Assembly: GCA_964616425.1 (NCBI GenBank)
Contig: CAZTQY010000004.1
Coordinates: 46,251 to 110,250, forward strand
Direction: 5' to 3'
Source of the DNA: an uncultured Candidatus Saccharibacteria bacterium
GTDB taxonomy: Bacteria; Patescibacteriota; Minisyncoccia; Phycocordibacterales; DATDWN01
Length of the DNA stretch: 64,000 bases
In this document: positions 1-64,000 of the stretch, in pieces
How positions within the stretch are numbered: position 1 is the first letter of the stretch
Layout: every line of letters begins with the position of its first letter
Notes under the pieces: generated by a model
Database searches by the model: none
Seen by the model: the letters and a program-made list of their open reading frames with translations, nothing else
What the model was told of the DNA's origin: nothing
Position numbers and translations under genes: made by a program

Positions 1-788
1 GCAATATCTTCCTTGAACTGTGCAAGCATTTTGTCTAATTCACCCTCTATTACTATTTTAGGTAAATCTATAGTTGAGTCTTCTATTATTTTTTCAATAA
101 TAGCTGTTCTCTTCTTATCCTTTTCTTTTATTTCCTTTTCTTTTGTAATGTTTTCTTTGATTTTAGTTCTAAAATCTTCTAAATCTTTGAAATCCCCAAG
201 AGATTTTACAAACTCATCATTTAGTTCAGGTAGGTCGGAGTCTTCTATTTTTCTATGATTATGCTCTTTTCCTCCTCCGGCTTCTGCATGAACTTTTTCA
301 TGAGCCACATTTTCTCTAATTGTTTTTATTACGTCGTCAACTTCTTTGTCAGACACTTCAGTCGAAGCTATCCCCTCAGATATTAAAGCTTTCGATGCAA
401 TTTTTTTATAGTCTGCCAGTTTAACTTCAGGCATGAGTGATGTTGTGACTTTAAACTCCATATCACTGCCGACACCTATTTTTGTAATAGTGATTTCAGG
501 TCGGCCAATCGCATCTATTTTGTGTTCTTCTAGGATATTTGGGTACTCTTCATTTAATGCGATTTCAGCTGCTTCTTCTAAAAGTGATCCTTCTCCAACC
601 TTTTGAGCAATAAGATTATCGGGAGCATTTCCTTTTCTAAATCCAGGAAGTTCGATTGATTCCTTAAGCTTTTTTATTGCTTTATCACGCATTAGAGCCA
701 TTTTTTCTGCTGTGATAGTACCAATAATTTCTAGCTCTCTTTCTGGAAGAGGGCTAAGCTTAACGTCTTTATAGTGTTTTTTTGTCAT
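1..788 (-). CDS. tig: trigger factor (N-terminal part; gene runs off left edge of window)
   Basis: Minus-strand reading frame from ATG (complement of 786-788) reads MTKKHYKDVKLSPLPERELEI...ELPGFRKGNAPDNLIAQ; PGFRKG(K/N)xP is a hallmark trigger-factor ribosome-binding motif. Not in ORF track because it is open at the window edge. Confidence 0.65.
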   Translation of the reverse strand, partial: MTKKHYKDVKLSPLPERELEIIGTITAEKMALMRDKAIKKLKESIELPGFRKGNAPDNLIAQKVGEGSLLEEAAEIALNEEYPNILEEHKIDAIGRPEITITKIGVGSDMEFKVTTSLMPEVKLADYKKIASKALISEGIASTEVSDKEVDDVIKTIRENVAHEKVHAEAGGGKEHNHRKIEDSDLPELNDEFVKSLGDFKDLEDFRTKIKENITKEKEIKEKDKKRTAIIEKIIEDSTIDLPKIVIEGELDKMLAQFKEDI

Positions 789-872
789 GAAACTCAGTCT
801 ATATTGACGGCTTTGTTTTGTAAAGTAAAAACCGCCCTTGAAGGCGATATTTACTTAAGTACTATATATAGT

Positions 873-1175
873 TTAAAGTGCCTGTACTTCTGCTCCAAGA
901 TTGTCCAGGTTGGTGCTGTTTAAATCTGCATCAATAGAATTTAAATCATCAGAACTAGTTGTCATGTTTATTGAAGATGTCTCATCAGCGTTAGTTGTTT
1001 GCTGGGTTGATGTGTCTGTAACCATGTTCTGTCTAAGTTTCGCTTCTTCCACTCTCTTGCCCCAGAAGTATAGTCCTCCAAGTATAATAACAGCAATAAT
1101 AACAATTGTTCCTATTATTGAACCTATTGATGATTGGTTTTCAGTTTGAACTTGTGATTGAATTGTTGGCTCCAT
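873..1175 (-). CDS. small membrane protein, hypothetical (one TM helix IIGTIVIIAVIILGGLYFW)
   Basis: 100-aa ORF with ATG, single hydrophobic helix; followed on minus strand by hairpin cgccttcaagggcg+T-run (841-870). Confidence 0.35.
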   Translation of the reverse strand: MEPTIQSQVQTENQSSIGSIIGTIVIIAVIILGGLYFWGKRVEEAKLRQNMVTDTSTQQTTNADETSSINMTTSSDDLNSIDADLNSTNLDNLGAEVQAL

Positions 1176-1194
1176 TATATTTATTGTTAGTTAA

Positions 1195-1842
1195 TTAATT
1201 ATCCTGTTCCTTAGTCGAAGATGCATTTTTAAGTTGAGATACTCCTCGAAGTGATCCGACAGATTTTTGGAGACTCTGATGTGCAGACCGAAGATCCTTT
1301 TCAAGGTTTTGTATTGAAGACTTCATTGCTGATATAGTTTCTTTCGCTAGTGCAAATGTTGTAGCCGAGTCAATAGTTGTGTCATTTAAAGCTGTATTTT
1401 TCATAGCATCTAGCTCTAACTGAGCTTTGTCCAAATACACTTTTGCCTCTGCAACATATTTTTCAGCGTCAGCCGTTGATCCACCATTTGCTTTTACCTT
1501 TTCTATTCTAGAATTAATTTTAGCCATTATTGCTAACTCACGGTTAATTGTGGCTTGAAGTCTTAAATACATTTTACCAAATCTAGATTCAATTTTTGTT
1601 TTGATTATTTCTTTTCTGTCATCTCGGATTGACCTAGTTGTGCTAGCAATTTTTTCTCTGAGCTCTACTCTGTTTTCAGACGAACTAGCTATGTTTTGTT
1701 TTAAATCTTGGATTTTCTCTCTTTGCTCTTCTGGCATTATCTTTGTTACTTGAGGCTTGTCTGTAGTAGTCTCTGCAAAGGTTGCCCCAGCATTTCCAAA
1801 CAGTAGAACCGCGACCATTGAATTTAATATAATATTTTTCAT
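1195..1842 (-). CDS. secreted coiled-coil protein, hypothetical (signal peptide MKNIILNSMVAVLLFGNAGATFA)
   Basis: 215-aa ORF, N-terminal signal-peptide-like segment, K/E-rich helical repeats. Confidence 0.45.
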   Translation of the reverse strand: MKNIILNSMVAVLLFGNAGATFAETTTDKPQVTKIMPEEQREKIQDLKQNIASSSENRVELREKIASTTRSIRDDRKEIIKTKIESRFGKMYLRLQATINRELAIMAKINSRIEKVKANGGSTADAEKYVAEAKVYLDKAQLELDAMKNTALNDTTIDSATTFALAKETISAMKSSIQNLEKDLRSAHQSLQKSVGSLRGVSQLKNASSTKEQDN

Positions 1843-2003
1843 CTTTTTAGTGTCTTTTTAGTAATGCTCATAATTATATACCACAAGAGTATATTTTGTC
1901 TCGCACTATATGACGATATTATAATATTTTTCTTACTATATTTTTATATTTTCAAATTACACATTTATTTGATTTTAAAAGATAATATTGTATTATGCTC
2001 AAT

Positions 2004-2930
2004 ATGATAAAGGTTTTTTCTCACATTTCGCCAGACACAGACGCTACAGGTAGTGCTATTTTATGGTCTTGGTTTATGAACACTCATGGAGGAGTTGAAG
2101 CCAAGCCATTTGTTCTTGGTCCACTAAACAAGGAGACATTGTTTGTTCTCAATAAATGGGGTGTTCCTGAACCAGAACTCCTGTCGTCTCTACAAAAGGG
2201 TGATGATGTTGTTATTGTTGATACAAATAACCCACAGGAGTTACTTCCAGATATCATTGACGCAAATATTTTAAAAATAATAGATCATCATAAATTGTTT
2301 GGTGGTTTACAAACAAATTCTCCAGTAGAAGTTACAATGCGCCCTTTGGCATCGACCGCTTCTGTTATTCACGGTCTATTTGGTATCGAGGCAGATAGAC
2401 TGCCAGAAAACATGGCAGGAATAATGCTTTCTTGTATTTTATCCGATACTTTGGCTTTTCGTTCACCAACGACCACCGCTCATGACAAGGATATTGCTGA
2501 AAAATTAGCAAAACAATTAGGCGTCGATATAGAGACTTATTCTAATGAGATGTTTAGAGCAAAGTCAGATGTTTCTGATTTTACTGATATAGGTCTTCTG
2601 CATCTAGATAGTAAAAAGTTTCCAGTGGGGGATAAAAACATTCGCATTTCTGTAGTGGAAACTACAGACCCAGAATCAATTCTTTCTAGAAAGGACGGTC
2701 TAGTGTCTGCTATTAAGGAGATTCTTGTTAATGAGCCTGAAACAGATGATGTTTTGGTTTTTATAATCGACATCTTTAAAGAAGAAGCTTTTGTATTAAC
2801 TTATAACCAGTTTACTAAAGATGTTATTTCAAATTCATTTGAGGTAAATGTGGATGAAGATGTAAAAGTCTTGCCCGGAATTCTATCGAGAAAGAAGCAG
2901 ATAGTTCCAGCTCTTAAATTACCAGCATAA
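2004..2930 (+). CDS. ppaC: manganese-dependent inorganic pyrophosphatase (family II, DHH)
   Basis: MIKVFSHISPDTDATGS, DTNNPQE, IDHHKL, ILSDTLAFRSPTTT and SRKKQIVPAL match family II PPase motifs; start moved to 4th codon (MIKVF) of track ORF 1995. Confidence 0.8.
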   Translation: MIKVFSHISPDTDATGSAILWSWFMNTHGGVEAKPFVLGPLNKETLFVLNKWGVPEPELLSSLQKGDDVVIVDTNNPQELLPDIIDANILKIIDHHKLFGGLQTNSPVEVTMRPLASTASVIHGLFGIEADRLPENMAGIMLSCILSDTLAFRSPTTTAHDKDIAEKLAKQLGVDIETYSNEMFRAKSDVSDFTDIGLLHLDSKKFPVGDKNIRISVVETTDPESILSRKDGLVSAIKEILVNEPETDDVLVFIIDIFKEEAFVLTYNQFTKDVISNSFEVNVDEDVKVLPGILSRKKQIVPALKLPA

Positions 2931-2966
2931 AATAAAACACCCGATTGATCGGGTGTTTTATTTTAT
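2931..2966. terminator. bidirectional rho-independent terminator (acacccgattgatcgggtgt flanked by A/T runs)
   Basis: Perfect 8-bp stem with A-run upstream and T-run downstream between convergent ppaC and nusA. Confidence 0.6.
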
Positions 2967-4106
2967 TTATTCCTTTGGCTCTTTTTCTTCCTCTTCAGTT
3001 TTGTTGCCGACAGACTGAATGTCGATTTTCCAACCAGTTAGCTTTGCTGCGAGTCTTACGTTTTGTCCACCTTTACCTATAGCTAGTGACTGCTGATCTT
3101 CAGAAACAGTAACAGTCGCTTGTTTCTCCGCTTCGTTTATCTTTACTTCAATAGTTTTTGCAGGGGATAGAGCGTCTTCTATAAATTTCTTTGGATCTTC
3201 TGACCATTCTATAATATCTATTTTTTCTCCACCAAGTTCTGACATAACAGTAGAAACTCTAACTCCTCTTTGACCAACCATTGAACCAACAGGGTCAATA
3301 TGTGAGTCGCTTGATGAAACAGCTATTTTTGTTCTAGAACCAGCTTCTCGAGCCACAGACTTAACAACAACAGTGCCGTTGGCAATTTCTGGGGCCTCAG
3401 TTTCAAATAGTTTCTCTAAAAACTTTGGATGACTTCGAGAAAGTCGAAGAAATACACCTTTTCCAGATTCTTCTACTCGATATAGGTATGCGCGTATTCT
3501 TTCACCTTGACCAAATCTCTCTCCAGGAATCTGCTCTTCATAAGGAAGTAGGCCTGTTGCTCGTCCCATGTCGATAAATATGTTTCCGCGTTCAATTCTC
3601 TGAACTGTTCCAGAAACAATCTCACCTTCTCTTTTGCCGTACTCTGACATAACAGAAACTTTCTCTGCTTCTCGAATCTTTTGCATAATAACTTGTTTTG
3701 CTGTTTGAGCAGCGATTCGGCTATAGTCCTCTTGTCCTTCTAGAGGAAATATCATCTCATCTCCTAGTTGCACGTCCTTTTTTATACGACGAGCGTCGCT
3801 AATCATTATGTGCTTTTCTGGATTGTATAACTCAATCTCCACTTCACCTTCTTTAAGTTCAAGAGGTATTTCGTCTTCGTTCATCACTATAGTTGATTCA
3901 TCAACTACGATTTTTACCTGAAACATCTCTGTTTTTCCTGTATTCAAATCAAATTTAGCTCTAACGATCTGGCCTTTCTTTCCGTATTCTTTTTTGTATG
4001 CAGTAGCTAGGGCAAGTTCAATAGCCTCAATGATTTTTACTTGAGGGATACCTCGCTCTTCTTCAAGTTGAGCTAATACTGAATTGATTACTTTTAAATC
4101 CATCAT
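2967..4106 (-). CDS. nusA: transcription termination/antitermination factor NusA
   Basis: 379 aa; N-terminal NusA domain, S1 fold and two KH-like segments (GKGGQNVRLAAKLTGWKIDI). Confidence 0.9.
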   Translation of the reverse strand: MMDLKVINSVLAQLEEERGIPQVKIIEAIELALATAYKKEYGKKGQIVRAKFDLNTGKTEMFQVKIVVDESTIVMNEDEIPLELKEGEVEIELYNPEKHIMISDARRIKKDVQLGDEMIFPLEGQEDYSRIAAQTAKQVIMQKIREAEKVSVMSEYGKREGEIVSGTVQRIERGNIFIDMGRATGLLPYEEQIPGERFGQGERIRAYLYRVEESGKGVFLRLSRSHPKFLEKLFETEAPEIANGTVVVKSVAREAGSRTKIAVSSSDSHIDPVGSMVGQRGVRVSTVMSELGGEKIDIIEWSEDPKKFIEDALSPAKTIEVKINEAEKQATVTVSEDQQSLAIGKGGQNVRLAAKLTGWKIDIQSVGNKTEEEEKEPKE

Positions 4107-4366
4107 ATTGTTTGTTGTTATGAACTTCCAAATTTCATCAATCTCTGCGTTAAAATTGAAAAATTTTCGTCACCATACTGCTAAGTATGGTTTCTCAAAT
4201 TTTTCAATTTTGCCTTGACCTTGAAGAAATTGTGAAAGTTCTAATTTTTAAATTGATTATCCATTCTTATTTTACCGTATTTTGGTAAAAAAGAAGGTCC
4301 GGCTTTCGCCGAACTTCAATAAAATAATAATATCAGCTAAGAAATTGTTTGTCAAATTAATAAAAA

Positions 4367-4638
4367 GAGGGGCCCGTCCGAAGACAAGGCCCCTCTGGGG
4401 TTTGGTGCGGGACCGTTCTAGTCCGCACCTGGGGCATAGGAATACCCCATAGTATCCAAGCCTAAATCTGGAAATCAATGGTCATGACAGAGGCGTGCGC
4501 TCAAGTCCTTGATGAGTGTCTTGGACGAGGCACAGGTGACGGACTAACCATTGATTTTGATTTAAATGAGTGCCCGGTAACACCCATTGGTGACATGGAC
4601 TAGTCACCACCACTGCAGGCGTCCGCCACCCCTAAACC
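4367..4638. ncRNA. GC-rich (~58% GC) structured non-coding island, candidate ncRNA of unknown class
   Basis: No ORF >=60 aa consistent with region; strong hairpins: gaggggcc/ggcccctc (8 bp), ggtgcgg/ccgcacc (7 bp), atcaatggt/accattgat (9 bp long-range), ggtgac/gtcacc (6 bp). GC far above flanks. Confidence 0.3.
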
Positions 4639-4798
4639 AAAATGAGAACAACAACTTTTGAAAGTATATGTAAATTTTATTTATAGTCAAACATTTATTT
4701 TTTTTGTTAATGATCACCGAAAAGTTTTTATTGTTATAAACATTATTTATTAGAAAATGAATTAAGCATTGTGCTATAATTTGTATACAAATTTCTCT

Positions 4799-6550
4799 AT
4801 GCACATTGAAGAATCACAATTAAAGAATTTTATTTTAGACTCAGGTCTTGTTTCAAGAGCGGATTTAGAATCTGCAGAAAAAGAAGTAAAAGAAACTGCG
4901 GGGAACTTAGGAAAGATTTTAGTTAATAAAGGAAAAATTACCGAGGATGACTTGCGAAGAATGCAGGCTTATATCTTGGGGATTCCATTCGTTGATTTAA
5001 AAGGAGAGAAACTTCCTTTCGAAGTTCTTTCGCTTATTCCAGAACCTATTGCAAGAAACCACAATATAGTTGCTTTCAAAAAAACTCAGGATACTTTGGA
5101 AGTGGCGATGCTTGATACAGAGGATCTAACAGCTATTGATTTCGTAAAAAAGAAAGTGGGTTTGAAAATCCTTCCTAGACTAACAGACGCAGACTCAATG
5201 AAGAGTGCTATTTTGCAGTATCAAAAAAGTTTGAAAGCCGAGTTCGGTGATCTTATTGCGGAGGATGTGGGTCAGATAAAAAATATTCCAGACGACAAGC
5301 TTGATGATATGAACGAAGCTGATTTAAAGAAATTAGCTGATGACGTTCCTATGATCCGTATAGTAGATACTCTTTTAAAGCATGCTATTTTGCAAAATGC
5401 ATCAGATATTCATATAGAGCCACAAGAAGGTCAACTTTTAGTTAGATATAGGATTGATGGTCTTTTGCATGATGCCATGATACTGCCGAAAAATATGGCA
5501 CCTAGTATCGCTGCTCGTATAAAAGTTCTCTCTAGTTTAAAGTTGGATGAAAAAAGACTGCCTCAAGACGGAAGATTTAAAATAGATTCAGATGGAGAAA
5601 AAGTTTCTTTTCGTGTTTCAACTCTTCCAACATACTATGGAGAAAAGATTGTAATGCGTCTCCTTCGAGATGCTGTTTCAGGATTCACACTCGAAGGTTT
5701 GGCTTTTCATGGTTCTGGTCTTGAGAGAATTCATACAGCTTTGAAATCAACAACAGGTATGATTCTTGCAACTGGACCTACTGGATCTGGAAAAACAACA
5801 ACTTTGTATACTATTTTGGATATTTTAAATACTCCTGATGTAAACATTTCAACTATTGAAGATCCTATCGAGTACCAAATGAAAAGAATAAACCAAACTC
5901 AAGTTCGTCCAGAAATTGGCTTTTCTTTTGTTTCCGGTCTAAGAACTCTCGTTCGTCAGGACCCAGATATTATAATGGTGGGGGAGATTCGAGATAATGA
6001 AACAGCATCACTCGCTGTTAATGCGTCTTTGACAGGTCACGTTGTGCTTTCAACTCTTCACACAAACTCAGCAGCGGGTGCAGTGCCTCGTTTGATTGAT
6101 ATGAAAGTTGAGCCGTTCCTAATAGTTTCGACAGTAAATATAATTATTGGACAGAGATTGGTTAGAAAATTGACAGATCAGAAAGAGAAGTATTTTTTGA
6201 CCAAAGCTGAAATTAATACATTAGGTAAGTCAATAAATCTAGATAAGGTCTTGAGTGCGTTAAGGGAAGAAAAAGTCGTTGGTAAATCCGATGACTGGGA
6301 TAAAATTCCATTTTGGAGAGTAAAAGAGGGGGTGTCTCCAGCTGAAGGATTTTCAGGTAGAGCTGGTATCCATGAGATTTTAAAAGTATCACCAGCAATT
6401 AAAGAGGCAATTTTGAAATCCGGAAACGCTGATGAAATTCAAAAGATTGCTGAGCAAGAGGGTATGCTGACAATGATAGAAGACGGTATTTTTCAAGCTG
6501 TACAGGGAGCAACCACAATCGAAGAGGTATTAAGAGTAATTTCTGAATAA
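4799..6550 (+). CDS. pilB: type IV pilus assembly ATPase PilB (GspE family)
   Basis: GspII_E N-terminal domain, Walker A GPTGSGKTTTLYT, Asp box and His box; extended -10 tgtgcTATAAT at ~4766-4776; start at MHIEESQ (11th codon of track ORF). Confidence 0.85.
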   Translation: MHIEESQLKNFILDSGLVSRADLESAEKEVKETAGNLGKILVNKGKITEDDLRRMQAYILGIPFVDLKGEKLPFEVLSLIPEPIARNHNIVAFKKTQDTLEVAMLDTEDLTAIDFVKKKVGLKILPRLTDADSMKSAILQYQKSLKAEFGDLIAEDVGQIKNIPDDKLDDMNEADLKKLADDVPMIRIVDTLLKHAILQNASDIHIEPQEGQLLVRYRIDGLLHDAMILPKNMAPSIAARIKVLSSLKLDEKRLPQDGRFKIDSDGEKVSFRVSTLPTYYGEKIVMRLLRDAVSGFTLEGLAFHGSGLERIHTALKSTTGMILATGPTGSGKTTTLYTILDILNTPDVNISTIEDPIEYQMKRINQTQVRPEIGFSFVSGLRTLVRQDPDIIMVGEIRDNETASLAVNASLTGHVVLSTLHTNSAAGAVPRLIDMKVEPFLIVSTVNIIIGQRLVRKLTDQKEKYFLTKAEINTLGKSINLDKVLSALREEKVVGKSDDWDKIPFWRVKEGVSPAEGFSGRAGIHEILKVSPAIKEAILKSGNADEIQKIAEQEGMLTMIEDGIFQAVQGATTIEEVLRVISE

Positions 6551-6555
6551 TTAAA

Positions 6556-7770
6556 ATGCCAATATTTAAATATAAAATTTTAGATCCAGATAAAAACACA
6601 AAAGAGGGAGTAATGGAGGCAAAGGATAAATTTTCTCTCTATCACACTATAAAACAGGATGGTAGTGTTGTTATTTCGGCAGAAGAAGTTACCTCTAAAA
6701 AGAATTCATTTTTTTCAATGTCTTTTTCTTTGGGAAGTGGTGTAAAAATGCATGATAAAATTATTTTTGCAAAAAATTTATCAAAAATGATAGACGCTGG
6801 ACTTCCTTTAACCAGAGGTCTATCGATAATGGAAAGACAATCAAAGGGTAGATTTAAAAAGATACTTTTGGAACTCAATGAGTCAATATTAAAAGGGAAT
6901 ACGTTTAGTGATTCAATGAAGAATTATCCAGATGTCTTTTCAACACTATTTATATCAATGGTTAGAGCTGGAGAAGAGTCGGGTAATCTTTCGTTAGCTT
7001 TAAACAATATCGGTTTGCAGATGGAAAAGTCTTATCAACTGACAAGAAAAATCCGTGGCGCACTTATGTACCCAGCTGTAATATTTTCACTCATGATGGT
7101 TATAGGTGTTCTCATGATGGTTTATATGGTACCAACACTTACGTCTACCTTTATCGGTCTTGGTATTAAACTTCCATTGTCTACTAGGATCATTATATTC
7201 ATAAGTGATTTCCTAAAGAATTATTTTATCTTTGTCATTCTTGGAACAATTCTTTTTGTGTTTGGAGTTATAGCTTTATTGAAGACAACTAAAGGCCAGA
7301 GATTTATTGATACTCTTATCATAAGAATCCCGGTTATAGGTCTCATTGTAAAACAAATTAATTCTGCGAGGACAGCTAGAACACTATCTTCTCTACTCTC
7401 TTCAGGCGTAGATATAGTTGTAGCAATTAGTGTTACTAAAGACGTTATTCAGAACCACTACTACAAAGAAGTTTTGGATGAGATACAAAATGTTATTCAA
7501 AAAGGAGCTCCGATTTCTGCTGTATTTTCTGCACACAATGATCTTTATCCTCTTTTCGTTGGGGAAATGGTTTCTGTTGGTGAAGAGACCGGTAAGATCG
7601 GGGACATGCTCTTATCTGTGGCGCTCTTTTATGAAGAGGAGGTTGATCAACAGACCAAAGATATGTCGTCAATTATAGAACCTGTTCTCATGATATTTAT
7701 CGGTGTTGCCGTTGGATTTTTTGCTATTTCAATGCTTGGACCGACATACAGTTTGGCTGATGCTCTTTAG
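6556..7770 (+). CDS. pilC: type IV pilus inner-membrane platform protein PilC (GspF family)
   Basis: 404 aa, two T2SS-F repeats, three TM segments. Confidence 0.85.
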   Translation: MPIFKYKILDPDKNTKEGVMEAKDKFSLYHTIKQDGSVVISAEEVTSKKNSFFSMSFSLGSGVKMHDKIIFAKNLSKMIDAGLPLTRGLSIMERQSKGRFKKILLELNESILKGNTFSDSMKNYPDVFSTLFISMVRAGEESGNLSLALNNIGLQMEKSYQLTRKIRGALMYPAVIFSLMMVIGVLMMVYMVPTLTSTFIGLGIKLPLSTRIIIFISDFLKNYFIFVILGTILFVFGVIALLKTTKGQRFIDTLIIRIPVIGLIVKQINSARTARTLSSLLSSGVDIVVAISVTKDVIQNHYYKEVLDEIQNVIQKGAPISAVFSAHNDLYPLFVGEMVSVGEETGKIGDMLLSVALFYEEEVDQQTKDMSSIIEPVLMIFIGVAVGFFAISMLGPTYSLADAL

Positions 7771-7822
7771 GAACAAATAAGCTCACCGTTTTTTGTTTTA
7801 TGAGTTAGAACAAAATAATAAG

Positions 7823-9631
7823 ATGTTAGACTTTAAAAAAAATAAAAAAATAAATCTAAGTAAAGGATTTACATTTGTCGAACTCATAGTAGGTGTTGCC
7901 GTTTTTTCTGTTATTGTTGTTGCTGTTTATGGGGCTTACACAAAGGTGTTTGACGTTGTTTATGCTAGTCGCGCGAAAATTGAGGCTATAAGTATAATAA
8001 ATGAGCAATTTGAGATTATTAGGAATATGTCATATTCGGATGTTGGAATATATGGTGGAGTTCCATCTGGTGTTTTGGCGCATACACAGACCATAAGCCG
8101 TGATGGTTATAGCTATAATCTAACATTTACAGTCAGAAATATAGACGATCCATTTGATGGCACTTTGGGCGGTTCTCCAAATGATCTTTCCCCTGCAGAC
8201 TATAAACTTGTGGAAGTGGAAGTTGGTTGTAATGATTGTCGCCAAGATTTTCCATCGATGTTTGTTACAACAAAAGTTTCCCCAAAAAATTTAGAGACAG
8301 CTTCTACAAATGGAGCTTTGTTTGTTAGGGTTATTGACGCAAATGGTAATCCGATTTCTGGGGCTGATGTTCACATTGAGAATAATCAAATAGCCCCACA
8401 TATTGTTATTGATGATACTACTAATGCTGAGGGCTTGTTGCAGATAGTAGATGCACCACCCGGCATAAATGCATATGAGATAACGGCTACAAAGTCAGGT
8501 TATTCAACAGATAAGACTTATGCTGTGTCAGTGGGAAACCCAGATCCAACGAAACCACATGCAACAGTCGTATTGCAGCAAGTAACTCAACTTAGTTTTG
8601 TGATAGATAAAATTAGTACGTTAAATGTTAGTTCGGTGACTAGTTTGTGTAGCCCAGTTTCTTCTTTCAGTTTTAATTTAAAAGGGAATAAGTTGATTGG
8701 TAATCCTAATCTTTTGAAATATAGCCAGAACAAAATTACGAATGGATCAGGATTGTTGACTATAAACAACATAGAATGGGATACGTATTATTTGACTAAT
8801 ATAGATTCAACATACGATTTAATTGGTATAAATCCTATATCTCCTATAAATATAGTACCAAATAGTAGTCAAAATATAGATTTTATTCTGGCCACAAAGT
8901 CACCAAAAACTCTTCTGGTGACTGTAAAAGATAGTGTCACGGGCTTGCCACTTTCTGGAGTAAACGTTGAGATTGTTGGAAATTCATTTGATTCAACATC
9001 AATAACGGGTCAAGGGTTTTTAGGACAGACTGACTGGTCTGGTGGCGACGGTCAGGCTACTTCTAGTGACCCAACTATGTATTTTGAATCAGATGGGAAT
9101 ATAGAAAATAGTGATCCAATAGGGGATATTGAGCTAAAAAATACTCTCGGAGTCTATACTAACTCAGGAGTTTTAACTTCATCTACTTTTGATACTGGTT
9201 CAGCATCTAATTTTCAAAATATTACTTGGAATCCAATATCACAACCAATATTAACTGATACGCCAAATATTCGTGTCCAGATTGCAACAAATAGTGATGG
9301 AGGGGATTGGAATTACACTGGACCAGATGGAACAGACTCAACATATTACACCACTTCAGATCAGAATATTTATTCTGGAAACAATGGAAATAGATATTTG
9401 AGGTATAAGATATTCTTCAATACGGCAGATGACTCAGTTACACCAAATATTTCTGATATTGCCTTTACATTTACATCTGACTGCACTCCTCCAGGACAAG
9501 TTTACTTTCAAGGTTTATCATCCGGTGATTATGTTCTTCACTTGAGCAAGGCTGGTTATGTCAATCAAGATGTTAATGTGACAATGTCTTCTGATTGGCA
9601 GGCACAAGACGTAACTTTCGTATCAGAATAA
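7823..9631 (+). CDS. large pilin-like protein with prepilin-type N-terminal cleavage/methylation signal (KGFTFVELIV)
   Basis: Class III signal peptide motif G/FTxxE followed by hydrophobic helix; ~600-aa S/T/N-rich extracellular portion; track ORF starts at TTG 7793, first ATG at 7823. Confidence 0.6.
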   Translation: MLDFKKNKKINLSKGFTFVELIVGVAVFSVIVVAVYGAYTKVFDVVYASRAKIEAISIINEQFEIIRNMSYSDVGIYGGVPSGVLAHTQTISRDGYSYNLTFTVRNIDDPFDGTLGGSPNDLSPADYKLVEVEVGCNDCRQDFPSMFVTTKVSPKNLETASTNGALFVRVIDANGNPISGADVHIENNQIAPHIVIDDTTNAEGLLQIVDAPPGINAYEITATKSGYSTDKTYAVSVGNPDPTKPHATVVLQQVTQLSFVIDKISTLNVSSVTSLCSPVSSFSFNLKGNKLIGNPNLLKYSQNKITNGSGLLTINNIEWDTYYLTNIDSTYDLIGINPISPINIVPNSSQNIDFILATKSPKTLLVTVKDSVTGLPLSGVNVEIVGNSFDSTSITGQGFLGQTDWSGGDGQATSSDPTMYFESDGNIENSDPIGDIELKNTLGVYTNSGVLTSSTFDTGSASNFQNITWNPISQPILTDTPNIRVQIATNSDGGDWNYTGPDGTDSTYYTTSDQNIYSGNNGNRYLRYKIFFNTADDSVTPNISDIAFTFTSDCTPPGQVYFQGLSSGDYVLHLSKAGYVNQDVNVTMSSDWQAQDVTFVSE

Positions 9632-9632
9632 T

Positions 9633-10247
9633 ATGAAAAAAATTTCATCACAAAGGGGATTTACTATGGTGGAAATGGTAATAAGTATCGCCATTTTTTC
9701 TGTAATTTCATTGGTGGTTTCAAGTTTTGCTAAAGATGTGTTTTCACTGAATTATTTTTTACAAGGCAGTCTAAATGCCCAGATAGATTCGCAACACATA
9801 GTGAAAGTTATGATTACTGAGCTGCGAGAGGCCGGCCCATCTGTATTGGGGGCTTATCCTATAGCAGTAGCATCTTCTAGTTCAATAACATTTTATTCTG
9901 ATGTTAATAATGATGGTTTGAAAGATAAGGTTAGATATTTTGTTAGTGGTGCTGATCTAAAACGTGGCATTGTATCTCCAACTGGAAACCCGCTAACTTA
10001 TGTAGATGCAAATGAAAAGCAATCAACAATAGTAACAGGATTTGTATCTAGCTCAACCTTGCCACTTTTTCAATATTTTCCATCTACATATACAGGCACA
10101 ACATCCCCACTTACATCGCCTGTCGATATTCCATCTATTCGGTTAGTTAAAATTACTGTTATAATTGATAAAGATCCGAACAGATCTCCTGTGAAAATTA
10201 TAACAACCTCACAAGTGAATATTCGAAATCTTAAGGATAATCTTTAA
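9633..10247 (+). CDS. pseudopilin / minor pilin (prepilin signal RGFTMVEMVI)
   Basis: N-terminal GFTxxE methylation motif and hydrophobic helix; 204 aa. Confidence 0.6.
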   Translation: MKKISSQRGFTMVEMVISIAIFSVISLVVSSFAKDVFSLNYFLQGSLNAQIDSQHIVKVMITELREAGPSVLGAYPIAVASSSSITFYSDVNNDGLKDKVRYFVSGADLKRGIVSPTGNPLTYVDANEKQSTIVTGFVSSSTLPLFQYFPSTYTGTTSPLTSPVDIPSIRLVKITVIIDKDPNRSPVKIITTSQVNIRNLKDNL

Positions 10248-11710
10248 TGAAAAGAATAAAATTACAATCTGGAACCATTCTTCTCCAAGCTTTTGTTTTT
10301 GGAACAATTTCTATAATAATGATAGGTGCGTTAGTGTCTTGGGCTGGCTCAAATATAAAAGCTTCAAGGGTTGGAGTCAGACGAGAGCAAGCTTTGCAAA
10401 TAGCAGAAGCGGGAGTAGATTATTATAGATGGCATCTTGCTCATTCTGCTACTGATTTCCAAGATGGAACAGGATCGTCTGGGCCATATATACATGATTT
10501 TTATGATAAAGATGGTAATAAAATAGGGACATTTACTCTAGATATTACACCACCAGCTACAGGTTTTACATTGGTAAAAATTAAATCTACAGGTAAGGTT
10601 GACTCTGATCCAACAATATCTCGAGTAATAAATGTTCAATTAGCAAAACCTTCTTTGGCAAAGTATGCGGTTGTCTCAAATGCTGATATGAGATTTGGTG
10701 AGGGGACTGAAGTTTTTGGTCCTATACATTCAAATGGCGGTATTCGTTTTGATGGTTTAGCTCACAATATAATAACTAGTGCAAAGGATAAATATGATGA
10801 TCCAGATCATTCGGGTAGTAATGAGTTTGGTGTCCATACTCACGTTTTGTATCCTAGCGGAAATGTGAATGATAATTTTATTTCAGCAGAAGCACCACCA
10901 TCTTCTATTCAGAACAGAACAGATGTATTTGCTGCGGGTAGACAGTTTCCTGTACCAGCAGTTGATTTTGTTGGAATAACTACAGATTTATCTCAAATAA
11001 AAGCAGGTGCTCAGTCAGACGGAAAGTACTTATCAAGTTCAGGACAACAAGGATACCATATTATTTTTAAAACCAATGACACTTTTGATGTTTATAAAGT
11101 AAAAACTTTATCATCACCTCCAAACCGATGTACAAATGTATCAAATCAGACAGGTTGGGCCACATGGAGTATCAAGAGTGGTAGTGCAAACCAAACTTAT
11201 GTTGGTAATTATGTCATCCCGGCTAATGGTTTGATATTTATTGAGGATAATGTCTGGGTTGATGGACAGATTAATACTGCAAGGGTAACACTTGCTGCTG
11301 GGAAATTCCCAGATAGCCCAACTACTAGGCCAAGTATCACAATAAACGATAATTTGCTCTATACAAATTATGATGGTCAGGATGTTATATCACTGATAGC
11401 TCAGGATAATATAAATACAGGCTTACTTTCCGCAAACACGCTTAGGATTGATGCTGCTTTGGTTGCCCAAAACGGTCGCATAGGTAGATTTTATTATGAG
11501 GCAGATTGTGGTTCCGAATATAGAAGGAGTTCCATTACTTTATATGGGATGATAGCTACAAACGCTAGATATGGTTTTGCCTATACTGATGGCACGGGCT
11601 ATGACGAACGAGATATTATATATGACGCAAACTTGCTTTATGGTCCACCACCTAGTTTTCCTTTGACTAGTGACCAGTACCAGACCATCTCCTGGGACGA
11701 AACGAAATAG
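10247..11710 (+). CDS. pilus-associated membrane-anchored protein (PilX/minor pilin-like), hypothetical
   Basis: N-terminal hydrophobic helix (LLQAFVFGTISIIMIGALV) without canonical GFTxxE; operonic with pilins. Confidence 0.35.
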   Translation: MKRIKLQSGTILLQAFVFGTISIIMIGALVSWAGSNIKASRVGVRREQALQIAEAGVDYYRWHLAHSATDFQDGTGSSGPYIHDFYDKDGNKIGTFTLDITPPATGFTLVKIKSTGKVDSDPTISRVINVQLAKPSLAKYAVVSNADMRFGEGTEVFGPIHSNGGIRFDGLAHNIITSAKDKYDDPDHSGSNEFGVHTHVLYPSGNVNDNFISAEAPPSSIQNRTDVFAAGRQFPVPAVDFVGITTDLSQIKAGAQSDGKYLSSSGQQGYHIIFKTNDTFDVYKVKTLSSPPNRCTNVSNQTGWATWSIKSGSANQTYVGNYVIPANGLIFIEDNVWVDGQINTARVTLAAGKFPDSPTTRPSITINDNLLYTNYDGQDVISLIAQDNINTGLLSANTLRIDAALVAQNGRIGRFYYEADCGSEYRRSSITLYGMIATNARYGFAYTDGTGYDERDIIYDANLLYGPPPSFPLTSDQYQTISWDETK

Positions 11711-11714
11711 TTTG

Positions 11715-11830
11715 GGTCTTTTTATCCAATTTCCGCGTTGCTCGTTCCGTTTGATCCGCGCTTAGTACTATTAGTACAGCTTGGTCGCAGTACTCACTCG
11801 CGCCTTGAACTTGAACAAAAATCCACCAAA
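11715..11830 (+). repeat. copy A of ~120-nt conserved intergenic repeat (ggtctttttNcc..atttcNgcgttgct...AGTACTAnnnGTACAncTTGGTC...cTTGAACTnGAACAAAAATCC)
   Basis: Near-identical core to 23011-23128 and 44005-44085 (see findings). Confidence 0.6.
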
Positions 11831-11855
11831 CTAATTTTGTGGTATCATAATGGGT

Positions 11856-12614
11856 ATGAAAAAACCAAAGAAGCTTGTCGTAGGGAACTGGAAGATGAAT
11901 CCGACTAGTTTAGAAGAGGCAAGAAAAATAGTCAGCGGTGTAAAGCGGTCAATGAGTAAAATCAAAAAGACAGAAGTTGTTTTCTGTCCTCCTTATATTT
12001 ATTTAGCGCCTATTTCTAGTTATGTGAAAAATAATGTTTTTCTTGGTGCGCAAGATGCCAACAGTGAGACTGCTGGGCCATTTACTGGAGAAGTGGGTCA
12101 TATGCAACTACCGCAGTTTAAAGTTAAGTTTGTTATTGTTGGACACTCTGAGAGAAGAAAAATGGGGGACACAGATGAGATTGTTAACAAAAAAGTTCAG
12201 TCTGTTGTTTCTCTAGGTATGACAGCTATAGTGTGCATAGGAGAGAGTGAGCGGGATGCAAATGGAGATTATCTCGGTTTTATAAAGCAACAAATACAGA
12301 AGGCATTAAAGGATGTTCCAAAGAAATCTTTTGGAAATATTGTAATAGCATACGAACCAATCTGGGCTATTGGTGCAAAGAGCGCAATGACTCCGTTAGA
12401 TTTACACGAGATGTCTATTTATATAAGAAAAATTTTAAAGGATACTTACAGTATTGTTGGTGAAGACGTTAGGATTTTGTATGGAGGTTCAGTTGATAGG
12501 GTAAATGCAGCATCACTTGTTAAAGATGGTAATGTTTCTGGACTTTTGGTGGGAAGGCAGAGTCTTGAAGCAAAAGGTTTTTCTGAGATTATAAGCTTAG
12601 TAGATTCAATTTAG
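11856..12614 (+). CDS. tpiA: triosephosphate isomerase
   Basis: GNWKMN, VIVGHSERR, AYEPIWAIG, YGGSV motifs; -10 TATCAT ends 7 nt before ATG 11856 (leaderless); start MKKPKKL. Confidence 0.85.
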   Translation: MKKPKKLVVGNWKMNPTSLEEARKIVSGVKRSMSKIKKTEVVFCPPYIYLAPISSYVKNNVFLGAQDANSETAGPFTGEVGHMQLPQFKVKFVIVGHSERRKMGDTDEIVNKKVQSVVSLGMTAIVCIGESERDANGDYLGFIKQQIQKALKDVPKKSFGNIVIAYEPIWAIGAKSAMTPLDLHEMSIYIRKILKDTYSIVGEDVRILYGGSVDRVNAASLVKDGNVSGLLVGRQSLEAKGFSEIISLVDSI

Positions 12615-12616
12615 AT

Positions 12617-13759
12617 ATGATTCACTATATAGACGAACTAAAGGGCGATGATCTGAAAGGAAAATATGTTTTATTAAGATTGGATCTCAATGTTCCAGTA
12701 GATAATAACCAAGTAGTAAATGCCTACAGGATAGATAGGGCTATTCCCACAATAGACTATTTACGTGAACATGAAGCAAAGATAATCATTATTGCTCATA
12801 CAGAAAGTGAGGGGAACATGTCTCTACTTCCTGTAGCACAGTATCTAAACGGTTTTTACAAAGTAGAGTTTTGTCAGACATATTTTAATGCTTTGGCTAT
12901 AGACATGGTAGCTAAGATGGAAGAAAGAAGTGTGCTTCTTTTTGAAAATCTTCGCATGAATGCAGAGGAAAAAGAAAACAACACTGAGTTTGCAAAAAAA
13001 CTCGCTCAAATGGCAGACATATATGTAGATGATGCTTTCGGTGCTATGCATAGAAAGCATGCGTCTATTGTGGGTGTGCCTGATTTTCTCCCTCACTATG
13101 CTGGGCTACTTGTTAAAGATGAAGTTGAAAATCTTTCAAAAGCTTTTGATCCAAAGAGACCGTTTCTTTTTATACTTGGTGGTGCAAAGTTTGATACTAA
13201 ACTACCTTTGATAAAAAAATATCTTGATATTGCCGATCATGTTTTTGTTGCTGGAGCTTTGGCAAATAATGTTTTTAAGGAAAAGGGTTTTGAAGTTGGT
13301 ACGTCACTGGTTACAGATGGTGATTTTGGAATAAAAGAGATGCTAGAGAATCCAAAGTTTGTTTATCCAGTGGATGTTTCTGTTAAAAAGGCTGATGGTG
13401 CTGTAGAAATAAAAGATGTGAGTGATGTAAAATTTGACGAATACATTGGTGATGTTGGTCCGAAGACGATAGAGAAACTAAAAGAGTTGGTGAGTGGTTC
13501 AAAAACAGTTGTATGGAATGGCCCTTTGGGAAACTACGAACAAGGTTATAAAGATAAGACTGAAGAATTGGCTCGCATAATTATGCAAGCAACTCAGGAT
13601 GAAAAAATAGAAAGTATTATTGGAGGAGGAGATACACTGGCGTCGATAGATGTAGCTGAGTTTGAGCATGGCTTTAGTTTTGTTTCTACTGGAGGAGGAG
13701 CAATGCTAGACTACCTAGTAAATGAGACGTTACCTGGAATTGAGGCTTTGAATAAATAA
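12617..13759 (+). CDS. pgk: phosphoglycerate kinase
   Basis: VLLRLDLNVPV N-terminal motif, C-terminal GGGDTLA...STGGGAMLDYL. Confidence 0.9.
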   Translation: MIHYIDELKGDDLKGKYVLLRLDLNVPVDNNQVVNAYRIDRAIPTIDYLREHEAKIIIIAHTESEGNMSLLPVAQYLNGFYKVEFCQTYFNALAIDMVAKMEERSVLLFENLRMNAEEKENNTEFAKKLAQMADIYVDDAFGAMHRKHASIVGVPDFLPHYAGLLVKDEVENLSKAFDPKRPFLFILGGAKFDTKLPLIKKYLDIADHVFVAGALANNVFKEKGFEVGTSLVTDGDFGIKEMLENPKFVYPVDVSVKKADGAVEIKDVSDVKFDEYIGDVGPKTIEKLKELVSGSKTVVWNGPLGNYEQGYKDKTEELARIIMQATQDEKIESIIGGGDTLASIDVAEFEHGFSFVSTGGGAMLDYLVNETLPGIEALNK

Positions 13760-13769
13760 AGAATAAATA

Positions 13770-13800
13770 ACAAAAAACCGCCAGATGGCGGTTTTTTGTT
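13770..13800. terminator. bidirectional terminator aaaaaaccgccagatggcggttttttg
   Basis: 7-bp GC stem, A-run/T-run on both sides, between convergent pgk and HIT gene. Confidence 0.7.
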
Positions 13801-14159
13801 TACATATTGTCTTTAATTTTTTGTAAGTTTCCTTCAAAATCTTTGAGCTCGCCTTTCACTTCTTTGTTTGGAAATACCCAGATGTGCGCGTGCTCTACTT
13901 CGTCACCTACAATTCTAGAAATTATCCAGTCTGTATCAAAAGCTTTTCTTTGTGCTAAGGCCACCTTTTTTGCTACTTCAAAATATTCACCCACATTTGG
14001 CACATCCCATACCCATCGATGATGATCTTTTGGTATAACCTGTGTGTGCCCAGGTGACTGAGGGTTTATGTCTAAAAAGGCTAGAAATTTATCATCCTCA
14101 TAGACTTTATAACTAGGTATTTCTCCTTTAACTATTTTGCAAAATATACAGTTTTCCAT
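13800..14159 (-). CDS. HIT-family (histidine triad) hydrolase
   Basis: CIFCKI N-terminus, [10 protein letters not shown] and HAHIWVFP histidine-triad-like motifs. Confidence 0.75.
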
Positions 14160-14192
14160 GAAGGTATTATAGCATGTGGTAAACTACTAGGT

Positions 14193-15923
14193 ATGTCAAA
14201 AAAGTATGCTTTACGGGAGCCAATTCCAGAAAAGATAGATAAGCTGTTTGAAGTGTATTCTCCACTCGTTCGTTCACTTTTATATTCTAGGGGTATAGAG
14301 GATTTGGAAAATGCCGAAAGTTTTCTTAATCCAAAATACGAGAGCCTTCACGATCCATTTTTGCTCAAAGATATGGACAAGGTAACGGAGAGAATATTGA
14401 AAGCAATAAAAGAGAACGAAAAGATCGCTATCTTCAGTGACTACGATGCAGACGGTATTCCTGGGGGAGTGACACTACACGACTTTTTCAAAAAGATTGG
14501 TTACAACAATTTTATAAACTACATACCGCTTCGTAACGAAGAGGGTTTCGGTTTAAACCATACAGCCATAGACAACATTGCATCCCAAGATGTAAAACTC
14601 GTTATTACTATAGACTGCGGTATTACAGATGTAGAGCAGGTAGAAACTGCGAACAAGCACGGCATGGACGTTATCATCACCGACCACCACATACCAGGAA
14701 AGAAACTTCCAAAAGCTTTTGCAATAATCAACCCAAAGCAAAAGGGGTGTGAGTACCCAGAGAAAATGCTGTGCGGGTCTGGTGTTATTTTTAAGGTGAT
14801 TCAGGCTCTCATAATAAAAGGAAGAGAAACAGGACAAATAGATATAAAGGAGGGTCACGAGAAATGGTTTCTCGACATGGTAGGAGTGGCTACACTCTCT
14901 GATATGGTGCCCCTTTTAGGTGAGAACAGAATACTCTCATATTTTGGAATGAAAGTTTTACAGAGGAGTCCGAGGGTTGGTCTTTTGAAACTTTTGTCTT
15001 TGCTTAAGATAAATCAAACAACACTTACAGAGGATGACATTGGTTTTATGGTTACTCCACGTATTAACGCAGCAAGCCGTATGGGAATACCTTTAGATGC
15101 ATTCAAACTCCTTTCGACAATAGATGAGGTTGAGGCAGGGATGCTAGCGGAACATTTGAATAATAAAAATGATGAGAGAAAAGGTGTGGTTGGAAGCATG
15201 ATAAAGGAAGTAAAGAAAAGGATAGAAGGAAGCGATACAGAAATGAAACGCGTTTTGGTTTTTGGAAATCCAGAATGGAAGCCATCACTCTTGGGTCTTG
15301 TGGCAAATAGTTTTGGTGATGAACACAACCGCCCGGTTTTCTTTTGGGGGAGAAACGGTGAGACAGAGGGAGATGGTTTGATAAAAGGTTCGTGTCGCGC
15401 TGGAGGAGATACAGATATAGTAAAACTCATGGAGAAGGTAAAAGATGTATTTGTTGACTATGGTGGGCACAAAGGTGCTGGTGGATTTTCAATAATGCAG
15501 GATAATATCCACACACTCGAAGACAGATTGAACGAGGCTTTTGTTGAACTTTTAAATGAACATAAAATAATAGAAGACACTTTAATCGATAAAAAAATTT
15601 CACTTGATGATGTTAATTGGAATACATATAGCTCAGTAGAAAAGTTTGCACCGTTTGGTCTTGATAATCCGAAGCCTCTGTTTCTGTTTGAAAATATAAC
15701 AGTCTCCGCAATGAAACTTTTTGGTAAAGAGAAGAACCATCTCGAAATAAAATTTAAAAATTCAAAAGATAAAGATGTCACTGCGATAGCTTTCTTCCAA
15801 ACTGGTGAGAAGTTTCCAGTCTCAATAAAAGAGGGGAGTTCTATAAACCTAGTCGCAACTCTCGAAAAATCAGTTTTCCGTAATTTTCCAGAACTCCGAC
15901 TCCGAATAGTGGATGTGTTTTAG
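14193..15923 (+). CDS. recJ: single-stranded-DNA-specific exonuclease RecJ
   Basis: DHH motifs (FSDYDADG, ITDHH), DHHA1 GGHKGAGGFS, C-terminal OB-like region. Confidence 0.85.
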   Translation: MSKKYALREPIPEKIDKLFEVYSPLVRSLLYSRGIEDLENAESFLNPKYESLHDPFLLKDMDKVTERILKAIKENEKIAIFSDYDADGIPGGVTLHDFFKKIGYNNFINYIPLRNEEGFGLNHTAIDNIASQDVKLVITIDCGITDVEQVETANKHGMDVIITDHHIPGKKLPKAFAIINPKQKGCEYPEKMLCGSGVIFKVIQALIIKGRETGQIDIKEGHEKWFLDMVGVATLSDMVPLLGENRILSYFGMKVLQRSPRVGLLKLLSLLKINQTTLTEDDIGFMVTPRINAASRMGIPLDAFKLLSTIDEVEAGMLAEHLNNKNDERKGVVGSMIKEVKKRIEGSDTEMKRVLVFGNPEWKPSLLGLVANSFGDEHNRPVFFWGRNGETEGDGLIKGSCRAGGDTDIVKLMEKVKDVFVDYGGHKGAGGFSIMQDNIHTLEDRLNEAFVELLNEHKIIEDTLIDKKISLDDVNWNTYSSVEKFAPFGLDNPKPLFLFENITVSAMKLFGKEKNHLEIKFKNSKDKDVTAIAFFQTGEKFPVSIKEGSSINLVATLEKSVFRNFPELRLRIVDVF

Positions 15924-15985
15924 ATAGTCGAAAGGCCTCGGTCAAATGACACGAGGCCTTTTGTTTGGCTGGATTTATCCAGCCG

Positions 15986-16366
15986 TCAGATCCCGAGTTC
16001 GGCGCAATCATCGGGACTAAGGAACTTTTTCGCTAGCCATCGGAAGATGTAGTCGGGGATGGACTTGGCGTATGGGATGTCTGGGTTGTTTGTTTTCCCA
16101 TACGGTTCGAATTTCATATCGATGCACTTTCTAACTAGGTCTTTCAGCGGCACACCGTGCTGGAGGCCGGTTGACAGGACGATTGATGCGAAATCCCACG
16201 TGCCAGATACCGGAGAACCAGTTTTGGCGTAGGTGATGAAGATTTCCCCGAGACTTCCGTCGTTATGCATACCAGGACGTATGTATAATTCGTGTCCTCC
16301 TTCAATCTCAAATTTGTGAACGAGTGCCTCTCTTGTATCAGGCAATGGCCTATGATGCTCGGTCAT
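15986..16366 (-). CDS. small TSCPD-domain-like protein (resembles C-terminal region of class II ribonucleotide reductase), GC-richer than flanks
   Basis: RPLPDTREALVHKFEIEGGHELYI...EIFITYAKTGSPVSGTWDFASIVLSTGLQHGVPLKDLVRKC resembles NrdJ C-terminal/TSCPD region but lacks the conserved Cys; GGAGG SD 7 nt before ATG (MTEHH). Confidence 0.35.
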   Translation of the reverse strand: MTEHHRPLPDTREALVHKFEIEGGHELYIRPGMHNDGSLGEIFITYAKTGSPVSGTWDFASIVLSTGLQHGVPLKDLVRKCIDMKFEPYGKTNNPDIPYAKSIPDYIFRWLAKKFLSPDDCAELGI

Positions 16367-16444
16367 GGAGACCTCCATAATGAATACTACCACTAACCCA
16401 AGGTATTAATAGACTAAAAAATATTCTGATATAATATCCACTAT

Positions 16445-17119
16445 ATGACAATTATATTTACTGACGGCAGTTCAAGGGGTAACCCTGGTCCAGGAGGGTG
16501 GGGAGCAATAATTTTAAATGACGAAAAAGCTATTGAGCTTGGTGGAAGAGAGGAAGAAACAACAAACAACAGGATGGAAATGACAGCGGTTATTTCTGCA
16601 CTCAACTCTGCAGATAGTAATGAAGAGATAACTTTGTACACAGACTCTGCCTACGTATTGAACGGTGCAACTCGTTGGGTAAAAGGATGGGAGAAAAATA
16701 ACTGGAAGACTTCTACAAAAGATGATGTGTTGAACAAAGATTTGTGGCAAAAAATGGTAGAGGTTACAGTTCATAAAAATATAAACTGGCAACTCATCAA
16801 AGGTCACAGTGGAACAGCTGGTAACGAAAGGTGCGATGTGATTGCAACTTCATTTGCGGACAGTGCTCCAGTTGTTTTGTATAACGGATCACGGGAGAGA
16901 TATGGTGTAGATATAAAAATAAACGAAACAGTTTCGGATAAAAAATCAAAAAGTAAAAGTAAGGCATATTCATATGTGAGTATGGTGGACGGTGTTGTTC
17001 AAACACACAAAACTTGGGATGAGTGCAGGGCTCGCGTAAACGGTGTTTCTAGTGCACGTTTCAAAAAGTCCGTATCGCCTGCGGATGAAGAGGACATTAT
17101 AAAAGAATTTGTTGAATAA
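16445..17119 (+). CDS. rnhA: ribonuclease H1 with C-terminal hybrid-binding (Cauli_VI-like) domain
   Basis: DGSSRGNPGPGGWG..EMTAV..YTDSAY catalytic core; C-terminal YSYVSMVDGVVQTHKTWDECRARVNGVSSARFKKSVSPADEE resembles RNase H1 HBD normally found N-terminally. Confidence 0.75.
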   Translation: MTIIFTDGSSRGNPGPGGWGAIILNDEKAIELGGREEETTNNRMEMTAVISALNSADSNEEITLYTDSAYVLNGATRWVKGWEKNNWKTSTKDDVLNKDLWQKMVEVTVHKNINWQLIKGHSGTAGNERCDVIATSFADSAPVVLYNGSRERYGVDIKINETVSDKKSKSKSKAYSYVSMVDGVVQTHKTWDECRARVNGVSSARFKKSVSPADEEDIIKEFVE

Positions 17120-17143
17120 TATAAATCTTGATGACCAATTTCT

Positions 17144-17247
17144 TGAGAAAGGCCTTTCGCAGAAGCTTAGAAAATAAAGGAGGTATTCCGACTATTATTT
17201 TATTGAGCGACGAGAAGTTCGCTAGCTCACCAGAGCTAGATAGATTG
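17144..17247 (+). promoter_or_regulatory. leader element copy 1 (~100 nt) with SD aaaggagg and 22-codon uORF (TTG)SDEKFASSPELDRLPFERCWE, upstream of comEC-N
   Basis: ~90% identical to reverse complement of 19759-19856 upstream of sodA on the opposite strand. Confidence 0.5.
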
Positions 17248-17286
17248 CCTTTTGAAAGATGTTGGGAATAAGAGATTTATTAATTT

Positions 17287-18753
17287 ATGCCACTTCAACT
17301 TTCAATCGGTTTCATAGTTGGAATAGCAATAGCATCATTTGTTCCGATTAATTTCGGATTTTTTATTACATGCATTTTTCTCACCATACTAGTGTATTTT
17401 TATAAGTATTTTGTTAGAGAAGATAAAAAAGAGTTGGTCCTAGTCTGTTCTATAGTTTTAATCGGAATAGTTGCTGGTATGGGTAGAATGTTAGTTTCAG
17501 ATTATTATAAAACCTCACATCTGGATATGTATGTTGGAAAGAAAATATCTGCAGAAGGGATAGTCGTGGCTGAGCCTGATGTTAGAGAAAATAATACAAA
17601 GCTCACCGTGAAACTTACAGTAGTTGAGGGTAATAAAGTTTCAGAAAGAATACTTGTAACAGTGCCTATTTATCCCATGTATTCATATGGAGACAAGATC
17701 TCGCTTACGGTTTTACTCAAAGAGCCAGATAAAATAGAGTCAGATGATGGTAGAGTTTTTGATTATAAAGGCTATCTGCGTGTTCGTGGTATTTGGTACA
17801 TATCAACCTTCACTACGGTTAATCTCATCTCTTCTGGCCATGGCAGTCTCGTTAAAACAATGTTATTCAGAGTTAAACACTCGTTTACTAACTCGATTAA
17901 CAATGCCTTGCCTGAGCCAGAATCAAGTTTGCTCGCAGGACTTTTGTTGGGCTCTAAACAGAGTTTGGGTAAGGAGTGGCTTCAAAGATTTCAACTAACC
18001 GGGACTTCTCATATTGTTGTTCTTTCTGGTTATAACATTGCTATTGTCGCAGAAAGCATAATGGATATTCTTTCATTTCTTCCAAAAAATTTATCATTTG
18101 GTTCTGGTGTGGTTGGTATTATTTTATTCACGATTCTTTCTGGTGGGGGAGCCTCTGCGTGGCGTGCTGCTATCATGGTTCTGGTTGCATTGTTTGCAAA
18201 GAAAACAAATCGCGACTATAAAGTTTCTCGAGCTCTAGGTTTTGCAATTGTACTAATGCTCGCATCAAATCCAACTCTTCTAGTTTTTGATCCTTCTTTT
18301 CAACTTTCAATATTGGCTACTATAGGAATAGTTTTTGTTTCTCCATTTGTTTTACCATATCTCTCAAAAGTTTCGGAAAAGTTTGGACTTAGAGAGATAA
18401 TTTCAAGTACTATAGCAACACAAATAGTTGTCTTACCATTTCTAATTTACAACACAGGAATCATTTCTCTAGTTTCACTTCCAGTAAATGTTTTGATATT
18501 GAGCACAATACCTCTAACAATGTTTCTCGGATTTATAACCGGAATTTTTGGTTTTATTTCTCTTTACTTATCATTTATTCCTGCATTTTTTACATATTGC
18601 CTTTTGTGGTATCAGCTAAAGATTGTGCACATCGGCAGTATCGTTCCAATGGGGTACATAAAACTCCCAGCATTTTCAGTGGGAGTTTTAGTGATAGTCT
18701 ATTCAATTATTTTTACTTCCCTCTATTTTATGAAGAGTAGAAAAAATATATAG
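17287..18753 (+). CDS. comEC: DNA internalization competence protein ComEC/Rec2, membrane (competence) domain only
   Basis: DUF4131-like N-terminus, competence domain with GTSHIVVLSGYNIAI (cf. TGTAHLLAISGLHI), ~10 TM helices; no MBL domain in this ORF. Confidence 0.7.
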   Translation: MPLQLSIGFIVGIAIASFVPINFGFFITCIFLTILVYFYKYFVREDKKELVLVCSIVLIGIVAGMGRMLVSDYYKTSHLDMYVGKKISAEGIVVAEPDVRENNTKLTVKLTVVEGNKVSERILVTVPIYPMYSYGDKISLTVLLKEPDKIESDDGRVFDYKGYLRVRGIWYISTFTTVNLISSGHGSLVKTMLFRVKHSFTNSINNALPEPESSLLAGLLLGSKQSLGKEWLQRFQLTGTSHIVVLSGYNIAIVAESIMDILSFLPKNLSFGSGVVGIILFTILSGGGASAWRAAIMVLVALFAKKTNRDYKVSRALGFAIVLMLASNPTLLVFDPSFQLSILATIGIVFVSPFVLPYLSKVSEKFGLREIISSTIATQIVVLPFLIYNTGIISLVSLPVNVLILSTIPLTMFLGFITGIFGFISLYLSFIPAFFTYCLLWYQLKIVHIGSIVPMGYIKLPAFSVGVLVIVYSIIFTSLYFMKSRKNI

Positions 18754-19110
18754 TTATTTTTTCTCAACTATAACAGCAGTTCCGTATGCTAGTACTTCTG
18801 TAACTCCTTGCATAATGTCTGTTGCATCATATCTAGCGGCAATTACAGCATTTGCTCCCATTTCTTTTGCGTGAGTAAGCATTAGATCAAAAGCGTCAGA
18901 TCTTGTTTCTTCACATAGGTTTGTAAACATTGTTATGTTTCCACCAACTATAGTTTGAAGTCCTGCTCCTATTGATCCAAATATAGATCGTGATCTTACT
19001 ATTATGCCTTTAGCTACGCCAATATTTTTTACTATTGTATATCCAGGTAGTTCAAATGCGGTTGTGACCATATCGTGATTAACCATGTTGTTTGTGTTAT
19101 TGATTTCCAT
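18754..19110 (-). CDS. YbjQ/UPF0145 family heavy-metal-binding-like protein
   Basis: [23 protein letters not shown]...[31 protein letters not shown] matches UPF0145 family consensus. Confidence 0.7.
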
Positions 19111-19111
19111 T

Positions 19112-19711
19112 TTATTTTGCGTTAATAAAGTTTTGTTCTATTTTACTCCAATTCAAATTAATAAAAAAATCTTCAATATACTGTTTCTTTCCACTTGGTT
19201 GATAGTCAGCAACAAAAGAGTGTTCCCACATGTCTAATGCGAGTAGGGGTGTGCATCCCTGGAGTTGTCCCAAGTGCTGTTCATCAACCCATGAGTTCAA
19301 AAGTCTATCTTCTTTTTTGTCATACCATAGAACTGCCCAACCTATCCCACGAGTCATTGCTAGTGTTTTAAAAATTGAAAGCCAAGTTTCAAATGATCCT
19401 TGAGTTTCAATGATTTTATTTTTAAGTGAGCTTTCATCATCAAGTGAACTCGCCCCATCAGATAGTGAATCAAAGTAAACTTCGTGGTTTCTCATTCCGT
19501 TGTATTCAAAACTAAAACGACGGTTAAGTTCATTGATTACATATGGAGCAAAAGCATCTTCCTTTATATAGCCTTCGTACTGTGGGATTTTTTCCAAAAT
19601 ACTGTCTGCATTTTTTACATAACCAGAATAAAGCTTTAAGTGTTCCTCAATAGTTTTAGCACTTATCCCCTTTAGTTCTGGAATATTGAATTTTTTTTCT
19701 TCAAATTTCAT
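19112..19711 (-). CDS. sodA: Fe/Mn superoxide dismutase
   Basis: N-terminal helical hairpin domain and C-terminal [15 protein letters not shown] (cf. DxWEHAYY metal site). Confidence 0.8.
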
Positions 19712-19758
19712 TATATTTTTTAATTATTTTAATTCCGTTCGAACCATGCTTTTGATAA

Positions 19759-19856
19759 GCAATCTATCTAGTCCTGCTGGGCTAGCGAACTTCTCGTCGC
19801 TCAAGAAAATAATAGTCGGAGTACCTCCTTTATTTTCTAAGCTCCTGCGAAAGGCT
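19759..19856 (-). promoter_or_regulatory. leader element copy 2 (inverted) with SD and 26-codon uORF (TTG)SDEKFASPAGLDRLLIKSMVRTELK, upstream of sodA-ybjQ
   Basis: Reverse complement ~90% identical to 17144-17247. Confidence 0.5.
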
Positions 19857-19897
19857 TTTCAAAAGCATAATCCGAACGGATTCATAAAGTACTGTTA

Positions 19898-20821
19898 ATG
19901 GGTATAATATATCACATGCAAATCGTTTTCTCTCACATAAAACAACATTTACGCTGGTATATTCTACTGCTATTAATTATCTTCAATTTTACTCTTATGG
20001 GTATAATTTTGCATGAAGATCGAGAGGGAATATTGAAATTTGAGGTATTAGATATTGGGCAAGGAGACGCACTTTGGATAGAATCACCGACAGGAACTCA
20101 GGTTTTGGTAGATGGTGGTCCAAACAATGCTTTGATGAAGGAGATTCCAAATGTAATACCTTGGTATGATAGGCATATAGACATGCTTGTAGTCACAAAT
20201 CCAGACAAGGATCACTTTGAGGGTTTTATTTCACTTTTGAAAAAATATTCAGTTGATGTTGTGTTAGAACCTGGCACAAAGAACAACACGGGTACATATG
20301 ATACGTTTGAAAAAGAAGTTGCCGATAGAAAGATTCCAAAAATCTTGGCACACAGTGGCCAAGTTATAGATTTGGGTGGGGGAGCATATTTACAAGTTTT
20401 ATTTCCAGACAGGGATGTTTCTGGCCTCTCATCAAATGATGGTTCTATAGTAATGAGACTTGTTTACGGAGACACTAGTGTAATGCTCCAGGGTGACTCA
20501 ACAGCAAAAATAGAGAACTACTTAATGACTTTGGGAACAACCACATTAAAAAGCACAATACTCAAAGCCGGGCACCATGGTAGTCGAACGAGTAGTGTAA
20601 AAGAGTATGTTTCTGTTATTTCTCCTCAGTTAACCGTGGCTTCTTCGGGAATAAATAATGATTATGGGCATCCACATAAAGAGACTGTTGATACGATGAA
20701 TGGTCTAGGCATACCTTTTTATGATACGTGCAACAACGGCAGAATAGTTTTTGAGTCCAATGGAAAAGACTTCGTATTAAAAAACAAAAATCCTAAGCCA
20801 GCAGTTGTTGGGTGTAGATAG
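19898..20821 (+). CDS. ComEC/Rec2 C-terminal metallo-beta-lactamase domain protein (separate gene)
   Basis: VLDIGQGDALWIESPTGTQVLVDGG, DHFEGF; N-terminal TM anchor; separated from comEC membrane domain by two minus-strand genes. Confidence 0.7.
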   Translation: MGIIYHMQIVFSHIKQHLRWYILLLLIIFNFTLMGIILHEDREGILKFEVLDIGQGDALWIESPTGTQVLVDGGPNNALMKEIPNVIPWYDRHIDMLVVTNPDKDHFEGFISLLKKYSVDVVLEPGTKNNTGTYDTFEKEVADRKIPKILAHSGQVIDLGGGAYLQVLFPDRDVSGLSSNDGSIVMRLVYGDTSVMLQGDSTAKIENYLMTLGTTTLKSTILKAGHHGSRTSSVKEYVSVISPQLTVASSGINNDYGHPHKETVDTMNGLGIPFYDTCNNGRIVFESNGKDFVLKNKNPKPAVVGCR

Positions 20822-20869
20822 AATTGACTATAGAGTTTGTTTTGATAATGTTTTATTTAGGAGTCTTAC

Positions 20870-21088
20870 ATGTACTACAGTTTGGAGTTTGAAAGAATTG
20901 TCGGGGATAGTGTTCAACACGAAGGTTTCCTATTTTGCTTCGGTAAGAGAGCCAAAACTGTTGGAGTCGTGTCGTTAGCAAAACGTTATATTAGGAGCTT
21001 ATCAGACAATGCAAGGCTGATTAATTTCAGAGTCATATCTCCAGATGGAAAGGTTATCGACCTCTCATCTGAATATGATTTTGATTAG
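20870..21088 (+). CDS. hypothetical small protein
   Basis: 72-aa ORF followed by strong bidirectional terminator aacgaccgacccttatgggccggtcgtt (21090-21125). Confidence 0.3.
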   Translation: MYYSLEFERIVGDSVQHEGFLFCFGKRAKTVGVVSLAKRYIRSLSDNARLINFRVISPDGKVIDLSSEYDFD

Positions 21089-21141
21089 AAAAACGACCGA
21101 CCCTTATGGGCCGGTCGTTCTCAGTTTTATCTAAATAGTTT

Positions 21142-21381
21142 TTATATAACTCCAGCTTTCTTTAGTGTAGCAAATGCTCCGTTTTTCTGAATAGTCTTGA
21201 TTCCTCGAGCAGACAGAGTAACAGTGACTGATTTTTTAAGTTCAGGAATATAAATCTTCTTTTTTTGAAGGTTTGCATATCGTCTTTTCATTCCAGTTGG
21301 GTTGAACTGTGTTGCACGAGTTCTGTTAGAGTATCCTCCTCCCATCTGTGATGACTTATTTGTTACTAAGCAGATTTTTGC
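21142..21381 (-). CDS. rpmB: 50S ribosomal protein L28
   Basis: MAKICLVTNKSSQMGGGYSNRTRATQ...VTVTLSARGIKTIQKNG matches L28; start at MAKIC (18th codon of track ORF). Confidence 0.8.
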   Translation of the reverse strand, partial: AKICLVTNKSSQMGGGYSNRTRATQFNPTGMKRRYANLQKKKIYIPELKKSVTVTLSARGIKTIQKNGAFATLKKAGVI

Positions 21382-21426
21382 CATATGTTTTATTTGATTT
21401 GGATATGCTAACATAAAACCCATAAT

Positions 21427-22050
21427 ATGCAAATAGATTCAATAGGTTTTATATTTTCGATACTAATACTGATATTTTCCGTAATAGCCCATGAAGTTTC
21501 TCATGGTTATGCTGCTTATTTTCTTGGAGACAATACTGCCAAATATGCTGGTAGGTTAAACCTCAATCCTTTCAACCATTTGGAGTGGTTTGGCTCTTTT
21601 ATACTTCCAGTTATCTCATATTTGATGGGGGGCTTTATTATAGGTTGGGCAAAGCCAGTTCCTTTTAATCCATATAACCTTAGGAATCAAAGATGGGGTG
21701 AGGCAATTGTGGCTATTGCTGGACCACTGTCTAATATATGTATAGCTTTGTTTTTCGGACTACTTATACGTACAGGTATCGCTACTAGATTTGGTGAATC
21801 ATATGTATATATATCGTCTGTAATTATTTTTATAAACCTAGTTCTAGCAACATTTAACCTTGTCCCGATACCTCCTTTGGACGGTTCAAAGATCCTTTTT
21901 TCATTATTGCCTTATGATATGCGCTATATTAGAGACTTTTTGGAAAGGAATGGTTTTTTCCTTCTTTTGATATTTATATTTTTTTTCTGGCAATTTGTCG
22001 CTCCACTTGTGTCACTAGAATTTAAGCTAATAACTGGGTTAGTAGCCTAA
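21427..22050 (+). CDS. M50-like (site-2 protease family) zinc metalloprotease
   Basis: HEVSHG (HExxH) in TM helix, NLVPIPPLDGSKI second motif, multiple TM segments. Confidence 0.6.
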   Translation: MQIDSIGFIFSILILIFSVIAHEVSHGYAAYFLGDNTAKYAGRLNLNPFNHLEWFGSFILPVISYLMGGFIIGWAKPVPFNPYNLRNQRWGEAIVAIAGPLSNICIALFFGLLIRTGIATRFGESYVYISSVIIFINLVLATFNLVPIPPLDGSKILFSLLPYDMRYIRDFLERNGFFLLLIFIFFFWQFVAPLVSLEFKLITGLVA

Positions 22051-22104
22051 CCGCTTGCGTTTTTGTCTTAGATATATTAGAGTAGCAAGGTCAATTTTAA
22101 AGCA

Positions 22105-22518
22105 ATGTCAACTATAAACCAATTAATTAAACGAAAGCGAAAAACAGCTAAAACAAAGCCAAAAGCTGTTGCGTTAACTCGTGGTTTCAACACTCTTACT
22201 AACCGACCTGTATTTTACTCAGCACCATTTAAAAGAGGTGTATGTACAAAAGTAACTACAAAGACTCCAAAGAAGCCTAACTCAGCTATCCGAAAGATCG
22301 CTAGAGTTCGACTTACAAACGGAATGGAAGTTACAGCATACATCCCTGGAATGGGACACAACTTACAGGAACACTCAGTGGTTCTACTTCGAGGAGGAAA
22401 GGTAAAGGACGTTGGAGTTAGATACACTATTGTTCGAGGTATGCTTGATGCAACAGGAGTTGAGAAGAGAATGAAGGGTCGTTCTCGATACGGTGCAAAG
22501 AGACCTAAGGCTAAATAA
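22105..22518 (+). CDS. rpsL: 30S ribosomal protein S12
   Basis: Highly conserved S12 sequence ([30 protein letters not shown]). Confidence 0.95.
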
Positions 22519-22533
22519 TATTTAAATAATTAA

Positions 22534-23004
22534 ATGAGAAGAAAAGTAACTAACAGAAACATAGTAGGAAAGGACCATGTATACGGATCAGAGAAGATCG
22601 GTAAGTTTATTAACTATGTAATGCTAAGAGGTCAGAAGGAAACAGCTCGAGGTATTGTTTACGAAGCACTTGATTTGGTAAAGGAGAGAGCAAAAGTAGA
22701 AGACCCAATGGAGGTTCTAGAGACAGCTTTGAAAAATGCTGGACCTATGACAGAGGTTCGATCACGAAGAGTTGGTGGTGCTAACTACCAGATTCCTCGA
22801 GAGGTACGACCAGAGCGACGGTCATTCCTTTCTATGAAATGGATTATCGAAGCAGCTCGAGAAGGAAAGGGCGCTCCTATGGCCTCTAGACTAGCAGACG
22901 AGATTATCCTAGCTTCAAAGAACGAAGGAAAGGCAGCAAAGAAGAGAGAGGATACTCACAAGATGGCGGAGGCGAACAAAGCATTCGCACACTTGGCCTG
23001 GTAG
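22534..23004 (+). CDS. rpsG: 30S ribosomal protein S7
   Basis: Conserved S7 sequence throughout. Confidence 0.95.
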   Translation: MRRKVTNRNIVGKDHVYGSEKIGKFINYVMLRGQKETARGIVYEALDLVKERAKVEDPMEVLETALKNAGPMTEVRSRRVGGANYQIPREVRPERRSFLSMKWIIEAAREGKGAPMASRLADEIILASKNEGKAAKKREDTHKMAEANKAFAHLAW

Positions 23005-23010
23005 TTTTGC

Positions 23011-23128
23011 GGTCTTTTTGCCCGATTTCTGCGTTGCTAGTTTTGTTTGTTCCCGCAGAGTACTAAATGTACACTTTGGTCACAAACAAAACGTCGCGTC
23101 TTGAACTCGAACAAAAATCCTCACAAAA
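23011..23128 (+). repeat. copy B of ~120-nt conserved intergenic repeat
   Basis: Aligns with 11715-11830 and 44005-44085. Confidence 0.6.
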
Positions 23129-23190
23129 CTCATACTTTTTTCACTTGCATTATGTTAATGTTTTTGTGATATAATATTGCCAATAGAAAT

Positions 23191-23439
23191 ATGTCAGAAA
23201 TATTTAAAAATTCCTATACATTTCGTCTTTTTAAAAATGAACCTTCTTTTACTGACGGGATATCTTCTCTAATCGACAGATCACCAAATATTTTAAGATA
23301 CAACCAGGATGTAACTGAGAAAGAAGCTGATATAAATTCATTACGTGCTGATTGGTATGCAATAGGTAACGATTTGTGGAATGGAATAAAAAAATATGAG
23401 CAACAAAAACAGACAGTTTCAGCAACCCAACAATCATAA
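23191..23439 (+). CDS. hypothetical protein (possibly N-terminal part of the following gene, frame-shifted)
   Basis: 82-aa ORF preceded by extended -10 tgtgaTATAAT (23164-23174); overlaps next ORF in another frame. Confidence 0.25.
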   Translation: MSEIFKNSYTFRLFKNEPSFTDGISSLIDRSPNILRYNQDVTEKEADINSLRADWYAIGNDLWNGIKKYEQQKQTVSATQQS

Positions 23440-23824
23440 TCATAATGTTTTAATCGCTCAGAAAGCAGAGATGTTTAGTGGCCCCGTCCCTCACCCTGAG
23501 ATTATTGAGAGGTATGAAAAAATATATCCAGGTGCAGCAAAACAGATTTTCGAAGAATATGATAGACAAGTTCTACATCGACATTCAATTGAAAAAAGTG
23601 TAATAAAGACAGATAATATAAAATCCTTATTGGGAGTTATTTTCGGTTTTATCGTTGCAATGTCGACATTGATTGCTGGAGTAGTGGTTTGGATATTAAA
23701 AGGGGTGTCATTATTTGCAGGAGGACTATCTTTTTCCGGTATCGCTCTTATAGTTATTGCATTTATGGGTACGAATATGGGTACGAAATTTAAAGATGCA
23801 GGTAAAGATAAGGAGAAGAAGTAA
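23396..23824 (+). CDS. DUF2335-like membrane protein
   Basis: PHPEIIERYEKIYPGAAKQIFEEYDRQVLHRH followed by two TM helices, pattern typical of DUF2335 (often phage/mobile-associated). Confidence 0.45.
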   Translation: MSNKNRQFQQPNNHNHNVLIAQKAEMFSGPVPHPEIIERYEKIYPGAAKQIFEEYDRQVLHRHSIEKSVIKTDNIKSLLGVIFGFIVAMSTLIAGVVVWILKGVSLFAGGLSFSGIALIVIAFMGTNMGTKFKDAGKDKEKK

Positions 23825-23842
23825 TTTGCTAAAAGGAATTAC

Positions 23843-24034
23843 ATGGAAACTTTTTTTGATCTATTAAAAGACCCAGCGCATTGGGAGTTTGAGATTTTTC
23901 TCATTATTATTTTTGACGTAGTCATTGGACTTATCATTTGGCCTTTTATTCAAAAGGCTCTAGTTCACCATAAGTCAGATCATGAAAGACTAGAGGATCT
24001 AGAGAGGGAAGTAGAAGCTTTAAAAAATAAATAA
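23843..24034 (+). CDS. small membrane protein, hypothetical
   Basis: 63 aa, one TM helix, C-terminal coiled coil. Confidence 0.3.
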   Translation: METFFDLLKDPAHWEFEIFLIIIFDVVIGLIIWPFIQKALVHHKSDHERLEDLEREVEALKNK

Positions 24035-24035
24035 G

Positions 24036-24066
24036 TACGACAAAGGCCCCGATCTTCTGGGGCCTC
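24036..24066. terminator. hairpin ggccccgatcttctggggcc, terminator for minus-strand GC-rich ORF (T-run on minus strand)
   Basis: Perfect 6-bp GC stem; T-rich tail only on minus strand. Confidence 0.5.
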
Positions 24067-24088
24067 TGGTGAACTGTGTTGGGTGTGA

Positions 24089-24331
24089 CTACGCTTCGAC
24101 GATTGCGGGACTTGCCTGTTGTGCAAGCGAGAGTGTTTCAGGCTTCACCCACCCTCTTTCGTGGGTGTTCACGTATCCGCGTTCCTTGTGTCGAACGCCG
24201 ATGTGCGTGACCGTGAGTGTCTCGCCAGACTCCGTGTCGGTGACGACAACTGGCGGACAGAGTCTGGTGTTTCCGGTGACGGTGCTTGTTTCGGTTCTCG
24301 TTGCCTGAGCAACGAGCTCTTCGTTGGTCAT
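24089..24331 (-). CDS. GC-rich island ORF (hypothetical, ~80 aa)
   Basis: ~58% GC versus ~36% flanks; GGGGTGA SD 4 nt before ATG (MTNEELVAQ...); several overlapping ORFs in other frames, so strand/frame call is tentative. Confidence 0.3.
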   Translation of the reverse strand: MTNEELVAQATRTETSTVTGNTRLCPPVVVTDTESGETLTVTHIGVRHKERGYVNTHERGWVKPETLSLAQQASPAIVEA

Positions 24332-24454
24332 TCTCACCCCTGAAACTATTTCTATCACACGAGTTCTGTCATTGCAACGAGATGAGTTTTGGTATATAGT
24401 TTGAACCATTCCTATTGGGAATTTTTTTTACTCTTTATTATTATTTAATTATAT

Positions 24455-26596
24455 ATGAACCGCGATTATTCATTAGATAAAGTTCGAAACTTCGGTATTA
24501 TTGCTCACATTGACGCAGGAAAGACAACGACTTCAGAGCGTGTGCTTTTCTATACAGGTATGACTCACAAAATAGGTGAGGTGCACGAGGGAGAAACTGT
24601 GACAGACTGGATGGAACAGGAGAGAGAGCGAGGTATCACTATTACCGCGGCTGCTATTACTTGTTTCTGGAACCCGACATATATGCCAAAGGGTGCAAAG
24701 CCAGAATATCGATTTAACGTTATCGATACACCAGGTCACATCGACTTTACAGCTGAAGTGAAAAGATCTCTTCGAGTTTTGGATGGCGCGGTTGTTGTGT
24801 TCGATGGAGTGGCTGGAGTAGAGCCTCAGTCAGAAACAAACTGGCGATATGCTGATGACGGAAACGTTCCACGAATCTGTTTTATAAACAAACTAGATAG
24901 AACTGGCGCTTCTTTTGAGCGATCTTTCGCTTCTATTTTAGATAGACTTACAAAAAATGCAGTTCGAGTTCAGATACCTATTGGTCTAGAGGATAAGTTC
25001 GAAGGAGTTGTCGATCTTTTGAAAATGAAAGCTTTCTACTTTGAGGGAAATATGGGAATGACTATACGAGAAGAAGAAATCCCAGCTGACTATGTAGAGG
25101 AGGCAAAGAAATACAGAGCAGAGTTGGTGGAGAAAATCGTTGAACACGATGATGTTTTGATGGCTGCATATCTTGAAGGTAAGGAACCATCTTTTGAAGA
25201 TTTGAAGAAGACTTTAAGAGTTGCTTCATTAAAAGTAAAACTAATTCCTGTTTTTGCTGGTTCTGCACTAAAGAATAAAGGAGTTCAGTTGGTTCTCGAC
25301 GGTGTGGTTGACTATCTACCATCTCCTCTAGATATTCCTCCAGTTCACGGTATCGATCCAAAGACTGGTGGAGAAATATTTCGACATGCAGATGACAACG
25401 AGCCATTTGCAGCTCTTGCATTCAAACTTCAAAACGATCCATTCGTTGGACAACTAACTTTCTTCCGCGTTTACTCAGGAACAGTAGAGGCTGGTACATA
25501 TTTGTACAACTCAACAACAGGTGAAAAGGAGAGACTTGGACGTATTGTTCGACTACAGGCAGACAAACGAGAAGAGGTGAAAAAAGTTTTTGCTGGAGAA
25601 ATCGCAGCTGCTGTGGGACTAAAGTCTGCAAAAACATCTCATACACTTTGTGATGAAACAAGTCCAATCATCCTTGACCCTATCAAGTTCGTAGCTCCTG
25701 TGGTGTCTCTAAGAATAGAACCAAAGACAAAGGCGGACCAAGAAAAAATGGGTATGGCGCTAAAGAAACTTTCTGACGAAGATCCAACATTTGTTATTTC
25801 TTCTAACACAGAAACAGGTGAGTCAATCGTTTCAGGAATGGGAGAGCTTCACCTTGAAATCATGGTTGACAGAATGAAGCGTGAGTTCGGAGTTGAGGTT
25901 AATGTTGGTAAGCCACAAGTAGCGTACCGAGAAACTATCATGGCTTCAGCCGAGGCAGAACACAAATATATCAAGCAGACTGGAGGTAAAGGTCAGTATG
26001 GTCACGTAAAGCTGACTATCAAGCCTATGGAAAAAATAGAGGAGGGAGACAAGATTCCAAAGAATGTAAAAAGATATGAAGACTTTGAGTTCATTGACTC
26101 AATTAAGGGAGGAGTTATTCCACAAGAATTTATTCCTGCTGTTGAGAAGGGAGTATACGAGGCAATGGAAAGAGGAATTGTTGCAGGGTTTAAGATGGTA
26201 AATATTTCATGTGAACTAACATTCGGTTCATATCACGATGTAGACTCATCTGAAATCGCATATAAAATCGCAGCATCTCAGGCTTTCCAAGAAGCAGCAA
26301 AGAGAGCGAGACCAGTTATTCTAGAACCTATCATGAAAGTTGAGGCAACTATGCCAGAGCAGTTCATGGGAGATGTAACTGGATCACTGTCAGGTAAGAG
26401 AGGACAGATAGAAGGAATGGATGAGAAGGGAATGCTTCGAGTTATACATGCAAAGGTTCCTCTATCAGAAATGTTTGGATATACAACTGATATTCGATCT
26501 ATGACACAGGGAAGAGGCTCAGTTATGATGGAGTTTGATCACTATGAAGTGGTACCACCAAATGTTGAGAAACAAATTGTTGAGTCAAGAAAGTAA
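24455..26596 (+). CDS. fusA: elongation factor G
   Basis: GTP-binding motifs [18 protein letters not shown] and full EF-G domain architecture. Confidence 0.95.
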
Positions 26597-26689
26597 TTTT
26601 TAACTTGTAGAAGATAAATAAAAACTGCTCACAGAAATGTGAGCAGTTTTTATTGATGTTGTGTTTTAAAAACGATACAATATACACAT

Positions 26690-29629
26690 ATGGCTATAAC
26701 TTTTAGAGAAGAAGAACTAACTCCAAGTAATTTGAATCCTACTAAATTCAAAGAAGAGTTCGAGGCCGAGGTTAATGGAAAGCATAAAAACTCTGGTGAA
26801 ATTTTTACTTTTCGTAAACAACCAACAGAGATATTTCCAGATGAAGAAGCACCAGTCGATACTGGGTTGTATCATGGACCGTTAACAAAAAGACGGACAC
26901 AAATAAAAATTTTCAATGAAAGTCCAGAAGGACAGGCTATGTATAAGGACATAAGTAGCATTCTTCCTTCTAGGGAAGAATCTTTAGAAATACATAACAA
27001 AGCACTTTCTCTTGGATCAGGTGGAGAAACTCGTATGTCAAAAGATAGGAAAGATCGATTAAATAGAGAAATGGGTGTAGAAAGCAGTCAGAACGGTGGT
27101 AGTGAATACTATGACATTAGAAAATCAAAATGGAAGAAAAAAATAGATAACATAAGAAGTTTTTTAAGAAACAAATCAATTGAAGTCGGTGCACCAAAGA
27201 GCCTAAAGTCTGTTGCCGACTATTATTTAAAAGGAGAAGGGCTGACAGTTTCACAAGCTATTGATATTTTGTCCAAAGCATATAGTGAAGGACTTTTTCC
27301 TTTAGCAGATGCACAATCTTTTGAGAATGAGTTGGAGATTCCGAAAGGAGTTATTACTGGCGAAAACAAAGCAGAGCAAAAGGTTGAGAAGAAAAATTCA
27401 ACTCCAGTCGAAGCTCCAGTTGATGCCGAAACAGCGAAAGTGGATGAATCCGTAAATGAACCAGAAGTATTAGAAAGAGCTGAACCTGTGTCAGAAGTTA
27501 AAACAGAGCAAGATGTTGTCGCTGATCCTTATTTGAAAAAAGTTAAAATTTCTAGAATCATAGATATTCCAAAGCAAAAAATGAGAGCAGAGATTCCAGC
27601 AGGAGAAATAAAAATAGAAAATAAATATAGCCCCACAGCAGAGGCGGTCGTTTCTGGTATGAGAGGAGAACCTTTTAAAGAAAGTGAGATATTGAATAAA
27701 TCTAGAGTTGAACTACCAGAAAAAGAAAAAGATTTTTTTGAAAGTGAAGCCGCTATCAAGTCATATAGAGAAGGAAATATAGAAGAGGCCGAGAGTCATA
27801 TAGATAAAATATCAGATTTAAAAATCCAGGCTGAGACAGCCGGACAAATCACAGAAGAAGCAGTCAATGCTGGTAATTTTGATAATGCAGTTAAGTTCGT
27901 AGTTAGAATAAAGTATGAAAATTATTCAAAACAGTTAATGGATTGGGTAAAAAAAATGAAGTCTCAGTATTCTAAACCTGCAAAAGAAAAGTCTTCAAAG
28001 ATTAGTGAGTCTTCTGATGTTGAAAATGAAAATATAGAAAATGATCTCATTTTGAATGATCGCAGTGTAGTTGAGGTTCCGATGGATTTGGATTTAAATC
28101 CAATGCTAGACATAGTGGATGATAGTTTTAGCCTTGTGCGTGTTGAGGAAAATCCAGAGAACAAAGAGTCTGTTTTGAATGAAAAAATAAAAGAACAGAT
28201 CGCTAGAGTTAAGGTTGTTGAAAATACAAATGAAAAAGCTTATACCGAAGAACTGGCTAAGCTTAGAGTTTTGGAAAGACAAAGAGATTCTGAAAGAGCA
28301 CCAAAAACAGAGCCAAAGGTTGAATCTCCTGTTTTAGGTAATGAGTCCAAAAAAGATCTAGACGCAGAAGTTGATAGAACAAGAGAGGAGTACGCAAAGA
28401 CTTTTATTGATTGGGAAACCAAATCTCGATTTGGAAAGAGGATGTTTATTAAAACCCTTCAGAGCCTTGGAGTTATCAAACCAACACCCGCTAGACTTTC
28501 TGAAATGACTCCAGCGATGAAGGAGGCAAAAGAAGAGTATCTTGAGGCGATGAGAAAAAGGGGTATAAATCTAGAGATTGATGCAAAAAAGCTTTTGCTT
28601 AGTGAAAGATTTAATCTAGAAGAAAAATTACTTGAGTTAAGACTTGAGAAAAGTAATGAAGGAGACAAGGAGGCAAAAAGAGATGCCGGTATTATGAGTA
28701 AAGCTGTAAAAGGTTGGAAAAATAAAGATACAAAGCAAAAGGTTGTTGCTTCAGCTGTTATTTTAGGTGGCCTGGGAGTAGTTGCTGGTGGAGTTGAGCA
28801 AGGAAAGGAATATTTTGAAGGTTTGCGGGTTTATAGAAACATGACCATTCCGTCATCTCCGTCAGAATCTTTACCTGAAATAGAATCAGCACAAAAAATA
28901 AAAATACCAGAAGGATTTGAAATAGCACCTAAAAAAGTTTTTGTTAAAAATGAAATACGTACTGAAAATCCAGAGGAGAATCAAATAAAAATAGAAAAAA
29001 AAGAAGTTGTCAGTGAAATAGATGCAAAAACAGAAGGAAAAGAAGTAACTGAACCAACAGAAATTAAAAAAGATGAAATCAAGCAAGAAGAAGTTCTGCC
29101 TGTAACGCGAGAGATCAAGCCACTACCTGCACTTGAAACTAATAAAACCATAGCTAGATTTGAGCAGGCTACACATATTCCTTACGGTAATTCATTTGTA
29201 TATATCGTTGAGTTGGATAATGGAGCTAGGGCTGTAAAGTTTGATGGTGTGGAGATTGCTCATGAGCACGATAGTGAATCAGGAAAATATTTCTACCTAG
29301 ATGACCAGTATCAAGATGGTCCTATATTCAACAATATACGAGGGGCGTTTGCTACTTATTTATCTGAAGTCATTGTTGATGATCAAAAGATGTTACCACA
29401 TATCGAATTTGAGGGTGGAAGAATAGATGTACTAAAAGATCCTTCTCTAGAGGGGGGTGTTAGTGTTTTGCTAAATGGAAGGTTGGTTGCTACGGGTGCA
29501 ATTTCAGGGAAAAAAGTAAAAATATCAACACTTAAAGATCTTAAGGGTCCTTGGTTTGCAGCGGATACTGTTTACGAGCGAGCAAAGAATTTTGCTGAGA
29601 AAAGCATAAAGTCTTCACTTAAAAAATAA
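26690..29629 (+). CDS. large (979 aa) acidic, K/E-rich, low-complexity protein with one central TM helix; hypothetical
   Basis: AT-rich native composition, leaderless-type start (TACAAT then ATG), hydrophobic segment VVASAVILGGLGVVAGGV near aa 690, more ordered C-terminal ~230 aa. Confidence 0.5.
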   Translation: MAITFREEELTPSNLNPTKFKEEFEAEVNGKHKNSGEIFTFRKQPTEIFPDEEAPVDTGLYHGPLTKRRTQIKIFNESPEGQAMYKDISSILPSREESLEIHNKALSLGSGGETRMSKDRKDRLNREMGVESSQNGGSEYYDIRKSKWKKKIDNIRSFLRNKSIEVGAPKSLKSVADYYLKGEGLTVSQAIDILSKAYSEGLFPLADAQSFENELEIPKGVITGENKAEQKVEKKNSTPVEAPVDAETAKVDESVNEPEVLERAEPVSEVKTEQDVVADPYLKKVKISRIIDIPKQKMRAEIPAGEIKIENKYSPTAEAVVSGMRGEPFKESEILNKSRVELPEKEKDFFESEAAIKSYREGNIEEAESHIDKISDLKIQAETAGQITEEAVNAGNFDNAVKFVVRIKYENYSKQLMDWVKKMKSQYSKPAKEKSSKISESSDVENENIENDLILNDRSVVEVPMDLDLNPMLDIVDDSFSLVRVEENPENKESVLNEKIKEQIARVKVVENTNEKAYTEELAKLRVLERQRDSERAPKTEPKVESPVLGNESKKDLDAEVDRTREEYAKTFIDWETKSRFGKRMFIKTLQSLGVIKPTPARLSEMTPAMKEAKEEYLEAMRKRGINLEIDAKKLLLSERFNLEEKLLELRLEKSNEGDKEAKRDAGIMSKAVKGWKNKDTKQKVVASAVILGGLGVVAGGVEQGKEYFEGLRVYRNMTIPSSPSESLPEIESAQKIKIPEGFEIAPKKVFVKNEIRTENPEENQIKIEKKEVVSEIDAKTEGKEVTEPTEIKKDEIKQEEVLPVTREIKPLPALETNKTIARFEQATHIPYGNSFVYIVELDNGARAVKFDGVEIAHEHDSESGKYFYLDDQYQDGPIFNNIRGAFATYLSEVIVDDQKMLPHIEFEGGRIDVLKDPSLEGGVSVLLNGRLVATGAISGKKVKISTLKDLKGPWFAADTVYERAKNFAEKSIKSSLKK

Positions 29630-29630
29630 A

Positions 29631-29927
29631 ATGAATAGTATTCTTTCAAAAGAAATAATAAAAGAATGGGACTTACAAGGTCTTCCTATTTCTGAACAAG
29701 AAGAGATGGTTGAGCGAATAGGTCTCATATTGTACCAAGCTATACTTGTAAAATCATTGGATATACTGTCTGACAAAGAACAGGATGAATTAGACTTATT
29801 GCTAGATAAAGATGAGACTACACCCCAAATTGTTATGGCTTTTTTGAACTCAAAAATACCAACTTTTGATAAAATGGTAAATGAGGAGAAGATCAACTTG
29901 AAGAGAGATTTGTTTATGCAAGTATAG
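29631..29927 (+). CDS. hypothetical protein (98 aa), translationally coupled to upstream 979-aa ORF
   Basis: Start 2 nt after upstream stop. Confidence 0.4.
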   Translation: MNSILSKEIIKEWDLQGLPISEQEEMVERIGLILYQAILVKSLDILSDKEQDELDLLLDKDETTPQIVMAFLNSKIPTFDKMVNEEKINLKRDLFMQV

Positions 29928-29975
29928 AAAACTGTTGTTTTGGGCTATATTGATAAGCTTTCGATGAAGGGCCGG

Positions 29976-30004
29976 TTGACTAATTTTGGTGTTTTGACTA
30001 ATAT
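29976..30004 (+). promoter_or_regulatory. sigma70-like promoter TTGACT-17-TAATAT upstream of tuf, followed by 25-bp perfect palindrome gtgtataaaaaagtattttatacac (30025-30049)
   Basis: Consensus hexamers at optimal spacing; palindrome may be operator. Confidence 0.45.
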
Positions 30005-30146
30005 AGTCTAATCGCCGTTTTTGCGTGTATAAAAAAGTATTTTATACACAAAAGTTTCCGAAATTCAGGTTTCTCGAACGTTGAGTTTTTGGAATTTCCA
30101 AAATGGCAAAAATTATAAGGGTTTAATAATTTTAATAAACAAATAT

Positions 30147-31346
30147 ATGGCAGGAGAATTCGATCGATCAAAGCCTCACATGAACGTGGGAACTATTGGT
30201 CACGTTGACCATGGTAAGACAACATTAACAGCAGCTATTCTTACTGTTCTATCAAGACAGGGAAGTGGTTTCGGCGCAAAGCTAAAGGGAGTTGGAGAAA
30301 TCGACTCAGCACCTGAGGAAAAAGCAAGAGGAATTACTATTGCTCTTTCTCACAACGAGTACGAGACACCTACAAGACACTATGCTCACGTAGATGCTCC
30401 AGGACACGCTGACTATATTAAAAACATGATTACTGGTGCCGCTCAAATGGACGGTGCAGTACTAGTGGTAGCAGCTACAGACGGTGTGATGCCTCAAACA
30501 CGAGAGCATGTACTTTTGGCAAAGCAGGTTGGAGTTCCAAAGATCATTGTTTTCCTAAACAAATGTGACATGGTTCCAGATACAGAGCTAATTGATCTAG
30601 TTGAGGAGGAAGTTCGAGAGCTCCTTACAAAGCAAGGATTCGACGGAGCAGGAGCTCCAGTTATTCGAGGTTCAGGTCTTAAGGCTCTTGAATCAGCATC
30701 AAACGATGATGAGTGGGCAAAGAAAGTTCTAGAACTTGCAAACGCACTAGATACTTACTTCCCAGTTCCAGAGAGAGATCTTGATAAACCATTCCTAATG
30801 CCAGTTGAGGACATCTTCTCAATTGAAGGACGAGGAACAGTGGTTACAGGAAGAATCGAGCGAGGAATCGTAAAGGTAGGTGAGGAAATCGAGTGTGTTG
30901 GTCTACATGACACACAGAAGTACACAGTTACTGGTATTGAAATGTTCAACAAATCTCTATCAGAAGGACAAGCTGGAGATAACGCAGGTATCCTACTCCG
31001 AGGTGCAAAGAAAGAAGAAATTCACCGAGGTCAGGTTCTTGCAAAGCCAAAGTCAGTGACTCCTCATACAGAGTTTACAGCTGAGGTTTACATCCTAAAG
31101 AAAGAGGAGGGAGGACGACACACTCCATTCTTCTCTGGTTACAAGCCACAGTTCTACATCCGAACTACAGACGTTACAGGAGATGTAACTTTGAACGAGG
31201 GAGTAGAGATGGTTATGCCAGGAGATACAGTTACATTCAAAGTTAAGCTAGTAGCACCAGTTGCACTAGAAGACAACACAAGATTTGCTATCCGAGAGGG
31301 AGGAAAGACTGTGGGAGCTGGAGTTGTAACAAAGATCATCGCTTAG
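30147..31346 (+). CDS. tuf: elongation factor Tu
   Basis: [19 protein letters not shown] motifs; start at [18 protein letters not shown] (23rd codon of track ORF). Confidence 0.95.
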
Positions 31347-31371
31347 TCTTAAACTTTAATAAGTTTTCAAA

Positions 31372-31396
31372 AAGCCACCTTTGGGTGGTTTTTTGA
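31372..31396 (+). terminator. rho-independent terminator aaagccacctttgggtggttttttg
   Basis: Hairpin + T-run immediately after tuf; near-identical to 32131-32156. Confidence 0.65.
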
Positions 31397-31428
31397 TTTG
31401 ATAGATGGTAAGTTTGTATATGGGGGTC

Positions 31429-31656
31429 ATGATGGTAATTTGCACGGGGCACACTAAGTTGGAAGTCGGAAAGGTTTATAAGAGCCTCGCCGACGATTTG
31501 GGAATCTGGCACCATGGTCAGCCATTTCTCGTCGTGAGAGATGCAACAAGGTTGGAATTCATCCAGGAGTGTATCGAAGCAAGGATTCCAACTGGTAGGT
31601 ATTTGGAAATGATCAGCATACCAGGAGTTCTTTATTGTGAAATCACGTTAGATTGA
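31429..31656 (+). CDS. GC-rich island ORF (hypothetical ~75 aa)
   Basis: GGGGG SD then ATGATG; elevated GC; followed by GC hairpin ggccctcaactgagggcc. Confidence 0.3.
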   Translation: MMVICTGHTKLEVGKVYKSLADDLGIWHHGQPFLVVRDATRLEFIQECIEARIPTGRYLEMISIPGVLYCEITLD

Positions 31657-31687
31657 CACGGCCCTCAACTGAGGGCCGTTCGCGCAC

Positions 31688-31716
31688 TTGAACAAAAAAT
31701 CATTATCTGGTAGTAT
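31688..31716 (+). promoter_or_regulatory. promoter TTGAAC-17-TAGTAT re-driving rpsJ
   Basis: Consensus-like hexamers with 17-nt spacer; near-identical copy at 32421-32449. Confidence 0.5.
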
Positions 31717-31749
31717 CTTGAAATCAATTAAATTGACATGCGATAAATT

Positions 31750-32127
31750 ATGACTGCAAAAGAAACAACAAAAAAAGCTCCAAAGAAGGCTCCTGCAAAG
31801 TCTGCAGTAAAGTCAGATGCTATTTCAAAGCTACGAATACGAGTTCGAGCTTACGAATACAAGATTTTAGACCTTTCAGTAAAGCAGATCATAGATACAG
31901 CTCTGAGATATGATGCAAAGGTAGAAGGACCTATCCCTCTTCCTACAGAGATAAAGAAATACACTGTAAACCGATCATCTTTCGTTTACAAAAATGCTCG
32001 AGAGCAGTTTGAAATGAGAATTCACAAGAGGGTAATAGACATTCTAAACCCTACACCAAAGATAATGGAAGCGTTAACAAACCTTTCATTGCCATCTGGA
32101 GTGAACATTGACGTAAAGATCATCTAA
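31750..32127 (+). CDS. rpsJ: 30S ribosomal protein S10 (with K-rich N-terminal extension)
   Basis: RIRVRAYEYKILD...GPIPLPT...conserved S10 core. Confidence 0.9.
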   Translation: MTAKETTKKAPKKAPAKSAVKSDAISKLRIRVRAYEYKILDLSVKQIIDTALRYDAKVEGPIPLPTEIKKYTVNRSSFVYKNAREQFEMRIHKRVIDILNPTPKIMEALTNLSLPSGVNIDVKII

Positions 32128-32130
32128 TCA

Positions 32131-32156
32131 AAAAACCACCTTCGGGTGGTTTTTTG
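32131..32156 (+). terminator. rho-independent terminator aaaaaccaccttcgggtggttttttg
   Basis: Hairpin + T-run; paralogous to terminator after tuf. Confidence 0.65.
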
Positions 32157-32191
32157 ATTAGATAAGTGATACCTTTTTGAGAGGAGGTTCC

Positions 32192-32362
32192 ATGGAGATG
32201 TCAGACGAGAAACCTGTAAGGCCTGTGCAAAGGCAATCAGAGCGTCCCTACAAGTGCATACTTTGTCGTGCCAGGTTCGCAACCTTTCTCGAGTTGCGAA
32301 ACCATCAAGACGGTCACGACCCGGAGGGGATTCACTTCTCCGAACTAGGGTTACCGAAATAG
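32192..32362 (+). CDS. GC-rich island ORF encoding small C2H2 zinc-finger-like protein
   Basis: YKCILCRARFATFLELRNHQDGH fits C-x2-C-x12-H-x3-H; GAGGAGG SD before ATG (MEMSDEK); followed by GC hairpin gcccgcactcgcactgagttgcgggc. Confidence 0.35.
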   Translation: MEMSDEKPVRPVQRQSERPYKCILCRARFATFLELRNHQDGHDPEGIHFSELGLPK

Positions 32363-32420
32363 CTGGCGACCCCTAGGCCCGCACTCGCACTGAGTTGCGG
32401 GCCCTCTTTTTAAATACCAC

Positions 32421-32449
32421 TTGAATAAAAAAACATTATCTGCTAGTAT
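32421..32449 (+). promoter_or_regulatory. promoter TTGAAT-17-TAGTAT re-driving rplC and downstream genes
   Basis: Paralog of 31688-31716 promoter (cacttgaaYaaaaaaNcattatctgNtagtat). Confidence 0.5.
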
Positions 32450-32558
32450 AGCGAAATCGTTTAAAAAACGTTTTAACCGATGGCTAGCGATGGGCAATGT
32501 TGAGGAAAATCTTTCCTCATTACTGTCCGAAAAACGCCATCAAGTAAGTATCAAAAAT

Positions 32559-33170
32559 ATGAAATTTATTCTTGGAACAAAAGTTAATATGACACAGATC
32601 TTTGATGAAAAAGGTCTAGTTCATCCTGTAACAGTTGTAAAAACTGGTCCTATTGTTGTTACACAGGTAAAAACAGTTGCTACAGACGGATACAACGCAG
32701 TTCAGGTTGGTTTCGGAAAGAAGAACATAAAAAATGTAAACAAAGCTATTGCAGGACACACAAAAGGTGCTGCATATGCACATCTAGTTGAGTTCCGAAC
32801 AGAAGGTGAGCCTACTTTCAAAGTTGGAGATTCTATTGATCTTTCTACTTTCTCTGCTGGAGACATGGTTGTTGTTTCTTCTACATCAAAAGGAAAAGGA
32901 TTTCAGGGAGGTGTTAAGAGACACGGATTCAAAGGAGGATCACGAACACACGGACAGAAGCACTCAGAGCGAGAGCCTGGATCTATTGGAGGAGGAGGAC
33001 GAGACGGAGGTCGTGTTGCAAAAGGCAAGAGAATGGCCGGAAGAATGGGTAGTGATCGAATCACTTCAAAGGGTCTAACTGTTGTTAGTGTAAAGCCAGA
33101 AACTAACGAGATTTTTATTCAGGGAGCTATCGCTGGACGAAGAGGAACTCTAGTTGAAGTTGTAGGTTAA
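32559..33170 (+). CDS. rplC: 50S ribosomal protein L3
   Basis: MKFILGTKVNMTQIFDEKG... conserved L3; start at internal ATG (47th codon of track ORF). Confidence 0.9.
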   Translation: MKFILGTKVNMTQIFDEKGLVHPVTVVKTGPIVVTQVKTVATDGYNAVQVGFGKKNIKNVNKAIAGHTKGAAYAHLVEFRTEGEPTFKVGDSIDLSTFSAGDMVVVSSTSKGKGFQGGVKRHGFKGGSRTHGQKHSEREPGSIGGGGRDGGRVAKGKRMAGRMGSDRITSKGLTVVSVKPETNEIFIQGAIAGRRGTLVEVVG

Positions 33171-33181
33171 TTTTAAATATC

Positions 33182-33856
33182 ATGGAAACAGTAATCTATA
33201 ACACAAAAGGAAAGGAAGCAGGAAAAATCTCACTACCAGAGACAGTATTTGGTCTAAAGTGGAATGCAGACCTAGTTCACCAGGTTGTAACTTCAATGGA
33301 GTCTACAGCTAGAACAAACGTTGCTAACACAAAAAACCGAGGAGAAGTTCGAGGAGGAGGAAAGAAGCCTTGGCAGCAAAAGGGAACAGGACGAGCTCGA
33401 CATGGATCTATCCGATCTCCACTATGGAGAAAAGGAGGTGTTACTCACGGTCCTCTAAAGGGAGAGATTTTCGACCGAAAGGTTAACAAGAAAATGAAGG
33501 CAAAGGCTCTTTATACTATTCTTTCTGCAAAGCTAAAGAAAGGTCAGATCCTTTTTGTTGATGACCTATCAATGGCTGCTCCAAAGACAAAAGACGCTGT
33601 TTCTGTTGTATCAAATCTTTCAAAAATAAAAGGCTACACAGACCTACTTTCAAAACGAAAGAACTCAGCATATATCAACCTAGCAGATAAAAACGTAAGT
33701 ACAGAAAAGAGTTTCCGAAACATGAGTAACTTGGTTATTGATGAGATCCGAAACATGAATCCAGTTGATTTGATGAAATACAAATATGTTGTTATCTCAA
33801 ACCCAGAGAAAGCACTTCCTCAGATAACAGAGAAGCTAGCTAAATCTACAAAATAA
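33182..33856 (+). CDS. rplD: 50S ribosomal protein L4
   Basis: Conserved L4 sequence (GGGKKPWQQKGTGRARHGSIRSP). Confidence 0.9.
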   Translation: METVIYNTKGKEAGKISLPETVFGLKWNADLVHQVVTSMESTARTNVANTKNRGEVRGGGKKPWQQKGTGRARHGSIRSPLWRKGGVTHGPLKGEIFDRKVNKKMKAKALYTILSAKLKKGQILFVDDLSMAAPKTKDAVSVVSNLSKIKGYTDLLSKRKNSAYINLADKNVSTEKSFRNMSNLVIDEIRNMNPVDLMKYKYVVISNPEKALPQITEKLAKSTK

Positions 33857-33867
33857 TTTTAACTATC

Positions 33868-34149
33868 ATGAAGAAAGATTTAAACGCAGTTCTAATACGA
33901 CCACATATAACTGAAAAGGCTTCTATGTCAGCAGAATCTTCTGTTTATGTATTTGAAATCGCTCCAAAGGCAACTAAAGCTCAAGTAGAAAAAGCTTTCA
34001 CTGAGAAATACAAAATTGATCCAGTTAAAGTTTCAACTGTGACTATACCAGCTAAAAGAGTTTTTGTTAGAGGTAAAAAGGGTTTGAAGTCAGGATATAA
34101 GAAAGCTTATATTTACCTAAAGAAGGGTGAGAAGATTGAGATAATATAG
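33868..34149 (+). CDS. rplW: 50S ribosomal protein L23
   Basis: Conserved L23 sequence. Confidence 0.9.
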   Translation: MKKDLNAVLIRPHITEKASMSAESSVYVFEIAPKATKAQVEKAFTEKYKIDPVKVSTVTIPAKRVFVRGKKGLKSGYKKAYIYLKKGEKIEII

Positions 34150-34176
34150 TTCGACTAGCTCACTATAAATAAAAAA

Positions 34177-35019
34177 ATGAAACGATATAAACCAACATCA
34201 AAATCTCGAAGAGGAATGACAACAATCTCATTCGGAGATTACATAACAGCAACAGAACCAGTAAAGTCACTAACTCATGGTTTTAGACGACAAGTTGGAC
34301 GAAACCATCATGGTAAAGTTACAACTAGACATAAAGGAGGGGGTGTAAAAAGGTTGTTCCGAGAGATTGATTTTTCATATGACAAAATAAATGTTCCTTA
34401 TACTATTAAAACAGTAGAGTACGATCCAAACAGATCAGGATTTATTGGTATGGCTCAATACGAGGATGGAGCAAAGAGATACGTTTTGTTACCAAAGGGA
34501 ATAAAAGTTGGAGATAAGTTGGTAACTTCAGAAAATGCTGAACAAAAAGTTGGAAACAGACTACAGCTCAAAAACATCACTATCGGTACTTTTGTTTACA
34601 ATGTTGAAGTTAAACCACAAGGTGGAGCAAAGCTTGCAAGATCAGCAGGTAACTACATCGAAGTAATTGCAAAGGACGCAGGTTATGTTGATGTTAAGAT
34701 GCCATCTTCAGAAGTTCGAAAGATAAAAGATACAGCATGGGCTTCTATCGGAGATGTTTCAAACCCAGAAAACAGACTAGTTAACCTAGGAAAAGCTGGA
34801 CGATCAAGATGGTTAGGTATACGACCTACAGTTCGAGGAACAGCTCAAAACCCAGTTGACCACCCATACGGAGGAGGAGAAGGACGACAGGGAAGAGGCC
34901 GAAAGAGAGCAATCTCAGTCTACGGAAAGCCAACTGGAAAGGGACAAAAGTCACGAACTCCAAAGAAATATTCAAACAAATTCATTGTGTCACGCCGAAA
35001 AGTTGGAAAGAAGAAATAA
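34177..35019 (+). CDS. rplB: 50S ribosomal protein L2
   Basis: Conserved L2 sequence (GRNHHGKVTTRHKGGG, C-terminal basic tail). Confidence 0.95.
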   Translation: MKRYKPTSKSRRGMTTISFGDYITATEPVKSLTHGFRRQVGRNHHGKVTTRHKGGGVKRLFREIDFSYDKINVPYTIKTVEYDPNRSGFIGMAQYEDGAKRYVLLPKGIKVGDKLVTSENAEQKVGNRLQLKNITIGTFVYNVEVKPQGGAKLARSAGNYIEVIAKDAGYVDVKMPSSEVRKIKDTAWASIGDVSNPENRLVNLGKAGRSRWLGIRPTVRGTAQNPVDHPYGGGEGRQGRGRKRAISVYGKPTGKGQKSRTPKKYSNKFIVSRRKVGKKK

Positions 35020-35024
35020 TTCAA

Positions 35025-35055
35025 AACAAAACCGCCGAAAGGCGGTTTTGTTTTG
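35025..35055 (+). terminator. terminator aaaccgccgaaaggcggttttgtttt
   Basis: Hairpin + T-run after rplB, before GC-rich island. Confidence 0.6.
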
Positions 35056-35119
35056 ACTATTTGAAATATATAGGTAATCTTTGGTATAGAGGCGATTTCG
35101 CCACTAATTGGAGGGATTA

Positions 35120-35458
35120 ATGACCAAGGGACAGTTCCTGGGGCACTTTCGGGAGGCCGTCGAGAAGTTTCGTGATGGCGTTGCGGAGTACGTGGCTAAT
35201 GCCGATCATTCGACAGAAACTGTTGGCAAGCGAGTGGGGTTCTATAGTGCTCTGGCACTCGCTTCGGCCAGGGACGCCGAAATACCAATCAAGGATGCCG
35301 AGAACCCGGTATGCGAGGCGATCGTCAGGTTTCGTAACAGTGGACCTTGGCTCCTTACGTTTGATGAGCTGGTCGCCATCGAACAGGCCTGGGAGTACTA
35401 CGACGACTATCAGCGTGCCAAGGAGCTCTCTGGTCGTCGGCCGGATCAGATCGGATAG
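35120..35458 (+). CDS. GC-rich island ORF (hypothetical ~112 aa)
   Basis: Promoter-like TTGAAA-18-TATAGA, GGAGGG SD then ATG (MTKGQFLGHF); ~58% GC. Confidence 0.35.
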   Translation: MTKGQFLGHFREAVEKFRDGVAEYVANADHSTETVGKRVGFYSALALASARDAEIPIKDAENPVCEAIVRFRNSGPWLLTFDELVAIEQAWEYYDDYQRAKELSGRRPDQIG

Positions 35459-35643
35459 TGTGGCGGGCGAGGGGGCGCGGACATATTGGGGGCCCATGAA
35501 AAAATATGTTTACAATATTTTGTGTTTTTTATACTATGGACGCCACTGAAGTATTTACATTCTGTTTGAGTTTTAAGTAAGTCAGTACCACGAAAATGTG
35601 GTTTTCTTCTTGCCAATTGGCGGGGAATTAAAATAGACAAAAT

Positions 35644-35988
35644 ATGACACGATCATCAAAAAAAGGTCCATACGTTGACGAAAGACTCCTTAAGAAAATT
35701 GAGGGTAAAAAATCTAGTGAAACTGGGGTTATTAAAACTTGGTCACGAGCATGTGTAATCTCACCTGAAATGGTTGGATTTATTTTCGGTGTACACAACG
35801 GAAAGACTCATATCGAAGTTTCTGTAAACGAGGATATGGTTGGACACAGACTAGGTGAGTTTTCTCCTACGAAGAAATTCATAAAACACGGAGGAAAGAT
35901 GCAGAAAGAGCTAGAGCAAAAGAAGAAGGAGGGAGAAATCGCTTCGGCACAGGCAGCTAAGTCAACAGGTGATACCGCAAAGAAATAG
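35644..35988 (+). CDS. rpsS: 30S ribosomal protein S19 (with C-terminal K/E-rich extension)
   Basis: Conserved S19 core; upstream promoter TTTACA-17-TACTAT at ~35505-35533. Confidence 0.9.
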
Positions 35989-36019
35989 CTCGATAAACTC
36001 ACTATAAATAAAAACTATC

Positions 36020-36481
36020 ATGGCAACAGCAAAAGCAACATTATCAAACTTCCGACAAGCTCCTCGTAAAATGCGAATGGTGGCTAATACTGTACGAGGA
36101 AAGAAAGTTTCTGAAGCTCTAGTAAACTTAGACTTTGTTGCTAAGAAGGCTTCAGCTCCTATCAAAACTCTTATTGCATCTGCTCTTGCTAATGCAAAGG
36201 CTCTTGATATTCCTACAGAAAACTTAATAATAAAAACTATCAAAGTTGATAGTGGATCTATCATGTACCGAAGACGACCAGCAGCTCGAGGTTCAGCACA
36301 TCCTATCCGAAAGAGAACATCTGCGATTTTTGTTGAGCTAGGTGAGGCAGAGTCAAAGAAGAAGGTTAAGGTTCTAAAGGAGGCGGTATCTCTGCCGAAG
36401 GCTGTAAATAATGAGGCGAAAGCTATGACAGTAGAATCTAAGCCAAAGGCTAAAAAAGTAGCTAAGAAAACATCAAAATAA
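36020..36481 (+). CDS. rplV: 50S ribosomal protein L22
   Basis: Conserved L22 sequence. Confidence 0.9.
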   Translation: MATAKATLSNFRQAPRKMRMVANTVRGKKVSEALVNLDFVAKKASAPIKTLIASALANAKALDIPTENLIIKTIKVDSGSIMYRRRPAARGSAHPIRKRTSAIFVELGEAESKKKVKVLKEAVSLPKAVNNEAKAMTVESKPKAKKVAKKTSK

Positions 36482-36485
36482 TCCC

Positions 36486-37142
36486 ATGACACATACAGTA
36501 CACCCATATTCACATAGACTTGGAATCATAAGAGATTGGAAATCTCGATGGTTTGGAGTAAAAGGAAAATACAAAGAGTTCTTAAAGAGCGATGTGCTTT
36601 TGCGAGAATACCTAGAAAAGAAAATGAGAGGTATGTATGTTTCTAATATTGAGATGGAAAGAGGTGAAAAGGTTCTACGAATCATTATCGAAACATCTAG
36701 ACCTGGAGCTATCATCGGACGAAGTGGAGATGGTGCTACAAAACTTAAAAATGATATTATTTCATTTCTTGCAAAGAACAAACTATCTTCAGGAGGGGAG
36801 GTTAAGGTTGATATTAAAGAAGTAAAGTCTCCAGAATCAAATGCTACTATTGTTGCTCAGATGATTGCTGATGGTTTGGAAAAGAGACTTCCATTTAGAC
36901 GAGTTACAAAGCAGATGGTTGAAAAGGTCATGGCTAACAGAGATGTTTTGGGAGTAAAGATCGAACTATCTGGAAGACTTGCTGGAGCAACTATGGCAAG
37001 ACAGGAGAAGATAAAGAGAGGACGAATTCCTCTTCAGACTCTTCGAGCCGATGTTGATTTCTGTAAATATGAAGCTAGACTTCCATATGGAGGAATCGGA
37101 ATAAAGGTTTGGATATATAAGGGTGAGATTTTCAATAAATAA
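36486..37142 (+). CDS. rpsC: 30S ribosomal protein S3
   Basis: KH domain and S3 C-terminal domain. Confidence 0.9.
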   Translation: MTHTVHPYSHRLGIIRDWKSRWFGVKGKYKEFLKSDVLLREYLEKKMRGMYVSNIEMERGEKVLRIIIETSRPGAIIGRSGDGATKLKNDIISFLAKNKLSSGGEVKVDIKEVKSPESNATIVAQMIADGLEKRLPFRRVTKQMVEKVMANRDVLGVKIELSGRLAGATMARQEKIKRGRIPLQTLRADVDFCKYEARLPYGGIGIKVWIYKGEIFNK

Positions 37143-37153
37143 TAACTACCACC

Positions 37154-37576
37154 ATGTTGATACCAAAAAAAGTTAAATACAGAAAGTGGCATACATTCAG
37201 AAAGAACGCTAATAAGGTTGGGGTTTCTTCTCGTGGAACAACTGTTGCCTTTGGTTCACATGGTCTTAAGGCACTAGAAGGAGCACGTATAATGTCTAAC
37301 CAGCTTGAGGCTGCAAGAAAAGCTCTTTCAAGAGCTTCTGGAAAGACAGGAAAGGTTTGGATCAGAGTTTTCCCTGATATGCCTCTTACAAAGAAACCAG
37401 CAGAAGTAAAGCTTGGAAAAGGAAAAGGAGATTTGTTTGGTTATTGTGCTCCAGTAAAGCCAGGAAGAGTTATCTTTGAAGTTGATGGCGTAACTGACGC
37501 TGTAGCTAGAGAGGCTTTGAGAAAGGCTGGAACAAAACTTCCATTAAAGACAAAAATAGTATCAGCACATAATTAA
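37154..37576 (+). CDS. rplP: 50S ribosomal protein L16
   Basis: Conserved L16 sequence. Confidence 0.9.
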   Translation: MLIPKKVKYRKWHTFRKNANKVGVSSRGTTVAFGSHGLKALEGARIMSNQLEAARKALSRASGKTGKVWIRVFPDMPLTKKPAEVKLGKGKGDLFGYCAPVKPGRVIFEVDGVTDAVAREALRKAGTKLPLKTKIVSAHN

Positions 37577-37583
37577 AACGAAT

Positions 37584-37772
37584 ATGAAAGATTTCATTAA
37601 AAAAACTCCAAAAGAACTTATGACACTGCTAAAGGAAAAGCAGACAGCTTTGAGAGCATTTCGTTTTTCAGTTGCTGGTAGTAACACAAGAAATGTAAAG
37701 GAAGGAAAGTCATTAAAGAAAGATATCGCAAGAATAATGACAATTCTTAATAACTCTACAGAAGTTAAATAA
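37584..37772 (+). CDS. rpmC: 50S ribosomal protein L29
   Basis: Size, position and sequence consistent with L29. Confidence 0.85.
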   Translation: MKDFIKKTPKELMTLLKEKQTALRAFRFSVAGSNTRNVKEGKSLKKDIARIMTILNNSTEVK

Positions 37773-37777
37773 AATAT

Positions 37778-38035
37778 ATGGAAAAGACTATGAAAAAAAC
37801 AGAAGTAAAGAAAGCAAGAAAGCAACTAGTTGGAGTTGTGGTATCTGACAAAATGAAAGATACAGTTGTTGTCGAAGTTTCTAGATTTATAAAGCATCCA
37901 AAGTATAAGAAGTTTATTTCAATAGATAAGAGATTCAAAGCTGATGACAAAGGGAACACAAAAAAGGTGGGGGACAAAGTAACTATCGAGGAGTGTGCTC
38001 CAATCTCAAAGGACAAGAAATTCCGAGTAATATAA
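37778..38035 (+). CDS. rpsQ: 30S ribosomal protein S17
   Basis: Conserved S17 OB-fold sequence. Confidence 0.85.
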   Translation: MEKTMKKTEVKKARKQLVGVVVSDKMKDTVVVEVSRFIKHPKYKKFISIDKRFKADDKGNTKKVGDKVTIEECAPISKDKKFRVI

Positions 38036-38050
38036 ATAACATTAAAAGCC

Positions 38051-38428
38051 ATGATACAACCAAGATCAATAGTTAAAATAGCTGACAACACAGGAGCAAA
38101 GCTCGGAAGAATTTTCAAGGTGCTTGGAAGCTCAAAGAAAAGATATGCAAGTATCGGTGAATTGGTTGTACTTTCTGTACAGAAAGCAGAGCCTAGAAAG
38201 TCTACAAAGAAGAAGGATGTTGTTTATGGTATTGTAGTTAGACAAAAGGCACCTTTCCGACGAAAGGATGGAACATACCTAAGATTTGATGAAAACGCAG
38301 TTGTTATTGTTATGAAAGATGACAAGAAAAAGGAACCAGTTGCTGGACGTGTATTCGGGCCTATTCCACGAGAAATTGGTGAAGTTGGATACCAGAAGAT
38401 TATTTCTCTAGCTCCTGAAGTAGTTTAA
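38051..38428 (+). CDS. rplN: 50S ribosomal protein L14
   Basis: MIQPRSIVKIADNTGAK conserved L14 N-terminus. Confidence 0.9.
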   Translation: MIQPRSIVKIADNTGAKLGRIFKVLGSSKKRYASIGELVVLSVQKAEPRKSTKKKDVVYGIVVRQKAPFRRKDGTYLRFDENAVVIVMKDDKKKEPVAGRVFGPIPREIGEVGYQKIISLAPEVV

Positions 38429-38438
38429 TTTTAAATAT

Positions 38439-38657
38439 ATGAACGTAAAAAAAGACGACAAAGTAATAGTGTTAACAGGAAAAGACAAGGGAAAAACTGG
38501 TACAGTTTTGAAATCTATGCCGAAAGAAGGTAAGGTTGTAGTTTCTGGAGTGAATGTATTAAAGGTTCACCAGAAGCCACGAAAGTCTGGCGAAAAAGGC
38601 CAGATAGTAGACAAGACTATGCCTATCAATGCTTCAAATGTTAAGAAAGCAAAATAA
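38439..38657 (+). CDS. rplX: 50S ribosomal protein L24
   Basis: KOW motif VIVLTGKDKGKTG. Confidence 0.85.
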   Translation: MNVKKDDKVIVLTGKDKGKTGTVLKSMPKEGKVVVSGVNVLKVHQKPRKSGEKGQIVDKTMPINASNVKKAK

Positions 38658-38668
38658 TTAAAACGAAC

Positions 38669-39217
38669 ATGGAATCAACAAAAACAAAAGTAGCAACCGC
38701 ATTCGAAGCTCTAAAAGGGGAGTTCGGATACAAGAATAAGATGCAAGCACCAAAGATTCAGAAATTGGTTGTTTCTGCTGGCGTTGGTTCTATAAAAGAT
38801 AAAAAGAAAATTGAGTTAGTTGTAGATAGACTTTCAAAAATAACTGGACAGAAACCTGTAAAGAAAGGAGCAAAGATTTCTATTGCATCATTTAAAACAA
38901 GACAAGGTGATATAGTTGGAATGCAAGTAACTCTACGTGGCCAGCGAATGTACGACTTCCTTGATAAGCTTATAAACATCGCTATCCCTCGAACAAAAGA
39001 CTTCCGAGGAATCGGAACTACTGGAGTAGATGGAATGGGTAACTACACTCTTGGGATAAAAGAAAACACTATTTTCCCAGAATGTTCTGATGAAGAGTTG
39101 AAGGATGTGTTCGGGCTAGCTATCACAGTAGTTACAAACATAAAGAATCCAAAGGAAACAAGAGCTTTCCTTACTCACCTAGGGTTCCCATTTAAGAAAG
39201 AAGTGGCAAAGAAATAA
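38669..39217 (+). CDS. rplE: 50S ribosomal protein L5
   Basis: Conserved L5 sequence. Confidence 0.9.
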   Translation: MESTKTKVATAFEALKGEFGYKNKMQAPKIQKLVVSAGVGSIKDKKKIELVVDRLSKITGQKPVKKGAKISIASFKTRQGDIVGMQVTLRGQRMYDFLDKLINIAIPRTKDFRGIGTTGVDGMGNYTLGIKENTIFPECSDEELKDVFGLAITVVTNIKNPKETRAFLTHLGFPFKKEVAKK

Positions 39218-39223
39218 TACTAA

Positions 39224-39250
39224 GAAAAATCCCTCAACTGAGGGTTTTTT
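39224..39250 (+). terminator. terminator aaaaatccctcaactgagggttttttc (same CCCTCAACTGAGGG hairpin core as 31665-31680)
   Basis: Hairpin + T-run after rplE. Confidence 0.6.
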
Positions 39251-39360
39251 CTAAAATTGACTTTTGGAGCATTTGGCGTAGGCTATTCCCAGATGCGCAT
39301 ATCGCGCACATGTTTGCTTGTTGCTGTCAGGCGACAACACTGGAGGTTTCCGTGGGTATC

Positions 39361-39810
39361 ATGAGGATTGTCATCGGGTTCGTCGTTGGTGCTTTGTCTA
39401 TGCTGGTTGTTCAGAGTTTGTTGAGGATGTACAAGGAGTCCCAAAAGGAGAAGGCTCGTCTACGATGGAACCGAGAAATCCAAGAGCGTAGAAGTCAGGA
39501 GAAAGCTGTGGCCGACAAGATCAAGGACGCCCTTCTCCTATTCCTGCCGAAGTTCATGATTCGCGTGGGTTCTGAACGATCGTATGGATACCATGAAGTT
39601 CATGTTTGGATCGTGGGGGATCCACGCTCCTCTTACAGAGCACGTGTCACCTTCGGCGATACGGGTGAGGCAGAGATCAACGTTCTGGATATTCGTAGAG
39701 GTAAGTCAGTTTGCTATAGTGCTGAAAACCTCGATCAGGCAATTGACGCAATGAAAGCTAGGATCATTGCGGACCACGCTGAACTGTTCCCCGTTCCACA
39801 TATGGACTAG
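39361..39810 (+). CDS. GC-rich island ORF, membrane-anchored hypothetical protein (~149 aa)
   Basis: GGAGG SD, start MRIVIGFVVGALSMLVVQSLL (TM helix), ~57% GC; followed by GC hairpin gccggcatgccctataggtgtgccggc and promoter TTGACT-17-TAGTAT (~39875-39903). Confidence 0.35.
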   Translation: MRIVIGFVVGALSMLVVQSLLRMYKESQKEKARLRWNREIQERRSQEKAVADKIKDALLLFLPKFMIRVGSERSYGYHEVHVWIVGDPRSSYRARVTFGDTGEAEINVLDIRRGKSVCYSAENLDQAIDAMKARIIADHAELFPVPHMD

Positions 39811-39956
39811 GTTCCTGCCGGCATGCCCTATAGGTGTGCCGGCTGACTCGTTTCCGTTGACTTTTTTACGCCTTATTGCTAGTATAACCCCAGCTTGTCT
39901 GTTCTATAGATATCTATTCTATAGAAAAGATATAGGCTTTTTTAATTACATTTTCA

Positions 39957-40142
39957 ATGGCAAAAACATCAGTAAAAGCACGAGCAGCAAAGAAACCAAA
40001 GTTTAGTACAAAAGCTACTAACCGATGTTTTCGATGTTCTCGAGGAAGAGGTTTTATGCGAGACTTTGGTCTTTGCAGAATCTGCTTTAGAGAGTTAGCC
40101 AACGAAGGTAAGATCCCAGGAATCAAAAAATCATCCTGGTAA
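39957..40142 (+). CDS. rpsN: 30S ribosomal protein S14 type Z (zinc-binding)
   Basis: 61 aa with CxxC...CxxC ([10 protein letters not shown]...CRIC). Confidence 0.9.
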
Positions 40143-40209
40143 TAAAAGAAGTCTGGGAAAGTCTCTACTCACTCGAGGAAAGATACTATCTAGATATAAT
40201 AACAAAAAA

Positions 40210-40599
40210 ATGCAAGACCCAATCGCAGATATGATAGTTAGATTAAAGAACGCTTCTGATTCAAAGAAAGAATCAGTTGTATTTCCGCAGTCAAAATTAA
40301 AGCTCGCTATTCTTGATGTACTTATGAAAGAAGGTTTTGTTAAATCTGTTGGAAAGAAAGGAAAAAAGGTGGCAAAGTTTATCGAAGTTGGTCTTTTGTA
40401 TGATGCAGATGGTCCAAAAATATCTGGAGTTGAGAGAGTATCAAAGACTTCAAAACGAGTTTACAGTAAATCAAAAGAGATTCGAAAAGTTAAGAACGGT
40501 CTAGGTGCACTTATACTTTCAACTCCAAAAGGTATTATGACAGACAATGCTGCTCGAGAGGCACATGTTGGAGGAGAAGCTTTATTTAAAATCTGGTAG
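40210..40599 (+). CDS. rpsH: 30S ribosomal protein S8
   Basis: Conserved S8 sequence. Confidence 0.9.
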   Translation: MQDPIADMIVRLKNASDSKKESVVFPQSKLKLAILDVLMKEGFVKSVGKKGKKVAKFIEVGLLYDADGPKISGVERVSKTSKRVYSKSKEIRKVKNGLGALILSTPKGIMTDNAAREAHVGGEALFKIW

Positions 40600-40631
40600 T
40601 TCGACAGTCTCACTATAAATAATAAAAATAT

Positions 40632-41165
40632 ATGTCACGAATCGGAAAAAAAATAATAGCTATACCAACAGGAACAGAGGTAACTCTAGTTAACGGTCTT
40701 TTGACTGTAAAGGGTCCACAAGGAACACTTTCAAAACCTTTTAAAAGTGATATCGAAGTAACAATAGCAGAAGGAAATGTAACTCTAGTTCCAAAAAAAT
40801 CTACTCTAGAGAACCGAGCACTTTGGGGAACATATGCTTCTCATGTTATGAACATGATAGCTGGTGTAACAACTCCTTTTGTAAAAAAACTTATTCTAGA
40901 GGGTATCGGATATAAGTCAGAAGTAAAGGGAACAAATCTTGTTTTGGCCCTAGGCTTCTCACATCCAGTTAATATAGCAATACCTGCTATATTGAAAGTT
41001 ACTGCAGAGAAAAACATCATAACAGTTTCTGGTATTGATAAAGAAGTTGTCGGAGAATTTGCCGCAAATCTAAGATCTCTAAAGAAGCCAGAACCATACA
41101 AAGGTAAGGGAATGAGATATGATGGTGAGGTAATAAAGCGAAAGCAAGGTAAGAAGACAGCATAA
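40632..41165 (+). CDS. rplF: 50S ribosomal protein L6
   Basis: Conserved L6 sequence. Confidence 0.9.
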
Positions 41166-41181
41166 TCTCCAAAATAAAATT

Positions 41182-41532
41182 ATGAAAACATTAATATCAA
41201 AATCAGCAAGTAGAACACGAAGACACGCTCGAATAAGAGCAAAGATTTCTGGAACAGGAGAAGTTCCAAGACTATCTGTATTCAAATCAAACAAGCATAT
41301 CTCAGCTCAGCTTATCGATGATACAAGCGGCAAAACTCTGGCTTCAGTTCACTCAAGAGACATAAAAGGAAAGGGTATGATGGAGAAGTCTGTTAAAGTT
41401 GGAGAGGAAATGGCAAAGAAAGCACAATCTCTAAAGATTTCAAAAATAGTTTTTGATCGAGGTGGTTTTATTTACACAGGTGCAGTAAAAGCTTTGGCGG
41501 ACGGTGCTAGAGCTGGAGGACTACAGTTTTAA
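41182..41532 (+). CDS. rplR: 50S ribosomal protein L18
   Basis: Conserved L18 sequence. Confidence 0.9.
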
Positions 41533-41543
41533 TTTAAAAACAT

Positions 41544-42128
41544 ATGGATACAGAAGTAATAAAAACAGAAACAGTTGCCACAGAAACTCTACCAGTAGAG
41601 GCTACTCTTCCTGTACAGGATAACCGAGGTGGCGGAAGAGATTTCAAAAAGAACACTCGAAAGGGTGCTCCTCGACGAGAGGCTAGAGTAAAGCCTGAAT
41701 TCGACCAGAAACTTATTGGTATCAGACGAGTTACTCGTGTTGTTACTGGAGGACGAAGATTCTCATTTTCTGTTGGTGTTGTTATAGGAGATCGAAAGGG
41801 TAGAGTGGGTGTTGGAATGGGTAAAGCTGGTGATACACCTGTGGCTATCGATAAGGCAGTTAGAGATGCTCGAAAGAACATGATAAAGGTTAACCTAACA
41901 AAGCATATGTCAGTTCCTCATGATGCAAGAGCAAAGTTCTCTGGATCACAAGTTCTTATTATGAGAGCTCCAGGAAAAGGAGTTTTGGCGGGTTCATCTG
42001 TACGTGTTGTTTTGGAAATGGCGGGAATCAAGGAAGTTTCAGCTAAACTTTTCTCAAGATCAAAAAATAAGATCAACAACGCAAAGGCTGCAATCAAGGC
42101 TCTAAAAATGCTGAAAGCCGTAAAATAA
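41544..42128 (+). CDS. rpsE: 30S ribosomal protein S5 (with N-terminal extension)
   Basis: Conserved S5 dsRBD and C-terminal domain; followed 22 nt later by rplO with no rpmD. Confidence 0.9.
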   Translation: MDTEVIKTETVATETLPVEATLPVQDNRGGGRDFKKNTRKGAPRREARVKPEFDQKLIGIRRVTRVVTGGRRFSFSVGVVIGDRKGRVGVGMGKAGDTPVAIDKAVRDARKNMIKVNLTKHMSVPHDARAKFSGSQVLIMRAPGKGVLAGSSVRVVLEMAGIKEVSAKLFSRSKNKINNAKAAIKALKMLKAVK

Positions 42129-42150
42129 TTTTCTAATAACATAAACTGAT

Positions 42151-42594
42151 ATGCAAAGTCACGAACTAAAAAGAATAAATAAGAACAAGAAGCACCGACA
42201 AATGGGACGAGGGGGAACTCGTGGAAAAACTTCTGGACGAGGTACAAAAGGACAGAATGCAAGAGCTGGACACAAGAAGCGACCAGAAATTCGAGATTTC
42301 ATAAAGAGAATCCCAAAACTTCGAGGGCGAGGAAAGAACTTGAACACAAGTATTCAGTCTAAATTCTCAGTTGTTAACCTAGGTCTTTTGAATAAGGCTT
42401 GCAAGAACGGAGACACTATTTCTCCAGAAACATTGGTAAAGCACGGAGTTCTATCTATGAACAAAGGCACACTTCCAGTTGTTAAAATCTTAGCTAAGGG
42501 GGATTTTGATAAAAAACTATCTTTTGAGGGTTGCGTAGTGTCTGCTACTGCAAAGATTGCCATAGAAAAAGCAGGTGGTACTATAAAGCTATAA
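42151..42594 (+). CDS. rplO: 50S ribosomal protein L15
   Basis: Conserved L15 sequence (GRGGTRGKTSGRGTKGQ). Confidence 0.9.
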   Translation: MQSHELKRINKNKKHRQMGRGGTRGKTSGRGTKGQNARAGHKKRPEIRDFIKRIPKLRGRGKNLNTSIQSKFSVVNLGLLNKACKNGDTISPETLVKHGVLSMNKGTLPVVKILAKGDFDKKLSFEGCVVSATAKIAIEKAGGTIKL

Positions 42595-42607
42595 TATCTA
42601 ACTGGTT

Positions 42608-43879
42608 ATGAAAGAATTCTTTAATAAATTTTCACTAGTCTTCTCAGATAAAATTCTAAGAAGAAGAATATTCTTTACACTTTCAGCTCTTGCGTTGTTT
42701 AGAGTTCTTGCTTCTATACCTGTACCAGGTGTTGACCACGCAAGACTGGCACAGTTTTTTACTAGTAATGAATTTTTTGGTCTACTAAACATCTTTTCTG
42801 GAGGAGGTTTAGCACAACTTTCTATTGTTATGCTTGGTGTTGGTCCTTACATTACAGGTTCTATTATCATGCAGTTACTTACTATTATGTCTCCAAGACT
42901 AAAGGAGATGTACCAGGAAGAAGGTGAGGCTGGAAGAATGAAATTTGCACAATACAGTAGACTAGTTACAGTTCCATTGGCACTTTTACAATCATTTAGT
43001 TTTATTAAGCTTTTGGAGAACCAGCAAGTTATTGCTCATCTTTCACCGCTAGCTTTGGCTACAAACCTAATAGTTATATCAGCAGGTTCAGTATTACTAA
43101 TGTGGATCGGTGAACTTATATCAGAATACGGTATAGGAAATGGAATGAGTCTTATAATTTTTGCTGGTATCGTGGCATCTCTTCCGACTGAAATAAGTCA
43201 ACTAGCTTTCTCTTTTGATCCTTCACAGATTCCTGTTTATTTGGCGTTTGCAGTTGTAGCAGCTGTGGTTATTGTTGCTGTGGTTATTATCACAGAAGCT
43301 GAAAGGCCTATCCCAGTTACATATGCAAAGCAGGTTAGGGGTAATCGTGTATACGGTGGAACATCAACTTATCTTCCACTCCGAATCAACCAAGCAGGAG
43401 TTATTCCAATAATATTTGCATTGTCTATCCTTCTTTTCCCTCAAATGATATTGAGATTCTTGCAGAACTCAAGTCACGAAATAATACAAACAGTTTCTTC
43501 TGCTATTTTAAGAGTGTTGGCAAACAGCTGGTTCTACGCTATAGCATATTTCCTACTAGTATTTATATTTACTTACTTCTACACAGCAGTAACATTTGAT
43601 CCAGATCAGATTTCAACAAACCTCCAGAAAAATGGTGCGTTTATCCCAGGTGTTAGACCAGGAAAATCTACTTCAGAGCATATAGCAAAGATTCTAACTA
43701 GATTAACCTTAGTTGGAGCGTTGTTCCTAGGCTTTGTCGCAGTTCTTCCGCTTATCATGAGAGGTGTAACTGGTATTACAGCTGTCTCAGTCGGTGGTAC
43801 AGCACTCCTAATCGTTGTGTCAGTGGTAATCGACCTGATTAAACGAGTTGATGCTCAGGTTTCAATCCGAGAATATTAA
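42608..43879 (+). CDS. secY: preprotein translocase subunit SecY
   Basis: 10 TM helices and conserved SecY motifs. Confidence 0.9.
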   Translation: MKEFFNKFSLVFSDKILRRRIFFTLSALALFRVLASIPVPGVDHARLAQFFTSNEFFGLLNIFSGGGLAQLSIVMLGVGPYITGSIIMQLLTIMSPRLKEMYQEEGEAGRMKFAQYSRLVTVPLALLQSFSFIKLLENQQVIAHLSPLALATNLIVISAGSVLLMWIGELISEYGIGNGMSLIIFAGIVASLPTEISQLAFSFDPSQIPVYLAFAVVAAVVIVAVVIITEAERPIPVTYAKQVRGNRVYGGTSTYLPLRINQAGVIPIIFALSILLFPQMILRFLQNSSHEIIQTVSSAILRVLANSWFYAIAYFLLVFIFTYFYTAVTFDPDQISTNLQKNGAFIPGVRPGKSTSEHIAKILTRLTLVGALFLGFVAVLPLIMRGVTGITAVSVGGTALLIVVSVVIDLIKRVDAQVSIREY

Positions 43880-44004
43880 TTCTGGTTTTTTTGCCGAATT
43901 TCTTTGTTCTCGATTTTACTTTCCTTACAGGAACAGTACACCTTTCACATTTTGTTTACAAAATATTCAAGGTCTTGCGAAGTGATAAAATCACTTCTCA
44001 CTCC

Positions 44005-44085
44005 ACGCGCAGTACTAGATGTACAGCTTGGTCGAAAGTAAAATCTGCGAACTTCGAACTTCAACAAAAATCCGCAGAATTAGAA
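44005..44085 (+). repeat. copy C core of ~120-nt conserved intergenic repeat (5' portion of repeat at ~43883-43925)
   Basis: gcgcAGTACTAgatGTACAgcTTGGTCg...cTTCGAACTTCAACAAAAATCCgcaGaa aligns with copies A and B. Confidence 0.55.
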
Positions 44086-44119
44086 ACTTCACATTAGTAG
44101 TTGCGGAAAATCAAAAACA

Positions 44120-44160
44120 GTGTCAAAGAGTGAAAACTCTTTGACACTGTTTTTGTAGTT
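44120..44160 (+). terminator. strong terminator aaaaacagtgtcaaagagtgaaaactctttgacactgtttttg
   Basis: 13-bp stem with A/T runs. Confidence 0.65.
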
Positions 44161-44222
44161 GTTTAACATTCAGTCAGATCGCTCTTCACGCGAATTTCAT
44201 TTTAGTTCAGAAAGGAGTCCTC

Positions 44223-45218
44223 ATGGCGAAGCCGCTACCTTTCGTATCGCCTATGAGGGCTTTACGAAATATCCGAGCGATGGATACCCAACCTGCAAAG
44301 GCGGATACAAAGCTTGGGAAAAAGCTGCAAGCTCTTTTCCCAGACTATGACCCAAAGTTTGACCGTGAAAAGTCAGATGAGGTTCGACTGTACTACCTGC
44401 CACAGGTTGTACACCTATCAGATAGTGACCTACTTGCAGAGCTCGATTACTGGGCTCGAAAGTATGCCAGTCGGAACGACGTGGAATACTCCACCAAAAC
44501 TCCGATCGGTGACTTTCTCTCCCAGGCAAAGAGCCTGCAAAGGAAGATAAGACAGGGCCTGCATCCTGAGAAGCTGACCCCTTTGTACCGCAGAACTATC
44601 ATCAAGGGGTGCATTGCACTCAGATGGCAGGTAGTGCCGTACTTCCCGGGGCCTTCAATCTCAGGACAGCCTAGTGTCCGTGGCTGTATCAATGGTCACA
44701 AGCACTTTCTCTATGAGGACACTGACTGGCAGCTGGCCCAGAGGCTCGCTTCACTCGTAGGTTCCTGCGACATTGCTCTTCACGAGCTGTCGTTCATGGC
44801 ACGGAGTTGGCGGTCTGCATGGGACAAGGGTCCAGAGAAGTTCTCCTTCGAGTCAGATGGTCATCGGAAGTGGGCTGAGAAGCTCCATCACTCACTCCTC
44901 GAGAGAGAGGCGGGCATTTTCTACGATCAGGCACAAAGGTTCAGGGAGATGGTCGGGTTCCTGAAAAGGGTCCCACTCTGGCGGAGAAATCCAATCCAGG
45001 CGAACCTTTCGATTCTTCCAGATGCGGTCATTGTGACCAAAACGGAAGAGACCGATGCTGACCCAGAGAAGCCTGTTCGCCCGGCAGACCTCGGGGATTT
45101 ACTCTCAGTTCCAGATCTTGGTGACTGGGTAGGAGACTGCTTCCAGTATCGGCTCGACTTTCCACGTGTGGAGGTCGAATGGAACGGTGAAGCTGTTCAA
45201 AGTGAAATTAGTTTTTAA
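44223..45218 (+). CDS. GC-rich island ORF (hypothetical 331 aa)
   Basis: AGGAGT SD 6 nt before ATG; ~58% GC; followed by GC hairpin cgacggccacctagaggagtggtcgtcg and promoter TTTATC-17-TATAAT (45247-45275) for adk. Confidence 0.4.
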   Translation: MAKPLPFVSPMRALRNIRAMDTQPAKADTKLGKKLQALFPDYDPKFDREKSDEVRLYYLPQVVHLSDSDLLAELDYWARKYASRNDVEYSTKTPIGDFLSQAKSLQRKIRQGLHPEKLTPLYRRTIIKGCIALRWQVVPYFPGPSISGQPSVRGCINGHKHFLYEDTDWQLAQRLASLVGSCDIALHELSFMARSWRSAWDKGPEKFSFESDGHRKWAEKLHHSLLEREAGIFYDQAQRFREMVGFLKRVPLWRRNPIQANLSILPDAVIVTKTEETDADPEKPVRPADLGDLLSVPDLGDWVGDCFQYRLDFPRVEVEWNGEAVQSEISF

Positions 45219-45281
45219 CGACGGCCACCTAGAGGAGTGGTCGTCGTTTATCGTTTATATATATTTTGCTATAATCAACTC

Positions 45282-45872
45282 ATGACACCAAAAACTTTCA
45301 TATTCTTCGGTCCATCAGGAGCGGGAAAGGGGACACAGGCAAAAATACTCATTGAGCATTTAAAAAATATAGATCCAGAAAGAAAAACATTATACATTGA
45401 GACTGGGCAGAGATTTCGAGAATTTATTACTGAGGCTTCTTATACTGCAGAGAAAACAAAGGAAGTTATTGATAATGGAGGACTTCTTCCTGAGTTTTTA
45501 CCGATATGGATTTGGTCAGAATATTTTGTTAAACATGTTGGTGGTGATGAGCACATGATTCTTGACGGTCTTTCACGTAGGGCGCATGAGGCTCCAATAC
45601 TTAATTCAGCTATGAAATTTTATGGAAGAGAAAAACCATATGTAATCTCAATAGAAGTTTCAAGGGATTGGGCAAGGGAAAAATTGATGGGTAGAGAAAG
45701 AGGGGATGATAAAATTGAGCAGATAGAAAAGAGATTAGATTGGTTCGATGAGAATGTTTTGCAAGCCATGGAATATTTTAAAAATAATGAATTCTATAAT
45801 TTCGTATCGGTAAACGGGGAACAGTCTATAGTCGAGGTTAATAAAGAAATAATGTCTAAAATTGGAATATAA
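45282..45872 (+). CDS. adk: adenylate kinase
   Basis: FFGPSGAGKGTQA P-loop; -10 TATAAT ends 6 nt before ATG (leaderless). Confidence 0.85.
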   Translation: MTPKTFIFFGPSGAGKGTQAKILIEHLKNIDPERKTLYIETGQRFREFITEASYTAEKTKEVIDNGGLLPEFLPIWIWSEYFVKHVGGDEHMILDGLSRRAHEAPILNSAMKFYGREKPYVISIEVSRDWAREKLMGRERGDDKIEQIEKRLDWFDENVLQAMEYFKNNEFYNFVSVNGEQSIVEVNKEIMSKIGI

Positions 45873-46639
45873 TGATTAAATTAAAAACATCAGAAGAAAT
45901 AGCTATTTTACGTGAAGGAGGAAAACGCCATGCGTATATTCTTGCAGAAGTGGCAAAGAAAGTTGCTCCAGGAGTTTCGACACAACATCTAGAAGACTAT
46001 GCACAAAAACTAATACACGAAGGTGGTGACACTGCCGCATTTCTAAACTACACACCTCGTGGTGCAAAACGCCCATATCCTGCTGCTCTTTGTGTATCAG
46101 TAAACAATGAAATTGTTCATGGTATTCCAAATGAAAATGCTTTAATTTTACAGGATGGAGATGTTGTTTCGTTAGATTTGGGTCTTATTCATCAGGGAAT
46201 GATAACTGATAGTGCGATTACGGTACCAGTTGGAAATATTTCAGATGAGGATAAAAAATTACTTGAACATACCAAGGAGGCTTTGTATTTGGGTATAAAA
46301 GCTGCTCGTGGGGGTGCTCATGTGGGAGATATAGGGGAGGCTATTGGGACATTTGCTAGAGGTTTGGGTTACGGCTTGTCAGAAGGTCTAGCTGGTCATG
46401 GAGTTGGTTATAAGGTCCATGAAGACCCATTTGTACCCAATGAAGGTAAGAAGGGCACTGGAGAGTTACTCCGACCTGGTATGGTCATTGCTATTGAGCC
46501 TATGCTGACTTTGGGAACTGATAAGATAGTTTTGGCTCAGGATGGTTATACATATAAAACTGCAGACGGAACAAATGCCGCTCATTTTGAACATACTGTT
46601 GCAATTACCGACGGTGAGCCCATAATATTAACTAAATAA
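45872..46639 (+). CDS. map: methionine aminopeptidase type I
   Basis: Conserved MetAP metal-binding residues and pita-bread fold sequence. Confidence 0.9.
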   Translation: MIKLKTSEEIAILREGGKRHAYILAEVAKKVAPGVSTQHLEDYAQKLIHEGGDTAAFLNYTPRGAKRPYPAALCVSVNNEIVHGIPNENALILQDGDVVSLDLGLIHQGMITDSAITVPVGNISDEDKKLLEHTKEALYLGIKAARGGAHVGDIGEAIGTFARGLGYGLSEGLAGHGVGYKVHEDPFVPNEGKKGTGELLRPGMVIAIEPMLTLGTDKIVLAQDGYTYKTADGTNAAHFEHTVAITDGEPIILTK

Positions 46640-46642
46640 ACA

Positions 46643-47248
46643 ATGTCACATCCAAAGAAAGAAAGAACATTTGTAGCAGTAAAACCAGACGGAGTTCAAC
46701 GTGGCCTTATTGGAGAAGTCATTTCTCGCTTTGAAAGAGTTGGCTTGAAACTTGTAGCTATGAAAATGATAGTTGCTGATAAAGAACAAATCATAAAGCA
46801 CTACACTCTTGATCCAGAGTGGCGACGTGTAACTGGAGAAAAAACTATTAAAGGATATTTGGACAAAGGCCTCACTCCTCCAACAACAGATCCTTTAGAG
46901 GTTACAGAAAAACTTCTTAATAAACTTTGGCCTTTTATGACTAGTGGTCCTTTGGTAGCTATGGTTTGGGAAGGAGCGCATGCTCAAAAAATCGTTAAAA
47001 AAATCACAGGTGGAACTGAACCTCTTACTTCTGATGTCGGTACAATAAGAGGAGATTTTGTTTTGGATTCATACGCTATGTCTGATGGAGATGATAGATC
47101 AATAAGAAACGTCCTTCATTGTTCGGGATCAATCAAAGATGCAGAAGACGAAATAAAGCATTGGTTTAAACCTGAAGAAATAATAAACTACCGCCTGATA
47201 CATGAGCAGATACTGTACGACGTTAATCTAGACGGTATTTTGGAATAA
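46643..47248 (+). CDS. ndk: nucleoside diphosphate kinase (long form)
   Basis: RTFVAVKPDGVQRGLIGEVISRFERVGLKLVAMKM and catalytic His region; longer than typical 140 aa. Confidence 0.8.
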   Translation: MSHPKKERTFVAVKPDGVQRGLIGEVISRFERVGLKLVAMKMIVADKEQIIKHYTLDPEWRRVTGEKTIKGYLDKGLTPPTTDPLEVTEKLLNKLWPFMTSGPLVAMVWEGAHAQKIVKKITGGTEPLTSDVGTIRGDFVLDSYAMSDGDDRSIRNVLHCSGSIKDAEDEIKHWFKPEEIINYRLIHEQILYDVNLDGILE

Positions 47249-47473
47249 TTTCAACCCATTTTGTAATTCTTGCAAGTTCCCGGAGTAAAATTTAGGGGTA
47301 TAATCTATGCAGGGTCACTAATGATATTTTCCTCCTAAAGCTTATTTAGGGAGCCTTATATCTTTGTACCACGATGAGTTTGCATCTCATTGAGATGTAT
47401 AGTTCTGACGAGTCCATGTGCGGGCACCCACCTACATTTTCAGTAGGGAAATATCGTCTGTGATCCTATTAAA

Positions 47474-47589
47474 ATTCCAAATTCAGGACATTTCTTTGTT
47501 GAAATGTGAAAAATAATCCTCACCTTATGTCTGAGTAAGGCTCGAATTATTTTCCACATTTCGCCTCGAACTGTATCTGAATTTGGAAT
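47474..47589. repeat. ~115-nt nearly perfect long hairpin (nested inverted repeats attccaaattcag...ctgaatttggaat; gaaatgtgaaaaataat...attattttccacatttc)
   Basis: 13-bp outer IR, 17-bp inner IR (1 mismatch), inner 5-bp stem; intergenic upstream of 47610 ORF. Confidence 0.4.
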
Positions 47590-47609
47590 TTTAGTTTACA
47601 ATAGTATAT

Positions 47610-48002
47610 ATGCTTGAGAAAAGTTTGTTCAAAAAAGCTTTCGCACTTTTGTTTATTGTTGGGCTCATGTCTGTGGCTGATAATTTTCTATACTTAACTT
47701 GGATATATTGGTGGTTTGATATGGTTATGCATTTTACGGCAGGGGGTGTTGTTGGTATGGCAACCATTATTACTTGTGTATATTTTTCAAGGTATGTAAA
47801 CGATAAAACAAGATTGGTTTTGTGTGCTGTTGGCGCTGGGTTAGTTGTAGGTTTGTTGTGGGAAGTTTTTGAATTGTATTTTAATCTGACTACGTTTTCT
47901 GATGGAATGGTCTATGTTACAGATACCCTTTCTGATTTGTTTCTAGATATGTCTGGCGCACTACTTTTTTCTGTATTTTCTATCAGACATATAAAAAGGT
48001 AA
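47610..48002 (+). CDS. hypothetical membrane protein (4 TM)
   Basis: 130 aa, hydrophobic helices. Confidence 0.4.
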   Translation: MLEKSLFKKAFALLFIVGLMSVADNFLYLTWIYWWFDMVMHFTAGGVVGMATIITCVYFSRYVNDKTRLVLCAVGAGLVVGLLWEVFELYFNLTTFSDGMVYVTDTLSDLFLDMSGALLFSVFSIRHIKR

Positions 48003-49394
48003 ATGGATAAAAAACTACAAATTATATTTTACGGTGGGGTAGGTACTGTAACTGGTGCAAACTTTCTTTTATTTTCTCCAAAAACAAAGATTCTTGTTGA
48101 CTGCGGTTTACTTCAGGGCACACCGGACGCGTTTGTCGAAAACAAAAGGCCATTTGATTACGACGTTAAGTCGATGGATTTTCTTTTTATTACTCATGCG
48201 CATTTAGACCATATTGGGCGAGTGGGGAAACTGGTCCATGATGGTTTTTCAGGCACAATTTACTCTACACCTGAAACAAAAGAGATTGCGCTACCAATGC
48301 TGACTGATGCTCTAAAGGTTATGGAAATGAATGAAAAGCAGTTGGGATTAACCCGCCCACAAAACAAATCTACAGAGGAACCACTGTATACTCTAGACGA
48401 TATAAATAAAGCGTTTTCACTCTGGAAAACTATTCCTTATCACGTCGATACTAAAATAGGTGAGGATTTTTCCGTATATCTAAAGGATGCAGGACACATA
48501 CTCGGATCATCTATGTATGAGTTCAAATATGGTGGCAAAAAAATAGTTTTCACTGGAGACTCTGGAAACTCTCCAACACCACTACTGAAAGATACAGAAG
48601 AGATTACTGGTGCTGACTACCTTGTAGTTGATAGTGTCTATGGTGATAGAAATCATGAGTCAAAAGACGAAAGAGATGCTCGGTTTAGGAGTATTGTAAC
48701 AGAAACAATACATAGTGGTGGAACATTGGTTATTCCGGCTTTTTCTATTGAAAGGACTCAAGTTATTCTTTATGAACTTAACAATCTTGTTGAAGATAAA
48801 AAGATTCCATCTGTGCCAATATTTCTAGACTCACCACTTGGTCAAAAAGTTACTGACATTTATTCTAGACATCTCAAAGATTTTAATTTGGGAATCCAAA
48901 AAGAAATAAAAGATGGAGATAATATCTTTAAATTTCCAAAACTTTTTATTACTCACGGCTCTAGAGATTCACAAGAAATAGTTAACACTCCAAGCCCTAA
49001 AATAGTTATTGCGGGGTCTGGCATGTCGTCTGGGGGGAGGGTTCAATGGCATGAGATGAATTTTTTACCAGACCCAAAAAGCACTGTATTGCTTATGGGC
49101 TATCAAGCCATAGGTACTCTTGGACGTAGGATACAAGACAAACCAAAGGAGGTGGAGATAAAAGGTCAGATAGTTCCAATTAGAGCTAGAATAGAAATGA
49201 TATCTGGTTACTCCTCTCACAAAGATTCTGACGGTATAGTAGCTATGGTAGAGAATACAGCGAAGTCAGTAAAAAAAGTTTTTGTGGTTATGGGTGAACC
49301 AAAGTCTTCAACTTTTCTAGCTCAGAGACTCCGAGATGAGTTAGACGTTGACGCCATCTACCCAGAAAGAGGGAAACCTTATAAATTAGACTAA
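48003..49394 (+). CDS. MBL-fold metallo-hydrolase, beta-CASP RNA-metabolising family (Ysh1/CPSF73-like)
   Basis: ITHAHLDHIG motif, beta-CASP architecture, 463 aa. Confidence 0.7.
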   Translation: MDKKLQIIFYGGVGTVTGANFLLFSPKTKILVDCGLLQGTPDAFVENKRPFDYDVKSMDFLFITHAHLDHIGRVGKLVHDGFSGTIYSTPETKEIALPMLTDALKVMEMNEKQLGLTRPQNKSTEEPLYTLDDINKAFSLWKTIPYHVDTKIGEDFSVYLKDAGHILGSSMYEFKYGGKKIVFTGDSGNSPTPLLKDTEEITGADYLVVDSVYGDRNHESKDERDARFRSIVTETIHSGGTLVIPAFSIERTQVILYELNNLVEDKKIPSVPIFLDSPLGQKVTDIYSRHLKDFNLGIQKEIKDGDNIFKFPKLFITHGSRDSQEIVNTPSPKIVIAGSGMSSGGRVQWHEMNFLPDPKSTVLLMGYQAIGTLGRRIQDKPKEVEIKGQIVPIRARIEMISGYSSHKDSDGIVAMVENTAKSVKKVFVVMGEPKSSTFLAQRLRDELDVDAIYPERGKPYKLD

Positions 49395-49425
49395 AACAAA
49401 AAACCGCCATATGGCGGTTTTTTGT
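49395..49425. terminator. bidirectional terminator aaaaaaccgccatatggcggttttttg
   Basis: Between convergent MBL gene and rplT. Confidence 0.7.
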
Positions 49426-49769
49426 TATTTTGCTAGAGCTACTACTTTTGCAAAAGTCTCAGGATTCTCCTCAACTAGTGTTGCTAGGATCTTTCGATCT
49501 AGTAGGATTCCTTTTTTCTTTAGTCCTCCCATAACTTTACTGTATGAAGTCCCCATTTCCTTTAGAGCGTATGAGATCTTTACATTCCACATGTTACGAG
49601 CATCACCCTTTTTGTCCTTTCGGTGAGCAAATGCAGAAGCACCTGCGTGGAAGATAGCTTCCTGTGCCTGTCGTTCCTTTGTTGATCTTCCATTTCTAAA
49701 ACCTTTTACTCGTCTGAGTATATTTCGTCTTGATTTTAGTGCATTTACTCCTTTCTTTACTCTTGTCAT
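49425..49769 (-). CDS. rplT: 50S ribosomal protein L20
   Basis: Conserved L20 sequence. Confidence 0.9.
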   Translation of the reverse strand: MTRVKKGVNALKSRRNILRRVKGFRNGRSTKERQAQEAIFHAGASAFAHRKDKKGDARNMWNVKISYALKEMGTSYSKVMGGLKKKGILLDRKILATLVEENPETFAKVVALAK

Positions 49770-49793
49770 GTTAGTTTGTTATTTGTATTAAAA

Positions 49794-49982
49794 TTATTTC
49801 TTTATGTAGAAAGCGATATCCTTGTTGCTCATGTTGAAATTAACATCTCGGTTAGATGCTAGCTGAGCTCTTCGAGACTCCTTTGCTCTAAAGTGATTTC
49901 GGCCTGTAGCACGAGCTTTTATCTTGCCATTTTTACTGACTTTCAGTCTCTTTGTGAATGATTTGTTTGTTTTTGTGCTCAT
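49794..49982 (-). CDS. rpmI: 50S ribosomal protein L35
   Basis: Conserved L35 sequence. Confidence 0.85.
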   Translation of the reverse strand: MSTKTNKSFTKRLKVSKNGKIKARATGRNHFRAKESRRAQLASNRDVNFNMSNKDIAFYIKK

Positions 49983-50000
49983 TTTATTTCTCGTGATTTA

Positions 50001-50507
50001 TTAGGCTTTCTCTATTATGACACTTAGTCCCTTTGGAGATTTCTTGGCTGGATCAGCGATTTTATACTGTTCCGTTATGAGTTTTAGGACTCTTGCCATT
50101 CTTTCCTCTAGGAACTTTATATCCATATACTTAGTTCTACCAGGTAGAAATAGGTCTACTTTTATACGATTTCCTTCTTTTAGCCACTCTGAGGCTTTCT
50201 TAGCTTTGAGTTCAAGATCGTGCTCTCCAGTGCCAACTTTTACCTGTATATTCTTGATTTCTACAGTGTGAGCCTTGGTTTTTGCCACCTTTAGCTTCTT
50301 GTTTTCGGCATACTGAAATTTACCATAATCCATGATTTTTGCAACTGGGGGGACAGCTTTTGGTGAAATCTCTATAAGGTCTAGTCCAGCTTCTCGAGCC
50401 TTATCCAAAGCATCTTTAAAGGAGAGTTCCCCAAGATTTGTGCCGTCTTCCATGATTACACGGAGTGTTGGGACAGTTATCTGGTTATTGATTCTTACGT
50501 GTGAAAT
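50001..50507 (-). CDS. infC: translation initiation factor IF-3, probably initiating at a non-ATG (ATT) codon upstream of the track ATG
   Basis: Frame upstream of ATG 50453 continues in-frame as ...ISHVRINNQITVPTLRVIMEDGTNLG matching IF3 N-domain (RINxEIRAxEVRL); ATT at complement of 50505-50507 follows an in-frame TAA. Confidence 0.7.
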   Translation of the reverse strand: MSHVRINNQITVPTLRVIMEDGTNLGELSFKDALDKAREAGLDLIEISPKAVPPVAKIMDYGKFQYAENKKLKVAKTKAHTVEIKNIQVKVGTGEHDLELKAKKASEWLKEGNRIKVDLFLPGRTKYMDIKFLEERMARVLKLITEQYKIADPAKKSPKGLSVIIEKA

Positions 50508-50622
50508 ATTGAGTAAGTTAATTTATAAATATATCCAACAAAATATAGCATATTTTATGAGTTTGTGCAATTAAGCTTCCCAAGGTAAAAGTTGACTGAA
50601 CTCAGCTGAGTTTAGAGCAGAG

Positions 50623-51261
50623 TTATTGCACCACAAGTGTGTTTAGAATTGAGTTAAATATATCTTCTGCCTGTTGTTTTTTTATAACACCAGGTACAGC
50701 TGACGCTCTTTCCATATTTTCTGTATCTATAGAGCCAGAAAAAATAGTGATAAAATCATCTATAATAACCAAAGTTCTATTATCTGATATTTTTAAGTAG
50801 TACACCGTGTGTCCACAACCTTCTGCACCTTCAAATATTTTGTAACCTTTTAATACACCAAAATTTACTGAATCAATAAAACCTGGCGACTCTACTATCT
50901 CACCATTTAGGAAATTTTCATCTGGTATATAAGGACTCTTGGATTTCATGGTTTCAATTAAACTACTCTCAACGATGCTTATTGTTATATTGAAATCAGT
51001 TAGAGTTGGAATAGTTGTGTCTATTTCGCCTTTGAAATCACAGTAGTCGTGGTGTTCAAATGGAACCTCATGGTGAAGAGTTATTCTGTTTCTGTCACCA
51101 ACAACGGATATCGTTTTAGGGTATTTAAAAGATATTCCGAGACTTGAATTCCTGTATGTAGAAATGTTCGAATCTGGGACTTTTGTGTCAGATTTTCTAG
51201 TATAAAGATAGCCAGCTATTAGTATTAGTAATATTAAAATAGGTAAAACTAGTTTTTTCAT
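50623..51261 (-). CDS. membrane-anchored hypothetical protein
   Basis: Start MKKLVLPILILLILIAGYLY (TM anchor), rest extracytoplasmic. Confidence 0.4.
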   Translation of the reverse strand: MKKLVLPILILLILIAGYLYTRKSDTKVPDSNISTYRNSSLGISFKYPKTISVVGDRNRITLHHEVPFEHHDYCDFKGEIDTTIPTLTDFNITISIVESSLIETMKSKSPYIPDENFLNGEIVESPGFIDSVNFGVLKGYKIFEGAEGCGHTVYYLKISDNRTLVIIDDFITIFSGSIDTENMERASAVPGVIKKQQAEDIFNSILNTLVVQ

Positions 51262-51362
51262 CGTTGATGAGTATATCACAAAAGTGGATTGTGAGGTGTT
51301 AATTGTGCTCAATACATATATAATATATATACAGTTACGACCTTTATTAAATAATCTTTACT

Positions 51363-51938
51363 ATGAACAAAAACATATTATGGGGTTCGATTGCAGTTGT
51401 GGTGGTTGTTATATTTGTTTGGCTTCAGTTTTCAAATGGGGAAGTTCAGACGATAGATATAAACAATGTAGTGGGGGATACAGTTCAAGATAGCAACAAA
51501 AGCGCTAATACAACAAAGACTAATTCAGTATCAACAACAATAAAATCAACTCCAACACAAACTTTTACAAATATTTTGCCAAAAGTTGGAAATTATCAGT
51601 GTGATTATGAAGAGGTGACACAGAGTACACGAAGTACAAACACTGTTTATTTGGCTGATGGAAAAATGCGAGCCGAGTTTAGGTCAATGAATTCTGTTGG
51701 TGTTGGTTCAGGAAATGTCATGGTTTATGATGGCGTTAACTTGTACACATGGACAGAAGGTAAAACTACAGGAACAGTTTCTCACCCAACTAGTATTTCA
51801 GATTTTCCTGCAATTATTCCAAAGGATTTGGTTACAGGCATTAGTTTGGGCTCAGGTTTAAACAGTGCTAGTTGGTATTGTCATGCTTGGTCAAAAGACG
51901 CTAGTTTATTACAGAAGCCCGCATATTTAAAGATTTAG
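51363..51938 (+). CDS. membrane-anchored/secreted hypothetical protein
   Basis: N-terminal TM helix, T/S/N-rich linker. Confidence 0.4.
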   Translation: MNKNILWGSIAVVVVVIFVWLQFSNGEVQTIDINNVVGDTVQDSNKSANTTKTNSVSTTIKSTPTQTFTNILPKVGNYQCDYEEVTQSTRSTNTVYLADGKMRAEFRSMNSVGVGSGNVMVYDGVNLYTWTEGKTTGTVSHPTSISDFPAIIPKDLVTGISLGSGLNSASWYCHAWSKDASLLQKPAYLKI

Positions 51939-52039
51939 TTTGGCAAAAAATATATACAAATAAAATACTGCAATAATGAAAATAGTTTGCGAAATAATCT
52001 AGAACCAGTCGTTGTATCATAACTAGAAGTTCATATAAC

Positions 52040-52066
52040 AAAAACACCTCGATCGAGGTGTTTTTG
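52040..52066. terminator. bidirectional terminator aaaaacacctcgatcgaggtgtttttg
   Basis: Immediately 3' of tmRNA on minus strand and 3' of 51363 gene on plus. Confidence 0.65.
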
Positions 52067-52075
52067 TTTGTATTG

Positions 52076-52461
52076 TGGAGAAGCCGAGATTTGAACTCGG
52101 GTGCAAATAAGTTTTGGCAATGTTTCTACACGACGTAGTTGGTTTTGATTTTCAAACACGATTCTGTAAGCCAACAAAATGAATCGTATTTTAGTTTTCT
52201 TTGTGTCAGAACAAACTCGAAACTAAGTTGCTCTCAAGTCCGATGATATATCAACTATTTCCTGTAACAGACTTCGAGGAATAGCCGCCACTTTGGTTAG
52301 TCTTAAAAAAGATTAAGCGAAAGCGAGAGCGAATCCATTCGCCATAAATGGTGAAGGGATTGCCTTTGCAAAGGTGTTTTTAGCATCTATGCTTTGAAGC
52401 AGTTTTAAAAGTTACTTCAGCTTTGTCGTGCACATTGTCAAAGGACTTACTTGTCTATGCC
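52076..52461 (-). ncRNA. ssrA: tmRNA (ssrA), tag peptide reading frame encodes ANGFALAFA-stop (minus strand, ~52343-52314)
   Basis: Minus strand 5' GGGGAUGACAGGCAUAGACAAG (cf. GGGGCUGAUUCUGGAUUCGAC) with G3:U wobble acceptor; 3' end ccgagTTCAAATctcggCTTCTCCA (T-arm + acceptor); internal ORF GCG AAT GGA TTC GCT CTC GCT TTC GCT TAA; adjacent smpB; no protein ORF in region. Confidence 0.7.
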
Positions 52462-52649
52462 TGTCATCCCCCTGAAATAGACTTCTTGTTTATATTATTT
52501 TCTTTTTCTCATAATTTTTTCTTGTAACAGAATAATTTTCTGCTGAAAATTTTCTTTCTACTCACCTTTTCACAGGTTCCGTAGATACAAGAAAAAATTA
52601 TGAGTCAACGAAAATAAAAAGAAATTTACTTTAGCCGAATGATAGGGAA

Positions 52650-53093
52650 CTATCGGTCAGAAAACTCTCGTCTAGTTTGTCTCAAAGTATCCTCTTTTTT
52701 CAAAGTCTCTCGTTTGTCGAATTTCTTTTTACCTTTTCCGACGCCGAGATCAATCTTTAAAACTCTACCCTTATTATACACCGAAATAGGCACTATTGTC
52801 AATCCCTTTGTTTTTTCTATGGTGCCTAGCTCTAAGATCTCTTTTTTGGTCAAAAGTAGTTTTCGAGTTCGGTTCGGGTCATACTCCTTTGGTGCATTTT
52901 TCTCTTGAAAAGGCGGTATAAATGAGTTCAAAAGAAAAGCTTCACCTCCTCGGATAGTGACATATGCACCATCTAGGGAACCTTGGCCCTTACGGATAGA
53001 TTTTACCTCAAAACCAAAAAGCTCTATACCTGCAGTATATTTCTCTCCTATTTCATAGTTAAAACTGGCTTTTCTATTGGTGATCAGAGACAT
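52650..53093 (-). CDS. smpB: SsrA-binding protein SmpB
   Basis: Conserved SmpB sequence (FNYEIGEKYTAGIELFGFEVKSIR..., C-terminal basic tail). Confidence 0.9.
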   Translation of the reverse strand: MSLITNRKASFNYEIGEKYTAGIELFGFEVKSIRKGQGSLDGAYVTIRGGEAFLLNSFIPPFQEKNAPKEYDPNRTRKLLLTKKEILELGTIEKTKGLTIVPISVYNKGRVLKIDLGVGKGKKKFDKRETLKKEDTLRQTRREFSDR

Positions 53094-53164
53094 AAGGGTA
53101 TTGTAACAGATTTATTGACATACTCTAGTAAAACTATACTATTTTCTCGGGAGGGGATGCTACG

Positions 53165-53539
53165 ATGGCCGAAGTGATGAAACCCCGGAGATCGATTTCT
53201 GTCGTGCACGCTGCAGAACGTGCACGAAAGCCTATCCAGGAAATTCACGGGCTTCTTGTTGAGGGAGTTCTAAAGGGTTGCCGGGCGGAGAATGGCACGC
53301 GGCGAGTGTATATCGATTCGCTCGACGACTACATCTCCAAGATGAAAGCAACCCAGTCTGAGACGCAACAACCAGAGGAGGTGACCTTGAGCCAGGCGGT
53401 CATGATGTCCGGCTTACCTAGGGACATTATCAGTAACTGGGTTGATCACGGCGAGGTCGCAAGCCGGACGGACCACCTCGGAGTTCTTCTTGTGGACTTC
53501 AGTACAGTCCAGAGGAGGATGAAGGGTGTGCGTAAGTAG
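53165..53539 (+). CDS. GC-rich island ORF with excisionase/MerR-like helix-turn-helix (hypothetical DNA-binding protein)
   Basis: Promoter TTGACA-16-TACTAT, GGGAGGGG SD; VTLSQAVMMSGLPRDIISNWVDHGEVASRT resembles HTH_17/Xis-type motif; followed by hairpin gggggtagcaccaatgtgcaccccc. Confidence 0.4.
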   Translation: MAEVMKPRRSISVVHAAERARKPIQEIHGLLVEGVLKGCRAENGTRRVYIDSLDDYISKMKATQSETQQPEEVTLSQAVMMSGLPRDIISNWVDHGEVASRTDHLGVLLVDFSTVQRRMKGVRK

Positions 53540-53634
53540 GTCTGTGTGGCCGGTTTCCATAAGGGGGTAGCACCAATGTGCACCCCCTTTTCGTTTCTTT
53601 TATTTTGTTTAATATCGTGTATACTGGGGCTACA

Positions 53635-55572
53635 ATGACAACACCAGAAAGTCCAGAAAAAACAAAAATTGTAATTAAGCGAAAGGGTGGAGACAAAGAA
53701 CCAGAAAGAAATTCTCTTGTTGGTTATATTTTGTCTATTTTATTGATTTTTATTGTACTTTCTTCAATATATTCATTTATCTCTAACAATTCTGCTTCAA
53801 AAAAGGCTGATGAAATATCAATATCGCAACTTTCTGCAGATATAAAAGCTGGTCAAGTAAAAGCTGTAACTATTCATGGTGATTCTCTAGATGTTGAATA
53901 CAAAGAAGGCGATAGCAAAATTTCAAAAAAAGAACCTGGAGAAGCATTGTCTCAAACATTGGTTAACTATGGTGTGACAAAGGAGCAGGTGAGCGCAGTA
54001 AATATTACAGTAAAGAATGAGAATGGACTAGGTTACTGGTTAATAAATTTAGCTCCTATTATTTTTCCAATACTATTTATTGCTATATTCATTTGGTTCA
54101 TTACTCGTCAGGTAAAAGGTGCTGGTATGCAGGCACTTACTTTTGGCCAGTCAAAGGCTAGGATGATAGATCCCAATGACTCTTCGCAAAGAGTTACATT
54201 TAAAGATGTCGCTGGCGCAAAAGAAGCAAAAGAAGAACTTTCTGAAATTGTTGATTTTCTTAAAAATCCTAAAAAGTTTCTAGACATTGGAGCTCGTATT
54301 CCAAAAGGGATACTTCTTATGGGTGCCCCGGGAACAGGAAAGACATTGTTGGCAAGAGCTGTCGCTGGAGAAGCTGGTGTGGCATTTTTCTCTATTTCTG
54401 GATCAGAGTTTGTTGAGATGTTTGTTGGTGTTGGAGCATCTCGCGTAAGAGATTTGTTTTTGATGGCAAAGAAGAACTCACCGGCTATTATTTTTGTTGA
54501 TGAGATAGATGCGGTTGGCCGTGTTAGAGGTGTTGGAGCTGGTGGAGGAAACGATGAAAGAGAACAGACATTGAACCAAATACTAGTTGAGATGGATGGA
54601 TTTGAGCCAAATGAAAAAGTTATAGTTATGGCTGCAACAAATAGACCAGATGTTTTGGATCCGGCACTACTTCGACCAGGAAGATTTGATAGGCGAGTGA
54701 CTTTGGATTTGCCTGACAGGAATGATAGAGAAGAAATATTAAAAGTTCATAGTACAAAAAAACCTTTTGCAGAAGATGTAAATTTGAAAGTGATTGCTGA
54801 AAGAACACCTGGATTTTCTGGAGCTGATTTGTATTCACTAATGAATGAAGGAGCAATTTTGGCCGCAAGAGAAAGTCGGACAAAAGTTTCTCAGTATGAT
54901 CTCATACGTTCAATTGAAAAAGTAATGCTAGGTCCAGAAAGAAAGAGCCACATCCTTTCAAAAAAAGAAAAAGAGATAACTGCTTATCACGAGGCAGGAC
55001 ATGCATTACTTGCATCACTTCTCCCTTATGCTGATCCAGTTCACAAGATATCTATTATCTCTCGTGGTCGTGCTGCTGGGTATGTTTTGCATCTACCTAT
55101 CGAGGATCGAAAATTACAATCAAGAAAAGAGTTCCTGGATGACATAGCAGTTTCACTTGGTGGATATGTTACAGAGAAAATGATGTTTAACGATCTAACA
55201 ACAGGTCCATCAAATGATCTCCAAGTTTCAACTGCATTAGCTCGAGACATGGTTACAAAATACGGAATGTCTGACATGTTGGGTCCAGTTGCTCTCGAAG
55301 GTCAAGAGGGGAAGGCTTTGTTTGGAAGAGGTGTAGAAGAAAAATCTTTCTCAGAAAAAGTTTCTGCTGATATAGATGCGGAAGTTTCTAGAATCATGAA
55401 TGAAGCAAAGGATAAAGCAGAAAAAACTATTACTGAAAACAAAAAGTTATTGGATGCAATAGCTGTGGTTTTGATGGATAAAGAAACTATAGAACGTGCA
55501 GATTTTGAAAGCATACTCGTTGCACATGGAGTGACCCCAAAGAAAAAACTGGATATAGAGCATCAATCATAA
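53635..55572 (+). CDS. ftsH: ATP-dependent zinc metalloprotease FtsH
   Basis: Two TM helices, AAA domain [27 protein letters not shown] zinc site. Confidence 0.9.
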
Positions 55573-55599
55573 TTGACATAAAAAATAAAAAGTCTATTC

Positions 55600-55824
55600 T
55601 TGCATTTGGAGGGAGACATGCTCTGTTGGCAAATAAGAGTTAAGGGTGGCATGAAGTTTGTTTGCGAAGGTGAGATTCTCATCAAAAGCAAACAAGATAA
55701 ATCAGGTGCAGACAGAAATGCTATGGAGTGCTCAAAATGTAAGGAAGAGTATCCTCAGCTTGTTCGTTCAGATAAGGCTGAGCTACTTCTTAAAATCGCC
55801 AGAGACATAGTTACTAGAAAATAA
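55600..55824 (+). CDS. small Cys-containing hypothetical protein (possible zinc ribbon)
   Basis: CxxxxxxxxxxxxC...CSKC spacing; followed by terminator aaggccggattgatccggcctt (55825-55848). Confidence 0.3.
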   Translation: MHLEGDMLCWQIRVKGGMKFVCEGEILIKSKQDKSGADRNAMECSKCKEEYPQLVRSDKAELLLKIARDIVTRK

Positions 55825-55901
55825 GGCCGGATTGATCCGGCCTTAAGCGTTTATATTTTTTTAAAAGTGTGCTAATTTATATGGGTTAATGTAATACAAA
55901 T

Positions 55902-55956
55902 GCGCCTGTACCTGCCCGCAGTGCTACGCACAGCGTTGCAGGCGGGGCTCAGTTTA
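55902..55956 (+). repeat. partial duplicate of tRNA-Ile 5' end (gcgcctgta + 36-37-nt GC-rich insert + gctcagtt)
   Basis: 19 of the first 20 tRNA nucleotides recur 300 nt upstream of the intact tRNA, bracketing the GIY-YIG ORF. Confidence 0.45.
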
Positions 55957-55967
55957 ATTTAGATTTT

Positions 55968-56204
55968 ATGTTTTATACATATGTTCTAAAAAGTTTAAAA
56001 GATAGTGAGTTGTATATTGGCTTTTCCAAGGATTTGAAAAATAGGATCAAGGAACATCATAAAGGTTTAGTTCCTGCAACAAGAGACAGGAGACCCTTAG
56101 AGCTAGTGTACTATGAGGCTTGCTTGAGTTATAGTAAGGCTGTTGAACGGGAAAAGTCGTTAAAAACTGGTTTCGGTCGTTCATATTTAAAAAGACGAAT
56201 ATAA
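55968..56204 (+). CDS. small GIY-YIG nuclease-domain protein (UPF0213/YhbQ-like)
   Basis: YTYVLKS...SELYIGFSKDLKNRIKEHHKG...R...LVYYE...E...K matches GIY-YIG catalytic core spacing. Confidence 0.6.
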   Translation: MFYTYVLKSLKDSELYIGFSKDLKNRIKEHHKGLVPATRDRRPLELVYYEACLSYSKAVEREKSLKTGFGRSYLKRRI

Positions 56205-56208
56205 TCAT

Positions 56209-56282
56209 GCGCCTGTAGCTCAGTTGGTTAGAGCACAGAGCTTATACCTCTGGGGTCCCAGGTTCGAATCCTGGCAGGCGCA
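56209..56282 (+). tRNA. tRNA-Ile with anticodon UAU (AUA-decoding)
   Basis: Cloverleaf: acceptor gcgcctg/caggcgc, D-arm gctc-agttggtta-gagc, anticodon stem cagag/ctctg with loop cTTATAc, T-arm ccagg-ttcgaat-cctgg, discriminator A; CCA not encoded. Confidence 0.8.
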
Positions 56283-56289
56283 CACGACG

Positions 56290-56320
56290 AAAAAAATCTC
56301 CTGAACGGAGATTTTTTCGT
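56290..56320 (+). terminator. terminator aaaaaaatctcctgaacggagattttttcg
   Basis: Hairpin + T-run after tRNA. Confidence 0.6.
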
Positions 56321-56477
56321 ACGCGTGCGAGGCACAGGCCGACGGGCCGAGCCGGGGTCGCGCAAAAATTCAACAGAATTTTATGCGTGACCACAGACGA
56401 AAACAAAATTATCCGTGACCACAACTAAATAATGCAAAAGGTCTGCAATCAAATTGCAGACCAAATGGGAACCTCCT

Positions 56478-56930
56478 TTATTTTTTGAACCCGAGTCTTT
56501 TGCGTCTGTGACGCACATTGTAAGCGGGGAATGATGGCGAGACCAGGAGTGCGATTTCTTTATCCGTTTTTGTTCTCCAGTTATCCTTTATGAGCATTTC
56601 GAGCTTGTGGTTTGGGCGAGAGTTAGTGTGACAGTGTCTCGAGAAACCAAGTTTGACTCTCAGTTTCTGGAATCCGAGAAAACTGTAACCAAGCTCGTTT
56701 GCCATCTCTGCATCGGACATCGAGTCTTTGTTTTCCTCGATGAACTTTTTTATCTGGTTATGCGGTATCCTTTCTTCGCTAGACTTTGCTCTCAGCACAC
56801 CATCCAGTAGTCTTACTTTTTGGATGGTACTTTTGGATAGCCCAGTGGCTTCTGCAAGTTTGGAGTCTGAGAGTAATTTGGCGTTCTTTCTGACAAACTG
56901 CTTATCTTCCTTCGTGACAAATCGGCGCAT
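56478..56930 (-). CDS. helix-turn-helix DNA-binding protein, hypothetical regulator
   Basis: Two HTH-like segments (LSDSKLAEATGLSKSTIQKVRL; MSDAEMANELGYSFLGFQKLRVKLG). Confidence 0.45.
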   Translation of the reverse strand: MRRFVTKEDKQFVRKNAKLLSDSKLAEATGLSKSTIQKVRLLDGVLRAKSSEERIPHNQIKKFIEENKDSMSDAEMANELGYSFLGFQKLRVKLGFSRHCHTNSRPNHKLEMLIKDNWRTKTDKEIALLVSPSFPAYNVRHRRKRLGFKK

Positions 56931-56981
56931 GCTCCTCCGGAGTCTAAGGTGTTTTATATATAATTTTTATGATTACGTCAA

Positions 56982-59141
56982 TTACTCAAAATGTATTTTA
57001 TCTGTTTTGGTTTTGAAATATTCTTGTATCATTGGATATTTTTTAAACTCCACATCTTCATCAACTAGTCGCACTGCTTCGTTTCTAGATGCTTCAACCA
57101 TTTTTATATTTTTGATAGCTTCCATAGCTAGGTCCGAGATACCCCATTGTTTTCTACCATATAGTTCACCGGCACCTCTTTGCCCTAGGTCGAACTCTGC
57201 TAACTCAAATCCATTTTTTGCGGTGGTGAGAGCCTTCAGTCTGTCTTTGGTTTTTGTCCCGTTACTTTCAGGGAACACATAACAATAAGCTTGATGGTTT
57301 GATCGGATAACACGACCTCGTAACTGATGAAGCTGAGATAGTCCAAATCTTTCAGCACCTTCAATGATAATAACAGTTGCATTTGGTACGTTTACCCCGA
57401 CCTCGACTACAGATGTGGCCACAAGTATTTTTGTTTTGTCTTGTTCAAACTTTGTCATGACAGATTCTTTTTCTACTGGAGTCATTTTGCTGTGCAAAAT
57501 ATCTATAGTATATTCTTTGAAAACTTCTTTCTTAAGTCTTTCGGCCTCAAGTGTTACAGACTTTGCTATAACAGCCATTTCTTTTGTTGGGTCTGGTTCG
57601 TCTATTCGGGGACAAATAACGTACAGCTGTCTTCCTGCTTTAAGTTCATTACGAATTTCTTCATAAGTATTTTTTCTATCAACTGTCGGGACAACTTTTG
57701 TGATAATCGGCTTTCTTCCGTGTGGCATTTGGTCTAAAACTGTTATGTCTAAATCCCCGTAAATAGTTAGAGCTAGTGTTCGTGGAATAGGTGTCGCAGT
57801 CATAGAAAGTAGGTGAGGCATCATCTCACTTTTAGTTGTAAGCTTTTGTCTTTGTAGAGTTCCAAAACGATGCTGTTCATCGATAACAACAAATGCAAGA
57901 TGTTTAAATGTTACAGACTTTTGGATTAAAGCATGTGTTCCGATAAGTATTGGTACTTCGCCGTTCGCTACCCATTTTAGTAACTGAGCTTTTGAAATTT
58001 TTGTTGGTTTTGTCGGATCGCTTTTGCTAGGGAATATTTTACATTCACTTCCAGTAACCAGACCTATTTTAATAGGGAGATGTTTAAAATAGCTAATAAA
58101 GTTTTCGTAGTGTTGCTTTGCCAGGATTTCTGTCGGGACCATATATGCAGTTTGGAGGTTTCCATAATCTTTGCCATCAGGTCTAGCTTTTGTTACGGCG
58201 TATATAGTTGTCGCTGCTACAGCTGTTTTTCCAGAACCAACATCACCCTCAAGCAGTCGTGACATGGGGTGGCCTCGACGAAAGTCAGATGTGATGGATT
58301 TTATGGCATCCATTTGCGAAGCTGTAGCTTCAAAAGGAAAACGTTTAACAAAATCCATAATATCTTTTTCACTTGTTTGAATATTGAAACTACTCTTTTT
58401 TGCCCAGAGTTTTTTCTCTTTTTGTTTCTCTAGTTGTATGAAAAATATTTCTTGGAAGGCAAATCTTTTTCTAGCAGATAGGGCATTGTTTTCGTTTTTT
58501 GGTGCGTGGATCCAGATAAGTGCAGTTTTTATTCCAGGTAGATTATATTTTTTTAAAATATCTTCTGGTATAGGGTCGGGGATTGAGTCGAGTACACCAG
58601 CAGAAAATATTTTTTGGATTGTGTGGTACATCCAGTACGAAGTCACCCCTTTGCTTTCTGGATAGACGGGGTACATAGAATGTTCGTCACCCTCAGCTTT
58701 GCCAAAAAGTGAATCACCAACAGCATTTGGTAATTGGTTTATCATCTCTATTTTCGGGTTACTCATATAAAGTTCACTTTTTCTTTCAGTGACTTTTCCT
58801 TCGACTCTAACTAAGGCTCCCTCGCGCATCATCTTTGCTATGTATGGTTGGTTGAACCAAACAAGTTTTATTTTTCCAGTCTCATCTTCTACCACAGCTT
58901 CTGACATAGGGATTTTTTTGATGAATGCCTTGCTGGTTTTTAGCCCTGTGATAGTTCCAAAAATAACAGAGTCATTTCCTTTTGCTAGACTATCGACATA
59001 TGAAACCTTGGCGGTGTCACCGTATCGAACGGGGAAGTGATAAAGCATATCTTCAACACTAGAAATGCCCATTTTAATCAAAGCTTTTCTTTGTATTTCT
59101 GTTAGCCTGAAGTTGTCCTTTAATGTCGAATCTGTGCGCAT
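56982..59141 (-). CDS. recG: ATP-dependent DNA helicase RecG
   Basis: Wedge/OB N-domain, helicase motifs GDVGSGKT, DEQHRFG, QLRGRVIR. Confidence 0.85.
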   Translation of the reverse strand: MRTDSTLKDNFRLTEIQRKALIKMGISSVEDMLYHFPVRYGDTAKVSYVDSLAKGNDSVIFGTITGLKTSKAFIKKIPMSEAVVEDETGKIKLVWFNQPYIAKMMREGALVRVEGKVTERKSELYMSNPKIEMINQLPNAVGDSLFGKAEGDEHSMYPVYPESKGVTSYWMYHTIQKIFSAGVLDSIPDPIPEDILKKYNLPGIKTALIWIHAPKNENNALSARKRFAFQEIFFIQLEKQKEKKLWAKKSSFNIQTSEKDIMDFVKRFPFEATASQMDAIKSITSDFRRGHPMSRLLEGDVGSGKTAVAATTIYAVTKARPDGKDYGNLQTAYMVPTEILAKQHYENFISYFKHLPIKIGLVTGSECKIFPSKSDPTKPTKISKAQLLKWVANGEVPILIGTHALIQKSVTFKHLAFVVIDEQHRFGTLQRQKLTTKSEMMPHLLSMTATPIPRTLALTIYGDLDITVLDQMPHGRKPIITKVVPTVDRKNTYEEIRNELKAGRQLYVICPRIDEPDPTKEMAVIAKSVTLEAERLKKEVFKEYTIDILHSKMTPVEKESVMTKFEQDKTKILVATSVVEVGVNVPNATVIIIEGAERFGLSQLHQLRGRVIRSNHQAYCYVFPESNGTKTKDRLKALTTAKNGFELAEFDLGQRGAGELYGRKQWGISDLAMEAIKNIKMVEASRNEAVRLVDEDVEFKKYPMIQEYFKTKTDKIHFE

Positions 59142-59204
59142 ATGACTAGTTTATCATGTACATAGGTATATAATGTATAGTAGAAATCTCGGAGGGGTAC
59201 CACC

Positions 59205-59480
59205 ATGATGGATGATGTGTTGCACCACGACACTCAGGAACACGCTTACTACCTCTACCTCAAAAGGAAGAAGAAGGGGTTGCCCAACGACCCCATCGCC
59301 GACTGGTATGAGGCCGAGAAAGACATGCGTTCGGCTCACGAGCAGGCTTACGAAGTTGCCGAACGAGTGTTCTTTCATCGAAGAGGTCACTACCCAGAGT
59401 TTTTCGGAGAGCGCTCATTCTTGGATGAGGCTTTCCGAATCATCATGCGTGCTAGGTTCTCAACCGTGCACGCAAACTAG
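59205..59480 (+). CDS. GC-rich island ORF, DUF2934-like small protein
   Basis: GGAGGGG SD; DPIADWYEAEKDM resembles DUF2934 (DWxxAE) signature; followed by GC terminator hairpin (59495-59530). Confidence 0.3.
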   Translation: MMDDVLHHDTQEHAYYLYLKRKKKGLPNDPIADWYEAEKDMRSAHEQAYEVAERVFFHRRGHYPEFFGERSFLDEAFRIIMRARFSTVHAN

Positions 59481-59531
59481 CCCATCCTCTGTTGGGACGC
59501 TCCCGCCCGCCGGACTCTTTGAGCCCGGCGG

Positions 59532-60719
59532 TTATTTATTAAACTTTGCTACTTTTTTTACTGCATTAGCTACTGCTTTTGCTACGCGCTTATCAAATGG
59601 GTTTGGAACAATGTATTTTGGTGACAGTTCTTTTTTTGAAACTAGATTTGCTATTGCTATAGCTGAAGCGATTTTCATTTTATCTGTTATCTGTTTTGCT
59701 CCACTATCTAGTGCTCCACGGAAAATGCCTGGAAAAACCAACACATTGTTTATCTGGTTAGGGTAGTCTGATCTTCCTGTTCCAAAAACTTTTATTTTTG
59801 TTTTTAGCGCTTTTTCCATAGTTATTTCTGGGTTTGGATTTGCCATAGCTATTACGATCGGTTCATCTGCCATAGTATCAACCCATTCTGGTTTTAGTGA
59901 ATCTGCAACAGAGACTCCGATAAATATATCGGCTCCAACTAACGCATGTTCTAGCTGGCCAGAAACTCTTTTTAGATTTGTTTTTTCAGCAATATGAACT
60001 TTATGTGGGTTCATGCCTTCTCTCCCGTGGTGGATTATTCCTACACTATCTACCATAACCATATTGTGACCATTAAAACCGTATTCTATAAGCAGTTTTG
60101 TTATAGCAATAGCGGCAGAACCTGCTCCATTTATTACAATATGTACTCTATTTTTATCTTTCTTAACTATTTTTAAAGCGTTGATAAGCGCTGCTAAAAC
60201 TACGATAGCAGTTCCATGCTGGTCATCGTGCATGACGGGGATATCGAGCTCCTTTTTGAGTCTCTCCTCAATTTCAAAACATCTTGGAGCTGAAATATCT
60301 TCGAGGTTTATTCCTCCAAAAACAGGAGCAATATTTTTTATTGTTTTTATTATTTCTTCTGTGTCTTGTGTATCAAGACAAATAGGGTAAGCATCTATTC
60401 CACCAAATTCTTTAAATAAAACAGCTTTACCTTCCATAACAGGAAGTGCTCCATACGGGCCGATATTTCCAAGACCGAGAACAGCAGAACCATCAGAAAT
60501 GACAGCAACAGAGTTGGCTTTCATGGAGTACAATCGTGCTAGTTTCTGGTCTTTTGATAGAAGTCTTGAAACCTCTGCTACACCAGGGGTGTAAACAGTT
60601 GAGAGGTCATCTTTGTTTTTGATTTTAGTTTTTGAAGTAACTTCTAGTTTTCCTTTCAATTTTTTATGAAGATCAAGAGATTTTTTGTAGTAATTCATTT
60701 TATTTTGATTTAAAGTCAT
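59532..60719 (-). CDS. NAD(P)-dependent malic enzyme (short form)
   Basis: YTPGVAEV, GxGxxG NAD site [27 protein letters not shown] motifs. Confidence 0.8.
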
Positions 60720-62592
60720 ATATTCCTTGCCAGTCTAATGGGGGATTGTGTTCCAGATATTCTATTCTTTCTAAATAGGTTTTACTTGGAGTGTCACCTA
60801 GTAGTACAGCATGATTAAAGTTTTCTTTCGCTTTTATCCAGTCCGCTTTCATATAGTCTTCTCGACCATTTCTAAAGAACTCTAAAGCCTTCGGATCATT
60901 TTTTTCAGTAATCAGCTCGAATATTTTCTTTGGTTCACTTTTTCCTTTTACTCTTATAATATCGAGCTCTCTGAAAGAAAAACCTTCTGCTTTTATATTT
61001 TTTATTATATTTTCACTAACTGCACATTTTGTTCCATAAAAGTTATTGATTCCTTCTAGTCTTGAGGCAAAGTTAACTTCATCGCCGATAACTGTGTAGT
61101 TAAATCTTTTCTTTGATCCCATGTTTCCAACAACAACTTCACCAGAGTTTATTCCGATTCGGATACTTATTGGAGGAAGACCCCTCTTTGACCAGACTAC
61201 ATTTAATTCATTTAATTTAAGCAACATTTCTTCTGCCGCTCTACAGGCATCATCAGTTTGGTTTGGGTTATCAAGTGGTGCTCCCCAAAACGCCATTACT
61301 GCATCACCAATATATTTATCAACCAAACCTCCATGCTTCATTATGATATCAGTCATTTCCGTAAGGTATTCATTCATTAGATGAGTCAGTTCTTCTGGAG
61401 AAAGCTTTTCTGAAATACTTGTAAATCCAGCGATATCAGAGAACAGAATAGTTAGATTCTTTCTCACACCTCCCAGAGCTATTTTTTCAGGATTCTTAAT
61501 TAGTTCATCTATTACCTCCGGCATCAGATAATACTGAAAAGTATTTTGAATAAATTTTTTCTCTCTTGATTCAAAAATATATTGGTAGATTATGGCCAAT
61601 ATACATATAGCGACGAACCCAATAGACAGGTACAAATTTGGAAAGATAATTCCAAATGAAAATAGTGCTAGCCCTAAGATGTTTATACCCACTCCAAGTA
61701 ATAGAAGAGATGGTATAAGAATTATAAATTTTTTAACTTTATTGATTAGCAATATTGCAATAAGAAATGTTAAGGCAAAAAATATGACAACTACTGGAAA
61801 TGAAAAAGACTTTCTAAAATTTCCAGTCATCAGTGTTTCTATTGTGTTGGCGTGGACCTCCACACCAGACATCAAACCAAAAGGTGTATTGAATGTATCG
61901 TGAAGGTCATTTGCAGTTGCTCCAATCAGCACAATCGAATCTTTTATTACAGATTGTGGTATTTTGTCATTCAACAAATCAATAATAGGAATAGTTAAAA
62001 ATGTTCCTTTTGGTCCAAGGTAGTTGATATAAAATTCATTGGGAATTTTTTCTGATGTTACTCCAGATAGTACAACAGAAAAATTTTTGAACCCGTACTG
62101 TTCTGTCTGGCTTTTTCTTACAATACTATCGATGTCTTGATTAACATTTGTAAAAGCTTCAGTTATGTACGGTTGAAATACTGAAAGAGGTCTGTCTGTT
62201 ATTTTCTCTCGATCTGCAAGTTGAACTGGCATAACAACGTTTTTATTCTTTAAAGCGTCAACCAGTTTATTGTCGTCACTTACTCCAAATCTAGATGGTT
62301 CGCTTAAACTAACATCGAGACCTATAATTTTACTATTGTTTATTTTTGATATTGCATTTGCAAAAACTTCTCTAGGCCAAGGCCAAGCTCCAACACGATT
62401 TATACTCTCGCTGTCTATAGCCAGTATTAGTATTTTTTGTGTTGGTGAACTTTTTGTAAAAAATCTATCTGTTAGCTTGTTTTGCCATGAGTCGAGATTC
62501 CCAAAATAATACGATAGGGAAGTGAGTGTCAGAACAATTAAAAAAATCAAAATTAAAACTAAATTTTTCTGATTTGTTTTTGATAACTTCAT
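60700..62592 (-). CDS. CHASE2 sensor domain-containing class III adenylate/guanylate cyclase
   Basis: Periplasmic CHASE2 (WPWPR), TM helices, C-terminal cyclase domain LTILFSDIAGFTSISE...KYIGDAVMAFWGAP. Confidence 0.75.
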   Translation of the reverse strand: MKLSKTNQKNLVLILIFLIVLTLTSLSYYFGNLDSWQNKLTDRFFTKSSPTQKILILAIDSESINRVGAWPWPREVFANAISKINNSKIIGLDVSLSEPSRFGVSDDNKLVDALKNKNVVMPVQLADREKITDRPLSVFQPYITEAFTNVNQDIDSIVRKSQTEQYGFKNFSVVLSGVTSEKIPNEFYINYLGPKGTFLTIPIIDLLNDKIPQSVIKDSIVLIGATANDLHDTFNTPFGLMSGVEVHANTIETLMTGNFRKSFSFPVVVIFFALTFLIAILLINKVKKFIILIPSLLLLGVGINILGLALFSFGIIFPNLYLSIGFVAICILAIIYQYIFESREKKFIQNTFQYYLMPEVIDELIKNPEKIALGGVRKNLTILFSDIAGFTSISEKLSPEELTHLMNEYLTEMTDIIMKHGGLVDKYIGDAVMAFWGAPLDNPNQTDDACRAAEEMLLKLNELNVVWSKRGLPPISIRIGINSGEVVVGNMGSKKRFNYTVIGDEVNFASRLEGINNFYGTKCAVSENIIKNIKAEGFSFRELDIIRVKGKSEPKKIFELITEKNDPKALEFFRNGREDYMKADWIKAKENFNHAVLLGDTPSKTYLERIEYLEHNPPLDWQGIYDFKSK

Positions 62593-62595
62593 GTT

Positions 62596-63684
62596 CTATT
62601 GAGGTGCTACATAGAGTATTTGAGTTTCTGGAGGTGTTTCTGGTGCTGGAGCTTGAGTAATAGTTAACTGCATACTTGCTCTAGATACATTGTTATTTAT
62701 ATCTATGACTGAAACTTCAAACGTTCCTGCAGGAAGACCTTCTGTCATTACTTGAATATTAGTAGGACTCATTATTCTATAGTTAGTGATTGAGTATCTT
62801 CCAATTATAATGGACTTCAATGTTTGGAATCCATTCCCTTTTAGAGTAACTATTGTACCAGGAGCGTTGTTGGTTGTGGTTGGAATAATATTTGTAATAT
62901 CAAACTGTATTCCTGGAGTTGCTGTGACTGTTGGTGTAGGAGTTGGAGTTGGCGCCTGGCCTTGAGTCGTTTTTGGAGGCGTCACAATAACCTGGGCTTT
63001 ATCTTCGGGATTGTTGTATATATACCAAGGTTCGTTTTTATCAGCGTTAGTTATTTTTGAAATAACTATTTTTCCTTCAGCATTGACTGTAGCTTTTTCT
63101 CCAGCTTTAATAACGACTTCACTGTTTGGAATAGTCTGACCTGTCTTTGGATCAACAGCAGATAAGAAAATAGAACCTTCTGTTACTGCTATGGTTGTTA
63201 ATCCATTAAAATACCAAACACCAAATGAAGTTCCTCTAACAGTCGCAACTGCATTAGAGGTTTTAACTTCGTAATATTCTCCAGAGTCAAAAACCTTTCC
63301 AAGTCTAGCCCAGACCGCACCAGATACTAGCGCAATTTTTGTTTTCTTTTCAGATTTTGAGTCATCAGTGATTGTTATTTCAGTATTGTAGTCAATCAGT
63401 GTTTGGTGAGCAGAAGAAGATTCTATAAGAGCACGGCCTGAACTGCCAGTTTTTATTTTTGAACCAACATTTGTTTTTACAGCTTCTTTAATTTCTGCAA
63501 AAGTCGATGATGTCGCTTCTGTTATAGAAACAGTAGGTTCTAGAGGACTAACAGTAACAGGTTGTTCTATTGAGTTTATTTCAGTATTTTTCTGAGGTTC
63601 TTTTTTGTTTCCAAGTAGCCAAATTCCTAAGATGATTAATATTATAGCCAAACCCACACCGCCAAATATTAGATAATTTTTCAT
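62596..63684 (-). CDS. FecR-domain membrane-anchored protein (CHASE2 cyclase partner)
   Basis: N-terminal TM, FecR-like beta-sandwich (VATVRGTSFGVWYFNG), C-terminal Ig-like repeats. Confidence 0.5.
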   Translation of the reverse strand: MKNYLIFGGVGLAIILIILGIWLLGNKKEPQKNTEINSIEQPVTVSPLEPTVSITEATSSTFAEIKEAVKTNVGSKIKTGSSGRALIESSSAHQTLIDYNTEITITDDSKSEKKTKIALVSGAVWARLGKVFDSGEYYEVKTSNAVATVRGTSFGVWYFNGLTTIAVTEGSIFLSAVDPKTGQTIPNSEVVIKAGEKATVNAEGKIVISKITNADKNEPWYIYNNPEDKAQVIVTPPKTTQGQAPTPTPTPTVTATPGIQFDITNIIPTTTNNAPGTIVTLKGNGFQTLKSIIIGRYSITNYRIMSPTNIQVMTEGLPAGTFEVSVIDINNNVSRASMQLTITQAPAPETPPETQILYVAPQ

Positions 63685-63765
63685 TTGATAAATATATCAC
63701 GACAAGAGGGGATAATCTATGTTTTATTGTGGCTATTGACAATATGGGGGATTGTAGTGGTATGA

Positions 63766-63969
63766 TTGTCTGGGGAGGATACAACAGTGGCACACAAGGA
63801 AAAGCCGCTCGACAGGTGGACCGAAGAAGATTCTTCTCGGGTGACATCATTTGGGATGGCTGATCTACGGAATGGCCATCCCCAGATCCAAGTACTATTC
63901 GACCCCAAAAAGGGTGACGACAGGGATGCTCCAAGCTTCGTGATTCATTCACGCAGTGAACGCAGGTAG
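63766..63969 (+). CDS. GC-rich island at window edge, uncertain ORF
   Basis: GC-rich from ~63770 to end with GGGGAGGA SD and TTGACA/TATGAT promoter-like boxes upstream; track ORF begins at TTG; frame uncertain. Confidence 0.15.
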   Translation: MSGEDTTVAHKEKPLDRWTEEDSSRVTSFGMADLRNGHPQIQVLFDPKKGDDRDAPSFVIHSRSERR

Positions 63970-64000
63970 TTTCCTTGGTCGGAGGGCGCGTGAATACATC

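Follow-up and report, generated by a model that had tools for sequence, protein, structure and literature searches.

A multi-copy hairpin element at gene ends in a clade of Patescibacteria, a candidate cis-acting structured RNA domain of mRNA untranslated ends

Long imperfect hairpins that mostly begin at the stop codons of genes form a family that is real, widespread and specific to a Patescibacteria clade, and five of its members lie within the window, i.e., the whole stretch of 64,000 nucleotides analysed here. From sequence comparison, we consider the chances about even that selection maintains the element as a structured RNA domain that acts in cis and lies within the untranslated mRNA ends of this clade. 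It is not a promoter/operator, an independent sRNA gene, an intrinsic terminator or an attC site.

The original prediction described three conserved intergenic copies, and these have proved to be real: the core AGTACTANNNGTACANNTTGGTC is present exactly three times, always on the plus strand (starts 11764, 23059 and 44011), and the chance expectation of this 18-base core in the 64-kb window is 0.02 even at three mismatches, with no fourth match found. The motifs shared on the 5′ and 3′ sides have been seen again on direct reading and in a multiple alignment of the three regions, which has borne out the conservation. The proposed extents (11715–11830, 23011–23128 and 43883–44085) have had to be redrawn, the true units being whole hairpins that include the upstream stop codon (Table 1). 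A covariance model (R1) has been built from 75 related sequences and iterated once (R2), and with filters switched off R2 finds exactly five members in the window, the next best match having E = 0.52. Copies 4 and 5 have the lower scaffold in common with copies 1–3 and differ from them in the apex. As predicted, copies 1–3 each follow the end of a gene (a 487-aa ORF, rpsG and secY), and pairing in each hairpin starts with the stop codon of that gene or immediately behind it. In copy 1 the stop codon TAG (11708–11710) of the 487-aa ORF, which has no Pfam match, pairs with CTA (11831–11833), and in copy 3 the secY stop TAA (43877–43879) pairs with TTA (44080–44082). Copy 2 folds with z = −4.2 on the plus strand and −5.7 on the minus strand, and copy 3 is longer than copies 1 and 2 because a 79-nt module sits between its 5′ arm and the core. 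The 5′ end of copy 4 is 15 nt from the start codon (CAT, 4104–4106) of the minus-strand nusA, and copy 5, upstream of which lies a non-coding stretch that is conserved, stops 16 nt short of an ATG at 47610.

Table 1. Hairpin copies, apex cores, module and canonical terminators in the window (window coordinates; scores refer to covariance model R2)
Feature	Position	Strand	Details
Copy 1, full hairpin	11708..11833	+	94.6 bits, E = 8.6e-18
Copy 1, apex core	11764..11786	+	AGTACTATTAGTACAGCTTGGTC, type A
Copy 2, full hairpin	23002..23130	+	from rpsG stop TAG (23002-23004); 109.2 bits
Copy 2, apex core	23059..23081	+	type A
Copy 3, full hairpin	43877..44082	+	from secY stop codon; recognised by R2
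Copy 3, optional three-hairpin module	43923..44001	+	79 nt, in 5′ arm
Copy 3, apex core	44011..44033	+	type A
Canonical intrinsic terminator	44112..44160	+	20-bp perfect stem and T run, 30 nt after copy 3
Copy 4, hairpin	4122..4241	+	region 4113-4248; 75.1 bits, E = 2e-13
Copy 5, hairpin	47470..47593	+	region 47462-47599; 55.6 bits, E = 4.5e-9
Canonical bidirectional terminator	13769-13800		at or overlapping stop codon
Canonical bidirectional terminator	49395-49426		at or overlapping stop codon
Canonical bidirectional terminator	35021-35056		at or overlapping stop codon
Canonical bidirectional terminator	32122-32163		at or overlapping stop codon
Canonical bidirectional terminator	2927-2966		at or overlapping stop codon

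Each copy folds as one long imperfect hairpin of ~125 nt, which from base to tip consists of a locus-specific basal stem, an outer stem that is family-specific and falls into several sequence classes, a conserved lower internal loop (5′ UUUCUKYGUUG, 3′ GCCUYGAAC), a variable inner stem and the apex; no sub-palindrome has been found inside either arm. The inner stem is either paired throughout, as in copy 2, or carries a conserved YUCCG/KNCUCR loop, and in copy 1 this stem (P3) has the internal loop UUCCG/UACUCAC. The type A apex reads UCC(A)CGC-NN-A-GUAC-UAnnn-GUAC-A-N′N′-UUGGUC with conserved G-U, C-U and A-A oppositions, the type B apex reads UCGUCACC-(4–6 bp hairpin)-GGCUCCUCGC, and additional types are present in metagenomic relatives. 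Copies 4 and 5 are of type B, the apex of copy 4 (~4170–4197) being TCACCATACT-GCTA-AGTATGG-TTTCTC, segmented as TCACC-ATACT-GCTA-AGTAT-GG-TTTCTC, and that of copy 5 (~47518–47544) TCACC-TTAT..TAAGG-CTC. The optional module comprises three hairpins with conserved linkers, laid out as H1 (loop UUACA), C.GUACAC, H2, UCUUGCG, H3 and CUCAC. It has been found in the 5′ arm (window copy 3 and L040), in the 3′ arm (L003) or in both (L020), in identical orientation in every occurrence, and 14 of its 25 pairs show compensatory changes among just five sequences, two of them from L020. Likenesses noticed by eye to the sarcin-ricin loop (AGUAC), to the 16S 3′ end and anti-Shine-Dalgarno sequence (UCACCU/CUCCUC in type B apices) and to a toxin cleavage motif (UACA) have been judged too weak to be claimed.

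The covariation analysis across related genomes has clearly supported the structure. The 47-pair hairpin taken from copy 2 has been tested on the 75-sequence alignment, with shuffles and with partners slid by 1–3 columns as controls, and standard pairs occupy 79.6% of cells against 62.2% in the shuffles and at most 45.5% with slid partners. Changes on both sides are found in 37 of the 47 base pairs, and the covariation score of 0.419, to be compared with 0.154 for shuffled alignments (0 of 500 reach 0.419) and at most 0.173 for slid partners, places the compensatory changes well above the controls, as expected of a structured cis-regulatory RNA in general. RNAalifold has predicted 26 pairs, 18 of them with compensatory changes. 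The invariance of 18 core bases in the main alignment is imposed by the search pattern, and the model-based matches give the unbiased picture. At the apex, the two bases 5′ of AGTACTA and the two 3′ of GTACA covary perfectly (AG/CT, GA/TC, GC/GC, AA/TT and GG/CC), and the apical stem GUAC/GUAC is replaced by GUAG/CUAC in L050 and by GUAU/AUAC in L056. Because the flanking pairs covary and the stem itself shows compensatory variants, the palindromic hexamers AGTACT and TGTACA, originally ascribed to a dimeric regulator, are the two strands of an apical RNA or ssDNA stem. The basal stems vary between copies through compensatory changes, even at orthologous loci (L026, L047 and L052), where those following the same 61-aa gene read AAUCUACC/GGUAGAUU, AAUUUAC/GUAAAUU and AAUUUGC/GCAAAUU; over the family, the terminal 5–9 bp differ and yet covary, further examples being UUUGG/CCAAA, UUUUG/CAAAA and UUCUG/CAGAA. 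In L010 and L017, the basal stem reaches into the coding sequence.

The predicted recurrence beyond the window has been established by a scan for the exact core in one genome per species (185,579 species), which has yielded 87 loci, 84 of them in Patescibacteria and three, chance matches, in Flavobacterium coding sequence; with these further copies and their conservation in related genomes, the family is real beyond the window. The 84 loci come from ~50 Patescibacteria species assemblies, several genomes giving 2–4 loci each, which carry the depositor labels Paceibacterota, Parcubacteria, Minisyncoccia, Zambryski-, Taylor- or Nomurabacteria and 'Saccharibacteria'. Among viral contigs there are four exact-core matches, all without the scaffold and thus due to chance, and no true copies. 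At one pair of loci, L049 (a WWE3 MAG) and L059 (a Zambryskibacteria MAG) from the same sampling series, element and flanks are identical; this is probably a binning or cross-assembly artefact, and the WWE3 record is consequently not independent evidence of phylum breadth. The family matches no Rfam entry, and a keyword-limited literature search has found no published description of the element in Patescibacteria. In Rfam 15, a gathering scan of the whole window, which is the scan that covers copy 1, yields only tmRNA and one tRNA, and permissive scans of copies 2–5 give miRNA-precursor-like matches only, at 12–24 bits against cut-offs of 60–211. The hammerhead, twister, pistol, hatchet and hairpin ribozymes and the 3′-UTR/leader motifs are among the Rfam families considered and rejected, no score having come near threshold.

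The position of the elements is strongly linked to genes. In the exact-core set, 75 of 82 elements have a co-directional upstream ORF, and the core starts 53–55 nt past the stop codon in 42 of 78 cases; the downstream ORF may lie on either strand (48 same, 21 opposite). When 100 elements have been classified, 83 begin at a co-directional stop codon, 11 are start-adjacent and 6 are neither. In the 11 start-adjacent cases, it is the same (5′) end of the element that lies 2–16 nt from the start codon of an opposite-strand ORF, the sense RNA of the adjacent gene being the complement of the element. Such a site is conserved at nusA, where window copy 4 has a type B apex and the orthologous L081 site type A. 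An inverted pair brackets an ORF in L001, L073, L052 and L087, and back-to-back pairs between genes occur in L056 and L105. The upstream genes are diverse housekeeping genes, S7, HU and SecY being recurrent and EF-G, L2, FtsZ, MreB, DnaB, DEAD-box helicases, a proton-pumping pyrophosphatase and a tRNA synthetase being among the others. No particular stop codon is favoured before the element (TAA/TAG/TGA 51/24/3, matching the genome-wide 61/31/8%), and copies without an upstream ORF have no adjacent tRNA gene.

Orthologous loci have been compared most closely after rpsG. Between the window and L046, S7 is 79% identical in nucleotides and 86% in protein, and the element is 90% identical; in more distant pairs the element reaches 60–78% and S7 69–76%. 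Element identity falls as the genes diverge and is on a par with that of coding DNA, the hup and secY loci behaving alike, and the 90% between orthologous copies is to be set against 74–78% between paralogues within the window. Fifteen metagenomic S7 relatives have been sampled irrespective of element presence, the relatives compared having at most 86% S7 identity to the window. The site is empty in L097 and L099, with 6–11 nt to fusA, it holds a canonical terminator embedding the stop codon in the closest relative L092, and it holds an element-like hairpin in L100, L101, L102 and L105, a group in which further copies lie upstream of rpsG, apparently after rpsL. Such a distribution speaks for elements that purifying selection has kept over long times and that are now and then gained, lost or replaced, and recent transposition does not fit it. 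The earlier suggestion of a miniature repeat used as an insertion target has held up to the extent that foreign genes follow copies 2 and 3; on the other side, L060 and L085 have rpsG, element and fusA without an insertion, and in L092 the same junction carries an 838-nt insert without an element. The extra genes of the window interrupt otherwise conserved operons. Those between rpsG and fusA (23191–24409) comprise a DUF2335 membrane protein, which matches a phage 'moron' membrane-protein PHROG, and small ORFs, and the one between secY and adk (44223–45218) is a 331-aa ORF of ~50% G+C without a family in Pfam, NCBIfam or PHROGs. In L014 (3825–4070), a degraded second rpsG 3′ end (CATTTCGCCTAGTAA) stands directly before a hairpin element, ~220 nt downstream of the intact rpsG with its terminator, which suggests that recombination exchanged the gene end and left the element where it was.

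With regard to the strand on which selection acts, three conserved G-U positions have been found on the plus strand (columns 43/108, 45/105 and 66/88), and outside these G-U is counted 123 times against 174 for A-C; in a classical one-strand RNA motif, G-U is expected far above A-C. Folding energy is more favourable on the complementary strand for 74 of 83 elements (mean −38.3 versus −30.6 kcal/mol), and likewise for the module. Because G-U and A-C are nearly strand-symmetric, a DNA-level or MITE-like origin keeps some probability. From the way in which the elements are oriented to genes and placed ahead of terminators, it is the plus-strand version that abundant sense transcripts would contain. 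The near-symmetry may possibly mean that both RNA polarities are used (sense 3′ UTRs and, with reversed copies, 5′ UTRs), that mismatches are favoured which keep a 50-bp duplex from becoming perfect dsRNA, or that the constraint is partly on DNA.

Among the alternatives to an RNA domain, a MITE-like origin has been regarded as unlikely, although several observations agree with it. The element would then be a miniature palindromic repeat, selfish or domesticated, that has colonised very compact genomes as DNA at their few neutral positions, e.g., immediately behind stop codons. Both arms would be recognised by a single mobilising protein and would match for that reason, the RNA hairpin being a by-product. 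Five copies in 64 kb, the pairing near-symmetry, the occurrence of the module on either arm, the bracketing and back-to-back pairs, the foreign genes behind copies 2 and 3, an inner-stem variant (CGATTTTACTT) that recurs after different genes with different outer arms in different genomes, and TA dinucleotides on both flanks in 18 of 43 well-defined cases are all in line with mobility. However, conserved terminal inverted repeats, as expected among MITE copies, have not been found, the terminal stems being locus-specific, compensatory and able to pair with coding sequence. TA is self-complementary and may just extend the stem, and the right-hand flank has no signature of insertion into the TA of a stop codon, the base after the right-hand TA being T in 8, A in 5 and G in 5 cases. 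Moreover, orthologous copies persist at ~70% S7 protein identity, evolve no faster than coding DNA and are more similar than paralogues, the strong gene-linked orientation would be unexpected for a symmetric MITE, viral contigs are without true copies, and no transposase has been noticed. A site acting on DNA, i.e., a cruciform or hairpin to which a recombinase, a nucleoid protein or a replication factor would bind, and possibly a hot spot of insertion or exchange, appears very improbable. It would account for the strand-symmetric pairing statistics, for the same physical end always facing the adjacent ORF whether this ends or starts there, for the insertions adjoining copies 2 and 3 and for the rpsG remnant of L014. 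Against it, orientation follows the genes, with no case of both neighbours reading toward the 5′ end of the element, away from abutting it, the elements lie in presumably transcribed 3′ UTRs upstream of terminators, and the rpsG/fusA hot spot exists without an element in L092. Integron attC sites, which run from R″ (RYYYAAC) on their 5′ side to R′ (GTTRRRY) on their 3′ side and occur in cassette arrays with a nearby intI, resemble the element as imperfect hairpins right after a co-oriented ORF, conserved in structure more than in sequence and folding better on the complementary strand. In the element, however, the apex is conserved and not variable, the GTT box precedes the AAC box whichever strand is read, opposite to R″/R′, and the upstream genes (rpsG, secY and hup) are core housekeeping genes in conserved operons without a cassette array, so that the attC reading has been rejected.

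A signal that forms 3′ ends or punctuates genes, either as a factor-dependent terminator or insulator or as a processing site (e.g., of RNase III type) at which polycistronic RNA is cut at ORF boundaries and protective hairpins are left on the mRNA ends, seems quite doubtful. The element is a long interrupted duplex, abuts tightly on ORF ends, stops and starts, occurs back to back between genes and takes the same slot as canonical terminators, which here embed the stop codon (32122–32163 and 2927–2966); after rpsG, relatives have nothing, a terminator or an element-like hairpin, and copies 1 and 2 directly precede extended −10 elements with no other terminator between. Stop-codon abutment is a general property of 3′ hairpins here, since the many canonical A-tract/hairpin/U-tract terminators of the window also start at or overlap stop codons. 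Two of the five bidirectional ones listed in Table 1 are nearly identical (AACAAAAAACCGCCA..TGGCGGTTTTTTGTT), and that at 2927–2966 is wedged exactly between two convergent stop codons. No U-tract or T run follows the hairpin on either strand, and RNase III needs no conserved apex. A canonical same-strand terminator within ~60 nt follows 22 of 81 elements (27%), compared with 16% of 497 other long ORFs; this order is found at copy 3 and, in other genomes, after secY, rpsG, hup and fusA. Being placed, in these cases, between the stop codon and the real terminator, the element is 3′-UTR content and not a terminator, and the intrinsic-terminator reading has been discarded for this reason and for the missing short G+C-rich stem with U-tract. 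Several elements lie inside operons, 5–15 nt ahead of the next start codon, and transcription must therefore read through them; where an element adjoins a start codon, the sense RNA of that gene carries the sequence complementary to the element. Even less probable, and extremely so, are the original readings as a promoter/operator module for a dimeric regulator or an independent small RNA gene. In favour of an operator, AGTACT and TGTACA lie one helical turn apart, but the covariation in and around them reflects intramolecular pairing and not a duplex operator. The proposed −35 region, TTGAAC..AAAAATCC, does resemble a −35 hexamer in TTGAAC; it is actually the 3′ arm of the lower stem, the partner of the 5′ arm, and no −10 lies at 16–18 nt from it. 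A promoter and terminator consensus scan around copies 1 and 2 has found no promoter inside the elements and no enrichment of promoter-like sites (38 against 40.8 expected). What stands of the promoter proposal is that extended −10 sequences, recognised by eye, follow copy 1 (TGgTATCAT, 11840–11848) and copy 2 (TGaTATAAT, 23167–23175), which are promoter-like and belong to the downstream genes. The former is very close to the tpiA start (11840–11858), and the tpiA mRNA may be leaderless, in which case its start codon would be the ATG at 11856 (MKKPKKLVVGNWKMN) and not that at 11850. As to the sRNA, nothing indicates a stand-alone gene: the element begins at the stop codon, which leaves no room for a promoter of its own, and it often lies inside an operon or precedes the terminator of the upstream gene.

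The nearest known kind appears to be the class of transcribed intergenic palindromes represented by ERIC, Correia and REP sequences. The enterobacterial repetitive intergenic consensus (ERIC) and the Neisseria Correia elements are imperfect palindromes of 100–150 bp with many copies per genome; they are intergenic but transcribed, are co-transcribed with the flanking genes as long RNA hairpins, are kept at orthologous sites and are TA-flanked. The present element is similar as a multi-copy, imperfect, intergenic palindrome that is retained at orthologous sites and has TA on both flanks in part of the cases. It differs from them in its locus-specific, covarying terminal stems that embed the stop codon, in the coupling of its orientation to the adjacent ORF, in its modular apex and in its conservation across very divergent genomes, and it is not known to have sequence similarity to them or a mobilising enzyme. 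REP/BIME sequences are extragenic palindromes at gene 3′ ends that stabilise the upstream mRNA, and REPINs are hairpins of ~100 nt. The element is likewise a repeated extragenic palindrome at gene 3′ ends, but it lacks the short REP unit (~20–35 nt) with GTAG head and the inverted-doublet architecture of REPIN-RAYT systems, no RAYT gene has been noticed, it has a strong orientation bias, and its conserved part is an asymmetric apex. The RNase III hairpins of phage T7 and the 3′ inverted repeats of chloroplasts define or protect mRNA ends and are not terminators; like the element, they form series of related hairpins, intercistronic or at 3′ ends, that carry internal loops, whereas the element is longer, has a conserved apex and is also found reversed beside start codons. 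With Rho-independent terminators, it has the place directly after the stop codon, often overlapping it, in compact genomes in common, but it is without a G+C-rich short stem or U-tract and often precedes the real terminator.

Further candidates have been noticed in the non-coding parts of the window. Between copy 4 and a pilB-like ORF (4769), a G+C-rich stretch at 4345–4640 (GAGGGGCCCG...GGGGTTTGGTGCGGG...CACCTGGGGCA...) with TTGTCA and an A/T-rich −10-like sequence upstream is conserved block-wise in L081 at the orthologous nusA/pilB spacer. No Rfam family matches it, and it has the look of a structured RNA gene that has escaped annotation. The non-coding stretch at 47300–47455 has CTCCTAAGCT..GGGAGCCT..TGCGGGCACCCACCTA..TAGGG in common with L063, whose counterpart is followed by a terminator and then a hairpin element; the stretch is without an Rfam match or a credible ORF and may be a further conserved small RNA. 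The hairpin model does not recognise two more long inverted repeats, at 19727–19887 and 52495–52617, whose arms measure 34 nt and 32 nt; one of the two occupies a divergent intergenic region, and the other adjoins the tmRNA gene.

Returning to the reading as a structured RNA domain of mRNA ends, the element would be transcribed together with the upstream gene and would fold into an irregular hairpin of ~125 nt, whose base would pair with the stop codon or start right after it. The conserved, mostly paired and mismatched apex is probably bound by a putative protein, for which it would serve as the docking site, and this conserved protein, once docked, would set the fate of housekeeping mRNAs, stability, processing at gene boundaries and translation-linked control being the candidate fates. 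A block to 3′-exonucleases would be redundant in those elements that are followed by a terminator, precisely because the terminator follows. Where a copy lies reversed immediately ahead of a start codon, the neighbouring mRNA would acquire a hairpin at its 5′ end. More tentatively, and with the balance of probability against it, the hairpin may be a shared 'tag' on housekeeping mRNAs (those of ribosomal proteins, EF-G, SecY, HU, FtsZ, MreB, DnaB and NusA) that is read by a dedicated putative protein, either as a regulon marker, which could be likened to the histone mRNA stem-loop, or as a gene-punctuation system that would trim polycistronic RNA precisely to the limits of the ORFs. Different readers would then be addressed through the interchangeable apex types and the add-on module.

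Gene regulation and RNA metabolism of Patescibacteria are barely known, and their tiny genomes hold little non-coding DNA. In the window, five sites give up ~125–200 bases to a single conserved structure, which is maintained as strictly as coding sequence. A covariance model of the family would improve annotation, as it marks true stop codons and some start codons, and the conserved apex could serve as bait for a putative reader protein. Should the element prove to be an mRNA tag that a protein reads, or a boundary signal, it would reveal how Patescibacteria coordinate or process their core transcripts.

What the first reader, a model, noticed from the sequence alone, without database searches (positions are those of the whole stretch)
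31347..32558. Twin cassette insertions after tuf and after rpsJ: terminator, GC-rich SD-bearing small ORF, GC hairpin, then a promoter that re-drives downstream ribosomal genes
The intergenic gaps tuf/rpsJ and rpsJ/rplC are normally short or absent. Here each holds the same module. It begins with a near-identical terminator (aaaaaRccaccttYgggtggttttttgattWgataR). Then comes a 55-60% GC small ORF with a GGAGG-type SD, and the two ORFs are unrelated to each other (one is a C2H2 zinc-finger-like 57-aa protein, YKCILCRARFATFLELRNHQDGH). A GC-rich hairpin follows. The module ends with a near-identical promoter (cacttgaaYaaaaaaNcattatctgNtagtat, i.e. TTGAAY-17-TAGTAT). Paralogous flanks around different cargo genes suggest a modular, self-insulating insertion cassette (T-ORF-P) that avoids polar effects on the essential operon. 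I know of no described element with this architecture.
Basis: seen in the sequence. Interest (0 to 1): 0.8.

Follow-up and report, generated by a model that had tools for sequence, protein, structure and literature searches.

The report
Variable gene slots inside ribosomal operon
In this tiny-genome (CPR/Patescibacteria) bacterium the ribosomal-protein operon is cut by conserved native terminator–promoter pairs. The few bases between each pair act as an insulated slot where small foreign-looking orphan genes are gained and swapped, even between near-identical strains.

Summary
Two terminator-like copies (49 nt, 84% identical) and two promoter-like copies (48 nt, 83%) bracket two unrelated small ORFs after tuf and after rpsJ. 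Neither motif occurs elsewhere in the 64 kb.

Related Paceibacteria ("Zambryskibacteria"-like) carry the same terminator and promoter at the same positions with nothing between them. Each promoter is conserved with its orthologues across many species. The rplC promoter is followed by a conserved structured leader RNA that shows covariation.

What varies is only the content between T and P. A 98.6%-identical strain has exactly 32160-32414 replaced by an unrelated ORF and hairpin, with perfect identity on both sides. Another species keeps the hairpin but carries a third ORF. The rplB/rpsS gap behaves the same way, with five versions among contigs that encode an identical RpsS.

The cargo genes are orphans, richer in GC, and carry Shine-Dalgarno sites that 54 of 59 native genes lack. 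ORF2 is a classical C2H2 zinc finger.

Best reading: native insulated slots that act as gene-transfer hotspots for "moron"-like genes, possibly exchanged by recombination in the conserved T/P motifs, as with phage PeSLs. This is a new variant of known kinds and moderately interesting.

The parts
30147..31346 (+). tuf (EF-Tu), the upstream core gene of slot 1
   Evidence: ORF translation. An exact-protein look-up finds it in L001/L096 with Pfam GTP_EFTU domains.
31367..31398 (+). T1: native intrinsic terminator after tuf. It is a palindrome (AAAAAGCCACC-TTTG-GGTGGTTTTTTGA), so it could act in both directions.
   Evidence: Folds at -18.7 kcal/mol, z -5.4. Paralogue of T2. The same CCACC/GGTGG terminator follows tuf in L005, L006, L007, L009, L010, L013, L019 and L091.
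31399..31684 (+). Slot 1 cargo. It holds ORF1 (31432-31656, 74 aa; a longer reading starts at 31405) and a GC hairpin at 31655-31681 with no U-tract. A weak candidate promoter is TTGATT-18-TATATG (31393-31422).
   Evidence: 47% GC against 38% for the window. ORF1 is an orphan: its only database match is itself, from L002. It has no Pfam, PHROG or PADLOC hit. The AlphaFold2 model has low confidence, pLDDT 53, so coding status is not proven. The segment is identical in L001 and L002.
31685..31716 (+). P1: native rpsJ promoter, with -35 TTGAAC at 31688-31693, a 17-nt A-rich spacer ending in the extended -10 motif TGg, and -10 TAGTAT at 31711-31716
   Evidence: Scores 42 bits on the promoter weight matrix. 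Orthologous promoters sharing ...TAGTATCTTGGAATCA occur in L006, L007, L089 and L091. Function is inferred; there are no transcript data.
31750..32127 (+). rpsJ (S10), a single-gene unit between the two slots
   Evidence: Pfam Ribosomal_S10, E 8.8e-32.
32122..32163 (+). T2: native terminator after rpsJ. It is a perfect 19-nt inverted repeat that includes the rpsJ stop codon.
   Evidence: Inverted repeat I2. Folds at -19.1 kcal/mol, z -5.6. A near-identical terminator follows rpsJ in L001, L003, L004, L084, L087 and L091.
32160..32414 (+). Slot 2 cargo, which is exactly the segment replaced in strain L001. It holds an SD (GAGGAGG), ORF2 (32192-32362, 56 aa, a single classical C2H2 zinc finger) and a GC hairpin with a U-tract (32376-32403).
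   Evidence: BLAST breakpoints against L001 fall at 32159 and 32415, with no mismatch in the 867 nt to the left or the 520 nt to the right. The C2H2 reading rests. No word-based homologue was found. The hairpin plus P2 is shared with L091, which carries a different ORF.
32418..32449 (+). P2: native rplC promoter, with -35 TTGAAT at 32421-32426 and -10 TAGTAT at 32444-32449
   Evidence: Scores 49 bits on the weight matrix. It is 95-97% identical in L009, L087, L089 and L091, where the first 300 nt of rplC coding DNA are only 84-86% identical. It is present in more than 25 relatives.
32479..32541 (+). Conserved structured leader RNA upstream of rplC: a three-part hairpin that is a candidate ribosomal-protein autoregulatory leader
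   Evidence: RNAalifold on 16 distinct sequences gives 19 pairs, 9 of them with compensatory changes. No Rfam family matches.
32559..33170 (+). rplC (L3), the first gene of the rplC-rplD-rplW-rplB unit
   Evidence: ORF. tblastn synteny in about 74 relatives.
35020..35643 (+). Slot 3, a third module of the same design between rplB and rpsS. It holds T3 (35021-35056), an SD plus ORF3 (35120-35458, 112 aa, 58% GC), and P3 (35509-35537) with its leader.
   Evidence: ORF3 has a 58%-identical copy in L009, and differences between the two are concentrated at third codon positions (28/17/56 at positions 1/2/3), which indicates a real coding gene. Five different contents occur among contigs that encode an identical RpsS.

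Best explanation
The source is a Patescibacteria (CPR) bacterium of the Paceibacteria / 'Candidatus Zambryskibacteria' type.

Native punctuation. In this lineage the str-S10 ribosomal gene cluster is broken into separate transcription units at fixed points: after tuf, after rpsJ, after rplB and further on. Each break is a strong intrinsic terminator followed by a dedicated promoter. For rplC the promoter is also followed by a structured leader RNA. T1/T2 and P1/P2 are old paralogous or co-constrained regulatory elements, each conserved with its orthologues. They are not recent twin insertions.

The slot. The few bases between a terminator and the next promoter are transcriptionally insulated and can be changed without harm. 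They therefore act as a safe landing slot. Small foreign gene units have lodged there, each made of an SD, an ORF, a GC-rich hairpin and often its own consensus sigma-70 promoter. These units resemble phage 'morons'.

Turnover. The cargo turns over very quickly. It differs between strains that are 98-100% identical in the flanks.

Exchange mechanism (inferred). Exchange most likely occurs by homologous recombination after DNA uptake. The homology arms would be either the conserved T and P motifs themselves, as with phage PeSLs, or the adjoining core genes.

Status of each step. Shown: T and P are native and conserved, the cargo is swapped with exact breakpoints, and the cargo looks foreign. 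Inferred: terminator and promoter activity, expression of ORF1 and ORF2, and the recombination route.
For: (1) Empty slots in relatives show T followed directly by P: L003, L007 and L090 in gap2 and L010 in gap1.

(2) P1 and P2 are each conserved with their orthologues, with distinct downstream signatures. The rplC leader shows covariation.

(3) Long gaps cluster at specific joints across 80 species: rpsJ/rplC in 32 of 74, rplB/rpsS in 11 of 15 and tuf/rpsJ in 10 of 81. The joints rplC/D, D/W, W/B, rpsS/rplV and rplV/rpsC almost never expand.

(4) The contents of these gaps are diverse accessory genes. They include HicA, ParE/YafQ and DUF4258-DUF2283 toxin-antitoxin pairs, a transposase-like protein (HTH_38 plus rve integrase core), a pirin, large proteins with signal-peptide-like N-termini, and orphans.

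(5) A strain-level swap is seen between the window and L001. They are 98.6% identical over 4 kb, yet 32160-32414 is replaced by an unrelated 317-nt unit. There is no mismatch in the 867 nt to the left or the 520 nt to the right.

(6) Mosaicism is seen in L091, which shares the window's hairpin and P2 but carries a different ORF. Slot alleles also assort independently. Slot 2 is the same in the JAHZTO and JAHZTR metagenomes, but slot 3 differs between them.

(7) The cargo looks foreign. GC3 is 0.5-0.66 against about 0.25 for native genes. Eight of 10 GC-rich ORFs have a GGAGG-type SD, whereas 54 of 59 native genes have none. A subgroup of Parcubacteria lacks the anti-SD motif (PMC9297842).

(8) Cargo in relatives carries its own consensus promoter starting at or just after the terminator tail. 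Examples are TTGACA-17-TATAAT in L089 gap1 and TTGACA-17-TATATT in L087 and L089 gap2.

(9) Slot 3 cargo is truly protein-coding, as shown by the excess of differences at third codon positions.
Against: - There are no transcript data. Terminator, promoter and cargo expression are all inferred from sequence.
- ORF1 has no homologue and a low-confidence structure model. It could be non-coding.
- ORF2 has no recognisable promoter of its own. It could be expressed only by read-through of T2.
- The donor of the cargo is unknown. There are no PHROG, PADLOC or viral-contig hits.
- No case of the same cargo in two different slots was found. Shuffling within a genome through the paralogous T/P repeats is therefore unsupported.
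- The clean breakpoints fit recombination in T/P, but they would also fit a site-specific mechanism.
- Slot 3 hairpins that share a GGGGCGAC...GTCGCCCC outer stem behind different ORFs could be a recombination site rather than a retained terminator.
Confidence: 0.65

Rival explanations
1. T-ORF-P is one self-insulating mobile cassette that inserted twice, bringing its own terminator and promoter.
For: T and P copies are 83-84% identical within the genome and unique to these two sites. More distant Paceibacteria have rpsJ/rplC gaps of about 20 nt with no T or P. A T-P unit was therefore born at this joint at some point, possibly by duplication of the tuf/rpsJ unit.
Against: Empty T-P junctions exist in relatives. 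Cargo changes while T and P stay identical. P1 and P2 are closer to their orthologues than to each other. P2 is tied to a conserved rplC leader.
Confidence: 0.05
2. A dedicated site-specific system inserts the cargo at terminator hairpins or through cassette-end hairpins. Candidates are integron-like attC recombination, a terminator-targeting group IIC intron, or an IS200/IS605-type or other hairpin-recognising element.
For: Breakpoints are exact, at the terminator tail and just before the -35, with flawless flanks. Every cargo ends in a hairpin. In slot 3, different ORFs end in hairpins that share the GGGGCGAC...GTCGCCCC outer stem, and L094 shows two such units in tandem.
Against: No group II intron or other RNA family hit was found in the region. 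Hairpins in slots 1 and 2 share no sequence. The cargo units are not repeated within the window. None of the window ORFs scanned (the GC-rich ones and a few neighbours) matched an integrase or transposase family; the other window ORFs were not scanned. In L091 the hairpin is kept while the ORF differs, so the hairpin is not tied to its ORF.
Confidence: 0.12
3. The cargo is not foreign. These are native, lineage-specific, very fast-evolving small genes, and the apparent replacements are hyperdivergent alleles.
For: Slot 3 ORFs of the window, L009, L092 and L093 have similar lengths and share a C-terminal A-W-[ED]-x-Y motif. The window ORF and the L092 ORF are 28% identical, E 1e-5 for that single comparison. 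L094 and L095 are 73% identical alleles.
Against: GC3 is twice the native value and SD sites are absent from native genes. The cargos of slots 1 and 2 show no similarity at all. phmmer does not support the slot 3 link. Other species hold toxin-antitoxin modules or a transposase-like gene in the same gaps.
Confidence: 0.1
4. The GC-rich segments are not protein genes. They would be structured RNAs or junk DNA, and the ORFs would be spurious.
For: ORF1 and ORF2 have no orthologues. The ORF1 structure model is poor. The host seems not to use SD sites.
Against: ORF2 matches the full classical C2H2 pattern and hits thousands of zinc-finger proteins. Slot 3 cargo shows coding-type substitution patterns. 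Eight of 10 GC-rich ORFs have a correctly spaced SD. No Rfam hits were found.
Confidence: 0.08

Closest known systems
PeSL (promoter-early stem-loop) composite terminator/promoter motifs of T4-type phages (Arbiol et al. 2010, PMC2839356; Comeau et al. 2014, PMC4122927)
   Same: Short conserved terminator and promoter motifs bracket orphan genes. Insertions, deletions and replacements between close relatives are bounded by the motifs. The stem-loop stops upstream transcription and the promoter restarts it.
   Different: PeSLs are about 50 repeated copies per phage genome, in hyperplastic regions of a virus, with promoter and stem-loop fused into one motif. Here the host is a cellular chromosome and the setting is the core ribosomal operon. 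Only two copies of this T/P type occur in 64 kb. T and P lie on opposite sides of the cargo. No mini-circles or cross-slot shuffling were detected.
Phage 'morons' (Cumby, Davidson and Maxwell 2012, PMC3594210)
   Same: An extra gene lies between two genes that are adjacent in relatives. Its GC content differs from its neighbours. It has its own terminator and, in several relatives, its own sigma-70 promoter. It is an independent transcription unit of unknown function.
   Different: It is not in a phage or prophage. No phage genes are nearby and there are no PHROG hits. The window's ORF2 lacks a recognisable promoter of its own.
Horizontal-gene-transfer hotspots flanked by core genes (Oliveira et al. 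2017, PMC5635113)
   Same: The same interval between two core genes holds different accessory genes in different genomes. Turnover is rapid and no mobile-element genes are present. Homologous recombination at the flanks is likely, in a lineage that the author's own knowledge suggests is naturally competent; no competence genes were tested here.
   Different: The hotspots lie inside the S10 operon, which is among the most conserved operons. They are very small, usually one gene of 56-190 aa. They are defined to the nucleotide by a terminator/promoter pair.
Integron gene cassettes
   Same: Each unit is a single ORF followed by a hairpin, inserted at a fixed position, with an unrelated ORF in each.
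   Different: No integrase or attI was seen. The hairpins are 25-35 nt with no shared core in slots 1 and 2. The units are not in arrays, apart from a possible tandem pair in L094. Several cargos have their own promoter.
Ribosomal-protein leader RNAs (autoregulatory leaders such as the E. coli S10 leader bound by L4; from my own knowledge)
   Same: A conserved, covarying hairpin lies in the 5' UTR of the rplC-rplD-rplW-rplB unit.
   Different: No Rfam family matches. It sits after rpsJ rather than before it. The ligand is unknown.

Membership tests
   T and P are present with 3-55 nt between them and no ORF in L007, L010, L090 and L003.
   P1 and P2 each match their orthologues in other species better than they match each other, with distinct downstream signatures.
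PeSL-type regulatory cassette | Replacements between close relatives are bounded by the terminator/promoter motifs | tested here: met
   Breakpoints between the window and L001 fall at 32159 and 32415, at the T2 tail and 4 nt before the promoter repeat, 6 nt before the P2 -35 hexamer. The flanks are 100% identical.
PeSL-type regulatory cassette | Many dispersed copies of one composite motif within a genome, mediating exchange between sites | tested here: not met
   Only 2 copies each of T and P occur in 64 kb. No cargo is shared between different slots.
PeSL-type regulatory cassette | Resides in hyperplastic regions of a T4-type phage genome | tested here: not met
   The window is a bacterial chromosome with tuf, ribosomal proteins and tmRNA.
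Moron | An extra gene between genes that are adjacent in relatives, with deviating GC content | tested here: met
   Gaps of 2-30 nt in many relatives. Cargo GC3 is 0.51-0.66 against about 0.25 for native genes.
Moron | Own promoter and own terminator | tested here: inconclusive
   Hairpins follow ORF1 and ORF2. Consensus promoters are seen for cargo in L087, L089, L091 and L013. ORF1 has only a weak candidate and ORF2 has none. There are no transcript data.
Moron | Located in a phage or prophage genome | tested here: not met
   No phage genes flank the slots. There are no PHROG hits and no viral-contig relatives.
Integron cassette | An attC-type recombination hairpin with a conserved core at each cassette end, plus an integrase | tested here: not met
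   Hairpins in slots 1 and 2 share no sequence. None of the window ORFs scanned (the GC-rich ones and a few neighbours) matched an integrase family. The slot 3 hairpins share an outer stem, which leaves that slot inconclusive.
Group IIC intron (terminator-targeting) | Ribozyme domains V/VI detectable, with insertion just 3' of a terminator | tested here: not met
   The position fits, but no group II intron or any other family passes in Rfam, even at E<=10.
HGT hotspot between core genes | The same core-gene interval holds different accessory genes across genomes, with rapid turnover | tested here: met
   At least 12 different contents of the rpsJ/rplC slot occur among about 18 close relatives. 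Five contents of rplB/rpsS occur among contigs with identical RpsS.
Classical C2H2 zinc finger (ORF2) | The spacing C-x2-C-x12-H-x3-H with conserved aromatic and Leu positions, and a profile match | tested here: inconclusive
   The pattern is fully present in the sequence. Pfam zf-H2C2_2 scores 21.3 bits (cut-off 40) and zf-C2H2_4 scores 19.1 bits (cut-off 27). Exhaustive HMMER gives 4835 hits; in the 150 best listed, residues ~15-43 match individual stretches of proteins with many matched stretches. The AlphaFold2 model shows the helix but has a mean pLDDT of only 68.
Ribosomal-protein leader RNA (rplC leader) | A conserved 5'-UTR structure with covariation upstream of a ribosomal-protein operon | tested here: met
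   19 pairs, 9 of them with compensatory changes, in 16 sequences.
Ribosomal-protein leader RNA (rplC leader) | Binding by a ribosomal protein encoded in the operon, giving autoregulation | not testable with these tools
   This needs binding or reporter assays.

The most novel reading that the evidence does not exclude
The conserved terminator and promoter motifs are more than operon punctuation. They would serve as portable homology arms of a cellular gene-shuffling system analogous to phage PeSLs, built into the core ribosomal operons of Paceibacteria. Naturally competent CPR cells would swap strain-specific small effector genes in and out of these slots without disturbing ribosome synthesis. 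The cargo could include eukaryote-like zinc fingers, symbiosis factors or anti-phage factors. The foreign SD signals, in a host that may lack an anti-SD, would then point to an unusual route of expression.
Probability: 0.2. Interest if true: 0.8.

Novelty: new variant of a known kind. Interest (0 to 1): 0.55.

Why it matters
The syntenic ribosomal-protein block is the backbone of CPR phylogenomics and is assumed to be inert. Here it contains nucleotide-precise, insulated slots with strain-level turnover of orphan genes. This gives four things:

- A tractable marker of microdiversity and recombination in uncultivated episymbionts.
- A defined pool of candidate strain-specific effector genes.
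- A natural design for inserting genes into essential operons without polar effects.
- A new candidate ribosomal-protein leader RNA for the rplC unit.

It also cautions annotators that a terminator and promoter inside the S10 operon are native in this clade.

Tried and rejected
- Rfam, both at gathering thresholds on the whole window and at E<=10 on 31300-32620, gave only chance hits driven by the terminators.
- The word-based homologue search found nothing for ORF2 and only self-matches for ORF1 and ORF3.
- Pfam, PHROGs and PADLOC on the cargo set gave no significant family. The exceptions are a TSCPD domain in 15986-16393 and sub-threshold zinc-finger and HTH hits.
- Viral-contig scans with the promoter motif and with ORF3 gave nothing.
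- Single-sequence AlphaFold2 models of ORF1 (pLDDT 53) and ORF2 (pLDDT 68) were too weak for fold searches, which were not run.
- All-against-all comparison of about 570 gap ORFs and of a curated cargo set found almost no cargo shared between different slots. The one hit is L038 rplB/rpsS against L082 fusA/tuf, at 29.5% identity.
- Exact look-ups of RplC and of Tuf found no further strain variants.
- A general promoter or terminator consensus of the organism was rejected as the cause of the twin similarity. The weight matrix finds no third site in the window.
- Assembly chimerism was rejected. The cargo recurs in independent assemblies.
Full report
**Observation**

The region reads: tuf (30147-31346), T1 (31367-31398), ORF1 (31432-31656), a hairpin (31655-31681), P1 (31685-31716), rpsJ (31750-32127), T2 (32122-32163), ORF2 (32192-32362), a hairpin (32376-32403), P2 (32418-32449), a leader, then rplC (from 32559).

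The repeat finder reports two direct-repeat families. One is the terminator-like pair of 49 nt at 84% identity. The other is the promoter-like pair of 48 nt at 83% identity. Each consensus, with up to three mismatches allowed, occurs only at these two places in 64 kb and never in 100 shuffles. All four hairpins are stable, with z-scores of -4.5 to -5.8. The sequences between the repeats do not align, and the two ORFs are unrelated.

GC content is 44% for ORF1 and 52% for ORF2, not 55-60%. The ribosome-binding motif of ORF1 is GGGGG. The hairpin after ORF1 has no U-tract.

**Not a twin but a general pattern**

A third module of the same design lies between rplB and rpsS. It has a terminator at 35021-35056, an SD plus a 112-aa ORF of 58% GC at 35120-35458, and a promoter at 35509-35537.

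Across the window about ten small ORFs with GC3 of 0.5-0.66 sit between housekeeping genes whose GC3 is about 0.25. Examples lie after rplE, after secY and before fusA. Eight of these ten carry a GGAGG-type Shine-Dalgarno core. In contrast, 54 of 59 native genes have no such motif at all. A published survey reports that the anti-SD motif is missing from the 16S rRNA of a Parcubacteria subgroup (PMC9297842).

**Source organism and relatives**

RpsJ retrieves 80 species-level genomes of Patescibacteria. Most are labelled Paceibacteria, Zambryskibacteria or Parcubacteria. Across them, gaps longer than 250 nt cluster at particular joints. They occur at rpsJ/rplC in 32 of 74 genomes, at rplB/rpsS in 11 of 15 and at tuf/rpsJ in 10 of 81. 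The joints rplC/rplD, rplD/rplW, rplW/rplB, rpsS/rplV and rplV/rpsC almost never expand.

The gaps hold very different things in different species. These include orphan ORFs, HicA, ParE/YafQ and DUF4258-DUF2283 toxin-antitoxin genes, a transposase-like protein (HTH_38 plus rve integrase core), a pirin and large proteins with signal-peptide-like N-termini. These joints are therefore clade-wide hotspots for accessory genes.

**T and P are native**

In close relatives the same terminator, AAAAAACCACC-N4-GGTGGTTTTTT, follows tuf and rpsJ in about 16 genomes. Only the loop varies. The same promoter, cTTGAATaaaaaaNNNtATCTGnTAGTAT, precedes rpsJ and rplC.

Several relatives have the terminator followed directly by the promoter with no ORF. 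The T-to-P distance is 3 nt in L007 gap2, 20 nt in L010 gap1, 42 nt in L090 gap2 and 55 nt in L003 gap2.

P1 orthologues share ...TAGTATCTTGGAATCA and P2 orthologues share ...TAGTATAGCGAAATCG. The two promoters are therefore old paralogues or co-constrained elements, each conserved in place. A weight matrix built from relatives' promoters scores only these two window sites, at 49 and 42 bits, with the next site at 10 bits. The similarity is thus not simply the general promoter consensus of the organism.

P2 is followed by a conserved 63-nt hairpin at 32479-32541. It has 19 predicted pairs, 9 of which show compensatory changes in 16 sequences. No Rfam family matches it. It is a candidate ribosomal-protein leader for the rplC-rplB unit.

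**The cargo turns over, to the nucleotide**

Contigs L001 and L002 come from two NCBI metagenome assemblies and encode an identical RpsJ. L001 is 98.6% identical to the window over 4 kb. It is identical through slot 1, rpsJ and T2, and identical again from 4 nt before the P2 repeat (6 nt before its -35 hexamer) for 520 nt. Yet the window segment 32160-32414 is replaced in L001 by an unrelated 317-nt unit. That unit holds an SD, a 70-aa ORF and a different GC hairpin. The nearest mismatch on the left is 867 nt away, and there is none on the right.

A scan of metagenome contigs with the P2 motif added nine loci. L091 is a related species with RplC 94% identical. It shares the window's hairpin and P2 (aggcccgcactc..actgagttgcgggccctc..tttaaatacc) but has a third, unrelated 75-aa ORF. 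L087 and L089 have a 133-140-aa ORF with its own TTGACA-17-TATATT promoter.

At least a dozen different contents of slot 2 occur among about 18 close relatives.

Slot 3 behaves the same way. Four contigs that encode an identical RpsS (92-97% DNA identity to the window) carry three further contents beyond the window's ORF3. Two of them (L094 and L095) hold 73%-identical alleles of one ORF.

Slot alleles also assort independently. In the JAHZTR assembly, the L001-type slot 2 is found alongside ORF3 in slot 3. In the JAHZTO assembly, the same slot 2 is found alongside a different slot 3.

**Nature of the cargo**

ORF2 has the full classical C2H2 pattern. Its Pfam hits fall below the gathering cut-offs. 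An exhaustive HMMER search finds 4835 proteins at E<=1e-3. In the 150 best listed, ORF2 residues ~15-43 match proteins with 6-40 matched stretches, read here as multi-finger proteins. No small orthologue appears among the top hits. The word-based search finds nothing.

ORF1 and ORF3 match only themselves. ORF3 also has a 58%-identical copy in slot 3 of L009.

Differences between ORF3 and its L009 copy number 28, 17 and 56 at codon positions 1, 2 and 3. Differences between the L094 and L095 alleles number 14, 12 and 28. This shows that slot 3 cargo is truly coding and evolves fast.

ORF3 and the slot 3 ORFs of L092 and L093 may be hyperdivergent alleles. They are 28% identical (E 1e-5 for the single pair) and share an A-W-[ED]-x-Y motif. 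phmmer does not confirm this.

No PHROG, PADLOC or viral-contig relationship was found. Single-sequence structure models were weak. The coding status of ORF1 remains unproven.

**Mechanism**

Shown:
- The terminator/promoter pairs are native and conserved.
- The space between them is the only part that changes.
- Replacement can be exact, with flawless flanks.
- The cargo differs from the host in composition and in translation signals.

Inferred:
- The terminator stops transcription from the highly expressed upstream gene, and the native promoter restarts it. Anything placed between them, if it ends in its own hairpin, therefore leaves ribosomal-protein expression untouched. That would make these few nucleotides the safest landing sites in the cluster.
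- Cargo units look like phage morons: an extra gene, deviating GC content and its own terminator and often its own promoter (PMC3594210).
- The loci behave like core-gene-flanked transfer hotspots, which often lack mobile-element genes and show recombination at their flanks, especially in transformable bacteria (PMC5635113).
- The exact breakpoints at the edges of T2 and P2 suggest recombination within the motifs themselves. P2 is 95-97% identical between species where the start of rplC is 84-86% identical. This is the mechanism proposed for PeSL motifs of T4-type phages (PMC2839356, PMC4122927). It remains unproven.
- No cargo was found shared between different slots, so shuffling within a genome is unsupported.

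A site-specific mechanism is not excluded. Slot 3 hairpins behind different ORFs share the outer stem GGGGCGAC...GTCGCCCC, and L094 shows two such units in tandem.

**Verdict**

The flanks are native operon punctuation, which is ordinary in kind, though placing it inside the S10 operon is a trait of this clade.

The noteworthy part is the set of nucleotide-precise, insulated slots inside the core ribosomal gene cluster of a CPR bacterium, with strain-level turnover of foreign-looking orphan genes. I found no paper describing this. It is best classed as a new variant of known kinds (hotspot, moron, PeSL-like). Interest is about 0.55.

Noticed in passing
window 32479-32541 (leader 32450-32558): A conserved three-part hairpin lies in the 5' UTR of rplC. 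It has 9 of 19 pairs with compensatory changes across 16 relatives and no Rfam match. It is a candidate new ribosomal-protein leader for the rplC-rplD-rplW-rplB unit.
   Followed up: partly
window 23005-23135, 11711-11835, 43880-44079; also L089 4515-4631, L004 4374-4494, L084 211-331, L085 778-894: A dispersed non-coding repeat of about 125 nt folds into one long imperfect hairpin (-36 kcal/mol, z -4.1). It always sits directly after a stop codon. It follows rpsG, a pilin-cluster gene and secY in the window, but follows rpsJ in other genomes. It looks like a MITE- or REP-type mobile palindrome. A second element of similar design follows tuf or rplB in L003, L089, L091, L013 and L092.
   Followed up: partly
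window, all genes: 54 of 59 native genes have no Shine-Dalgarno-like motif and have A/T-rich leaders instead. Eight of 10 GC-rich small ORFs have a GGAGG-type core. The 16S rRNA is not in the window, so the anti-SD could not be checked.
   Followed up: partly
window 39218-39957 (rplE / S14 gene), 43880-45236 (secY / adk), 53094-53577, 59142-59531, 15924-16444, 24035-24454: Further GC-rich, mostly SD-bearing orphan ORFs with GC hairpins lie between housekeeping genes. The one after rplE has the full layout: terminator, ORF, hairpin, then a TTGACT-17-TAGTAT promoter. The ORF at 15986-16393 carries a TSCPD domain (Pfam E 4e-10).
   Followed up: partly
window 4349-4640: A stretch of 54-57% GC between two AT-rich genes contains a strong hairpin (GAGGGGCC...GGCCCCTC). 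It has no convincing ORF and no Rfam hit.
   Followed up: no
window 26690-29629 (between fusA and tuf): A 979-aa low-complexity protein with no Pfam hit is inserted between fusA and tuf. It is 1052 aa in strain L001 and carries most of the substitutions that separate the two strains (49 of 57 mismatches). It is a hypervariable protein of unknown function.
   Followed up: no
window 56209-56283: A tRNA-Ile with anticodon UAU, which from my own knowledge is rare in bacteria. It lies next to a small GIY-YIG-like ORF (55968-56204) and a GC-rich stretch (56192-56424).
   Followed up: no
L092 890-920, L093 310-345, L094 1-45 and 395-435, L095 270-300: Hairpins behind different slot 3 ORFs share the outer stem GGGGCGAC...GTCGCCCC and have variable, compensating inner stems. 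L094 has two such units in tandem. This could be a retained native terminator or a recombination site at the cassette end.
   Followed up: no

Follow-up and report, generated by a model that had tools for sequence, protein, structure and literature searches.

Phage morons, as described by Hendrix and colleagues, are said to be autonomous promoter-gene-terminator modules placed between conserved phage genes; like most mobile DNA, they tend to be richer in AT. Replacement-type flexible islands and hot spots, reportedly documented by Rodriguez-Valera, Lopez-Perez and colleagues and by Oliveira, Touchon and Rocha, hold non-homologous content at the same locus and exchange it through conserved flanks. 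The amelioration model for horizontally transferred genes is attributed to Lawrence and Ochman. Bacteroidetes have A-rich, unstructured leaders and retain the anti-Shine-Dalgarno (anti-SD) sequence, with few genes keeping a Shine-Dalgarno (SD) sequence. A general absence of SD sequences has been reported for the Bacteroidetes (PMC3155529).

The window analysed here, a 64-kb stretch of DNA (38.1% GC) from a Parcubacteria (CPR) bacterium, contains small GC-rich genes ("cassettes") that share features with each of these systems and depart from each. Like morons, the cassettes are single accessory genes, each flanked by a promoter-like site and a terminator of its own; they fall exactly between two genes that relatives have side by side, differ from their neighbours in nucleotide composition, and are variably present in close relatives. 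Unlike morons, they belong to a bacterial chromosome and lie amid its ribosomal and housekeeping genes, with neither phage genes nearby nor phage homologues; they are GC-richer than the host, and over long divergence they have kept both their slot and their distinct composition. As in flexible islands, fixed loci between core genes carry unrelated alternatives in near-identical strains, flank divergence is raised and decays with distance, and old allelic lineages are shared across species. However, each cassette is one gene of 56-331 aa where an island is a multi-gene cluster; a 64-kb stretch offers many slots, some of them within the ribosomal protein cluster; and the cassettes share, as a class, a composition and an initiation signal of their own. 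Atypical GC at all codon positions, together with codon and amino-acid usage, recalls un-ameliorated transferred genes, whereas the cassette composition has persisted beyond the saturation of synonymous sites, recurs in orthologues across the hosts examined (except for one relative in a GC-rich host, L170), and contrasts with ordinary genes in the same slots, which have equilibrated. The organism resembles the Bacteroidetes in its apparently SD-independent initiation on A-rich, unstructured starts alongside a minority of genes with a strong SD, but this minority consists of GC-rich, clade-restricted accessory genes instead of a ribosomal autoregulatory gene, and the lineage belongs to the Parcubacteria, of which about half of the surveyed genomes were reported to lack the anti-SD motif (PMC9297842). 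Table 1 lists the features; cassettes are named below by island coordinate (35108 in the L2/S19 slot, 39310 in L5/S14, 44223 in SecY/Adk, 32177 in S10/L3 and 31405 in EF-Tu/S10).

Table 1. Cassettes, slot borders and expression signals in the window.
Feature	Position	Strand	Details
rplB (L2) intrinsic terminator, left border of L2/S19 slot	35021..35056	+	
Cassette promoter-like hexamers, L2/S19 slot	35053-35090	+	
Cassette gene, L2/S19 slot	35120..35458	+	112 aa, ATG start, GC 0.57, GC3 0.64, SD GGAGG 35110-35114
rpsS (S19) promoter-like site, right border of L2/S19 slot	35509..35537	+	TTTACA, 17 nt, TACTAT
L5 terminator	39231-39244	+	followed by cassette promoter-like site
Cassette promoter-like site, L5/S14 slot	39257..39284	+	TTGACT, 16 nt, TAGGCT
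SD of L5/S14 cassette gene	39342-39346	+	GGAGG
Cassette gene, L5/S14 slot	39352..39810	+	152 aa, GTG start, N-terminal hydrophobic helix, GC 0.50, GC3 0.55
Cassette 3' hairpin, L5/S14 slot	39818-39844	+	
rpsN (S14) promoter	39857-39885	+	TTGACT, 17 nt, TAGTAT; 3' of cassette hairpin
Non-coding stretch 3' of secY	43880..44111	+	outside cassette; one copy of a repeated 75-nt hairpin element at about 43990-44075
Perfect 20-bp-stem hairpin and T-run, SecY/Adk slot	44112-44155	+	overlaps cassette promoter-like site
Cassette promoter-like site, SecY/Adk slot	44141-44169	+	TTGACA, 17 nt, TAACAT
Cassette gene, SecY/Adk slot	44223..45218	+	331 aa, GC 0.52, GC3 0.56, SD AGGAG 44213-44217
Cassette terminator, SecY/Adk slot	45217-45248	+	
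adk -10 box	45270-75	+	TATAAT, 6 nt before leaderless ATG at 45282
Cassette gene, S10/L3 slot	32192..32362	+	56 aa, weak C2H2 zinc-finger signal, GC3 0.58
SD of S10/L3 cassette gene	32183-32187	+	GGAGG
Terminator of S10/L3 cassette gene	32384-32401	+	
Cassette gene, EF-Tu/S10 slot	31420..31656	+	~78 aa, GC3 0.52, no clear SD, start 31405 or 31420
Cassette gene between S7 and EF-G	24089..24331	-	80 aa, GC3 0.63, weak SD GGGGTGA
SD-led GC-rich TSCPD-domain gene, between recJ and rnhA	15986..16366	-	GC3 0.55
SD-led GC-rich gene before ftsH	53165..53539	+	124 aa, GC3 0.63, own terminator
SD-led gene, intermediate GC	56478..56930	-	150 aa, GC3 0.51, SD GGAGG, weak HTH signal
SD-led GC-rich gene, between recG and malic-enzyme gene	59205..59480	+	91 aa, GC3 0.66
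Candidate SD-led ORF	63806..63968	+	~53 aa, GTG start, SD GGAGG, in GC-rich stretch at window end

GC reaches 50% or more in clusters of 100-bp windows at 24017-24373, 32172-32435, 35072-35532, 39255-39910 and 44202-45250, and further at 53123-53609, 59180-59591, 63727 to the window end, 15896-16295 and 4330-4668. The GC3 of the island genes (0.583 +/- 0.051; n = 10; range 0.51-0.66) shows zero overlap with that of the native genes (0.278 +/- 0.042; n = 56; range 0.20-0.39; Mann-Whitney p = 3e-7), and the shift involves all three codon positions, amino-acid usage and codon usage. The island ORFs look coding and follow a GC1 > GC2 < GC3 pattern, in one frame only; the overlapping ORFs on both strands result from the removal of stop codons by high GC. 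A GGAGG-type SD stands 4-10 nt 5' of the start in 9/10 island genes and in 2/56 native genes (Fisher p = 1.4e-8); within the class, the 31405 gene has no clear SD and the SD of the 24089 gene is weak. Native starts are A-rich and unstructured, with a predicted folding dG of -2.0 kcal/mol at -25..+25, and several native genes, such as adk, look leaderless, whereas island starts are structured (-8.6 kcal/mol; p = 5e-7). Across 80 loci, ribosomal protein genes have about 0% SD in most cases (0-22% per locus), at any GC. Each unit is monocistronic and runs from promoter-like site through SD and ORF to hairpin; it fills the gap that follows the terminator of a host operon and precedes the promoter of the operon after it. 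Terminator hairpins and promoter-like hexamers border the islands; these expression signals are consensus matches, and a promoter scan of the whole region did not rise above shuffles (37 found, 29.6 expected).

The first-pass annotation had recognized discrete, insulated, SD-led GC-rich genes against a mostly SD-less or leaderless native background, and the above comparisons bear this out, although the coding GC of the cassettes is 46-57%, not the 55-60% it gave, and a strong GGAGG SD is not universal. Its island at 24069-24410 does hold a cassette gene, on the minus strand at 24089-24331, and several of its ORF starts were corrected, to 35120 (ATG), 39352 (GTG), 32192 and about 31420. The TSCPD-like label at 15986-16366 agrees with a Pfam match (3.8e-10), on the minus strand; Pfam did not reproduce the HTH label at 53165 or the DUF2934-like label at 59205. 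The stretch at 4367-4638, which it had placed within the ribosomal cluster, lies between nusA and pilB; with no credible ORF and a fold z-score of -5.1 (4362-4650, minus strand), it looks like a structured RNA and not a gene. Two further members are 56478-56930 on the minus strand, which stood outside its list, and the candidate at 63806-63968 on the plus strand, the latter read from the sequence, excluded from the GC3 set of ten genes and used for the start-region fold only.

Among 170 related loci, insertions recur in the L2/S19 (occupied in 69/87), L5/S14 (51/88), SecY/Adk (32/59), S10/L3 (28/87) and EF-Tu/S10 slots, and the other 18 junctions have 0-4 insertions each. Cassette density is similar outside the ribosomal cluster, and what had been termed an invasion of the most conserved operon is instead a trait that a small number of inter-operon junctions show throughout the clade. 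Empty slots consist of terminator and promoter alone: in L008 the same L2 terminator leads directly into the S19 promoter, the rpsS promoter-like site is kept in the empty L2/S19 sites of L008 and L013, and in L005 the terminator and the same S14 promoter have nothing between them. Slot content varies between close relatives; the L5/S14 slot, for instance, is empty or holds other families in relatives. Slot genes in relatives are not all GC-rich (L005, L018); ordinary ones track host GC3, and the cassette families lie 0.07-0.31 above their host. A few families occupy different slots in different genomes, among them the 31405 family, which has a 41% relative in the S10/L3 slot of L013 and is GC-poor in two relatives, where it is in a different slot.

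The 44223 family comprises 23 representatives, is Parcubacteria-specific and has conserved motifs. All five members with a readable upstream flank lie directly 3' of secY, three of them followed by adk; all are GC-richer than their host, and an SD is present in 8/9 members. Same-slot homologues range from 77% down to 27% identity (L001, L002, L007, L086, L087, L088/L089, L171 and L172), and the 44112..44169 hairpin/promoter-like region is conserved in the window strain, L007, L002 and L001. The 44223 protein has an AF2 pLDDT above 90 over two helical regions. The 35108 gene has a same-slot orthologue in L004 (58% identity, dN/dS 0.24) and, in L170, a 27% relative that directly follows L2 and shares the GGAGGG SD; L170 is itself GC-rich, and the gene matches its host there. 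The two families that could be traced keep their slot over long divergence, 44223 on good evidence and 35108 on thinner evidence. Cassette dN/dS is 0.11-0.24 and dS is 1.2-2.7 (imprecise above 1), with host genes between the same genomes at dS 0.5-2.8. The cassettes therefore encode proteins under purifying selection and are old residents. Their rate of evolution far exceeds that of the flanking genes, and their divergence is decoupled from that of the host: L086 has SecY at 91%, Adk at 93% and the cassette at 44%, and L002 has SecY at 93% and the cassette at 58%.

Comparison with a conspecific strain (L084) captured a swap at the SecY/Adk slot, where flanks 98-99% identical enclose unrelated cassettes, both GC-rich; family B, which L084 carries, also occupies this slot in L008 and L024. 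The breakpoints (the 44112..44169 region on the left and about 45256 on the right) lie in a graded homologous tract and not at a fixed site, within about 5 kb where divergence is raised and falls off with distance from the locus, as homologous recombination via conserved flanks leaves behind. As to assembly artefacts, which the first-pass annotation had asked to exclude, two other assemblies, L085 and L084, contain the junctions of islands 35108 and 39310 at 97-100% identity, so that these are not artefacts; the 35108 protein is identical in L085 (97% nucleotide identity), and the 39352 gene is 100% identical in L084.

The earlier reading, that a GC-rich, SD-using donor has recently and repeatedly supplied these genes by horizontal transfer and that their composition and SD are un-ameliorated, now appears improbable. 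It would account for a composition and SD atypical of the host, for the shift in all codon positions and amino-acid usage, for the patchy distribution among close relatives, and for the several cassettes (39310, 32177, 24089, 53165 and 59205) with no detectable relatives; the 39352 protein found only itself among 5.8e9 proteins. However, same-slot orthologues at 77% down to 27% identity share the GC excess and SD, dS is saturated in cassettes and flanking genes alike, ordinary genes in the same slots stand at host GC, and neither 5.8e9 proteins nor 1.84e9 representatives yielded a donor; the profile matches that were looked up all lay in the same Parcubacteria slot. For 44223, and for 35108 in L004, GC-enriched homologues occupy the same position in the lineage, which largely refutes recent acquisition of these two genes. 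Somewhat less unlikely, but still doubtful, is a shared pool moving very frequently among Parcubacteria of GC3 0.2-0.8, which would give an intermediate composition with no selection on GC, or GC-biased gene conversion at the hot spots. SD-led slot ORFs do have a mean GC3 of about 0.5-0.6 across hosts of 0.24-0.78, though the regression (slope 0.29) is flattened by noisy ORF calling in GC-rich loci, and the 35108 relative in L170, the strain-level swap with its tract, the decoupled divergence, and the two divergence classes of adk and ndk beside the slot all agree with a pool. Against it, the cassette of L171 has a GC3 of 0.69 in a host of about 0.5, an upward offset and not a fixed intermediate; the sharp GC borders coincide with the transcription unit, with no evident GC rise in neighbouring host genes on informal inspection; and genomes that differ greatly in GC are unlikely to undergo homologous recombination with each other.

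Site-specific mobile elements (integron cassettes, transposons or MITEs, homing-endonuclease genes, or prophage remnants such as morons) are highly improbable. The moron-like layout, the few families in different slots, a 49-nt repeat preceding both cassettes that flank S10, and the -35 of the 39257 site, which repeats that of the S14 promoter, speak for them; the cassettes, however, showed no integrase, transposase or endonuclease domains, no common terminal direct or inverted repeats, no attachment or attC-like sites, and no relatives in IMG/VR, PHROGs or BFVD, and the swap breakpoints are graded. The 35120..35458 protein had no relatives detected outside the clade and no Pfam, PHROG or PADLOC match. 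GC-rich spots in AT-rich genomes are often structured non-coding RNAs, and the overlapping ORFs and the 4362-4650 stretch could suggest that the island ORFs are accidents of high GC; given the single-frame periodicity, the dN/dS, the family motifs and confident predicted fold, the position of the SD and the lack of Rfam matches, this is hardly credible, and for 44223 and 35108 the coding evidence refutes it.

The islands are probably a distinct class of accessory protein genes that this Parcubacteria clade has as part of its own pan-genome and did not import recently. Each cassette would be an autonomous monocistronic module in which a sigma-70-type promoter (by consensus match) and a strong SD precede the GC-rich ORF and a hairpin terminator follows it. 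The str-S10-spc cluster of the clade appears to be split into units (S10; L3-L2; S19-L5; S14-SecY; adk-map-ndk) whose breaks may serve as permissive slots, in which unrelated families would replace one another by homologous recombination through conserved flanks. We infer that donor DNA enters by natural transformation, since the window holds comEC and the type IV pilus genes pilB and pilC.

Host genes probably initiate in an SD-independent or leaderless manner on A-rich, unstructured starts, and the structured, GC-rich starts of the cassettes point to SD-dependent initiation. Retention of the SD in 8/9 members of the 44223 family suggests a ribosome that still has a usable anti-SD; if the window lineage were among the Parcubacteria that lack it, this reading would fail. 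The GC3 excess of about +0.2 to +0.3 over the host outlasts synonymous saturation and, since ordinary slot genes stand at host GC, is likely to be actively maintained. Selection acting on the mRNA, or on the way it is translated, is the most likely cause of the excess, with continual exchange and GC-biased gene conversion as alternatives. By analogy with conflict loci, where long-established alternative alleles likewise occur at a recombination hot spot, the cassettes may act in defence or host interaction.

The small GC-rich genes led by Shine-Dalgarno (SD) sites that the first-pass annotation described in this AT-rich genome are real, and their differences from native genes, that is, host genes outside this cassette class, in GC3 and start signals are far beyond chance. 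Window GC is 38.1%, and discrete stretches of 250-1050 bp contain 100-bp windows at 50% GC or more. Frames were resolved from the GC of each codon position, the location of the SD and conservation among orthologues, and each GC-rich stretch in or near the ribosomal cluster proved to hold one gene; one island counted within the ribosomal operon sits instead between nusA and pilB and has no credible ORF. GC3 was 0.278 ± 0.042 in native genes (maximum 0.39, n = 56) and 0.583 ± 0.051 in cassettes (minimum 0.51, n = 10; Mann-Whitney p = 3e-7). A GGAGG-type core lay 4-10 nt 5' of the start in 9/10 cassettes and 2/56 native genes (Fisher p = 1.4e-8), so that an SD, claimed for every island, is present in all but one of these ten cassettes. 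Cassette start regions are G-rich and structured, with a predicted folding energy of -8.6 kcal/mol, compared with -2.0 kcal/mol for native start regions, which are 49% A and essentially unstructured (p = 5e-7). Several native genes look leaderless, such as adk (TATAAT, 6 nt, ATG). Codon choice in cassettes is shifted to C- and G-ending codons, with Arg, His, Trp and Cys raised and Lys, Ile and Asn lowered. The window encodes a tRNA-Ile with anticodon UAU, which few bacteria have, in keeping with codon usage: ATA makes up 43% of native Ile codons and only 12% of those in cassettes.

Cassette genes and other features of the window
Feature	Position	Strand	Remark
Cassette gene	24089-24331	-	
Cassette gene	about 31420-31656		
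Cassette gene	32192-32362		
Cassette gene	35120-35458		L2-S19 slot
Cassette gene	39352-39810		GTG start; L5-S14 slot
Cassette gene	44223-45218		331 aa; SecY-Adk slot
Same-kind gene	15986-16366	-	TSCPD domain
Same-kind gene	53165-53539		
Same-kind gene	56478-56930	-	
Same-kind gene	59205-59480		
Same-kind gene	63806-63968		
Candidate structured RNA	4362-4650	-	about 280 nt
AT-rich small genes	23191-24034		
EF-G/EF-Tu gap	26690-29927		
adk	45282-45872		
ndk	46643-47248		
tmRNA	52073-52471	-	
tRNA-Ile(UAU)	56209-56283	+	
49-nt direct repeat	31367-31415; 32128-32176		
~75-nt element	23040-23126; 11750-11824; 43990-44075		
Motif TAGTTCGA..CTCACTATAAATAAAAA	34147-34177; 35986-36016; 40597-40627		
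77-nt insertion	43922-43998		

By consensus matches, a cassette begins after the intrinsic terminator that closes the preceding host gene, bears promoter-like hexamers and finishes with a hairpin of its own; the promoter for the following host gene comes next. These border hexamers and T-run hairpins are kept among orthologues; a region-wide promoter scan gave no enrichment over shuffles. The L2-S19 and L5-S14 islands (starting at 35108 and 39310) recur with their borders at 97-100% identity in other assemblies (L085 and the conspecific strain L084), which rules out a chimeric assembly as the source of their junctions. An alternative genetic code is also ruled out, as native genes read intact through table 11.

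The host context is that of a typical member of the CPR. The closest rplE matches are Parcubacteria, classed as Minisyncoccia or Paceibacteria, and the housekeeping set comprises nusA, pilB/pilC, pgk, recJ, rnhA, comEC, ftsH, recG, infC, tmRNA and tRNA-Ile(UAU). L30 is absent, as expected for CPR (PMC9297842). The tmRNA (Rfam, 98.6 bits) has an unusually long predicted tag peptide, AKNTFAKAIPSPFMANGFALAFA. EF-G and EF-Tu are split by an AT-rich 979-aa protein without a Pfam domain and by a 98-aa protein, whose family is conserved in the same gap of relatives and whose GC3 follows the host; unlike the GC-rich cassettes, both are ordinary residents. Three AT-rich, SD-less small genes, one with DUF2335, lie between rpsG and the minus-strand GC-rich cassette, and hence the extra genes of the ribosomal cluster are not all of the GC-rich class.

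At the junction between SecY and Adk (the SecY-Adk slot), the window and the conspecific strain differ in content. Their flanks are 98-99% identical, and in the conspecific strain the segment at 44155-45255, with the 331-aa gene, is replaced by an unrelated, SD-led 238-aa gene that is also GC-rich (52% GC, GC3 0.54). The two strains show zero differences across 39.3-41.7 kb, including the whole L5-S14 cassette; SNPs per 300 bp then rise toward the slot to 24 at 43.8 kb, number 3-12 on its right side and are 0 after 46.7 kb, divergence returning to zero about 1.5 kb right of the slot. Likewise, dS is 0.16 in secY and 0 in S8 and L6. The 331-aa gene belongs to a family (A) with members in the window and in L001, L002, L007, L086-L089, L171 and L172. 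The 238-aa gene belongs to another (B), found in the SecY-Adk slot of the conspecific strain, L008 and L024 (42% and 38% identity); this homology indicates that two deep, unrelated 'alleles' segregate at one slot, and homologous recombination through the flanks moves them. How far cassettes have diverged is decoupled from the divergence of their hosts: L086 shares 91% identity in SecY and 93% in Adk and only 44% in the cassette, and L002 shares 93% in SecY and 58% in the cassette. When compared with relatives, the adk and ndk products split into two identity classes, 85-95% and 42-54%, with the L008 NDK between them at 72%, whereas SecY and Map keep within 70-93% across those genomes; core genes adjacent to the slot have thus apparently been replaced by recombination too.

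In a survey of 170 related loci, gaps longer than 200 bp that separate neighbouring genes of the ribosomal cluster are concentrated at a few junctions.

Junctions with a gap of more than 200 bp in related loci
Junction	Loci with gap
L2-S19	69/87
L5-S14	51/88
SecY-Adk	32/59
S10-L3	28/87
EF-Tu-S10	16/77
EF-G-EF-Tu	24/26
Map-NDK	12/43
S7-EF-G	7/14
Remaining 18 junctions	0-4 each

Slots occupied in the window are empty elsewhere: L2-S19 in L008, L5-S14 in L005 and L008, and SecY-Adk in L013. An empty slot consists of a terminator followed by a promoter, which indicates that the slot junctions are operon boundaries in the clade, where insertions are tolerated. A few cassette families occupy different slots in different genomes. 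In most relatives the ribosomal protein genes lack an SD (0-22% per locus have one) at any GC (GC3 0.16-0.80). A metagenome scan with L2 returned 80 more relatives and no further conspecific strain.

Two families give a measure of age. Homologues of the 331-aa gene occupy the SecY-Adk slot at 77% identity in L001 and L007 and 58% in L002, the L001 contig covering the adk side only. When 1.84e9 representatives were searched with a profile, 23 members emerged, and seven of them, spanning 77% to 27% identity, were examined in context (P0002, P0003, P0006, P0011, P0013, P0016 and P0024); the contig of an eighth (P0022, L090) was too short and was left out of the flank count. SecY lies directly upstream in five (L002, L086, L087, L088/L089 and L171), and in L172 the upstream ORF is an 80% SecY match. 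In every looked-up case GC3 was 0.48-0.69, against 0.19-0.53 in the flanking genes, and the SD is kept in 8/9 examined members, down to 27% identity. The L2-S19 cassette has an orthologue in the same slot of L004 (58% identity) and a 27% relative directly after L2 in the GC-rich L170, with an identical GGAGGG SD. Cassettes have dN/dS of 0.11-0.24 at dS of 1.2-2.7 (values above 1 are rough), and host genes in the same genome pairs have dS of 0.5-2.8. The 331-aa family alignment has clear conserved motifs, and AF2 modelling of the protein rose from pLDDT 47 with 3 sequences to 74 with 23, two helical regions being predicted with high confidence. The 331-aa and L2-S19 cassettes are real protein genes and old residents, and their GC excess has persisted through the turnover of synonymous sites. 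Fidelity to a slot is firmly demonstrated in one family only and more thinly in a second. GC3 in five cassette families lies 0.07-0.31 above the hosts; as an internal control, ordinary families that fill these slots elsewhere in other subclades have a GC3 close to the host value (0.34/0.31 and 0.66/0.69 are examples). Word-indexed protein searches with cassettes returned only the query itself or genus-level relatives, five cassettes had no detectable relatives, and an exact-sequence look-up of the window's 331-aa protein gave no record.

The origin of the cassettes can be weighed against known systems. Acquisition of foreign DNA from a GC-rich donor, proposed in the first-pass annotation on the basis of composition, does not stand: protein and profile searches found no donor lineage, and orthologues at the same site are likewise GC-enriched, an outcome that the annotation itself had named as a refutation. 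Such orthologues in sister genomes, with GC3 undiminished, also set the cassettes apart from recently acquired islands. Integron cassettes usually lack promoters and are arrayed beside intI and attI, whereas the cassettes here are dispersed, each with its own promoter-like site, and their 3' hairpins are unrelated in sequence. A repeat search found no attC-like or other attachment sites, shared terminal repeats or target duplications around them, and the 64-kb window has no integrase. No GIY-YIG, HNH, LAGLIDADG or similar nuclease domain was found in any cassette, the sole nuclease signal being a weak PADLOC 'HEase' match of the gene at 56478-56930 (E = 9e-5, 20 bits). A 49-nt direct repeat (84% identical), formed by the tuf and rpsJ terminators and about 20 nt downstream, precedes both small cassettes flanking rpsJ, which suggests local duplication of a segment made up of the terminator and cassette promoter.

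Like phage morons, the cassettes are extra genes between genes that are adjacent in relatives, as the empty and occupied sites show, but their neighbours are ribosomal proteins, SecY, Adk, FtsH, RecG and others rather than phage genes. No phage relatives were found in PHROGs, IMG/VR (three cassettes scanned) or BFVD. Across all cassette proteins, Pfam, PHROGs and PADLOC assigned only the TSCPD domain, confirming the earlier label of that gene, and weak zinc-finger/HTH signals; a PDB sequence profile search found nothing. Closer parallels lie with replacement flexible genomic islands, in the unrelated content between the same core genes of the two strains, in the raised flank divergence that decays with distance, and in alternative contents that are old and common to several species (families A and B). 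The cassette system behaves as miniature replacement-type flexible genomic islands. It is best described as a clade-specific class of apparently autonomous accessory genes, similar to morons, that occupy hot spots at operon boundaries and turn over through homologous recombination.

Several non-coding elements accompany these genes. The GC-rich stretch between nusA and pilB has a strong terminator at its minus-strand end and a folding energy of -122 kcal/mol, where shuffled sequences reach -92.8 ± 5.7 (z = -5.1); given the lack of a credible ORF, it is more likely a structured RNA, and we regard it as a candidate novel one. At gathering threshold, Rfam found only the tmRNA and one tRNA in the window, and its E-value mode on 4200-4760 and 43860-44230 gave chance-level matches only. 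A repeated element of ~75 nt lies just 3' of the stop codons of operon-final genes (S7, SecY and the gene at 10247-11710), with a conserved hairpin core CGCGCAGTACTAAATGTACAGCTTGGTC, a conserved tail CTTGAACTCGAACAAAAATCC and an outer stem that covaries (compensatory changes in 7/14 pairs). It has no Rfam match and recurs, at several different junctions, in relatives (L007, L009, L010, L014, L022, L029 and L034). After secY, the window has a 77-nt non-coding insertion relative to L007; related pieces match L018, L021, L023 and L029, and a second short repeated element may therefore exist. The conserved intergenic motif listed in the table stands directly 5' of the rplB, rplV and rplF starts, its TATAAAT lying 7, 10 and 5 nt before the respective ATG, and may thus mark internal promoters for leaderless mRNAs or a translation-coupling signal.

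The literature, of which our coverage is partial, yielded no account of cassettes that are GC-rich and SD-led within the ribosomal clusters of CPR. As far as this shows, two unusual traits are apparently undescribed: a GC excess maintained indefinitely in AT-rich reduced genomes, and predicted SD-dependent initiation amid SD-less core genes. The GC may be upheld by selection on mRNA or on the mode of translation, by ongoing exchange or by biased gene conversion. Sharp transcription-unit borders and the upward GC offset in L171, a mid-GC host, speak more for selection than for a pool of fixed composition or conversion across the region. A conserved SD would imply a functional anti-SD; no 16S rRNA lies in the window or in 86 related loci, and the anti-SD motif is reported in only 48% of Parcubacteria (PMC9297842). 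A joint reading, which we consider possible but rather improbable, is that cells of this clade combine two separate regimes of translation: an SD-free core with leaderless or A-rich unstructured starts, and a clade-wide, swappable accessory pool in which selection preserves high GC, structure and strict dependence on an SD. The pool would form a translationally insulated regulon, active solely if an anti-SD is at hand or in another cellular context, and its GC excess would be an adaptive mRNA feature and not a foreign trace.

An unusual base composition commonly serves as a sign of recent horizontal transfer. In this genome it marks old residents, shared vertically and laterally, with GC3 0.2-0.3 above the host past synonymous saturation. 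This persistence contradicts a simple model of amelioration, and tools that predict islands would be misled by it in CPR genomes. In a large CPR clade, the 'universally conserved' cluster of ribosomal protein genes is divided into several transcription units, and the junctions between them are hot spots at which accessory genes recombine. The clean split between an SD-less core and SD-led accessory genes offers a concrete way into the study of translation initiation in Parcubacteria and opens the use of an anti-SD by their ribosomes to direct tests. The cassette proteins, being uncharacterised, clade-restricted and fast-evolving, are candidates for roles in host interaction or conflict in these uncultured symbionts.
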